Below, one piece after another: positions 1 through 64,000 of a DNA stretch of 64,000 bases. The position numbers were made by a program, and so were the translations under genes. Location of the stretch: positions 2,232,001-2,296,000 of the forward strand of contig CDRNST010000123.1 in the NCBI GenBank assembly GCA_977016875.1, written 5' to 3'. This DNA comes from Pavona decussata. Lineage: Eukaryota. Below the pieces are notes generated by a model. The model saw only the letters and a program-made list of their open reading frames with translations, was not told where the DNA came from and ran no database searches. The first letter of the stretch is position 1. Every line of letters starts with the position of its first letter.

Positions 1-110
1 TTCTTCTGAGAATTGTCGTTTCCTGGATCACCAGTATTCAGTGGTGTTTCAAGATCGAAAAAGACATCTTCATAACGTTCTAAATATTTTGGATTCCTGA
101 ATGATTTCAT
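1..110 (-). CDS. N-terminus of an ORF running off the window, probably the major capsid protein (hexon/PY)
   Basis: ATG at 110 preceded by TAGTATA; open frame MKSFRNPKYLERYEDVFFDLETPLNTGDPGNDNSQK to the window edge. Identity inferred only from its position after penton and the pVI-like gene. Confidence 0.5.
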   Translation of the reverse strand, partial: MKSFRNPKYLERYEDVFFDLETPLNTGDPGNDNSQK

Positions 111-122
111 TATACTATTATA

Positions 123-506
123 TTACACAATTTTCCTCCTTCTGATTTTCCCACCAGATATTATCTGATTCACTCGATCTGCTATTTCCATATCAGAAAG
201 TTGTTTTGTCACCTTTGGCTGAGTGGACATGCTAGTAGGTGACAAAATTGAGGGTTGTTTTTTACTCAATAACTGAACTATCTTATCTCCGGCTTTATTC
301 CCAATATGCTCTCCAGTTTTTGTAACAGCCTTTGTAGCTGCTGTTTTAACTCCTTTTTTAGCTAATTCTTTGGTTGTTTTTCCGAATAATTTTGATGCAA
401 TTGATGTAAATATATTCCCACCAACAATTGATTCATCGTAAATATTCTTTCTAACATAACGACCCATTTCTGGGTCAAATCTTCTTTTGAATTCACTTTG
501 TCTCAT
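123..506 (-). CDS. Small basic virion protein, adenovirus pVI-like / adintovirus membrane-active class
   Basis: Two adenain-type (I/L/M)xGG sites (IVGG, ISGG); Lys-rich amphipathic segment NIFTSIASKLFGKTTKELAKKG; basic C-terminus KIRRRKIV. Confidence 0.65.
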   Translation of the reverse strand: MRQSEFKRRFDPEMGRYVRKNIYDESIVGGNIFTSIASKLFGKTTKELAKKGVKTAATKAVTKTGEHIGNKAGDKIVQLLSKKQPSILSPTSMSTQPKVTKQLSDMEIADRVNQIISGGKIRRRKIV

Positions 507-518
507 TATACAATTTCA

Positions 519-1289
519 TTACACAAAACTTGAACGTAGAATTAAACTCATAAACCAATCTATATTATTTAAATCAATGGGTCTGTTTAATGCATCCGTT
601 ACCGTTATTCTGATTTCGGATATAATATTCTTTGATACTGGACTGAATAAAGCTCTTTTCGGCTCAAAAGTAAATGGAAATGATCTTCTTAAATTATCTG
701 TTGGAATCATTATTAATGTATTTGTTAATACTCCATCGCTAATACTGTCGGTTATAAGATCACAATTTATGTTTATGACATCAATACTATTGGTTATATT
801 TGGAAGTTTGCTGCTATATTCAGTCTGTGTTATTATTTTGGGCTCAAAACCGATCAGATCACCGAATTTTGAATTGGATATATCTAATCTCCATTTATTT
901 CCAAGTTCGACAACGACACGATAACTTGATAAAACAAAATACAGTTTGACAGCTACACCATTAGCTGGTTGATCATCGTTTTGTTTAATGGCTTGTGTAA
1001 TATAATTATTGAGATCATCATAACTGTACATACCATCAACAAATGTGATTGTTTCCCAATTGGCTCCACTATCTTTGGAGTATTTGATTTTATTATTGTT
1101 GTTTTTATTATTGATATTATGCCATGAATAAGTCATTGACACACGATTGACTGCTAGTTCATGTTTCATATTGCTGTCAAGATAAATTGGTGGATTAAAC
1201 TTGATTGAAAAGTCTTCAGGCTGACTCCTACCTATTTTTTGACGATTAACGGATGATATCTTTATTTCTCGTTCTTGCATATATATCAT
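519..1289 (-). CDS. Minor capsid protein (penton, single jelly roll)
   Basis: Polinton penton-like motifs F.I.FNPPIYL, SWHNI, GMYSYDDLN, ININCDLI, ISEIRITVTD..NRPIDLN. ATG overlaps the upstream stop (TAATG). Confidence 0.85.
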   Translation of the reverse strand: MIYMQEREIKISSVNRQKIGRSQPEDFSIKFNPPIYLDSNMKHELAVNRVSMTYSWHNINNKNNNNKIKYSKDSGANWETITFVDGMYSYDDLNNYITQAIKQNDDQPANGVAVKLYFVLSSYRVVVELGNKWRLDISNSKFGDLIGFEPKIITQTEYSSKLPNITNSIDVININCDLITDSISDGVLTNTLIMIPTDNLRRSFPFTFEPKRALFSPVSKNIISEIRITVTDALNRPIDLNNIDWFMSLILRSSFV

Positions 1290-2428
1290 TAGAATACATA
1301 ATTATTCAACAGCTCAATGAGTTGTTTATTGGAAATCGTACCTAGTTGATTCAATTTATGGGCAATCTGTGAAAATTCATTTTTAACGGAGTTATTCCCA
1401 GCTAAAATGGATCCGCCGAGAAGTTCCATTCTGTCAAGTAGGTCATTTATATTATTGAAATAGACAACTCCTGACCCTATTTTTTTGAACTTATTACTGG
1501 TTTTATGGATTGGAATTTCACTCAGTTGGTTTAATTCATTGAAAACCATTTTGGCTATATCACTGTATTTCTTTTTTGAATTGAATCTCTTTGTGAGGAG
1601 ATCAATGGTGTCAAAATCAACCTTCTTATCAAGCACTTTTTGTCCATCTTTTGATGCAATAAGACGTAATTGTCCCATCAATTTGGGGATATCAATCATG
1701 AGACCACCATACTGACCATATTGATTTATCTTATACGCATTCCGCTTTGGTTGTGTATGCAAGCCTTCACCACTGAGGGTTTTGAGACCTTCTGGGATGA
1801 GTTGAATTCTTTTTCTGTATTTTTTAACAGCCTCCATTTTCATGTTTAACATATCGATTTCAGCTTCATTTGTGATTTTACCTTTACCTCTTGATAAAAC
1901 ACCTTTTTGTCTACCAATTTCCTTCATTATTTTCCCAACCTTATTATCATAATCCTTAAAAACAAGCGAACCATCCTTAATACGTTCTAATAGTGAACTA
2001 GGTGGAATTAATTCATATTCCATCATTATCTCAATTTCATCATCATTGAATCCTTTGTCCAGATTTGATTCATATGATGATTTCATCATAGCTGGTTTGT
2101 AACCAATTGGCAGTTTTGTTTCTTGTTGTGGTTGTGGTTGTAGTTGTGGTTGCCCAGGCTGAATTGCTAACATCTCAATGTTCTCCAAACCTGATGTGAT
2201 TGCTTTTTGGTTTTTCTGCAATTGCTTAATCAATTTATCCTGTTTGGCATCAATTGTTTGTTTTGTCTCTTCCTGAGCTTTAATTATTGGTTTGAACGTT
2301 TCTGATAAACCCTGTTGTAAATCTTGTTTATTATGCTTGTATTCCTTCAACGTGTCTCTTACCTCTTTAGTAAGGATTCCAGCCTTAATCTTGGCTTCAG
2401 ATATTTGTTTCAATCGTTGGATATCCAT
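1289..2428 (-). CDS. Conserved Polinton/adintovirus virion-module protein (coiled-coil N-terminus), function uncertain
   Basis: 379-aa intact ORF; C-terminal DLLDRMELLGGSILAGNN..NE motif resembles Polinton core proteins; adenain-type LSGE/G site; TAGTATAATG start. Confidence 0.65.
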   Translation of the reverse strand: MDIQRLKQISEAKIKAGILTKEVRDTLKEYKHNKQDLQQGLSETFKPIIKAQEETKQTIDAKQDKLIKQLQKNQKAITSGLENIEMLAIQPGQPQLQPQPQQETKLPIGYKPAMMKSSYESNLDKGFNDDEIEIMMEYELIPPSSLLERIKDGSLVFKDYDNKVGKIMKEIGRQKGVLSRGKGKITNEAEIDMLNMKMEAVKKYRKRIQLIPEGLKTLSGEGLHTQPKRNAYKINQYGQYGGLMIDIPKLMGQLRLIASKDGQKVLDKKVDFDTIDLLTKRFNSKKKYSDIAKMVFNELNQLSEIPIHKTSNKFKKIGSGVVYFNNINDLLDRMELLGGSILAGNNSVKNEFSQIAHKLNQLGTISNKQLIELLNNYVF

Positions 2429-2546
2429 TATACTATTTGCTTACATAAACTTATCTCAACTTATCTCAACTTATCTCAACTTATCTTTCAGAAATCACAT
2501 ACAAATCCATCATTTTTATTGTCTAATAAAATAGTATAATGGATAT
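2421..2546. promoter_or_regulatory. Bidirectional promoter: 18-bp inverted repeat spanning both start codons plus 4x AACTTATCTC
   Basis: ATATCCATTATACTATTT (2421-2438) is the reverse complement of AAATAGTATAATGGATAT (2529-2546); 10-bp tandem at 2448-2486. Confidence 0.65.
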
Positions 2547-3177
2547 TCCAAACTATGACAATGAAAATGAAAACAATAATTTCAAACGGCTTTATGGATT
2601 CATGCCTAATGATACATTTAGAATGCTTATATGCGGTAATTCTGGTTCGGGTAAAACTAACCTTCTTTATCACATGCTTATGCAGCCATTATTATACTAT
2701 GATCAAATACATCTTTATGCAAAAAATCTAGAACAAGCAAAGTATAAAGATATGATTCAAAAGCTAAATGATATATCAAATAGTGTTGGTTATGATGTGA
2801 TAGTTTATAGCAATGATCAGATAGTTCCAGTTGAGAGTTTAATGGATGATGAATCACAAAAGATTGTCATATTCGATGACTTTATTTGCGATAAAAACCA
2901 AAAACCATTAATCGATTATTTTATAAGAGGTCGGCATAAAAACTGCTCTGTTATTTACCTTAGTCAATCATTTTACAAGACGCCAAAGGACATCAGGTTG
3001 AACTGTTCACATTTCTGTGTCTACGACTTCCCAAGCAATAATGAACAGAGTCTGATATCCCGTGAATTGGGAGTTGATAAGGGAACATATATTAAAGCCA
3101 CCAAAAAACCATATTCTTTTCTCTATGTGGATAGACCTATGAAAGTTGTAAAAAGAAACTTTTACGGAACAGTCTAA
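2539..3177 (+). CDS. A32-like (FtsK/HerA) DNA packaging ATPase
   Basis: Walker A GNSGSGKT, Walker B IVIFDD, RGRH arginine finger, LSQS motif, IRLNC. Confidence 0.95.
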   Translation: MDIPNYDNENENNNFKRLYGFMPNDTFRMLICGNSGSGKTNLLYHMLMQPLLYYDQIHLYAKNLEQAKYKDMIQKLNDISNSVGYDVIVYSNDQIVPVESLMDDESQKIVIFDDFICDKNQKPLIDYFIRGRHKNCSVIYLSQSFYKTPKDIRLNCSHFCVYDFPSNNEQSLISRELGVDKGTYIKATKKPYSFLYVDRPMKVVKRNFYGTV

Positions 3178-3189
3178 TCAATTAGTATA

Positions 3190-5280
3190 ATGGGAATTTT
3201 CAATGATGAAGCAACTTCTACAACAGGTTCTGGATCAATAGGACAACAAGGTCCTCAAGGACCTCCAGGCGTTGGTTTTATACTAACAGATAATGGTGAT
3301 TATGACTTACAAAACAAAAAACTTGTTAATGTTAAACAAGGAGCTGATCCCAATGATGTTGTCACAAAGAGCCAAATACAATTGTTGGATAATGCTCCTG
3401 GTGATGTGCGAGCTAATAAAGCAGTAATTTACAGCAATACTGGCAGTGTTCATACCAACAGCATATATTTACAAGATATACCAGACGGTGCTGGTAGCTC
3501 TAATGATGTTCGATTAATGACTGAGCATCAGTCTTATGAAAACATTCATCTTCATATACCAGATTTGAAAAACTTTGATGGTTATGGTGGACGAGCTAAA
3601 AGCGAAATAATGGTCACATCAACAGAACAACATATCACCGGACGGAAAACATTTTTTGATATTAATGTTTTAAAACCTGATAATGACGATCAAGCAGCGA
3701 ATAAAAAGTACGTTGATGATTCTGTTAAAAAAATACCATCGCCTGATTTATCAGGTTATTTGGAAAAGGACGGATCATCACCAATGACTGGTAACCTTGA
3801 TATGGGTAATAAACAAATCACCAATCTTGGTGCTAATATACAAAATACCTATGATGTTGTCAATTTGGGTTTTTGTGATACTAAATACCAACAAAAAGTT
3901 TCAAATAGCGATCTTGATATGGATCAACATCGGATAAAAGATATGAAACACCCAACTGATGATAATGATGCTGTTACTAAATACTACGTTGATCAGAATT
4001 TTCTTAACCGTCTAAAACCTGATGCATTGGATGGTGATCTAGACATGCGTGGTCATACAGTTAAATTTCTGAAATTATCGAGCGAGCCATCAGCTGCTGC
4101 TCGGGTGGCTGAGCTGAATCTCAAAGCTGATAAAAACTATGTTGACAATCGAGATACCTATGTTATCAATGCTATTTCAACTTCAGTTAATACAGCTTTT
4201 AACACCACCCTGAGAAGAGATGGGACCAATTCAATGACTGCTGATTTAAATTTGGATGATCATAAGTTGATAAATGTTAAAGAGCCAACCGATGATAAAG
4301 ACGGTGTAAATAAAAAGTATTTTGAAGATAAACTTGCTGAATCACATTTGATTAGCAGTCACAAAACAAACGAATTCAAATACCTGTATGACACAGATGA
4401 ATCAGCTTCGGAGTATAATATAAGGGTAGATGGGTTCGAAGAGAACTTCAGAGAATCTGCTCATCAAAATAAAAAAGCTTATTCAATCACAATGATTAAG
4501 GACACTGATGGATCTAATGATTATCGAAGTGGTATCTCATTCAACATTTATCCATTACCCATTGGTACGTTCACAATGATATTCGAATACTATTGGCCTG
4601 AATCCACCAATGTATCATTGTCAACTCAGGGAACAACTGTCTATATTCACAAACAAGTCTATCGAGCATTCGACACGTATGGCAAACTTCTCGTTCAGAT
4701 TAATAACAACAGTAAAACCACACCTGATCGTATAACATTAGTCATCCATGGCAGAGCTGTAGTCCAGAACCCAGAAGGATACTTGGTTATTTATGGAATC
4801 AAAGGATGGAGTGACAGTGTTGATCCAAGGGTTTATGATGGGTTGAAAAATGAGATGTACGCTGATATTAATATGAATAATAATAGGATCGTAAATTTGG
4901 CTGATCCTACAGATGATAACGACGCCGTTACAAAAAAATGGATAAAACAACTATCAAGTGAAATTTATGTAAGTGGTAAAATAAGTGTACGAAATGGATT
5001 TTTTCAAAATGTTACTGGTGATAATTTAAATTTCACAAATGAAGTCACAATAGAAAAAATCCATCTTTATTCACCAACAATAAATACTAATTCATCCATT
5101 ACTTTCAATTTAGCAGGAGCAACAAATTTCGTTTCACGATTTAATTTCAGATTTATTACCACTGTTAATATTAACCGAAAATTTGATTCAATAAATAGTA
5201 TTCAGCTCCGTCTTTCAAGTGGACTTGGTATTGGTGATGTAAAATTCACAATAAAATATTCCAGTCTTAATATACATTAA
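3190..5280 (+). CDS. Putative trimeric virion fibre/spike protein
   Basis: Short Gly-X-Y stretch (GQQGPQGPPG); about 7 copies of G[DN]LDM..I.NL..P.D..DA..K.YVD (phage-fibre/YadA-neck-like); beta-rich C-terminal domain. Confidence 0.7.
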   Translation: MGIFNDEATSTTGSGSIGQQGPQGPPGVGFILTDNGDYDLQNKKLVNVKQGADPNDVVTKSQIQLLDNAPGDVRANKAVIYSNTGSVHTNSIYLQDIPDGAGSSNDVRLMTEHQSYENIHLHIPDLKNFDGYGGRAKSEIMVTSTEQHITGRKTFFDINVLKPDNDDQAANKKYVDDSVKKIPSPDLSGYLEKDGSSPMTGNLDMGNKQITNLGANIQNTYDVVNLGFCDTKYQQKVSNSDLDMDQHRIKDMKHPTDDNDAVTKYYVDQNFLNRLKPDALDGDLDMRGHTVKFLKLSSEPSAAARVAELNLKADKNYVDNRDTYVINAISTSVNTAFNTTLRRDGTNSMTADLNLDDHKLINVKEPTDDKDGVNKKYFEDKLAESHLISSHKTNEFKYLYDTDESASEYNIRVDGFEENFRESAHQNKKAYSITMIKDTDGSNDYRSGISFNIYPLPIGTFTMIFEYYWPESTNVSLSTQGTTVYIHKQVYRAFDTYGKLLVQINNNSKTTPDRITLVIHGRAVVQNPEGYLVIYGIKGWSDSVDPRVYDGLKNEMYADINMNNNRIVNLADPTDDNDAVTKKWIKQLSSEIYVSGKISVRNGFFQNVTGDNLNFTNEVTIEKIHLYSPTINTNSSITFNLAGATNFVSRFNFRFITTVNINRKFDSINSIQLRLSSGLGIGDVKFTIKYSSLNIH

Positions 5281-5290
5281 TATTATAATA

Positions 5291-5665
5291 ATGCCATACT
5301 TTGAAGATGAAAACGGAAACCATATATTGGATGAAAATGGAGATAAGATTGAATATACAGTCATACATGAAATGCAGCAAGATATCATATGGAAAGAACC
5401 AATTCACGTCAATGATGACGGTCACCTTGACACAGAAGACCGTCATCTGATTATCAAAGATGGAACACAACCAAATCATGCAATATCTCTGAGTCAACTC
5501 CAGAGCCACACAGAGGATACTATCAAACCACTGATTGACAATAGTATAAGACAATCTTTGGTGCAATTGGATTCTGACATCAAAGGACTATTGGAGAATA
5601 TGATGCGTACTAAAGTAAAACCGTTAATAATCAGCACGATTAATGAAGCTCTTAAAAAATCATAA
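5291..5665 (+). CDS. Small fibre-related protein (one degenerate neck repeat plus a helical tail)
   Basis: GHLDTEDRHLIIKDGTQPNHAISLSQL resembles the fibre repeat; begins 11 nt after the fibre stop. Confidence 0.55.
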   Translation: MPYFEDENGNHILDENGDKIEYTVIHEMQQDIIWKEPIHVNDDGHLDTEDRHLIIKDGTQPNHAISLSQLQSHTEDTIKPLIDNSIRQSLVQLDSDIKGLLENMMRTKVKPLIISTINEALKKS

Positions 5666-5695
5666 AATTTTGTGTAACAATAATTATAAAAGACT

Positions 5696-6166
5696 ATGAT
5701 TGATGTAACAGAGTTCAACCATGTCAGCAACACATTATCATCTGACCAAATCGATGAATTGAAATCTTATTACAAAACCTATCACAAAAAAATGTGGATT
5801 TACAAAAAAGCTTATAAATCCTATAGAAAATGGAAATTAATCGGTAACATCAGTTCTGCAATTATTGCTGCTGGTGGTATATCCAGTAGTATACCCACTT
5901 CAGGCATATCTCTTGTTGCGGCTACTGCTGTTTCACTTTTCATTCAAATATATTTGAAGCATAAGAATCTCGATATTAAAACATACCAATGTCATTACGC
6001 CTTTCTAAGATATGGGCACTTGTTAATATCCATAAAAGAAATCCTTAGAAGTGGCGAATCTGATGATGATCTCCTGATAAAACTACAACATGCTGATAAT
6101 TATATTTTAGACAACACACCGATTGTTGATAAACAAGCAAGGATGTATGATAAGTTATTTCACTGA
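5696..6166 (+). CDS. Small viral membrane protein with a hydrophobic hairpin (SLATT-like topology)
   Basis: Basic helix followed by LIGNISSAIIAAGGISSSIPTSGISLVAATAVSLFIQIYL. Confidence 0.6.
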   Translation: MIDVTEFNHVSNTLSSDQIDELKSYYKTYHKKMWIYKKAYKSYRKWKLIGNISSAIIAAGGISSSIPTSGISLVAATAVSLFIQIYLKHKNLDIKTYQCHYAFLRYGHLLISIKEILRSGESDDDLLIKLQHADNYILDNTPIVDKQARMYDKLFH

Positions 6167-6708
6167 CCTATTTCACCACCAATCAAATCCAATACACTAT
6201 CCCAATATTTTTTATAACTAGCCAATGTTCGGTCACTCTTAATACAAACAAGCGGACTGTGTTCTAATCCCATGGCGCTTAAAATTTGTTCTAATAAAAA
6301 TTTTATACTGATAATACGTTTCCTTTTCCCATTAATATGGGGAAGAATTTTATTTATTTCGACGAAAATACGATGTATTTTTACCCTCTGTTGATAATTA
6401 ACACATATTATCGATGCTGCCAATAAATCATCGATGATATTTTCAAGATGATATTTTCGATTGTAAACGCTCTTTTTACGAAAGCGATAAAGATTCTCTC
6501 GGAAATTAACATATTCGTTTACTACTTTATAGCCAGCAACTTGCCCGCAATTTTTACAAACTGAATAACCTCTATCAAGAATTATATGGGCATTAATACA
6601 ACATTGTTCGCGTTCGTTCGACTTACGATTTTCAAACTGCTCACGACAGAAAGGACAAGACTCTCCAAAATCCCTGAAACCTTCATGTATTTCTGAATCA
6701 CAATTCAT
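6160..6708 (-). CDS. VLTF3-like (poxvirus A2-like) late transcription factor with Zn ribbons
   Basis: Likely ATG at 6708 (MNCDSE). CPFC, CC..CKNCG; YNRKYHL, RKRIISIKFLL and IKSDRTL...YW align with the NCLDV VLTF3 motifs Y.R..HF, RKNFL.Y.YVL and LKS..KL....W. Confidence 0.8.
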   Translation of the reverse strand: MNCDSEIHEGFRDFGESCPFCREQFENRKSNEREQCCINAHIILDRGYSVCKNCGQVAGYKVVNEYVNFRENLYRFRKKSVYNRKYHLENIIDDLLAASIICVNYQQRVKIHRIFVEINKILPHINGKRKRIISIKFLLEQILSAMGLEHSPLVCIKSDRTLASYKKYWDSVLDLIGGEIGQ

Positions 6709-6897
6709 TCTACTATACAATATATTATTGTACACAATATTGTTTAATACATGTAAGAAAAAAAATAAATGAAAAAAGAAGCCTTTGTTATGCAAAATGC
6801 AAAACCGTTTAAATATTAAACATTTTCAAACTCAAACTCAAACTCATATTTTATCAGAAAAAATAACCACGATAACATTTTCATGGCTGACATATTT

Positions 6898-7025
6898 CAC
6901 AGATTTTTACACAAACTGTGGAAGTTACACAGAATTTTATACATGATGTGAAAGTTACACAGAATTTTATACAAGCTGTAAAAGTTACACAGAATTTTAT
7001 ACAAGCTGTGGAAAATTCTGTGTAA
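6898..7025. repeat. 30-bp tandem repeat (about 4 units) capped by an inverted half-unit
   Basis: CACAGAATTTTATACAAGCTGTRRAAGTTA-like units at 6898, 6928, 6958, 6988; AAAATTCTGTGTAA at 7012-7025 is the inverse of 6985-6998. Confidence 0.9.
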
Positions 7026-7098
7026 TCATTTCATTCGCTAGAAACTCATACGACTGTCTCATGACCTTGAACACAATAGACTGAATTTAGACGCAAGC

Positions 7099-7141
7099 GG
7101 GAAAGTCCCACTGCATTACATCATTTCCGAGAAAGTGAAAC
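7099..7141. promoter_or_regulatory. Candidate immune/stress-responsive enhancer (kB, ATF/CEBP, GAS, IRF-E)
   Basis: GGGAAAGTCCC 7099-7109; ATTACATCA (=TGATGTAAT) 7115-7123; TTCCGAGAA 7125-7133; GAAAGTGAAAC 7131-7141. Confidence 0.6.
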
Positions 7142-7239
7142 AGTATTTGGATAATGGCGTGAATGCGTTTCTTACGCGTAAGAAAAAAAGTAACGTCGAA
7201 GAGACAAGCTATTGACAGTAAAGAATAAATTTTTCATTT

Positions 7240-7269
7240 AAAAATCCTTAATTAATCTTAAGGATTTTT
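7240..7269 (-). terminator. Perfect 12-bp-stem hairpin just after the stop of the 193-aa ORF
   Basis: AAAAATCCTTAA-ttaatc-TTAAGGATTTTT, 15 nt downstream of the stop at 7285. Confidence 0.4.
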
Positions 7270-7284
7270 CCATAAAACATTATT

Positions 7285-7866
7285 TCAAATACCTAAATTT
7301 GATAAAACATCATAACGACTATCTTCTTCATCACTAATTGGAACATAATAGTTTCTTCTAAAATGCTTTGCCTCTTTTCTATTAAAATGTATTTTTTTAA
7401 ATTTATCATACGATATTGTATTTACTGGGAAAAAATATTTGTTTAATTTTGTGACAAAACTTTTACCATCATTAACACAATGATGGCAAACTGGAAAATA
7501 ATCATTTTTGTAATTTTTAAATATCCTATATATTCCATTATCTCTATTTTCAATATATTTATCTTTTTTACATTCAACTAATTGTATTTTTTTACAATTC
7601 ACACATTCAAACATTTTTTCAATCAATTCCCGATTATATAAACATTTCAAAATAAAGTAATAATCAATCATCATTTCTTTATGATGCACATATTTTTTAA
7701 TTTTTAAAAACTTTTTATAAGATTCCATGCTTTCAGTAATATCTTCCCCTGATATCTCTTTCACATCTTCAATAAAATTTTTTTTAACATCATTTTTACA
7801 TCTAATAAAAGAATTCAAACGATTAGTCAAATGGTTTTTTAAAATAAATATATTATATTCACTCAT
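7285..7866 (-). CDS. Hypothetical Lys-rich viral protein with two CxxC pairs (putative Zn binding)
   Basis: 193-aa ORF in extremely AT-rich DNA; CVNC and CHHC; TATA-like TATATAA just upstream. Confidence 0.6.
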   Translation of the reverse strand: MSEYNIFILKNHLTNRLNSFIRCKNDVKKNFIEDVKEISGEDITESMESYKKFLKIKKYVHHKEMMIDYYFILKCLYNRELIEKMFECVNCKKIQLVECKKDKYIENRDNGIYRIFKNYKNDYFPVCHHCVNDGKSFVTKLNKYFFPVNTISYDKFKKIHFNRKEAKHFRRNYYVPISDEEDSRYDVLSNLGI

Positions 7867-8008
7867 TCAATATATTATATATAAGCGGTTTCTCTTTAAG
7901 CCTTTTTGGATTTGACCTTGGGAAATTATTTGCTTTAAAATGCAATACTTTTGCTATTTGCAGGTTTGTGGTGTCCATGTTTTCGCTTATAAATAAGTCT
8001 AAATTTCA

Positions 8009-8121
8009 GCGCAATTTCTGAGTGCAATTTTTTTTGTCGCAATTTTTTGTCGCAATTTCTTGGCGCAATTTTTTAGCTCAATTTCGGAAAATGCGCCTAT
8101 ACCATCATATCCTATACTACT
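8009..8121. repeat. Polinton terminal region (part of the TIR) with periodic GCAATTT motifs
   Basis: GCAATTT at 8011, 8024, 8039, 8052, 8065 and TCAATTT at 8078; terminus TACTACT at 8115-8121. Confidence 0.75.
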
Positions 8122-8795
8122 GAAATTTAAATATCTTATTTATGTAGACTAGTTGCTTTGTCGGTGTAAGTTAAGTACAAATTACCACATTGTAACATAC
8201 CCATTTACCAGTTACTTAAGCGAGAAAGGTTTTGTTGCTGTCATTCACGATAGTCTTTCACTGCTAGTCACAAGAACGTTTGAAACTTATCCTTGAACCT
8301 AACCGGGTCTGTGGTGTATTAGAATAGTTAAACATAAATGTAAAAAAAACTTTAATTGCAGTTACTTTAATCATAGCGAAAATGTACTTTTAGTTTCTAG
8401 GTACTCTACTCAAATAATTGCAAAAGAAATAAGAAAGTTCCAAATTCAAAATAGCGAGTTAAGGTTAGAAATCCCAAGTGGCAGAAATCGAAGTAACCAA
8501 ACCAGTGTGCTATTTACAAGTGTCGCAGGAGAATTCAACTTAGTCTTCATACCCTGAAACAAACTCCAGATACTGGCCAGAGCGGACTCTGAGCCTTGAA
8601 TCTCCGGATTTGGAGGCGATTTAACCATCCACACATAAAATACACACACTTTATTTCAATTCAGACTACTGTTGCACAATAACATCCCGATGTCTTCGTA
8701 AAAAATAAAAATAAATAAAAAATAAAAAAAAACGCAACAACAAAAACATCACCACAATTGCAACTAAGCTGTACTTAGTCCATGTTTTTTTTTAG

Positions 8796-11700
8796 AGAGA
8801 GATCCTTGCCTTTCCAGTCCATGTCAAAATGGCGGAAGCTGCATTGACGATGAAAAACAAGAAACCGGTTACCGCTGTCGCTGTAGACCAGGATACAGTG
8901 GGCACAAATGTGAAGGTAAAGAATATCATCATTACTAAATTGTTGATTCCTTTGCTCGAAAAGTTGCAGAGCTTGGAAATCAGCTTTCTGAGTTCTTTCA
9001 AAATTTAATGGTTTGAGGGAGGCATGTTAGCAGTATTCTTGTCCATTAGTTTCCATTAATTCTGCAGTTGAATGATTTTTACCAATTAAAGATTAACATT
9101 AAGCGGCCTGGACATACGTCGCCTTTCAAGAAATAATAAGACCCAACTTTTATCAGGGAGAAAAACGCTCTCGCGTCAGTGACTGCATAAAATTCACACT
9201 CCATCCATATCCTTTCTTAACCATAGTTAAAGCTGTTATAAAATTCACATTTGCTTGTATTTCGTACAGGAAGACCCAACACGCGGGGAACATCAGGTAA
9301 TGTTACTTTTCAAGTTTGATTGTCTCAATTTAACACAAAAAGTGAAATTTGCGAAACCCAAGAATAGTAGTATAGAATAGAAGAATAGTAGTATCGAATA
9401 GTAGTGTATACTGACTCATCTCCGAATATACCCAGCCACGCGAATCCTTAGGAATGGCCTCATCCTTACGGAAAATTCTTGGCTTGCCCTTTTGTAGAAA
9501 TGACGGATCATTTCGATCCCCTGGAATTACAGCTGTGATAAAATGGCATCTCCAAAAATAGTACCCTATAGCTACGAATACAACAGTCTCTCTTCTGTAT
9601 TTACATGTTACAAAAATGTCTGATCACTTCGAATTGTACGTACTAGTGCTTGCTATTTCCCAAAATGGTAGTCTTAATATACTTCCAAGAATGTTAGATT
9701 ATTTTCAGGAATAGAAGAGCATTCGAAAAGTTGATGAATTGCAACTGCAAGTGTTACGAGATAATCAACTCAGCCCTCTGTTTTTCCTTTCTGTATGGCT
9801 CAATCGTCCTCTCTATGTTTCGTTGTTTCATAATTTGAAACCTACCATAGAGCAAAATGGGCGTGTTTTAAAGCCAGCTTTAATGTCACCCAAGTCTGCC
9901 CATTGAGCAACGCAGATCATTTGTCCATAAAGAAAACGTTGCTTTTCTATTGTGTGTAGCTGGATTCAGAGTAGAGATTGTGGAGTACATCAACATATTT
10001 CGAAGACTCCATGGCGCAGGCCCTCTCATCTTATCCACTGGCATTTCTTTGGCCGCCCAGAACTGGGCAAACACGCTGGTCTCGCGAGGAACGGCCTCCA
10101 TTGATCCAAACACAAGCTACGGGACGAATGTCTTCACCAGAGTTGGTCTTCAAACAGGATTGGCTCAAGCAGCTGTAGTGACGTGGTATACATCTGTGAA
10201 ACATTATGATTGGGCAAAACACGAGTCAAAAGTCCTTGCGTCGCCATTTGTTCACCTTATTTGGCTTTCAAGTAACTTTGTAGGCGTTGGTCTGGCCAGG
10301 TCACGGACTGCGAAGTTTTATGTTGTGGTGTACTTTGATCCCATGCCGGGAAATAAAGAACCGTTTCTTAAGGACAACGTCCTACCATACACAGGTGTTT
10401 AGCCGAGATATTTACAAAATTATCTTTAACACATTTAAAATAATCACAGCTGTTAACTGTTTTAAACATTGAGAATAATTACATAACAAAAACCTTACAC
10501 TCACTGGCGCAACATTATGAAACATACGGCTAATGAATAATACAATTGTTATGTGCATCGTTCGTGATTTTAAAAGTTCTTATGATATATTGATTTGTCA
10601 TTTAATTTTTTTGCTCTTAAATTAGTTTCAATTTGAATTTGGTACTACAGATTTATTTTTCTACGCGTTTCTGTTTTGTTTTCTTATTTTACTGACATTA
10701 TTATATCTTTCTGCCTGTGGCAGGAACAAACCTTGTTACTGACTCATACTTTAATTTTGTTTTCAGACGTATTTATTCTAATGCAAGGTGGTAAGTACAT
10801 GTCTCATCACCCTAAATAATAATCCTACGTCAAACGCCCCCTACAGCAGTGATAACATTTTTCGGTTTATAGTAAATTCTAAAGGTTGCCATCCTCGGTA
10901 AACCCCCCCCCCCCCCCCCACCCTACCTCCCAAGATAGACTTAAAAGAAATTAAGCTAGTGGCTCTTGTCTGGATGAGACGAAGGAGTAAATAGCCGTTT
11001 TTATACTAAAGACCGTTCTATGAAGAACTTGTAATTGGGCAAACATTTGTGGTATGTCTGGTTATGCTTCTCGTACTCCATCTAGCATAAAGAAGGGAAA
11101 ATGGCGGATTGTGTATAGACGAACTATTTCGGGTAGTGCATTGTTCAAGAAGATCCGGCTTATCCCAGTCTTTATACTAGATGAACTACGAGACACATAA
11201 CCAGACGCACTACAGATGTTTCACCAAGTTCGAATGATTACACTTCTCTAGTATGAAAACGGCCTCAATCGTAGTCTGGAAAAAAAAGAGAAGACAGTGA
11301 TCTCCGTCATCGAATTTTCAATGATATAAACTGTGCGTTTGTTTTAAAACATTCCCTTTGTTGTCACTTTGATTTCACCGCTCTTGCTGCACATAATGTG
11401 CACGTTTTATACACGAGTATTGCCAATTTGCTGATCCTGCAAGCCTATGACCTTGTCGTGGTGGAGTAGCTTCATTTGCTCTCTGAGTTCACCGGGGCCA
11501 TACGGGCAGGGGAATTTTTTCTCTCGATGCTCAACTACGCAGACTTGATCTAGTGGGAAGGTGGCAACATGGAAACAATAGCCACCTAGTCCTCCAGGTT
11601 TGGGGTTGGGCGGTGGGTAAACTACCTATCAATCTAAAACTAATTAGCTACTGCGACGAGATTCGCTCTATAAGAAATCCCGCGCTTGGGGAACTATAAA

Positions 11701-14700
11701 CCGTACGTATCCACCATTTGATGGCACATTAAGAAATACTTCCGATCTCGACTTATCACCGTTGCTAAATTTGTCACTTTTGCCTTCATCAAGAATTGGG
11801 GAATATTTGGCTTTCATCTGTAAAGGTCTTGACTCAATTTATTTCTCACGATCCCTTGGTTTTTACCTAACAGTGTCGTGCAACCCGGGCTATAAGAAGT
11901 TTGAAGGCACCTGTTACAAATATCACGTCGACAAGCAAACCTGGGAAGCAGCATTGTTTCTGAGTGCGAAGGAAAACGCAACATTGGTCTCCTTTCACAA
12001 ATCACAGGAGGAAGCATTTGTCCAGACACTGATGCCACCAGGATATACAGGTTTGATCTGGACAGGTCTTAACGACCGGATCACGGAGGGAACCTATACA
12101 TGGTCAGACGGCACTACCGTTGAATACTCGAGCTGGAAGGCAAACGAACCAACAGGAGAGAAGGAAGATTGTGTCGGTGTAGAAGTGATCAGTTATGGCA
12201 CTATGTCGGATGTCCCATGTGCTGAGCCTCATTACTATGTGTCCAGGCAACCTCTTGAAGGTGAGAGGTTAAGTGATTACCATCTTTCACTAGGTTACCA
12301 ACGTCACCGTAAGGTTACGTGATTTAATGGAGGGGAAAGCTACTGTGCAAATAGTTATATATACGGCATATCAGTCTCGGTCGGAACTTGCGCAGATAAT
12401 TTTTTAAACAATTAAGCTACCAAGTGAAAACTTAAGTTCTTATAAAAATCAAGGTACATAAAAGTAAATGCCCCTTTCGTAAATGGAGTGGCAAGAGAGA
12501 GGATTTGCTGGGTGTTCAACGTTTATGTACTTTTATTCCAGTCCTGAAAGATCAAACGCGTTAATGGGTCTAATACACCATCGCTCACCATCTTGGATGA
12601 TCAGTGGTAATGTTTGAAAGTTTAGCTGGTTCATCCCATCTCCTCTACTCACGGCTTTGCACTTAGCAAAGACCGTAAGCACAGCAGAAAACCAACTCTG
12701 GTGAAATTTAAGTAACAGCAGTGCCTCTGAAGGTCTACTAAATTTTGTTTTACTTGAACATTTTAGGTCTGATAACATATCGCACAAAGCTCCAACTTCC
12801 TTCCCTACCGTGGACAGACGAGTATGGCCAGTCAACGTCACTGTTGTTCTTGCAACTAAAAAAAAAGATAGAAACACTGGTACGAATGAAGTTGTCTCTT
12901 ACACTCAATAATACCTTCAAAAACTCATTAATAATTCATATGCCCATTGACCTATCAAATGGTTGATAATACATCACGTGCAGTGACTTTATATCGATAA
13001 ACCTCCTCGTTATTAGCATGCGGTGTTTTATCAGCTGATAAAACACTCCCATAAGTATGCGGTGTTTTTCTCGTATGCTAATTTTCAACGTTTACAAAAG
13101 CATCCGTCGTCATGTTCTTATCTTGTTTTTTGATTTCATCTTGTAAAACAATAACTGAGGAGACCTAACGAGAACGAGTCACTTTGGTCCAATACGAGCC
13201 TTTTGATAATCTTAGCCAAAATTTTAAGAACATATTATGGACAAAACAAAGGTTGATATCGTCTTTCCAATACATTACACAAGTTATCAATAAAGATTAA
13301 CGATTTTGACATGTCAATGAGCTATGTTCTGGGATTTGGAGGTTTACTGACCAAAAGCAAAGGGAAAGTAAAATCACTGAAAGTTAGCGGGGAGTTCGAG
13401 TTAGCTGATAGTAAAGGACTGAAAAAAATGGTGTCAAATCCAAGGGAAATTGTTCGAGTCAGTGGGGAGTTCGAATTAACCGAGTTCGAATAGTTTCGCA
13501 CACTCTGATTTGACAAATCAAACTCCGGATAATATTTGCTATTCACCACACGGGGGCTGGGTATCCACTGGTTGGTAGATACTAAAATAATTACCCATTA
13601 ATATCCACCTCCAATTTGATGATTGTTAATTTTTATTACAATTGTGCTGTAATTATTCTTTGACATATTTTTTTGCTTTCTTTTTAAAGCTACTGGATAT
13701 TTTTGAAAATGACAAGACATTTGTGTCTGGATATGTTGAAGAATTCAGGTGATATTTCAAAACTTTTTCCCTTATACTTTTACACAACCCTACTAGTTGT
13801 AAACGAAAAGTATCGTATTTGTAGGAAGCTTAAGAAATTTCAAAGTAATTGACATATTGAACCTCACTTCCAGGGGAACTGTATTGGATTGCAAGTCCTG
13901 GCCTCTTTCACTAAGTTGCCGAACCCTTGAAAAAAAAGGGCCATTTCTTCGATTTTCACGGGATTATTTTCTAACAGGAAAAGTACTAGAACGCAACTTT
14001 TCACTTTTCCTCAACAATTTTTCACACATGCATCAAACGTAGAAAAATAAACACGCTCTTTCTTTCACTATTCTCTGACTATAATATTTTTCGATCTGAT
14101 CTGAGAAAATTTGGCGAAAACGCAATGTCGTGAACTTAGGGGTTGGAACTTTAAATCAAATGGAATTGCCTGTTTGCTCCAGCTATACCCAAAGGTGCAC
14201 CCTTGCATCTTTTACAAGTCTATTTTGCACCTTTAGGGAAAAGCCGTCGGTAACAGTTTCACTGATTTTAAAGTTCGGTCCTAATCTTGCTCCGGATCCC
14301 ACAAAACCAATTCAAGACCATTTGAGGAAAAACCTTGGACGCCTCCCAGCACCAGTTAACCAAAAGACCCTGATACAATCTGTCAGAATTGTTCCTCCGG
14401 GTAGGTGTTCTCCTCTTTTGTCTACATGCTACTACTTATTAATTGTAATTGAAATAGATTTACTCACCAACTTATTAGCAATCCCCATTACCACTGTATT
14501 CTATCGACGCCTTCCTCTAATTCTCAAGTGTTTTTCAATGATAACTTTGACTCGGTTTCAGGCTTTCACAGCTGTCTGCATAGCGGCGCTTTTAACTATC
14601 CATTTACCCAGCTTTTTATCTTGGCAATGAACGCAATTCAGACGACCTGAAAATTGTTAATAAACATTAGGGAAAGCAGACGTTTCGATGCCATCCTGAC

Positions 14701-15032
14701 TTCATTATTTTTATATAAAATTAACCATTCAAGTGGAATTATTTAAACTATGAACGCCCCAGGGGTTAAATATCCGCCAAACTGGTGCTCTACCGTGCAA
14801 GCTAACTTCATGAATGTCGTAGCATATTCATACTCGTTTCGCGCGTAATTCGAAGAGCACAAAGTAAAGTTGGATAATAAAGAAAATTCTTAAATTCTTT
14901 CCAGGGATTGCACCGGCTGTTTTAGGAACCTGCACCTCCAGCTGCCCCACAACCTGCTTAGTTACTTGCAATCCATTTTGCTGTAACTCCAAGATACCGG
15001 CCACCAGTAGCGTTCAGTATTCAGGCATGTAA
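8796..15032 (+). pseudogene. NOWA-like copy A (3' part): EGF-CAP-CTLD-SEA-CRD, truncated; probable pseudogene or short paralogue
   Basis: Exons 8796-8915 (EGF), 9270-9296, 9960-10394 (CAP), 10767-10790, 11874-12260 (CTLD), 12767-12879, 13690-13748, 14237-14400 (SEA), 14905-15032 ([18 protein letters not shown], then TAA where copy B has CAA). GT-AG with compatible phases. The 5' exons should lie beyond the Polinton. Confidence 0.75.
10993..11265. mobile_element. Old foldback MITE shared by copies A and B (also about 33852-34130)
   Basis: GCCGTTTTTATACTA ... TAGTATGAAAACGGC with long imperfect inverted arms. Confidence 0.6.
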
Positions 15033-15310
15033 CATGGAGTTATAGCCCAGGCAGCTCCTAAAGGACTTGTCATGCCCAATTTACGTTCTCAAGTTAGCAT
15101 GTTTCCTGTTCCAGATGATGAATGCTGTGTATGAAACCGACATGGTAAGAGGAAGAGGAGGCCTAACCGTATTAGTGCTGTGAAAGACGTGACAGAAAAC
15201 TTTGTAAAGCTTCACCGTCTTATTGACAAATTGAAAAACAGTCAAAGAATAACGCTAGTGATTCACAGAATGACAGTAAGACAAATGGAGCAGGAGAAAA
15301 AGTAGAAAAC

Positions 15311-18300
15311 TATTATGCTTTTGTATTCCCGAATACAAATAAACACATTCAAGATGGCTGTACAAACTACAACTCAGGTTTATTCACTAAAGTGAGGCAA
15401 TACATAAAAGCGCGAGCACGTGCTCTTTATAAAGACTGGGAACTAGTATTTCACAACATCTCTCTTTTTTTTAATAAACATGCGTCCAAATATATATAGA
15501 CGAGTCTAAACAATATGAGCATCAAAATCAATCTTAAACTTAATGTTCATGACTTGCATTAAAACACTGTTCACTTAATATAGACACAAAGTATGGTAAC
15601 AACTTGTGAAATGTTCTCTCTAATCGGTAACATAGTCTTTAAACCAAACAGGAGGTCGGATAATTCGACCCTTAAGCCTGGTTTACACGTAAGACGCAAG
15701 CATAAGCATAAGCACAAGAAACCTACGTGTAAACCGGTGCGACGCAAGCATAGGCGCCTTGTGCTTGCGCTTGTGCTTATGCTTGCGTCGTCCCGGTTTA
15801 CACGTACGACGCAACGACCCAAGCATAAGCACAAGCACAAGAGAATGGAACGATTTCCATTCTCTTGGGCTTGTGCTTATGCTTACGTCGTTGCGTCGAA
15901 CGTGTAAACCGGGACGACGCAAGCATAAGCACAAGCGCAAGGAAAGGAAACTGAAAAACAGTGACAAGTTGTCAGCGTACAATTTTGTTGCTCATGCGTT
16001 GCCATTTTCCGCCATGTTGGAATCAAATCTCGCCCCAAAAGGCAGCCCGGCTGCGTGATTGCGCCAAATTTGTTTGCTTCTGCGCTTGCGTATGTCACGT
16101 TATGCTTATGCTTATCGCACTTGTAAACATCCTTGTGCTTGTGCTTGTGCTTCTTCTTATGCTTGCGTCGTACGTGTAAACCAGGCTTGAGAACTGACTC
16201 TCTCATAGCTTACTGGATCATGGACTGGACTTGTGGTGTTGGTTCAGTTCTGAATCTTCTAGTCGCTGCTGCTGATTGGTTGCTTCAGTTGTCTTAATCA
16301 GATCACGTCTGTTTCTTCTGTAACTGGTTCCTTCTGAGTTACCAACATACGATCTTGGCGCATCGGTTACCCTGGTAACCACAGCAGGTGTCCATGTCTT
16401 CTGTCCTGGCTTTCTGACTCGCACAGTGTGTCCTGTGTTCAGGGTTTCAGAACTTTTGCATTCCGGTTGTAGTGCTGCTGCTGTATTTCTGCACGACGAC
16501 TGAGACCGTTCTTAATATTTCCGGTTGGATACTGTGGCTCTAGTAATGCAGGCGTGGAGGTAGTTGGGTTCTGGTTCGACGCCCCATAACCATCTGTGCT
16601 GGCGATAGGCCAATTTCCTCGATGGGAGTGTTTCGGTAGGCTAACAAACCAAGCTGAAAAACCTTTCCTTCAACTTTTGCTTTCTTCAGAATGTTCGCTG
16701 TTTGAACTGCTCGTTCTGCAAGACCATTACTATGCGGGTATCTGGGCGATGATGTAATATGCTTGAACCCATATTGCTTTGCGAACTCGGCAAACTCATG
16801 GCTACTGAACTCGGGCCCATTGTCACTGTCTATCATCTCAGGGATTCCATATCTTGCGAACTGAGGTTTAATGTGGTCTTGCTTTTACTATTGGCCAAGT
16901 TGGACACCTCAAAGAACTTTGAGTAGTAGTCAACCATAACCACATATTCTTGTTTGTCAACTTCAAGCAAATCCTCTGCAATTGTTTGCCATGGCCTTTC
17001 AGGTAATTCATGGCTCTTAAGTGGTTCTTTTGCTTGGGAATTTCTGTACATGTTACAGGTATCGCACTTGCATGCCATGTCTGCTATCTGTTGGTTCATT
17101 CCTGGCCAATACAAGAGATCTCTGGCTCTACGTTTGCACTTTTCGATGCCCAAATGGCTGCTGTGAACACACTGGTCGGCCCAGTAATAGACACGGCCCA
17201 AGTTCATAGGATAATGGGCTTTTCGACATCATAATACTAGAGTGTTGCACCACTTGTCAGCTTTTCTTTAATGGCTTGGAATCCTTTCTCTTGTCTTTCG
17301 GACCAATGCTTTTCCACTTCTTTGTGCAGTAGCTTCCTTACGGTGGCTGAGTTAGGTCTGCTAGGTTAGGTGTGAATATACTCATGTAGTTCACCATTCT
17401 AAGGAATCTTAAGAGTGCAGGCTTATCTGCTGGTGATGGCATTCCTTCCACTGCATGCACCTTTCTAGGATCTGGTTTTAATCCTTGACTGTTTTAACAC
17501 ATGCTCTAAGCGATGGTTGTGCTCTGCTTCGCTTCTGCCCCAGACATGAATATCATCAGCGATTGTCTTCACTCCACTCAGGTCCTCAAAGGCTTGAGTC
17601 ATTCTCTTTGGAAAGATCTCAGGGGCTACGTTTTAAATGGTGTTTCAAATGTTAACAGCTCAGAACTTTTCTCATCGAGCTTACTGTGCCAAAACCAAGA
17701 TGTGGCATCTGAAACACTAAATACTTTGGCATCACTTTATTCAGCTGCAACTTCGTCCACATTTTTCATAGGATAGTGTTCTCTCTGGAAAGCTTTATTT
17801 AAATCCCTAGGACCTGAACACAGTCACACTTTACCATTTGCTTTCTCCACAACCACTAAAGAACTAACCCATTCAGTTGGCTCCTCGGCTTTACGAATAA
17901 CACAAAGTTTTTCCATACGTTCAAGTTCTTCCTTGACTTTCTCTCTCTGCGTGAAAGGTATTTTGCGAGGTGGGTGTACAACGGGACTCACGGTAGGATC
18001 AATCTGAATCTGATAGGTACCCTCCAAACATCCAATACCATCAAACACATCTTCATACTTCATAAGGATTTCATTGACTTCTTGATTACATTTAGTACCA
18101 CTAGACAGGTTTTCATCCTCTTGAGTATGAACTGAACTGACTCTCTGGACCAGATTTAAATCATGACAGGTTTGAAGACCAATAACTGGAGTGGCTGGAT
18201 GCTCAATTATTTGAAATTCAACAGGGTGGGAGTTTCCACTAAGTTTCACCTGGAGTGTAGCTTTACCCATCGCAGGTATCTTGTGGCCAGTAAAAGACAC

Positions 18301-19444
18301 AAATCGGGTTTTTGACTTCCTCATTTTATTCATGTGTCAATTTACAGTACAAGGTATAAGGCCAAATGTTGCATTGAGCACCAGTGTCTAGTTTCACATT
18401 GACCTGGAGTTTATTGACCACTACACTTTGTATCCAATCTTTCTGAGTGAGTGGTTTGGTTCCCAAGACCCCAATAAAGAACTCATCTGTATCTGAATAA
18501 TCACATCTGAACTCACTTACTTGTTTAGAGCTGTCCCTTGGTTTGGACTGGCGCATTTTCGAGTAACGATTACTTTGTTTGCATTTGTTGCAAACCTGAC
18601 CAAAGGCTCGACATTTCTGAGGCTGGTGCACTTGTCCACATCTTCTACAATTGAACTGTTTTGTTTGTTTGTTTGTTTGTTTGTTTGCCTCTCGGTTTTC
18701 CAGGTGACTTCTTTGAGACGTCTTTCACATCGTGCACTTCTCGGTCATCCTGATTCACAACAATATTCTTCGCCTGATTTTCAGTTCTCTCAGATGACTT
18801 GCACACTGCTCGCTCCAAATTTAAATCTTTTTCTCGAAGAAGACGCTTCCTGACTTCGTTATTTCTGATACCACACACAATACGATCACGAATTATAGAA
18901 TCACACAACTCTTTAAACTCACAGTTTCTTGCAAGCTTGCGCATTTCCGTAACGTAAGCATTGATTCCTTCTGTCGCTCCTTGTGCCCTCGTGTTGAACA
19001 CATGCCGCTCGTAAGTTACATTCTTCTTCGGCGTACAATATTCTTCGAACTTCTTGATCACGACAGCTATCTTCACCTTGTCTTCGTCGCTGAGACCGAA
19101 TGTATTAAAGATTTCCAAAGCCTCCTCTCCTGCAACTGTTAGCAAAGTCGAACATTGCACTTGCGCTGGCTTCTTGTCGAAGCCCGTCGCGTTGAGATAA
19201 AGCCTAAATTGCTGGATCCAACGTCTTCAATTCTCTGCAACATTTCCTACCAATGATAACGGCTTCGGTGGTGGCAGTTGATTCATTATTATCCGGTTTC
19301 TAACACCATGTTATGCTCTTTGTAATAAACACATTCAAGATGGCTGTACAAACTACAACTCACGTTAATTCGCTAAAGCGAGGCAATACATAACCGCGCA
19401 AACACGTACTCTTTATAACGAATGGGAACTAGTATTTCACAACA
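15311..19444 (-). mobile_element. Decayed Ty3/Gypsy LTR retrotransposon
   Basis: LTRs 15311-15458 and 19309-19444; 5-bp TSD AAAAC (15306-15310, 19445-19449); PBS TGGTGTTAGAA (19298-19308); PPT next to 15458. Fragmented gag (from 19286), protease KLDTGAQCN, RT PPRKIP/WVSSLVVV, integrase HHCC, SDNGPEF, SNGLAER. Many stops and frameshifts. Confidence 0.95.
15675..16187. mobile_element. PIF/Harbinger-like MITE nested in the Gypsy 3' region
   Basis: TIR AGCCTGGTTTACACGTA.GACGCAAGCATAAG; flanks TTA/TGA; internal GCATAA/GCACAA repeats. Confidence 0.85.
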
Positions 19445-19449
19445 AAAAC

Positions 19450-20296
19450 GTTATCGAAAACATCGAGACAAATCTGAACAAGCTTGGAGTTGGTTTCAAG
19501 AAAAAGAATCAGCCCAAAAGCCACAACCATTTCAACAAGTTGCACGAAGCAACTGAAAATACAAATGAACATTTCAGCGTCACCATAAATCAGGCTGAAA
19601 ACTCAAAACTATCGCCTTTTAAAAAGAGGGAAGGCGGTGTATATGACCAGAAAAAAAATATATACTCATGAAATGATTGACGGTGACCAAGAACCCAGCA
19701 ACTTAGATGAGTCCGCCATTAATCCGAAAAACCATTCTAGCATTACAGAGATTATCAGCGAAGATCATCTAGAAGAACACGGGAAAAAAAGTCGAGTCAA
19801 TAGGACAGACTCAGTGGGCCAACTTGAGAATGACAGTTTAGGAAATGACGAGGACGATATTCCACATAGTCAAGAGATTAGTATGCAGGAGGACGACGAA
19901 GAAGCTGTGGGTGACGCTAGTCATTCCACTAACGAACCAACGGATAGCAATACTGAACCTGGAGATACCAGCTCGGAACCTGAAAATGACATTTCTGAAA
20001 CTGACAATGAAGACGAGAAGGGCGACAAACCTGTGGGTGACGCAAGCCATTCCATTAAAGAACCAGCAGATAGCAAAACTGAGCCTGGAGATACCAGTTC
20101 TGAACCTGAAGATGACATTTCTGAAACTGGCTATGAAGACGAGAAGGACGACGAAAATGAACCACTTGAGGATGATTTCAATTTGGAAGATTCTACAAAA
20201 GATCCCTCCGACGAGCTATTGGATGAAAGAGGAATTGTCGACGTTGGTAAATACGGGAAAAAAAGGAACATGGTTCTTAGAAAGAACTCGTCTTAA
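19450..20296 (+). pseudogene. Acidic low-complexity coding remnant, continuous with 15114-15310 across the Gypsy insertion
   Basis: Reading frame ...GEKVEN|VIENIETNL continues across the TSD; frameshift near 19655; Asp/Glu-rich ORF with a 42-aa (126-bp) duplication at about 19904-20150. Confidence 0.6.
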
Positions 20297-21216
20297 AAAT
20301 ATTGTAGTTACGAGACATTTGGAAAGATTATGTACACAAAGTATAAACAAAAGAAAAAAATTCAAGAACTGGAAAAGCTGTAAACACCTACAATGTAGAC
20401 ATCTGGTCCTTATCTGCTAAAAAAATAGTTACTGTTGAGTGACTTCTTGAACAGATTTTCAGCACGAACTCCTGGCTTAGTCTTAATTGTAGATTTGAAT
20501 GTAATTACCATTTAACCTTTTTATACCAAATATAAGTTGACATAAGCAGAAACGTTGACATGAGCAGAAATGCAGGTGTTTTGAAAAAGATATGAAAAGT
20601 TTAAAATCGCTACACCAAGGAAAAAACAAACCCGGGATGACAAGGGATTTTTTTCAATGCTTATTGTCACTTGTGAAAATGTGGAACTTTAAAGCATACT
20701 GCTATTTCAGTTAACATTGACAGATTTTAAAGCCTCGAGTGACAAAACCGAAAGGTAGTATGGGTAGGTGTAAATCTTTTGGAATTCGGCTGTAATGTAG
20801 AGGTTGTCAAGGCTACAGGATGGGAGAAAACACCGTAAACATTTGCCTCTATGATTATTTTCTGTTACAGTGATCCACAGCTGAGTTTGGTAAAGTTGCT
20901 AATCGATCACCGATATCACCTTGAGAGAAATTTCTTGGTCAAGTACAAAGCAAGACATCAAGGGATTATTAGCCGTGGTCACATTTGGGGAACTTGACTT
21001 GTTGACTTGTTACACTTGTAAGTGTAACCTATTTTGCCCTAGGTACTTTAATTCTGGGAAATTTTATCGTCTGCTTGGATAACAATAGTTTCCCTTGACA
21101 GTTACCCCAAATGAGAGAAAGGGAAAGTACAAATCCCAAGGTAGTAAACCAATATGTACTCGTCGACAAATGCGTTGAAGACAGAAGCCGAATTATAATC
21201 AGGTTGCGAAACTAAT

Positions 21217-21740
21217 TTCGGGAAGGAACATGTAATCAAGTCCTCAAGTCCTCAGCTTCTACTTCTCGCTTTGCAAGATCAGCCTAGTCTAAACGATTTG
21301 AGGGAGTAGATTGCGATCGCTTGAATTTGAGAGGTAAAAGTGTGTGGTGTGACCACGGCCAATATGTCTGACTTTTGTAGAAACTCCTTTTAGATTTGAA
21401 TGCATGTTTCACGAACTGTCTGATCTATAAGGGAAACTCTAGGAGCATCACAGACAACTGAAATTATACACAGGCGCTAGAGTCACTATTCAAAGCAATT
21501 TGGCGTAGGCAGTCAAATCGAGATTTCGGCCGGAATCTTCCACGTCTTGCACTCGTTTAGAAATGCCGTTCATATTAACACTTGCGCTTTCGTGATCTCA
21601 TCTATTAATAACATGGATTGTTTCGGGAAGAAACATGTAATCAAGTCCTCAAGTCCTCAGCTTTTATGTTCTCGCTTTGCGAGATCAGCTTAGCTTCGAC
21701 GTTTTGAGAGAGGAGATTGCGATCGCTTGAATTTGAGAAG
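21217..21740 (+). repeat. Two direct copies of a ~120-bp sequence, 404 bp apart
   Basis: TTTCGGGAAG.AACATGTAATCAAGTCCTCAAGTCCTCAGCTT...GATTGCGATCGCTTGAATTTGAGA at 21217 and 21621; partial third copy near 21847. Confidence 0.75.
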
Positions 21741-24667
21741 GTGATAGTGAGCGATCAATATTAAGTGGTTAAGTGGTTTCCCAGTTCCGAAAGGGAGTTT
21801 GTTGGGTATGTACACGAATTTAGCTTCTAGTCTAATTTTGAGATTGAATCAAGTCTTCGAGTCCTCAACTTAGACGTTCACGTTTTTCGAAATCAACTTA
21901 TATAGTCGGTGTTATTCGCATCTAATGCACAGTGATCAAGTGGCACAGTGGCAAGTCGTCAAAAGTGAAGCGGATATACTATCAACTGTTACGACTGTAG
22001 GAACAAAATTAGCATTTGAGAAGTATTTGGCTAACCCTTGAACGATTTTGGGTCATCAAAGGTTTCTGAAAGTTTGTGTTGAAAATATCCTTGAATACTA
22101 GCAGTAATCAAAGATTATTGGAGCATGTGCATTTGAGGCCTTGACTAGTATCAGATCCCATGACCAGGTGTCTCCATCTGTTTTAATTCCACGACTCAGC
22201 CATTCCCTGAGAAGATTTATTTTTAGAACTGTTTTTCTTGCAAAAAGGTATGATGTATGACAATTTAATTGCCATTGTTTTTCTTTGATTGGCTATTTTG
22301 AATGTGGGCATTCCAAAGGTCCCCTGAGACCCGTTCTAAAAATAAATCTACTCGGGACAGGGTTGACCCCAAGGCTCACTGAGAGATAGCAGCTCTGGGT
22401 CATGGCTTGTGCAAATTTAGCTATGGGGAACACTGCCTCCACCCTTCCTGTCCGTTTCAGTTTGGTTATTTCATTGTGATTGTTATTATTTAGGATGTTC
22501 AAAGCAAATGATGTTAAAGTTGGTTTTTGATGGGGTGCCAAGCAACAACCAGTTGCCTTAGGCAATCTAGCACTTAATGATAAGGTTCATCGTTTCTACA
22601 ACTCAGTACCGCGGATCTCTCATTCCATAGGCCGTCTTCCTTTTGACGTATACGTGTGTCAGGTTTTGCAGTGCTAGAGTCGGAATTTAAACCTTACATG
22701 AAAGTGAGGCAGTCAAGCTTCATGCAGGCGGAGCGAACGTAGATACCAGTTCCCGCACGAAAATGCCCCTGAAAAAGATCTACGGGAGAGGGGAAGGTTA
22801 ATTTATTCCGTGTTGAGAGCAAACGTGCATTCTCCTTCGTTGAACACAGAGAACGCGTTCGCAGGCAGGATAAATATTGATACATTCCTGGAGGTGAAGC
22901 AGAATTAAGCTCCTTTAAAAAGTTGGTTAAGGATTTAATTTCTTACAAGAGCTGATCGCTAAGGGAGGTTCGACTGAATACGATTGGTTTAGAAGGGAAA
23001 ATAACAATTTTAGAACCACCCGCTGAAAGAACAGAATAAAAAACAACAAAAAATCATAGCTCTGGGGTTAAATCATGCTTTAGACCACATCTTCATCAAG
23101 TTCGATCTTGTACAGTGCACTTGAATCTAGTGTGGGCCGAACGATAAGCTTTTTTTTTATGATATCAGTGTATAGCGTATAAAAAGAGACATTTTTATGC
23201 CTGGTGAAAACAAACGTCTATCTGGTACTTTTAGTGTTAATTAAAAAACCAATATAGAGCACGAGGTTTGTTTAGCAGAACTCCTGGAGATCAGTTAAAG
23301 ATTCATTGTATTGTCAAATAGAATTGCAATGAATTTAAAGAGACTCATAGCTGATTAAAAAGAATTTACTTTTAGCAGCGTTGCTTATTTTTATTTTTTT
23401 AATGTAGGTGATAGACAAACTTAAGAGTCATTGTTAAAAATGAACTTCATATGAAATGTAGAAACGTTTTGAAATCTAAGATGAAAAATAAACTTGTGGG
23501 ACAACAGGTCTCTAAAATTAAACCTGATTATATACAGCAAAACAAAGTGTCCAGACCTAAACATCTTTTGACGTCATAAATATATTAAAGTAGTTAAAAG
23601 AAAAGAGTGGATAAATGGTAGTAGCACACTGACATTTTAAAGTGGTGAGTACTAATTTCACCGGCAGACTACTTTTAATCACGGTATTTTGTAATGATGT
23701 ACTATTGGTATTGTGATCACTCGCCAGGATGTAGTAGTGTGTGTGTGTTTCAACGTTATTACCGCGTATTGACAAGCTTTGTTTAAATCTCTGTTCAATT
23801 ACTTCATAACTTAGAAATGATATCACCATTACGAAACCCTGTTACGCTTAGTACAGTTTAAATAATCTTCTGGACGTCGAATCTAGACGTATCCAAAAAT
23901 GTTGAAAATAATAGAAAAGAAATGATAAAAGGGGTTTTAAAAATATATATTTAAAGTTTTCAGGTACCATTTATGTACGAATCATTACAGTTGAAAGGCA
24001 GCTATAATCATTTATTTGGAATATATGTATTTTTATCTCAAGCAAATCTCTGTTCTTAGGGTGAGAAGAATACTTTTTCCACTTTAGAATTTTCCTACGT
24101 ATACAGAAATCCTTTGAGATTTCGCTATTCCCGCCATCGATCTCAAAACATTCAACATATTATTGAACAGCGCTCTCGCTTTAGAAACTGCAATAACTAA
24201 ATTTAAGGGCCTATGACTAAAAACTTAGGCGTTTAATGGTATCATTTACTAAATCCACTAAACTATTAGGTCAACTTAATTTTATTCGATCAGATTTGTT
24301 ATTTTACACAGAATTTTTGACAATGACACCAGCAATAAGAGGATTTGATACGGGTCTTCAGTTTAAATAAAAACAAGAATATGTTTTCATTTGTTTTCCC
24401 ATTTGTACAGAGAGATAAAATTCTTATATTTTTCTGACCTTGCGCTACATGTAGACTGGCTTATTTGCACAAACCATATTAGGGAAGGAGCGAAAAAGTT
24501 ATCCGCAACAGGCTACCACAGCCTTATTCTTTTTCTTCGCAACTTTTCTTCGGTCGTCTTGGCGCGCTTTTTTTCAAAAATTCAAATATGATCAAATTAG
24601 GCGTACTTTACATGAACTGTTTTTACAGTCAAGAGTGAAAAGACCTTATTGGGTGGTTTCACTTGGC

Positions 24668-24671
<4 letters not shown>

Positions 24672-24714
<43 letters not shown>

Positions 24715-25064
24715 GCGAGATACTCGGGTTTCCTATGGGTGGTGCCTACTAATACAGGAATATTTTTGCGCGGTTTAAAACTATACGGAGAGAGCAGAAC
24801 TTGCCAAATACCTTTGGTATCTCAAAAGAAAATCTGGGGTAACCATGCATTTTTCAGAGAAAATTAAGCTTCGATTTAGGAAAAAATCCCATACATTGCT
24901 TTATATTTTGGCGCTTTTTAGAGATATTGTTGCTTAATTATCTCTGAAAAATGCGTGGTTACCCCCAATTTTCTTTTTGGATTCCAATAGGCCTTGCTAA
25001 GATCTGCTTTTCCCGCATAGTCATAAACCGCACAAAAATACTTTGGTATTAGTAGGCACCGTCC
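24672..25064. mobile_element. Non-autonomous DNA transposon with TTAA TSD (Kolobok-like)
   Basis: TTAA-GGACGGTGCCTACTA ... TAGTAGGCACCGTCC-TTAA. Confidence 0.85.
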
Positions 25065-25892
25065 TTAAACGTAGTCAAATCGACAAGGGTTAAGTACTAT
25101 GAGTCCAGAACGCGTAGTGGTCTACGTGAAGGACTATCGATGCGTAGTGGTGTATGCGTTGGATTATCGATCGCACTTTCGATCGCAAGATCAGCAGGTC
25201 AGCGGTTAGAAACCAGGTTAGATTCAGATTCTTTCATTTATGCACTGTTTCAATAGTTTACTACAAAAGGAAATTATGATACATCACAAAAGTAACATAA
25301 AGACAACATTAAATTACATAAATCATCAAAGGTAAAATGTGCCCAGTGACCAAAGGAGCTTAGTCTTTCGAGTTGGTCACTGCCACGTCCAGCTAACTGG
25401 CGTATAACGTGCAACTAACTAAGTACCACAAAACAAAAGACAAGAACATTTAAAGAGTAATATCGACCTTTTGAAGCACAGCAAACAAGAAGATAAGTAG
25501 CACAAGTAGATCTGCACTCTCGCATCACGGACCTTTACTCATGGTTTACTCCACATTCCCTCTCGCTACCAAGGTTTATAAATGGGTGCCGCCCGCGAAG
25601 AACCTTTGACAGTCATCCCACCCAGGGAGGAGTAGAAGCACTTTAAGCTCCAGCCAAGTTGGTCTTGCGTCACCGTAGTCACCTTATCCCTTAGCACAAT
25701 TGCGGATGCTGCGCATAAGATAGGGCAGTACAACCAACTATTCGACCACCTGATTCTATAAATATAAAAGCCTTTGTATATTTGAAATAGCGGTTGTGGT
25801 TAACTGAAAAATTTTGCAAAATCTATGCAACAGTGCGCATGCTGTTGAGGTGGAAGTTAGAAAAATATTTTTTTATTTTCTTTCAGAATGCA

Positions 25893-28718
25893 ATGAAGTC
25901 ACTACACTGGCTGCTTATCATACAGCTATTCATTACGTTTATTTATTTTCAAGGGAGCGACGGTAAGGTTTTTATTCACTAAGGTTATTCAAATTAATAC
26001 GTGAAGCAAGTAAGTGGCCCCGCTCGCCACGAGTCTCTCCGACTAGTATACCAAAGATCACGAGTACGATTCCATTCCTGTGAGTCTTTGCCGCTTTTTG
26101 TCATATGCTCATGGAAAAAAAAACATTTCACCTTTCTTGTTAAGTTAACATTTTATTCCGAAACAAGACAAAAGTTCCAAACTAACGATTGGCAAACTTA
26201 TTTCATCCTCAATCTTAAACTATAGGTACCTTGTGCAGACGCCCCGTGGATATAACCTTCGCAGTAGACGCGTCAAGTAGTGTTGGTGAGTGGGGGTACT
26301 CCAAAGAAAAGGATTTCGTTCGCAATGTCGTACGCCAGTTCGGAATCTCGCGGTCAGGGACACATGTAGCAGTCATTGTATACAGCACAAAAGCGAGTGT
26401 TCAAATACCATTAACTCGTCACTTCAGTTATCCAAGTTTCTTCTATGCTGTGGGACGCCTTCCCTATACCAGGGGAGTAACAAGGATAGATTTGGCACTG
26501 AAGACGGCAGCGGAAGAGGTGTTTGTTGAGGATGGAGGCTCCAGGAGCAATGTTCCAAAGATCCTGATATTGATGACGGATGGATATCAAACTCGCACAG
26601 CAGATTCGGTAGCGCTTGATAAGGCAATACTTCCTTTGAGAGCTATAGGCGTGCAAGTGTATGCCCTGGCAATAGGGCGCTACATCAAAGACTATGAATT
26701 GAGGTTGATTGTAGAGAAGAAAAAGAATATTTTTCGAGTCAACACTTTCCCTGGTATTATAAACATAGTAAGACGACTGACAACAAAGGCATGTGCAGAA
26801 GGTGAGTAAGTACTGAGCAAACCGAGCAAGACAAAACGTGCACTCTAATCATAATCATTTAACCCCAAAGCACCTCAGTTAATAGGCCTAGAAGGATGCA
26901 GATTTTACCCCCCCCCCCCCCCTCTTCCAATGTAGCATCGCGCATCTTAGCTATGACGATGCAATGAAACTTTGAAGGTATATAGTACTCACAATACGTT
27001 TTCCTTCGAGGCTGATAAATGGGATGATAATGACAAATGACGTGGTAATTACTATTCTCCATTTCTCCAAAAACCAGAAATCAAATTAAATTCGCCTTTT
27101 CATGAATGAAAATAAACGCAAAAAGAGACAAAAAGCTTTCCTAATGAAAATTTTATTGAGATATTAAAGTCTTTGCTTACGTTTCAAAATCGAAAGCGTA
27201 CAGACAGCAACACGCCAAGCGATGCGAAAAATTGGCCGAATTTATTCACCGAAACGGGGCACGTTTTTCAAACATTTTTTTAAAGTGTTAGGAATACGAA
27301 GAATCGGTCAGTTAAGACAGTAGATCAGTACAAATTCAAAAAAAACCTGTAGGCTTCGGTAAGGTGGATTCCCAGAGGTGCTCAACAATTTCGAGAAAGT
27401 CCGCGACTCCGCTGATGATTCCTCTTTGCTGTAACAAAACTAAAATCCGTTCTTCTGTTTTTCGCCTTAAAATCTTGGATATCTACTGTTATAGCTGTCG
27501 AGTAATCCCAAGAAATTCTCCTTTCGATTGACCGCTCGTGAACGTACATATCAATCCAAGAAGGCATAACTGATTTGGCACAGGTTCGGCTCGATGTCGA
27601 GTCGGTAAAGCCTGTAATTCTATGATCTCCAGATGATCACAAAATTAACAGCCCAGCAACTAACCGAATGATCTTCCAAACAAAACCTGTTCGATTACAT
27701 GCTAAATTAAAATTGCTCATTAAGGGACAAAAAGTCTTTCTCTCACTCCCCAGGTGAATTAAATTTGATAAACGGGGATGCCCAATAACGCATGCCAAAC
27801 CGCTTTGGAAAAAGCATGGTTTTATTAGTATTCTGGTGTTTTAATCTTTTTCTAAATTTATTAATGCAGGGAAAATACAAAATAAGGGCAAGTTCGCTAT
27901 TTTTCTTAATTGCGTTGAAAGTATCTATCTTCATCTTAGTCATTTTGGTGACCAAGCCCTTACCCTACTATATTCCAATTACTGCAAGTATTTTTCTTTG
28001 ACGGGTCATGCACATTCATATATTTTATTTTATTTTGTATTTTCTCTTATCTTGACTTCACTGACAGCTCTCCCTGTGGCCTTTGCCATCTTTCCTCTGA
28101 ACAAACAAACCCAAGGAAAAGACATTGGCGCACGTCGAGCTCCCACGGCTACTTTAAGCTCTGTGACTACTTTACCGGGACCTTACGGTAGACTCGGCGG
28201 ATCGTTTTATCTACAAGGAACATCCAACAGTTTCATCGACTTCCCAAACAGAGTTGGTGGCAGACTTGACACCTGGAGTTCCATTTCCATTTTTCTGTGG
28301 GTCTACCCCGAAGGGAGACCGGGTCCGATAATTAACTATCGACGGAGGGGACACGGTGTTGGACTTTGGTTGTCAGGAACACGCCTGCTTCAGGGACACA
28401 TTTACAGCCGTCGTTACTTTTACAGGAGAACCATGTATTTTTATCGCTTTCGCCCGAGGAAATGGTACTTTGTGGGACTAATGTACGATAACACCAGAGG
28501 CACTGCTGTCTTGTGGGTCAATGGTCGAGTGGTAAGAAGCAAGATTTCTATTTTAAATATAAAACTATTGGGCATAAAGCTTTGCCGGTGGGTTCGACTC
28601 GAGTCGAGGACCTGGAATCTCTACTTTAACCACCATTCTTGTGCAAAATGAGTAAGGGCTACTTATTTACATAACCCGAGCTTATCATTTATTATCCTCC
28701 CCTTCTCAGTCACTGCTG

Positions 28719-28789
<71 letters not shown>

Positions 28790-31700
28790 CTTAATTTATA
28801 TATTTATTTATAAAGTCTGTTGGTATTTGGAAGTGTTCATCTGTTGGATCCAAAGGAACTGCCTGTACTATTAATAGTGCTATATACCTGCTTCGTAGAT
28901 ATTCCACCAGATTATTTATATTATTTATATTTTACGCGATTATCTGATACAACAACGTAACCTACAGTACTAAAGAATGCGAATGCACACCAAGAACATT
29001 ATAAGGGTTTGAACTGTTTCTTGGAGCAAAGCTCTATAGCCGAATTGCGAATTTTCTCCGTCCAATTGAACTTTTCGATGCAGCGCCAGACACAGGATTT
29101 CACCATCTCAATTTCCAAGTGTCATTTCGAGTAACAGTGATCTGATGCGCTCTACATCAGTGACGGTTCGTGAGATATGAAGTCAGCTTGAAAAGACGTC
29201 TGTGGAAACCTTGAACAGTTCATTCATTTCATGATCTCAGCCGCGGTGCACAACCCTTGAATGGGTGGTGATTAGACGTCTTCTCCGATCTTTACATCAC
29301 CATCATCATTATCACCAGCAGCAGCAATATCATCAGCTTTATTTAGAACACAGTATTTCTTCAATCGTGTTCAATGCGTTACTCCTCCAAAGACGAGCGA
29401 GAAGATTTGCCAAAGATACGAGGCAAAGTTCAGTTAGCGTCGACATTAGAACAATCGAATTCAAAGGGTGGAGAATCGCTTAATATTGCAAGGAACGAGA
29501 CAAATTTTAAATGTAATCGTGATACAAACGTATCAAATAGTTGCGAAACCATTTCAGAGCTGAGTCACTATAGCTTCAGTTGTATAACTTGTTGATTACC
29601 TGTGATTTTAGGTCTCTCGAACAAGGATGAGCCGCATTTACCTGGCCACTCAGCATCCAATTCGAATGGGAGCCGTAAACAACGTGCGACAGTATTTTAG
29701 AGGCCGTGTCACATGTCTGCAACTGTATGGGATAGTGTTGAATGCCAATCAAATAGCCAGCATAAAGAAGAAATGTGCTGCAAAGGATCGTAAGTAGCAA
29801 GAGTGAATACACGGAATGGAATAGTTTGTGTGATCCATTCCGCCCCTGAAATTTAAATAACCTTTTCATGTAGACTAGTTGCTTTGACGGTGTAAGTTAA
29901 CTACGTACTACCGCATTGTAACATACCGATTTACCATGCAGTTAATTGGGCGACGAAGGTTTTGTTGCTGTCATTCACGATAGTCTCTCATTGCTAGTTA
30001 CAAAAAAGGTTTACACCAATCCTTGAACCTAACCGGGTCTGTGGTGTATTATAAAAATTAACCATAAATGTAAAAAAAATAAATTGCAATTACTTTGTTC
30101 ATAGCGAATATGTACTAAGCTAGTTTCTAGGCACTCCATTTAAATAAGAGCGAAAGAAAATTCCAAATAGTGAGTGTAGCTTAGAAATCACAACTGGCAG
30201 AAATCGAATTAACGTAGGAAGTGTGCTGTTTATAAGTGTCGCTGGAGAGTTGAACTTACCGTGTAGCATGAAAATTTTGCGGGTTCTAATTTTTGTGGAT
30301 TTTGCGGATTGACCCCGATCCGCAAAAATTAGTTCCCGTAAAAATAAACACCGGCAAAATAAAACGCCGCAAATATTAACTCCCCTAAATCAAATTAAAA
30401 ACTTCACTTTAATAGATCTGCGCCACTGGGGCGATATACATTGGACTTAAACAGACCAACCATGCTCTAGTGGCGTTTCTGCGGCGGCCTGCACAGAAGT
30501 TATTTCAACTCTTGAAACTTCAACTGAAAAGAGTGTTATTATCATCGGCTGAGTCTGCCTCATTGCGTTACAGTAGGGCAAAGTTTTGCATTTTAGCAGG
30601 CCGCTCCCAGTTAGGTCTTAAAGTTGTATACTTGCTACATCTTTCATTCGAAAGCCCCTCTGTATGCCTAGAAAGGTTTCAGCTACGGTAATTCAAACAT
30701 TCATACTGCTTTCTTGTAAAATAATATAGTGTTTGGTTGTGCATAGTAGGCCAGCTAGGCTTTTTGTTTTGTTTTGTTGTTGTTCAGTCTCTTTACGCAG
30801 TAAGGTATTACAGTGGTATGTCTCCAATATGTAAGTAGAGTGAACTGTGACTTAACATACCGTACAATAAAAGTTAAAAATATTAACGTTTCTTCCACTT
30901 AAATGCTCTGCTTCTTGAACAGAGCATCGCAAAAATTAGTTCCCAGCAAAAATTTTAGTTATCTCGAACCGCAAATATTTGTTCCCGCACACCACAAAAA
31001 CTCACCAATCCGCAAAATAAAACTCCCGCAAAAGTTTCTTGCTACACGGTAGTCTTCATACCCTGAAACAATCTCCAGAAACTAATCTGAGCGGGAACTG
31101 ATCCTTTAACCTCCGGATTTTAATAGAGGAACCCTAACTCTTCAGTCGGAGCGGGTTGCCTCCCAGAGATACACACACTTTATTTCAATTCAGACTACTG
31201 TTACACAATAACGTCCTGATGTCTCAGAAAAGAACAAAAACAAGAACAAAAATACCACAACAATTGCCACTAATATGTACTTGGTACATTTCTTTTTCTT
31301 TATCCAGAGAAAGATCCTTGCCTTTCCAGTCCATGTCAAAATGGCGGAAGCTGCATTATCGATCAACGCCAACAAACCGGTTACCGCTGTCGCTGTAGAC
31401 CAGGATACAGTGGGCACAAATGTGAAGGTAAAGCATGTCCCCATCATAAATTGTTGTTTTTAAAATGAATGTTCATTCCTTTGTTCAAAACGTTGCAGGC
31501 CAAAGATATTGACAAAGAAAAATCATCTATGTGGGTTGCTTGAGATTCAATAGTTCAAGGGAGGCATGTTAACAGTATTCTTGTCTACTAATTTCCATTA
31601 ATTCTACAGTTGAATCATTTTATGATTACCAATTTTAAAACGCTTAACATTAAACGACCTTTACAGGCGTCGCCTTTAAAGAAATAATAAGACCCAACTT

Positions 31701-34700
31701 TTATCAGGGAGAAAAACGCTCTCGTGTCAATGACTGTATAAAACTCACCTTTAATCCATATCCTTTCTTAAAGATAGTTAAAACTGTTATAAAATTCCCG
31801 TTTGGTTGTGTTGACAGTCAAACCTCCGCGGCCGACAGCAAGACCTACAGGAAGGCCCACAGGTAGACCAACTGGACGACCAACTGGAAAACCCACAACT
31901 CGAGGAACATCAGGTAAAATTATTTTTCAAGTTCGATTGTCTCACGTTAAAACAAAAGGTGACATTTGCGATAACGAAGAATAGTAGACAGGTAATTAAA
32001 TATTTGATTTAGTTATTCCTGAAGTGGGTGTCCTCTTTGAGATGGTTACTTGTTGACAATAAAGTTGATTTGCTATTCTCCTTTTCAGGTACACCTGGCC
32101 GAAGAATTAGCTCAACACCAAGTGCAGGGCAAACTACTACTCCATCCGGAACATCAGGAGTCACTACACCTGGAGTTATTTCAAACATACGTGAGTGTGT
32201 TAACCAAGTTAACCAAGCTATGATATGGCTTATGTTAGCTGATCACAGTGACGACAAATATAAATGCATTTGTGTACTGACTTATCTCCGAACGAAGATG
32301 CCCAGCCACGCGAATCCTTAGGAATGGCCTCCTCCTTACGGAAAATTCTTGGCTTTCCCTTTTGTAGAAATGACGGATCATTTCGATCCCCTGGAATTAC
32401 AGCTGTGATGAAATGGCATCTCCAAAAATAATACCCTATATCTACCCTACGAATACAGCAGTCTCTCTTCTGTATTTACATGTTACAAAAATGTCTGATC
32501 ACTTCAAATTGTACATACTAGTGCTTGCTATTTCCAAAAAAGGTAGTCTTAATATACTTCCAAGAATGTTAGATTATTTTCAGGGATACAAGAGTATTTC
32601 AAAAAATTGATGAATTGCAACTGCAAGTGTTACGAGATAATCAACTCAGCCCTTTGTTTTCCGTTCTGTATGCTTCAATCGCCCTCTCTATGTTTCGTCG
32701 TTTCACGCTTTGAAACCTACCTTAGAGCAAGAAAAAATAAATATGCGTGTTTTAAAGCCAGCTTTAATGCCACCTAAGTCTGCTCATTGAGCAACACAGA
32801 TCATTTGGTCATAAAGAAAACGCTGCTTTTCTGTTGCATGTAGCTGGATTCAGAGTAGAGATTGTGGAGTACATCAACAGATTTCGAAGACTTCATGGCG
32901 CAGGCCCTCTCATCTTGTCCAGTCGCATTTCTTTGGCCGCCCAGAACTGGGCACACACGCTGGTCTCGCGAGGAACGGCCTCCATTGATCCAAACACAAG
33001 CTACGGGACGAATGTTTTCACCAGAGTTGGTCTTCAAACAGGATTGGCTCAAGCGGCTGTGGTGACGTGGTATACATCTGTGAAGCATTATGATTGGGCA
33101 AAACGCAAGCCAAAAGTCCTTGCGTTGCCTTTCGTTCACCTTATTTGGCTTTCAAGTAACTTTGTAGGCGTTGGTCTGGCCAGGTCACCGACTGCGAAGT
33201 TTTATGTTGTGGTGTACTTTGATCCCATGCCGGGAAATAAAGAACCGTTACTTAAGGACAACGTTCTACCATACACAGGTATTTAGCCGAGATATTTACA
33301 AAATTATCTTTAACACATTTAAAATAATCACAGCTGTTAACTGTTTTTACCTTATACTCACTGGCGCAACATAATGAAACATATCGCTAATGGATAAGGC
33401 AATTTTATGTGCATCGCTCATGCTTTCAAAAGTTCTTATGAACATTTAATTTGTCATTTAATATTTTTGCTCTAAAATTAGTTTCAATTTGAATTTGATA
33501 TTACAGATTTACCTTTCTCGCGTTTGTTTTTTTTTTTTTTTTTTTCTTATTTTACTGGCATTATTTTATTCTTTCTGCCTGTGGCACGAACAAACCTTGT
33601 TACTGAGTCATACTTTAATTTTGTTTTCAGACGTATTTATCTTAATGCAAGGTGGTAAGTACATGTCTCACCATTTTAAATAATAATCCTACGTCAAACA
33701 CCCCCTACAGCAGTGGCAACATTAAGTTCTCAAAGTTGCAGTCCTCGGTAAAAAATGACTCCCCCCCCTCCCCCCTAACCCTACCTCCCAAGAAAGACTT
33801 AAAACATATTAAGCTAGTGGCTCTTGTCTGGATAAGACGAGGGAGTAAATAGCCGTTTTTATACTAAAGATCCTTCTATGAAGAACTTGTAATTAGGCAA
33901 ACATTTGTGGTGCTTCTGGTTATGCTTATCGTACTTCATCTAGCATAAAGAAGGAAAAATGGCGGATTGTGTCTAGACAAACTATTTCGAACAGTGCTTT
34001 GTTGAAGAAGATTAGGCTTATCTCAGTCTTTATGCTAGACGAACTACGAGACGCGTAACCAGATGCCCTACAGATGTTTTACCAAGTTCGAATGATTACA
34101 CTTCTGTAGTATGAAAAGTATGAAAACGTCCACTATTGTAGTCTGGAAAGAAACCGTGAGGGAAGACAGTGATCTCCGTCATTGAATTCATTCACTTTAT
34201 TCTCACTTTGATTTCACCGCTCTTGCTGCACATAATGGCACGTTTTATAACAAGAGTATGGAACATTTGCTGATCCTGTGAGCATATGATCTTGTCGTGG
34301 ACCTTGTGTCTGAGTTCACCGGGGCCTATACGGGCGAGGGATTTTTTTCTACTGATGCTCAACTACGCAGGCTTCATCTAGTAGGAAGCTGGCAACATGG
34401 AAAGGATAGCCACCTAGTCCTCCAGGTTTGGGGTTGGGCGGTGGGTAAACTACCTATCAATCTAAAACTACTACTGGCTACTGCGGTGAGATTCGTTCTA
34501 TAAGAAATCCCGCGCTTTGGGGAACTATAAACCGTAGGTATTCACCATTTGATGGCACCATCAAGAAATACTTCCGATCTCGACTTATCACCGTTACTAA
34601 ATTTGTCACGTTTGCCTTCATCAAGAATTGGTGAAATATTTGGCTTTCATCTGTAAAGGACTTGACTCAATTATTTCTCACGATCCCTTGGTTTTTACCT

Positions 34701-37700
34701 AACAGTGTCGTGCATTCCGGGCTATAAGAAGTTCGAAGGCACCTGTTACAAATATCACGTCGACAAGCAAACCTGGGAAGCAGCATTGTTTTTGAGTGCG
34801 AAGGAAAACGCCACATTGGTCTCCTTTCACAAATCACAGGAGGAAGCATTTGTCCAGACACTGATGCCACCAGGATATACAGGTTTAATCTGGACAGGTC
34901 TGAACGACCAGATCACGGAGGGAACCTATACATGGTCAGATGGCACTAACGTTGAGTACTCAACATGGAAAGCAAACGAACCAACAGGAGAGAAGGAAGA
35001 TTGTGTCGGAGTGGAAGTGATCAGCTATGGCACTATGTCCGACGTCCCATGTACTGAGCCTCATTACTATGTCTCTAGGCAACCTCTTGAAGGTGAGAGG
35101 TTAAGTGAACTATTACCATCTTTCTCTAGGTTACCAACGTCACCGTAAGGCTAAGTGATTTAATGAAGGGGAAAGCTACTGTGCAAATACATAGTTACAT
35201 ATAAGCATATCAGTCTGGGTAGGAACCCGCGCAGATAATTTTTTAAACAATAGCTGCCAGGTAAAAGCTTGAGTTCTGATATAAATCAAGGTGAATAAAA
35301 GTAAATGCCCCTTTCGTAACTGGAGTGGCAAGAGAGAGGATTTGCTGGGTGTTCAACGTCTATGTACTTTTATTCTAGTCCTGAAAGATCAAACGCTTTA
35401 ATGGGTCTAATACACCATCGCTCACCATTTTGGATGATCAGTGATAATGGCTGTTCATGTTTGAAAGTTTAGCTGGTTCACCCAATCTCGTCTACTCGCG
35501 GCTTTTCACTTAGCAAAGACCGTAAGCACAGCAGAAAATCAACCCTGGTGACATTAATTTAAGTAACAGCAGTGCCTCTGAAGGTCTTCTAAATATTGTT
35601 TGACTTGAACCTTTTAGGTCTGATAACATATCGCACAAAGCTCCAACTTCCTTCCCTACCGTGGATAGACGAGTATGGCCAGTCAACGTCACCGTTGTTC
35701 ATGCAACTCAAACAAAAGATAGAAACACTGGTACGAATAAAGTTGTCTCTTACACTCAATAATATCTTAAGGCTGATTCACACTATGACGCAAACGTCAG
35801 CGTAAACGCAAGAGCAAGCGCAAGCGACGTTCACACGTCGAACGCAAACGCAAGCAGAATGAGATACGCAAGCGCATTTCAGTATCCCAAGATGGCGGCA
35901 ATCTTGCTCCGATAGTCCGCGTTACCATAGACCAGCAGTCAGGAAACAAGGCCTCTGGGAACGAGATTAAAGATGGCGGAGGAGGACCCCATCTTGGTTT
36001 GAACGTAAACCGTAGAGGCATGGAACGAGTATTTTTCATCTTGCGTTTAAGTTTGCCTTTACGTTGCCCCGGTTCACACGTGTGAAATGCAAACGCAAGC
36101 GCAAGGAAATTTTCCATTTCTTGCGTTTTCTTACGTTGGCTCTTTCGCTTGCGTTTGCATTTGCGTTGTGGTAGTTCACACGTGTGTTTGCTTGCGTTTA
36201 CGTTGCTCGTGTGAACCATCCCTTAAACCCCAATAAATCTGACACGAATTACACCTACTAACTACACAAAAAACAAGTACAAATACACTTGGACTTTACG
36301 AGGCGAATGGTTTAAAGGTAAGGTTACATTTTCATTTACTGGCTTGTATGTGACGCAACTGGTCATGCAATGTGACGTATAAATTAGGACTTACAAGATC
36401 AAGGAAAATAGCTGGCGTTGGTATACAACCAACAAGTAGATATACGGTAGCGCCCCGCTAACTCAAGCTCCGAACGGAAACCAAATAAAAATTCGAGTTA
36501 GCATGGTTGGTGTCGAATTTAAAGTAGCCTGTTAATAAATTTCAAGTAGCCTGTTAATTAACCTACTCTACTCGTCTGGGATTCGTTTCGTGGTCACTTG
36601 ACGGAGGCCGTAAAAGATCTTCTGGCCAGGCGAAATGTCGACGTCGCCGTCATCCCTGGCGGACTTACACCGGTATTGCAGCCCCTTGACAAATGTATTA
36701 ACAAGCCGTTTAAGAACAAGGTACGCTCTCAATATCAGGCTGGGATGGTGAACGGTCCGTTTACTTACACTCCGTCGGGGAAAAAGCGAGCGCCGAGTAA
36801 AGAACTTGTTTTACAGTGGATACACAAAGCTTGGCAAGAGATACCGGCCGATTTAGTCGCCAACTCCTTCAAGTCCTGTGGAATTTCAAACGCTATGGAC
36901 GGCACCGAGGATGAAGCTGTGTGGGAAGAAGAAGGAGCTGGAGCTGATGAAGCAGACGACCAGTTAGAGAACGAGTTCGACACGGACAGCGAGCAGGAAG
37001 ACTAGCCGAGACTAGACGAAGAACAACTACCACCACAACGGCTCTTTTCAGAGCCACCCCGGTTCTTTTCAGAACCACCAAATCTATAAAAGTCAATGAC
37101 CAACAACAAGTGTCTTTTTCTTGTGTTTTTTAAACTGTAAGTTCTTCTCAAATTGTGATCTTAAGATTTTGTTACGTGAAAATACTTGGCTATAAGACGC
37201 ACCCCAATTCTAGCACTAACTTGCCACCCAAAGACAGATTTTTCTTGAAAAAACCGTGCGCCTTATAACCGAATAACCACGGTAGTTTAATGGCCTTAGC
37301 TCCTACGAATCTCCTGAAATTCAGTGGTAGAGCATCCGAACTAGTAATTGGAAGGTCTTAGGTTCGACTCCTGATAGGAGCAATCGGATTTTTTTTTTCG
37401 AGTATGACTGTGTCACTAACTGAATAATACATCACTCTCAATTAATAAACGCATCATGGTTTTATCATTCTTTCACAAGCACGAGTCACTTCGGTGCAAT
37501 AAGTTTGTTTTATAAGAGCTGTTTGATAAGAATATTTAGTATGGGAATCTTAGCCAAAATTTAAAGAACATATTAAGGATAAAACAAAGGTTGATATTGC
37601 CGTTCCCATATATTACACCAGTTATCAATAAAGATTAACGATTTTGACATGTCAATGAGCTATGTTCTGGCATTTGGAGGTTTACTGACCAAAGGCAAAG

Positions 37701-40700
37701 GGAAAGTAAAATTAATGAAAGTCAGCGGGGAGTTCGAGTTAGCTGATAGTAAAGGACTGAAAAAAATGGTGTCAAATCCAAGGGAAATTGTTCGAGTCAG
37801 TGTGGAGCTCGAGTTGACCGAGTTTGAATAGTTTCGCACACTCTGATTTGGCAAATCAAACTCCGGATAATATTTGCTATTCACCACACGGGGGTTGGGT
37901 ATCCACTGGTTGGTAGATTCTAAAACAATTATCCACCAATATCCACCTCCAATTCGATGAATAATTGTTAATTTTTTTTTGCAATTGTGCTGTGATTATG
38001 CTTTGACTTATATTTTTTTGTTTTCTTTTTTAAGCTACTGGATATTTTTAAAAATGACAAGACATTTGTGTCTGGATATGTTGAAGAATTCAGGTGATAT
38101 TTCAAAACTATTTCCCTCATACTTTTACACAACCCTACTAGTTGTAAACGAAAAGTATCGTATTTGTAAGAAGTCTAAGAATTTTAGCTTTCGTCCAAAG
38201 TGATTGACATATTGAACCTCACTTCCAGGGGAATTGTATGGGATTGCAAGTCCTGGCCTCTTGCACTAAGTTGCCAAACCCTTCCAAAAAAGAGCCATTT
38301 CTTCGATTTTCACGGAATTATTTTCTTACAGGAAAAATACTAGAACGCAACCTCAGACTACAACCGCACCACCAAAGCCCAGAATACCGACACCTAGTTC
38401 TCAGACTACTGTACGACCATCAGGCAGACCAACACCGTCTACGCAAGCGACTCCTGCTACAGCCCCAACTTCAAGGTGGGTGACTAAAACATCGTAAGTA
38501 AATTATTTCGGCGTTATGCTTTGTACATTTAAAATTATAAAATTCTAAGTTTTACATACGGCTATAGAAACGAACATTCTTGTGACTTTTATTTACATTT
38601 TGTATGTTTGGAATAAGACTCGTTCGCGTCCCGTGGACGCGGGAGTTTCCTCTCATTTCAGTGTAGTTTGGGAGAACATAAACTTTTAGTTTCTCCAAAT
38701 TTTTCACACATGCATCAAACTTAGAAAAATAAACACGCCCTTTCTTTCACTATTCCCTGACTATAATATTTTTCGATCTGATCTGAGAAAATTTGGCGAA
38801 AACGCAATGTCGTGATCTTAAGGGTTGGAAGTTTAAATTAAATTAAGTTGCCTGTTTGCTCCAGCTATACCCAAAGGCGCACCCTTGCATAATTTACAAG
38901 TCTATTTTGCACCTTTAGGGAAAAGCCGTCGGTAACAGTGTCACTGATTTTAAAGTTCGGTCCTAATCTTGCTCCGGATCCAACAAAACCAATTCAAGAC
39001 CATTTGAGGAAAAACCTTGGACGCCTCCCAGCACCAGTTAGCCAGAAGTCCCTGATACAATCTGTCAGAATTGTTCCTCCGGGTAGGTGTTCTCCTCTTT
39101 TGTATACATGCTACTGCTAACCAATAGTAATTGAAATAGATATACTCACCAACTGATTAGCAATCCCCATTACCACTGTATTCTATTGACGCCTTCCTCT
39201 AATTCTCGAGAGTGTTTTTCAATGATAAGTTTGACTCGGTTTCAGTCTTTCACAGCTGTCTGCATAGAGGCTCTTTAAACTATCCATTTACCCAGCTATT
39301 TATCTGGGCAATGAACGCAATTCAGACGACCTGCAAATTATCAATAACCATTAGCGAAAGCAGACGTTTCGACGCCATCCTGACTTCATTATTTTTAGAT
39401 TTAAAATAACCATTCAAGTAGAGTTAGGTTAAACTATGAACGTGCCAGGGTATAAATAACTCATTAGGTGTTTTGATATGCCGTATCGCTGTATCTTTTT
39501 ACGAGTTAAGTTGTATTTTGACGAGACCGTGGGGCGAGTCAAAATACACTGCGATCCTATACACTAAAAAATCTTATGAACCGGAATTGAACCTATGGGG
39601 TGGAAATTTCGTAGCATATTCGTACCCGTTTCGCGCGTAATCCGAAGAGCACAAAGTAAAGTTGGATAATAAAAGAAAACTCTTAAATTCTTTCCAGGGG
39701 TTGCACCGGCCGTTTTAGGAACCTGCACCTCCAGCTGCCTCACAACCTGCTTAGTTACTTGCAATCCATTTTGCTGTAACTCCAAGATACCGGCCACCAG
39801 TAGCGTCCAGTATTCAGGCTTGCAACAAGGAGTTATAGCACAGGCAGCTCCTAAAGGACTTATCATGCCCAATTTACGTTCACAAGTTAGCATGTTTCCT
39901 GTTCCAATGGTAACACCTCAGATGCCATCCCCAGTGTCTCTGTCCGTGAGATGTGGTCCAAACTTTTTAAGGCCCTGTCCACCCGGAATGCAAGTTACAC
40001 AAATGGCACAGGGGTCTTACAACATGCCTCGACTTGGCAATCCAAGAGGAAAGTTCCAGCCACAACCACGTCCAATCGTCTCTCTTTCACAACTGACGTT
40101 GCCAAGAGCTCCTGCTTTTAGCTGGAACTATCCAAAGCAGCAAGTATTTCTTCCAAGGACGTTTGCCAGACCGATCCAGTTACCGTGTATTCCCAGTCAG
40201 TATAATTCTTGTCCACCGGCGAAGAAAGTTTCTTCAAAGCCTAAATCTGTAGTAGATTCACCGCTACACGTGATACATCTCCCACCAGCACCACCGCCTT
40301 CTAGTTTAATGCAGTCACCATGTATCCCAAGTGCATTCAACCCTTGTCCACCACCAAAAATACCTACAGTTAAGCCAGCATCAGTCGTAGATTCACCAGT
40401 CCATGTAATACACCTTCCTCCGGCACCACCACCACCCCCACCACTTTACTTTCCACGGCCGCAATTTATGCCTGTAATGTGTATTCCTCGACCTTATTAT
40501 CCTTGTCCACCGGGAACTAGAAAGCTTTCTAAGCCCTCGCACAAGAAGGGAAAGTCTCGAGCTTTCATGCCAAAACCGGCGCCAGGCTTCTATCAATTCC
40601 CCTATGGCGTACAACCATATATGCGACCTTCATTTGTACCTTATGCACCTTTTGCCCCACGTCCGATGCTCCCTTTACCAGTGCAACAACCAGCACAATT

Positions 40701-43700
40701 CGTACCTCAGCCTTACAGCTTTCGACCACAGTTTCAGAGTTACCGTCCTCCTGTATGGCGACAGTATATGCAAAGACCCTTTGGAATGGTTCCGTTGCCT
40801 GCGATGGCTCAACGTACCAATCTTAATATTAAGAATGCACCTAGAAATGACAAGCTAAAGCAGCCGAAGCAGACCCAACTTAAACTCATCCCTGCGAAAG
40901 GACCAGTTTCTTTACAAGGCTCTACATTGCTTTATCCCAAGCCAGCTCCACCTGTACTCCTTTCCCCTTATACTCCCCAAGTCCCAGCTCCGTGTATTCC
41001 ATCTCTTCGTAATCCCTGCGTTCCATTTCGTCTTCCACCCGGACAGCCGCCGTCTAATATGATCCGGCTACCGTGCATTCCTAGTTTGTACAACTCATGT
41101 CCACCACCCAAAACGCCACCAATGAAACCCTTGTCAGTAATTAACTCACCACTTCACGTAATACATCTCCCACCAGCTCCACAGCCTTCAGGTATAATGC
41201 TGCCTCCATGTATTCCTAGTTCATCCAACTCTTGTCCACCATCAAAAATGCCTACATTAAAACCTACGTCAATAGTAGACTCGCCGCTTCACGTCATACA
41301 TCTTCCACCAGCACCACCGCCTTCTAGTTTAATGCAGTCACCATGTATCCCAAGTGCATTCAACCCTTGTCCACCACCAAAAATACCTACAGTTAAGCCA
41401 GCATCAGTCGTAGATTCACCAGTCCATGTAATACACCTTCCTCCGGCACCACCACAACCCCCACCACTTTTCTTTCCACGGCCACAATTTATGCCTGTTA
41501 TGTGTATTCCTCGACCTTATTATCCTTGTCCACCGGGAACTAGAAAGCTTTCTAAGCCCTCGCACAAGAAGGGAAAGTCTCGAGCTTTTATGCCAAAACC
41601 GGCGCCAGGCTCCTATCAATTCCCCTATGGCGTACAACCATACATGCGACCTTCATTTGTACCTTATGCACCTTTTGCCCCACGTCCGATGCTCCCCTTA
41701 CCAGTGCAACAACCAGCACAAGTCTTACCTCAGCCTTACAGCTTTCGACCACAGTTTCAGAGTTATCGTCCTCCTGTATGGCCACAGTTTATGCAAAGAC
41801 CCTTTGGAATGGTTCCTTGGGCTGCGATGGCTCAACGTACCAATCTTCCTACCACGGATGCACCTGCAAATGACAAGCTAAAGCAGCTAAAGCAGACTCG
41901 AGTTAAACTCATCCATTTGAAAGGACCAGTTTCGTTAAAAGGCCATACATTGCTTTATCCCAAGCCAGTCCCACCTGTACTCCTTCCTCCTTATACTCCT
42001 CAAGTCCCAGCTCCGTGTATACCATCTCTTCGTAATCCCTGCGTTCCATTTCGTCTTCCACCCGGACAGCCGCCGTCTAATATGATGTGGCCACCGTGTA
42101 TTCCTAGTTTGTACAACTCATGTCCACCACCCAAAACGCCACCAACGAAACCCTTGTCAGTAATTAACTCACCACTTCACGTAATACATCTCCCACCAAC
42201 TCCACAGCCTTCAGGTATAATGCAGCCTCCATGTATTCCTAGTTCATCCAACTCTTGTCCACCACCAAAAATGCCTACATTAAAACCTACGTCAATAGTA
42301 GACTCGCCGCTTCACGTGATACATCTTCCACCAGTACCACCGCCTTCAAGTTTAATGCAGTCACCATGTATCCCAAGTGCATTCAACCCTTGTCCACCAC
42401 CAAAAATACCTACAGTTAAGCCAGCATCAGTCGTAGATTCACCAGTCCATGTAATACACCTTCCTCCGGCACCACCGGCTCCACCACAACCCCCACCACT
42501 TTTCTTTCCAAGGCCACAATTTATGCCTGTAATGTGTATTCCTCGACCTTATTATCCTTGTCCACCGGGAACTAGAAAGCTTTCTAAGCCCTCGCACAAG
42601 AAGGGAAAGTCTCGAGCTTTTATGCCAAAACCGGCGCCAGGCTCCTACCAATTTCCCTATGGCGTACAACCATATATGCGACCTCCATTTGTACCTTATG
42701 CACCTTTTGCCCCACGTCCGATGCTCCCCTTACCAGTACAACAACCAGCACAATTCGTACCTCAGCCTTATAACTTTTAACCACAATTTCATAGCTATCG
42801 TCCTTTTGTATGGCCAAAGTATATGCAAAGACCCTTTGGAATGGTTCCTTGGCCTGCGATGGCTCAACGTACTAACGGTCCCGTCAAGAACACACCCGTA
42901 AAAGACAAGCCAAAGCAGGCTCAACCCAGGCCAATCCCTGCGAAAGGACCGGTTTCTATACAAGGCTCTATATTGCTTTATCCCAGGCCAGTTCCAGCTG
43001 TACCCCTTCCTCCTTCCCCTCAGGTTCCCGCTCCGTGTATTTCAAATCCAAAAAATCCTTGTTTGCCGTTTCGACCTTATCCAGCGGTGTCGAATCCCTA
43101 TCCATCAGTTTATCCCTGCATCCCTTCTCTAGCGAATCCCTGTCTTCCATTCCCAGGGAAGCCAGTAACGAAACCCACAACCAAGATTACTACGCCGGTT
43201 CAATCGAAACCCATATTGTTAACTAGACCGTTGCAGCTGCAAGGGAGCGTTTACATCAATTCTCGTCCAGCCCCTCCAAGAACTACGTATCTTGGCAATG
43301 CTCCATGTATTCCAACTACAAGAAGACCATGCAACCCATTAATACCTCCTCGTCAAGTTCTTACTCCACCAAGCTATGTTGCACCAAACATCGTAAATCC
43401 TTTCTCGAAATATGTGCCTCAGCAACCTATTAGGAATGTTGCGCCAGTCGCCAATAATCCAAATGTACCACAGCAGGTTCCAGCTGCTCCACATTCATTA
43501 GTTGTTCAGCTTCCTGAGATTTCCCTTGTTCCAGCACCAGCACCGCCACCATCATTACCTGTCGTTTCACCCAAAGCCAACAACTGCCCAATTTCCTGTA
43601 TTCACTACCCAGGTCCATTCTGCCCACCGTATTGTGCAGCGTTTTGTTGCAAAAAGAAAAATGTGACCGTGACCCTTTCAAAGAAGAAAGCAGAGAAAAA

Positions 43701-43761
43701 AAACGAAAAAACTAAAAAGCAAAAGACAATTCTCAAAGTAAAGAAGCCTAAAAAAGGATAG
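25893..43761 (+). CDS. NOWA-like copy B: signal peptide-VWA-LamG-EGF-PTS-CAP-CTLD-split SEA-CRD-Pro/Cys repeats-CRD-basic tail (one in-frame TAA at 42778)
   Basis: Exons 25893-25962, 26226-26801 (VWA, MIDAS DASSS/T/TDG), 28068-28531 and 29612-29789 (LamG/ConA), 31308-31427 (EGF), 31818-31913, 32089-32190, 32844-33278 (CAP), 33631-33654, 34706-35092 (CTLD), 35618-35730, 38035-38093, 38332-38475, 38919-39082 (SEA), 39698-43761. All GT-AG with matching phases; 2004 aa to the internal stop, 2331 aa if read through. Confidence 0.85.
28719..28789 (+). repeat. (TTTA)n microsatellite
   Basis: Near-perfect tetranucleotide run in an intron. Confidence 0.95.
30259..31049. mobile_element. Tc1/mariner-pogo-type non-autonomous element, TA TSD
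   Basis: TA-CCGTGTAGCA.GAAA.TTTTGCGGG ... GCTACACGG-TA; copy A has the empty site CAACTTAGTCTTCAT at about 8536-8550. Confidence 0.92.
35770..36223. mobile_element. PIF/Harbinger-like MITE related to 15675-16187
   Basis: AGGCTGATTCACAC ... GTGTGAACCATCCCT, T(T/A)A flanks, GCAAAC/GCAAGC repeats; absent from copy A. Confidence 0.75.
36568..37282 (+). mobile_element. 5'-truncated pogo/Tigger transposon (DDE_1 C-terminal half plus right end)
   Basis: [10 protein letters not shown]...[21 protein letters not shown], acidic tail, stop at 37005; end ...CACGG-TA. Confidence 0.85.
37296..37400 (+). mobile_element. tRNA-derived SINE-like head
   Basis: Interrupted A box (TAGCTC..TCAGTGGTAGAGC) and B box GGTTCGACTCC; no full cloverleaf. 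Confidence 0.6.
40240..42870 (+). repeat. Intragenic coding tandem repeat, 1023-bp (341-aa) unit, about 2.5 copies
   Basis: Equivalent positions at 40393, 41416 and 42439; near-identical peptide blocks. Confidence 0.92.
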
Positions 43762-44959
43762 CTCCTGTGTAAGTTTTTATCATGTGAATAGATAATACAT
43801 ATGTTTGACATTATAATATGATTTAACGAAGGATAGTTACTTCGATTTTCACGTGTCATATATTATTTAAACTTATTTCCTTTTATGATTTTGAAACGTT
43901 ATCGTCGTTACCTATAGCAAATATATTTTGGACTTTTTCGTGATAAATGATATTTTACACTCAAAAGCCCTTTTCAGGTAGTGTCATTAAAGTTTGTTTT
44001 GTATTATATTTTAAGACCCTTTTCAGCCTTTTTGCTTGAAATTCCTCTATTTAAGAACGTGATCATGTTTCGTGAGAGGTGAAAGGCGTCTATAATTAAA
44101 CGTGAAGATTTACTCCCTGAATCGTGCTACATGACGACCTACTATTCAATTACTTATTAAATGACCTTGATGCTTATTGCTTCTCATCAACATTTTTCAA
44201 CTCTTCCGGGCCTGTTCCTTGTTAGCCTACCAGATCCTCTAGAATATTTAATTATGCATTCTTGGGATTTAGGTTATTTCCAAAATTGCATAAACTGCAG
44301 AAATATTTTCAAGTACAAGGACGTGATCTTCAGGCCGTTCCAGGCTTTCAGATGGTTGGGAGAGAATCTTCGTCATGAGAAAAAGATACCATCGCCGGGG
44401 CAAACGAGAGGGGACTAATAGCTCCCTCCTTTTCCTTTTTCTCGCAAAATATTTTTCTCATCGTGTGTCATCGTTCTTTCTTTCCCGCTGAACGCCTGGA
44501 ACAGACCATGCAATTTTATTTGATCTGCTCTCTCGGTGATAACGTGTTTACTGTAGGTTTCGTGGATTAAAAAAACCATCAAAGGAAGAGTCGCTGTCCA
44601 ATCTGATAAGTTAGTCAGTATTACCAGGGTAGCCCATTAAGCTACAAGACTGGACTTAATAGGTACCCTGGACTAGTGGGCGTATACAATTAGAAATGCA
44701 GAAACACAAAGATAGATAAAACATCTGCCACAAAAAAAAAAAAATCAAAAAGTACAAAAATAACTAATGAAGGTAAAAGTTATGAACGATACTCAATTTT
44801 CATGTTTTTATAGTAAAGAGGGGACAACCTAAGTTCTCTTACCCATATTGCGTTTAGGCTAGTAGATGATAGATAAATCTTTATTTATAAATAAATGAAG
44901 ATAAAGTCTTACAGGCAAAAAGTGCTCGATGCTTTAAAGCAGTACTTGATATTGTATAC

Positions 44960-45210
44960 GGAGAAATCAAAGAGATACATAAGTTCGCTTTAACTGTGAG
45001 TTTCGCGCCCTCAGGCGATCATTACACAGGCTTTAATGCCATGAACGCTAATTATGAAGACAATAAGCCTACAGACTTCTACTATGATTACCATAAACAT
45101 CTTGTACATATCAAAACAAAACGTGTATTTATCGCATTAAAGCATGTCTGATGATTGCCTCAGGGCGTGAAACTCATAGTTACAGCAATCTTATGTATCC
45201 TCTATGACTC
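44960..45210. repeat. Long imperfect inverted repeat (foldback element remnant)
   Basis: ACTGTGAGTTTCGCGCCCTCAGGCGATCAT..GCTTTAATGC versus GCATTAAAGC..ATGATTGCCTCAGGGCGTGAAACTCATAGT. Confidence 0.75.
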
Positions 45211-48200
45211 CGAAATCTTTATTTAAACACGTTGAGTACTAAAGCATTACAATGCTTGTGGGGTCATGTGCTCACTAATAAAAACTGCAATTAATATGTA
45301 GTATATAGAGAGCAAGAGAAAACACGTATAACATAATTTAGGCTTGCACTTTTCTTGTAATAAAATTTAGACATTTTGCTTGCGAGTGTCTGCAAAAATG
45401 AACTGTTGAAGTAAAGTTCTTTGATTTAATAGTCGTGTTTCACATTGGCAGGTGTATGTCGTCAAGAGTAAGTTAACTCCTGTTTCTGTATCATTTAAAC
45501 CACTGAGAAGGAGTGTAACCATTCCCCTCCAACAGCTACTATGTTGAGGTTTCCTAACGATCGATTAGGCTTGGGCCCTGTTCCCGGGCACTGTAAAACT
45601 ACGTTGTTCAGACTCCTTAATACCCAAGGAGTTATCGTTTTCTCGTTCGTCAATTTAGCGCGCGCCATTTCGTTTACTGCACGAAGCATGAGAAAAACGT
45701 ATGGGAACTGACAAAATCTTCTTCAGACCATTGCTCGAGCCTAGGAACGGTGCCCGAGTAACAAGTAGCATTTGAAGCACTGCCCGTGTCTGGGTACGAT
45801 GCCCAGAACTTTTGCTCGGCCATCGACATGAAACTATGTTCAGACTAGTGCCTGTTCCAGAGAATCGGGTCTAGTCTGAACAGGGCCCCGTTCAGACTAG
45901 GTGCCCAGGTCTGGTTCCCGGGCGCGGGCGCTGTACTTTCTCCCAGTTTCCTAAATTTTACAAACGATGTAGGCGGTTACAGGATAGAAAACTGAACAAA
46001 GCCAAGCCTCAAATTGAAACAGAGCATTGCTGAAGCACCACCCGCAATGTTAGTTAACGTATACCAATTAAAAAATGTTTTTAATTCGCGACGGTGATCT
46101 CATAGAAACGTGTATTTAACTCAAGACCCATGCCATGCTAGTATCTTGTACTGACTCTGTGCTCACGAATTTGAGGCAGCTTTTCTGCAAATCAAAATGA
46201 CACTCGATTTGCCTAAAGCAACTAGAGAACGAAAAAAGTGACAATTGGAGCACAAAACGTAGCACAAGATTGTTATGAACACAATTTATAACTACCTGTA
46301 GATCGTTTGTCGTCACAATTTGTTACGAAAAACAATTCCATGATTCCAAAGCTTGCGCTACTTTCATTATCAATTCAAAGATTTCTTTGCTCTCCATATA
46401 AAACACAGCGTAAAGCATTCTGATACATATCCGAAAGGAAGAAAAGTTGTCTTTAAAATCTAAAAACCGCTACAAAATAGCATGAATTTTAATGAACTCC
46501 AAGGAACATTTTGCCCAGATTTCAGAAACTTGTGTGTCCACTTGTGTGTCCAAAAATAAAATCGTGACGTTAGTGTTTTGATATTTAAAAGGAAACAGAA
46601 ATAATCTTTAAAGGTTTTCCTGTAGCAAATGACAAAAAAGAAATTTAAATCTTGTCTGAAAGAGCGTCTTCTTCTTTTAAGATAGCTTTCTTTCCTGGAA
46701 CGCTGTAACTTCTCAACATCTGCAAGCATCTTGTTTGATTAACTTCTACAAATGACCTGCTCTAATCAGTTTTATTTTAACTTGTTTTAACAAAAGCAAA
46801 ACAAAACAACAGATAATCCACCATTTCTGTTGGATAACCAAAACGAAAACATGACGTTACTTATGATCAAAAATATTCAAGGGTTAAGGATTGAATCACC
46901 ATAACCAGACAAAGAAGTAGTTTTGTTTTGGAGCCATGTCTGAAGGTTTCTAGGTACGACCAAGAGTTGTGAGGATTGGCTCCGTAAACCATCTTATAAA
47001 TACAGGTAAGAGGAAATTATTCGCTTTAACCCTTTCACTGCAGAGTCAAAGTCTTATGTTTTGTTTTGCACCTAATTTCTGCCTGTGTGGTTATGATCCT
47101 AAACTGACAATTCGAAAGGCCGGCTTGCAGCTGTGCCCTCCAATGTCACTCCTTGATTTGCAATATTTTTCCAAAGAAAAGTTGTAAACTTGAACATTAC
47201 TGCAACGAAAGGGTTTAAGTGAGTCTCTCTTTCATCGTCTTCTTTCCAGTAATGATTTTAACCTGTATTTTATCATTGCAATCGATATGAGTTAAATGGT
47301 TTCATAAGCTTTTTATCAGCTTATAATTACGCAAGTATTTTGACCAATATTCAGTAACCCTTTACTACAATTAATGTAAATTAACCTTTCTAAAATGTTT
47401 CATTTGTAAACGATCATCCTTCAGCTGGATAAATAGCTTTGATATTAATTGCAAAGTTTTCCAAAAAGATGGTTCCTCTTTTTTTTCCATTTGCTCGTTA
47501 AAGATGACCGATACGATAAAGGTTACATGTATACCTTATCCGAAAAGCTGTCTTATCTTCGACAGGAATCAATAATTATTTCAGGAAGTCTTAACGTCTG
47601 TTACAACACCCTCGATATTGTTATGAATTAAGCATTCCGTCATGATATGGTCATTTAACTACATGACATAATAGATCTTCGCTATGTTATTAAAACCATT
47701 GTAGTTTCAACTCAGCGTTTTTTAGTTTATAACTGCAGCCCTTAGCTTTTACAAATCCGCCAGTTTCGGAAAAAAAAGAAAAAAGGATTTTCACTAACGC
47801 AGCAGTAATAAATTGGTATGATTAATGACCTAGGAAAATACCTGATGTTTGTCCCACCTGCCATGTTTATAAATCTCATGATTATATCTGAAATGATCCG
47901 TGCAATATGTAATACCAATTAACCTGTGTTCTTCAACGTAGGGACCGAGCTCTTTGATTAACAAGGGATTCTCAAGACTAAGGTGTAGTATAATATTATA
48001 ATGATTTCAACATATTGGTTTTAGGGCGAATTCTTTGCTGAAAGGTTTGGTTCATCAATTACACAGATCCATAACCTGTAGATAGCTTTAACAAAGACAG
48101 CCTAAATGTCAAAGGCCTTTTAGGCCACGTCTTAGGCGGTCTTGCCATCTATTCCAAAAAATGCAACTTACAAGATTTTATGCTTACTCGAAAGAATGTT

Positions 48201-48655
48201 TATGTTGTTGTCGTTAACTGTAGAGGGCGGTAAAAAAACGGCGTCTTAAATACACCAATCGACAGACTGCCTTTCTTTTCACACCCGCCCTTCGCTGACT
48301 GGGTCCGGTCAATTTTACTTATTGGTTAATGTGTATTGCGGTTGTCATACACTTAGCTTCAAACTTTTTTATTACACAAACACGTGCTAGTTAATTCCCT
48401 ACAAAGTTTGATCAAATTGAGACATTTTAATCAACCTTCCAAAGACTGATGGGGGTTCCGTGAGTTCTCCTTACATGAATTAGATTTATTACTCATTTTA
48501 TGTAAACATGTATATAAAGTAAGTGCATTCAATCATCACACCACTTTTTAAATAACTCATCAAAAAGTATAATATAGTATAACAGAACACTCCTTAACTC
48601 AGTTTCGCTTTTGCTTGCTTAACCCTTGCAGGTTTGGAAAGCCTAGCTGAGTGAT

Positions 48656-64000: not shown

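What the first reader, a model, noticed from the sequence alone, without database searches (positions are those of the whole stretch)
6160..7141. Endogenous virus wired to host immune signalling: kB + ATF/CEBP + GAS + IRF cluster upstream of a VLTF3-like activator
Seen: within 43 bp, GGGAAAGTCCC (contains the exact reverse complement of the canonical kB site GGGACTTTCC), TGATGTAAT (C/EBP-ATF composite, TGATGnAAn), TTCCGAGAA (STAT GAS, TTCnnnGAA) and overlapping GAAAGTGAAAC (IRF-E/ISRE core). The cluster is about 400 bp upstream of the VLTF3-like ATG, in otherwise AT-rich viral DNA. Known: these are the outputs of NF-kB, integrated stress response, STAT and IRF pathways, whose factors exist in cnidarians; the packing recalls the interferon-beta enhanceosome. 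Inference: infection or stress of the host cell induces VLTF3, which turns on the TAGTATAATG virion genes. This would be a prophage-like induction switch for an animal Polinton (escape from a doomed cell, or virophage-like defence). It is the best candidate for an undescribed system here.
Basis: partly seen in the sequence, partly recalled or inferred. Interest (0 to 1): 0.9.

Follow-up and report, generated by a model that had tools for sequence, protein, structure and literature searches.

The report
Conserved NF-kB-type module upstream of VLTF3
An integrated virus-like element in an animal genome carries a conserved 190-base non-coding block, packed with sequences that look like docking sites for the host's immune and stress gene switches, upstream of its own transcription-factor gene; sequence evidence says the block is under constraint, but whether host immunity really turns the element on is untested.

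Summary
All four motifs lie at 7099-7141, 391-433 bp upstream of the ATG (6708) of a gene that passes Pfam's VLTF3 threshold. Singly, none is enriched in the window. Together in 50 bp they occur in 0 of 400 shuffles.

The cluster is the core of a ~190-bp non-coding block (7046-7233). The block sits upstream of VLTF3 in all 8 distinct copies of two subfamilies whose flanks are not homologous. Against divergent copies it is 93.6% identical, versus 81-84% at VLTF3 third codon positions. Motif-constrained positions vary less than the rest of the block (1/27 vs 34/161, p=0.02).

The kB-type site is best supported. The same 13-mer, on the same strand, lies upstream of VLTF3 in a family with only 49% VLTF3 identity from another assembly. 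The exact 10-mer occurs nowhere else in 235 kb.

Three other VLTF3-bearing families lack it. Other parts of the block, such as an 18-bp palindrome, are at least as conserved. VLTF3's own start carries a variant of the TAGTATAATG motif. The host phylum is unknown, and there is no binding or expression evidence.

Verdict: a genuine conserved cis-regulatory module. The immune-induction switch is plausible but unproven, and is a new variant of a known viral strategy.

The parts
1..8121 (.). Visible part of an AT-rich integrated Polinton-like, virus-like element; it is cut by the window start, and its right end is near 8121
   Evidence: It is colinear with copy L001, gene for gene, each as one uninterrupted match. 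Copies stop aligning at 8121-8126. An A32-type ATPase and VLTF3 are confirmed by Pfam. Copies also carry a PLA2-like gene and an rve integrase.
6160..6708 (-). VLTF3-like gene, 182 aa, intact ORF
   Evidence: Pfam PF04947 at 26.7 bits against a cut-off of 25. It has 50 relatives, most carrying PF04947.
6706..6715 (-). Start motif TAGTAGAATG, one mismatch from TAGTATAATG, including the ATG
6709..6834 (-). Proximal upstream region of about 125 bp, conserved across subfamilies (probable core promoter)
6898..7010 (.). 30-bp tandem repeat, 3.8 copies. It is present only in the window and L004; other copies have different short repeats here.
7046..7233 (.). Conserved non-coding block with outer limits about 7035-7235; 38% G+C, CpG observed/expected 1.46
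   Evidence: It is 90-98% identical in L001-L010, with non-homologous flanks on both sides. It is more conserved than VLTF3 third codon positions. It has no ORF and no 3-base periodicity, no RNA structure signal, and no Rfam or tRNA match.
7099..7109 (-). kB-type 11-mer; GGGACTTTCC reads on the gene strand
   Evidence: The same 13-mer occurs in distant family L013-L016.
7115..7123 (-). TGATGTAAT, a C/EBP-ATF-type motif as defined by the finding
   Evidence: The only change, in L008, is at the degenerate position.
7125..7133 (.). TTCCGAGAA, a GAS-type motif
   Evidence: The only change, in L003 and L005, is at a degenerate position. The consensus is given in PMC1618399.
7131..7141 (+). GAAAGTGAAAC, an ISRE/IRF-type core
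   Evidence: It is invariant in all 8 copies. The consensus is given in PMC1618399.
7168..7185 (.). Perfect 18-bp palindrome inside the longest invariant run of the block (7168-7188); it occurs twice in L009/L010
7240..7269 (.). Hairpin (12-bp stems, 6-nt loop) just downstream of ORF193; terminator-like
7285..7866 (-). ORF193, cysteine-rich, no family match, not a VLTF3 paralogue. In the other subfamily an unrelated, divergently oriented 156-aa ORF takes its place.
8009..8085 (.). 13-bp tandem repeat beside the element's end

Best explanation
The 43-bp cluster is the core of a ~190-bp cis-regulatory module (7046-7233). The module lies in the terminal regulatory region of an integrated Polinton-like element, upstream of its VLTF3-like transcription-factor gene. 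I read it as an upstream enhancer/promoter module used by the host's RNA polymerase II apparatus. Host sequence-specific factors dock on it and raise transcription of VLTF3; in one subfamily they may also raise transcription of a divergent 156-aa ORF. VLTF3 has its own conserved proximal ~125 bp and its own start motif.

The best-supported input is an NF-kB-type dimer on the 11-mer at 7099-7109, which has a GGG at both ends. The ISRE-type, GAS-type and C/EBP-ATF-type motifs are possible further inputs. VLTF3 would then act on the TAGTATAATG-type start motifs of the morphogenesis genes, and perhaps on its own variant of that motif.

Shown: the presence of the motifs, the non-randomness of the cluster, conservation of the block and of the motif positions, recurrence of the kB-type site in a distant family, its fixed strand, and its restriction to this place. 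Inferred: that any host factor binds, that binding activates, that the signal is immune or stress, and that VLTF3 reads the start motif.
For: Non-randomness: all four motif classes within 50 bp occurred in 0 of 400 shuffles.

Conservation of the block: it is present upstream of VLTF3 in every copy with VLTF3 identity of 76% or more (L001-L010, 8 distinct sequences with the window), while both flanks are non-homologous between subfamilies. Against L006, L008 and L009 the block is 93.6% identical, where the VLTF3 coding sequence is 84-89% and third codon positions 81-84%.

Conservation of the motifs: motif-constrained positions vary at 1 of 27 columns against 34 of 161 elsewhere in the block (Fisher one-sided p=0.02). 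There are five variable columns within the 43 bp. Three are at degenerate motif positions, including GGGACTTTCC to GGGAATTTCC in L009/L010; one is in a spacer; and one is the single loss of a constrained base in L004.

The kB-type site:
- The exact 10-mer occurs 13 times in 235.6 kb of held sequence, always upstream of VLTF3 on the gene strand and nowhere else.
- The kB consensus gives 16 hits in 15.4 kb upstream of VLTF3 against 2 in 128.7 kb elsewhere.
- Family L013-L016 comes from another assembly, with VLTF3 49% and ATPase 53% identical, and has no alignable block. It still carries the identical 13-mer at -175 to -186 on the same strand, followed by a CCAAT-type box that also follows the block in L001 and L003. 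It has one or two further kB-consensus sites within 0.9 kb.

Promoter-like composition: the block is G+C- and CpG-richer than its flanks.

Literature:
- NF-kB proteins of sponges, sea anemones and unicellular relatives have very similar DNA-site preferences (PMC13042239).
- An invertebrate DNA virus is reported to use the host NF-kB pathway for its immediate-early gene (PMC3171479, title and abstract).
- Coral polintoviruses, some with VLTF3, are transcribed (PMC11131425).
Against: There is no binding, accessibility or expression evidence of any kind.

The module is absent upstream of VLTF3 in L011/L012 (68% identity) and in L017 and L018 (42-43%, same host assembly).

Only the kB-type motif recurs outside the block. 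The other three cannot be separated from conservation of the block as a whole, and the p=0.02 test rests on a post-hoc motif definition and on copies that are not independent.

As a plain local alignment, a shared 13-mer between the two promoter regions is only modestly unusual: 15 of 500 shuffles score as high.

Other block segments, with no reading in terms of the four pathways, are equally or more invariant: 7168-7188, 7197-7210 and 7220-7233.

Block identity (91-98%) is decoupled from coding-sequence identity (83-99%). L003 and L004, for example, have 99% coding but 93% block identity. Exchange by recombination could therefore explain part of the apparent conservation.

The block-to-ATG distance is not fixed.

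The host phylum is undetermined, so the presence of NF-kB, IRF and STAT in the host is assumed.
Confidence: 0.5

Rival explanations
1. The block is a general or tissue-specific enhancer, not an immune or stress switch. It is a real host-read regulatory module, but it gives constitutive, developmental or cell-type-specific expression (for example germ-line or stem-cell expression, which would suit an element that must be inherited). The 'immune' flavour comes from which motif names the reader knew.
For: The whole ~190 bp is conserved, including segments with no immune reading, such as the 18-bp palindrome and invariant runs at both ends. A CCAAT-type box and an AP-1-like heptamer accompany the kB-type site in family L013-L016. 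Coral polintovirus genes were detected with and without heat stress, and clustered by colony rather than by treatment (PMC11131425). From general knowledge, NF-kB also has developmental roles in sea anemones.
Against: The co-occurrence of four motif classes that are all outputs of inducible pathways is rare even against a 15-class vocabulary (5 of 400 shuffles). The kB-type site is the one element kept between distant families.
Confidence: 0.2
2. The block holds sites for the element's own proteins. It would be part of the terminal control region (replication origin, packaging signal, or operator for a viral regulator such as ORF193 or VLTF3 itself), and the resemblance to host-factor sites is incidental.
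For: The block lies within about 1 kb of the element's end. It sits among tandem repeats that differ between copies (30-bp, 13-bp and 12-bp units) and beside a 13-bp repeat at the terminus. The most invariant part is a perfect 18-bp palindrome, which is duplicated in L009/L010. Family L013-L016 has 3-7 tandem copies of a 12-mer just upstream of its kB-type site.
Against: The neighbouring gene (ORF193 or the unrelated 156-aa ORF) differs between subfamilies while the block stays. The kB-type 11-mer matches the host-factor consensus at every constrained base, and its one common variant still fits that consensus. Only one copy of the block was seen per element in the ~12 kb of L001 that I could read.
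Confidence: 0.15
3. The block has no function: it is hitch-hiking or has been recently exchanged. It is alike in all copies because recombination spread it recently, and the motif cluster is a chance find by a reader with a large motif vocabulary.
For: Block identity is decoupled from coding-sequence identity, for example L003 against L004. The 13-mer shared with the distant family reaches only p about 0.03 as a blind local alignment. Three families lack the site.
Against: The block is kept while both flanks were replaced in different ways. It has about a third as many differences as third codon positions against the divergent copies. Substitutions avoid the constrained motif bases. The exact 10-mer is found only here and always on one strand. 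All four classes together occurred in 0 of 400 shuffles.
Confidence: 0.1
4. The block encodes a small RNA or a short peptide or exon.
For: Runs of T lie at one end of the block on the plus strand and in its middle on the minus strand.
Against: Folding z-scores are -0.59 and -0.38. There is no Rfam family above noise and no tRNA. There are stops in all six frames, the longest open stretch is 57 codons, and the variable sites show no 3-base periodicity (14/11/10).
Confidence: 0.03

Closest known systems
NF-kB-responsive enhancers that drive the first regulatory gene of a virus or provirus (retroviral long terminal repeats and herpesvirus major immediate-early enhancers, from general knowledge; the shrimp white spot syndrome virus ie1 promoter, PMC3171479, title and abstract)
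   Same: A kB-consensus site, with other inducible-factor motifs, lies upstream of the element's own transcription regulator. The site is conserved among variants. The logic is that a latent genome listens to host activation signals.
   Different: Here the carrier is an integrated Polinton-like dsDNA element of an invertebrate-grade animal genome, and the driven gene is a VLTF3-type factor. Nothing has been shown to bind or to respond. I compared no sequence of those viruses; the likeness is one of architecture only.
Interferon-beta enhanceosome
   Same: ATF-type, IRF-type and kB-type motifs are packed without gaps into about 50 bp, with the kB-type site nearest the gene. There are no insertions or deletions within the 43 bp in 8 copies.
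   Different: There is one IRF-type core rather than several. A GAS-type motif is present. The ATF-type motif lies between the IRF-type and kB-type motifs instead of at the distal end. The cluster is 170-1000 bp from the start codon rather than promoter-proximal. Cooperative assembly cannot be tested here.
Virophage and Polinton-like virus promoters that are read by a co-infecting giant virus
   Same: A short conserved motif abuts the ATG of the morphogenesis genes, with almost no room for a host-type promoter. A giant virus awakening integrated Polinton-like viruses is described for an alga (bioRxiv 10.1101/2025.10.09.676808, abstract).
   Different: That switch is the helper virus's own transcription machinery. 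The block described here looks like a host-type input, and it sits upstream of the element's own factor gene.
Polintoviruses of stony corals (PMC11131425)
   Same: They are integrated elements of animals. A subgroup carries VLTF3, and the hallmark genes are transcribed.
   Different: That paper does not use the word 'promoter' (0 occurrences), and what I read of it describes no host-factor motifs. I could not establish whether the present host is a coral.

Membership tests
NF-kB-responsive viral or proviral early enhancer | kB-consensus site(s) upstream of the element's regulatory gene | tested here: met
   GGGACTTTCC lies at 7100-7109 on the gene strand. It is present in 6 of 8 distinct copies exactly, in 1 as a consensus-keeping variant, and in 1 with one constrained base changed.
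NF-kB-responsive viral or proviral early enhancer | The site is conserved beyond neutral expectation and across lineages | tested here: met
   The identical 13-mer occurs in family L013-L016, which has 49% VLTF3 identity. The exact 10-mer is found only at this place in 235.6 kb. There are 16 consensus hits upstream against 2 elsewhere. It is, however, absent in L011/L012, L017 and L018.
NF-kB-responsive viral or proviral early enhancer | Host NF-kB binds the site | not testable with these tools
   No binding or chromatin data are at hand, and the host species is unknown.
NF-kB-responsive viral or proviral early enhancer | The downstream gene rises when the pathway is active | not testable with these tools
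   No expression data are at hand.
Interferon-beta-type enhanceosome | Contiguous ATF-type, multiple IRF-type and kB-type sites in the canonical order | tested here: not met
   The classes are present, but there is a single IRF-type core, an added GAS-type motif and a different order.
Interferon-beta-type enhanceosome | Fixed spacing of the sites | tested here: inconclusive
   There are no insertions or deletions in the 43 bp in 8 copies, but at about 93% identity that is expected anyway.
Pox_VLTF3 family (PF04947) | Profile score above Pfam's gathering threshold | tested here: met
   26.7 bits against a cut-off of 25, E 5e-6, profile positions 58-162 of 168. Most relatives carry the same precomputed hit.
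Pox_VLTF3 family (PF04947) | Acts as a late transcription activator on the element's start motifs | not testable with these tools
   This is an inference from the family name only. No solved structure is related (best E 0.08, to an unrelated protein).
Polinton/Maverick in the strict sense | A32/FtsK-type packaging ATPase | tested here: met
   PF04665 at E 4e-16.
Polinton/Maverick in the strict sense | rve-type integrase | tested here: met
   It lies outside the window, but is present in colinear copy L001 (PF00665, E 2e-11, with a weak chromodomain hit).
Polinton/Maverick in the strict sense | Protein-primed family B DNA polymerase and maturation protease | tested here: inconclusive
   Neither was seen in the ~12 kb of the element that I could read (window 1-8121 and L001 8667-20549). 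The far part of the element was not available.
Polinton/Maverick in the strict sense | Double jelly-roll capsid protein and penton protein | tested here: inconclusive
   The candidates (425-aa and 253/256-aa ORFs) have no Pfam or PHROG hit. I did not model their structure.
Polinton/Maverick in the strict sense | Terminal inverted repeats and target-site duplication | not testable with these tools
   Only one end (about 8121) lies in the window or in any locus I held.
Structured non-coding RNA | Fold more stable than shuffles, or a match to a known family | tested here: not met

The most novel reading that the evidence does not exclude
Integrated Polinton-like viruses of animals carry a conserved sensor module that couples the host's NF-kB (and perhaps IRF, STAT and ATF) signalling to the gene for their own VLTF3-type transcription factor. 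The element's late programme would then be switched on when the cell's innate immune or stress pathways fire. This would be an animal counterpart of prophage induction, or of virophage awakening.
Probability: 0.25. Interest if true: 0.85.

Novelty: new variant of a known kind. Interest (0 to 1): 0.6.

Why it matters
How Polinton-like elements of animals are kept silent, and what wakes them, is an open question. They are abundant: 2562 relatives of this element's ATPase were found on large contigs. In corals they are transcribed (PMC11131425). No control region has been described; I found no paper linking Polintons to kB sites.

A short, conserved, easily recognised module upstream of the element's own transcription factor gives that question a concrete handle. 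It can be looked for in every copy and species, and laid against existing expression and chromatin data.

If the NF-kB reading holds, a strategy known from retroviruses, herpesviruses and a shrimp virus would extend to an ancient class of integrated DNA viruses and to early-branching animals.

Tried and rejected
- Small RNA: folding of both strands gave no signal, and there were no Rfam or tRNA hits. Rejected.
- Short ORF or exon: stops in all frames and no periodicity. Rejected.
- 3' untranslated region of the upstream gene: rejected, because in the other subfamily the neighbouring gene is unrelated and points away from the block.
- ORF193 as a second VLTF3: no similarity, and no Pfam or PHROG hit.
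- A dispersed host repeat: no other copy of the block exists in the window or in the flanks of 18 loci.
- Homology of the whole promoter between the window's family and L013-L016: the best local alignment is just the 13-mer.
- Host identification failed. All protein relatives come from ENA assemblies without names, the assembly accessions appear in no paper, and Rfam gave only one tRNA-like hit. Pfam shows C-type lectin, VWA and laminin-G-type exons, so the host is a metazoan. Contig names suggest long-read metagenome or holobiont assemblies; that is my reading of the naming style, not a tool result.
- An exact look-up of the window's own VLTF3 found nothing, so the copies came from look-ups of its relatives. 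All of these are integrated copies on host contigs of 47 kb to 3.1 Mb. I fetched no free virus genome.
- Searches left unused: I did not use the third protein search, the representative search or structure prediction. None would have borne on the regulatory claim.

Afterwards I found the kB, GAS and ISRE forms in papers. The C/EBP-ATF form is the finding's own and appeared in no paper. The remaining classes are unverified, so that control is rough.

Full report
1. WHAT IS AT THE COORDINATES

Window 1 to about 8121 is the AT-rich (32% G+C) right-hand part of an integrated virus-like element, cut by the window start. It is colinear, gene for gene, with a copy on another contig (L001). Each of its visible genes matches as one uninterrupted stretch, so I count no breaks in the visible genes.

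Pfam confirms two genes:
- an A32-type packaging ATPase at 2539-3177 (E 4e-16);
- a VLTF3-like gene at 6160-6708 on the minus strand (PF04947, 26.7 bits against a cut-off of 25).

Colinear copies add a parvovirus-type phospholipase-A2-like gene and an rve integrase with a weak chromodomain hit. I saw no protein-primed polymerase in the ~12 kb available, so I call it a Polinton-like element, not a proven Polinton.

The element ends near 8121, where other copies stop aligning. At exactly that point a 7-kb host duplication begins (8120-15117 against 29846-39909). The rest of the window has C-type lectin, VWA and laminin-G-type exons, so the host is a metazoan. I could not determine the phylum.

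2. THE OBSERVATION

Singly they are not enriched in the window. Together within 50 bp they occur in 0 of 400 Markov shuffles. With a 15-class vocabulary, meant to mimic a reader free to choose motifs, 5 of 400 shuffles reach four classes. The cluster is 44% G+C in non-coding DNA of 24-26%.

3. COPIES

The window's exact VLTF3 protein is not on record, but 50 relatives are. I looked up eleven of them and obtained 18 loci. All are integrated copies on host-sized contigs (47 kb to 3.1 Mb) from three ENA assemblies. I fetched no free virus.

Every copy whose VLTF3 is at least 76% identical to the window's (L001-L010; 8 distinct sequences with the window) has a ~190-bp block corresponding to 7046-7233, at 90-98% identity, upstream of VLTF3. 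Both flanks of the block differ between two subfamilies.
- Upstream flank: one subfamily, which includes the window, has ORF193 on the same strand followed by a hairpin. The other has an unrelated 156-aa ORF pointing away, whose start lies about 45 bp from the block.
- Downstream flank: different short tandem repeats follow (30-bp units in the window and L004, 13-bp units in L001/L003, 12-bp units in L005). Some copies have extra sequence there. A proximal ~125 bp that is again conserved comes next.

The block-to-ATG distance therefore ranges from about 170 to about 1000 bp.

4. IS THE BLOCK CONSTRAINED?

Against the divergent copies L006, L008 and L009 the block is 93.6% identical, while the VLTF3 coding sequence is 84-89% and its third codon positions 81-84%.

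Of 188 block columns, 35 vary among the 8 sequences. Of the 27 bases that the four motif definitions constrain, one varies, in L004, against 34 of 161 for the rest (one-sided Fisher p=0.02). The other four variable columns inside the 43 bp fall at degenerate motif positions or in a spacer. One of them turns the kB-type site into another consensus-fitting form in L009/L010.

Three caveats apply:
- The copies are related.
- The motif definitions were chosen after the fact.
- Block identity is decoupled from coding identity. L003 and L004, for example, have 99% coding but 93% block identity, which points to exchange of the block by recombination.

The cluster is also not the only invariant part. 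The longest invariant run (7168-7188) holds a perfect 18-bp palindrome, which occurs twice in L009/L010.

5. THE kB-TYPE SITE STANDS OUT

In 235.6 kb of held sequence the exact 10-mer occurs 13 times, always upstream of VLTF3 and always on the gene's strand. The kB consensus gives 16 hits in 15.4 kb upstream of VLTF3, against 2 in 128.7 kb elsewhere.

Family L013-L016 comes from a third assembly. Its VLTF3 is 49% and its ATPase 53% identical to the window's, and it has no alignable block. It nonetheless carries the identical 13-mer at -175 to -186 on the same strand. A CCAAT-type box follows it, as one follows the block in L001 and L003, and one or two more kB-consensus sites lie within 0.9 kb.

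As a blind local alignment, that 13-mer is only modestly unusual (15 of 500 shuffles). As a test of a motif named in advance, it is strong.

Against generality, L011/L012 (68% identity) and L017 and L018 (42-43%, same host assembly) have no kB site upstream of VLTF3.

6. WHAT THE BLOCK IS NOT

- It is not a structured RNA: folding z-scores are -0.59 and -0.38, and there is no Rfam or tRNA match.
- It is not coding: there are stops in all frames and no periodicity.
- It is not a 3' untranslated region shared by one upstream gene.
- It is not a dispersed host repeat.

TAGTATAATG-type motifs do abut the ATGs of the fibre, ATPase, 377/379-aa, 141-aa and 425-aa genes, often with a second short motif about 8-10 bases upstream. 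This holds in three families. The integrase and phospholipase-like genes lack the motif.

VLTF3 itself starts with a one-mismatch variant (6706-6715). It therefore has its own core promoter, and may respond to its own product. That VLTF3 reads these motifs is an inference from the family name.

8. MOST LIKELY MECHANISM

I read the block as a cis-regulatory module in the element's terminal control region. Host factors would read it to drive VLTF3, with the NF-kB-type 11-mer as the best-supported input (confidence 0.5). The steps from motif to binding, from binding to activation, and from 'immune or stress signal' to 'element switched on' are all inferred.

The rivals are:
- a general or developmental enhancer (0.2);
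- sites for the element's own proteins, or an origin or packaging function (0.15);
- a neutral, recently exchanged segment with chance motifs (0.1);
- an RNA or peptide product (0.03).

9. COMPARISON WITH WHAT IS KNOWN

The logic matches known viral early enhancers that listen to NF-kB, including an invertebrate DNA virus (PMC3171479). Basal-animal NF-kB proteins share DNA-site preferences with vertebrate ones (PMC13042239).

The resemblance to the interferon-beta enhanceosome is loose: the order differs, there is a single IRF-type core, and there is an extra GAS-type motif.

I found no paper that links Polintons to kB sites. The coral polintovirus study reports VLTF3 and transcription, and the word 'promoter' does not occur in it. 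I therefore rate the finding a new variant of a known kind.

10. CONDUCT

Alignments show the copies as they stand. The consensus lines of tools were not used.

I declare one slip. Three were later confirmed in papers.

Noticed in passing
window 7240-7269; L003 about 9591-9651: The hairpin downstream of ORF193 has its 6-nt loop in the reverse-complement orientation in copy L003 compared with the window, L001 and L004. This is a flip of the palindrome, as from template switching.
   Followed up: partly
window 8120-15117 and 29846-39909: A ~7-kb host segment is duplicated at 80-94% identity. One copy begins exactly where the virus-like element ends. It holds a C-type lectin exon.
   Followed up: partly
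window 39820-43761: There are three to five tandem units of 1023 bp with strong negative GC skew, spanned by a 986-aa ORF with no Pfam hit.
   Followed up: no
window 7910-7921 (minus strand); L013-L016, -250 to -470 from VLTF3: The 12-mer CCAAGGTCAAAT occurs once near the element's end in the window, and 3-7 times in tandem just upstream of the kB-type site in the distant family. It may be a repeated terminal or regulatory unit shared by the families.
   Followed up: partly
window 2426-2541, 3183-3192, 108-117; L001, L014, L018 gene starts: The start motif is bipartite. A short TGTnTAA-like element lies about 8-10 bases before the TAGTATAATG-type motif at the morphogenesis genes of three families. 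It is absent from the integrase and phospholipase-like genes.
   Followed up: partly
window 3190-5280; L004, L009, L014: The fibre-like gene starts with a collagen-like stretch and has a phage T7 tail-fibre-like segment (Pfam E 3e-8). Its length varies from 666 to 911 aa between copies, so it is the most variable gene of the element.
   Followed up: no
L001 19586-20041 and 20137 onward: The element family encodes a parvovirus-type phospholipase-A2-like domain (PF08398, E 9e-11) next to an rve integrase with a weak chromodomain hit.
   Followed up: no
L003 and L004 against each other: Their VLTF3 coding sequences are 99% identical, but the upstream blocks only 93%. This is evidence that the block and the gene have different histories, that is, recombination between copies.
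   Followed up: partly
L009 3563-3603; L010 2216-2256: A second, partial copy of the palindrome-bearing part of the block lies about 30 bp downstream of the block in this subfamily.
   Followed up: no
window 15671-16191 and 24734-25067: There are foldback-type inverted repeats in the host DNA: arms of 87 nt at 95% with a 4-nt gap, nested in 48-nt arms, and a second pair of 153-nt arms. They are probably small non-autonomous transposons.
   Followed up: no
L013, L015, L016, L003, L009, L010 upstream flanks: LINE-type reverse-transcriptase and endonuclease ORFs lie within a few hundred bases to a few kb of the VLTF3 end of several copies. This may mean that this end of the elements, or their insertion sites, attract retrotransposons.
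   Followed up: no
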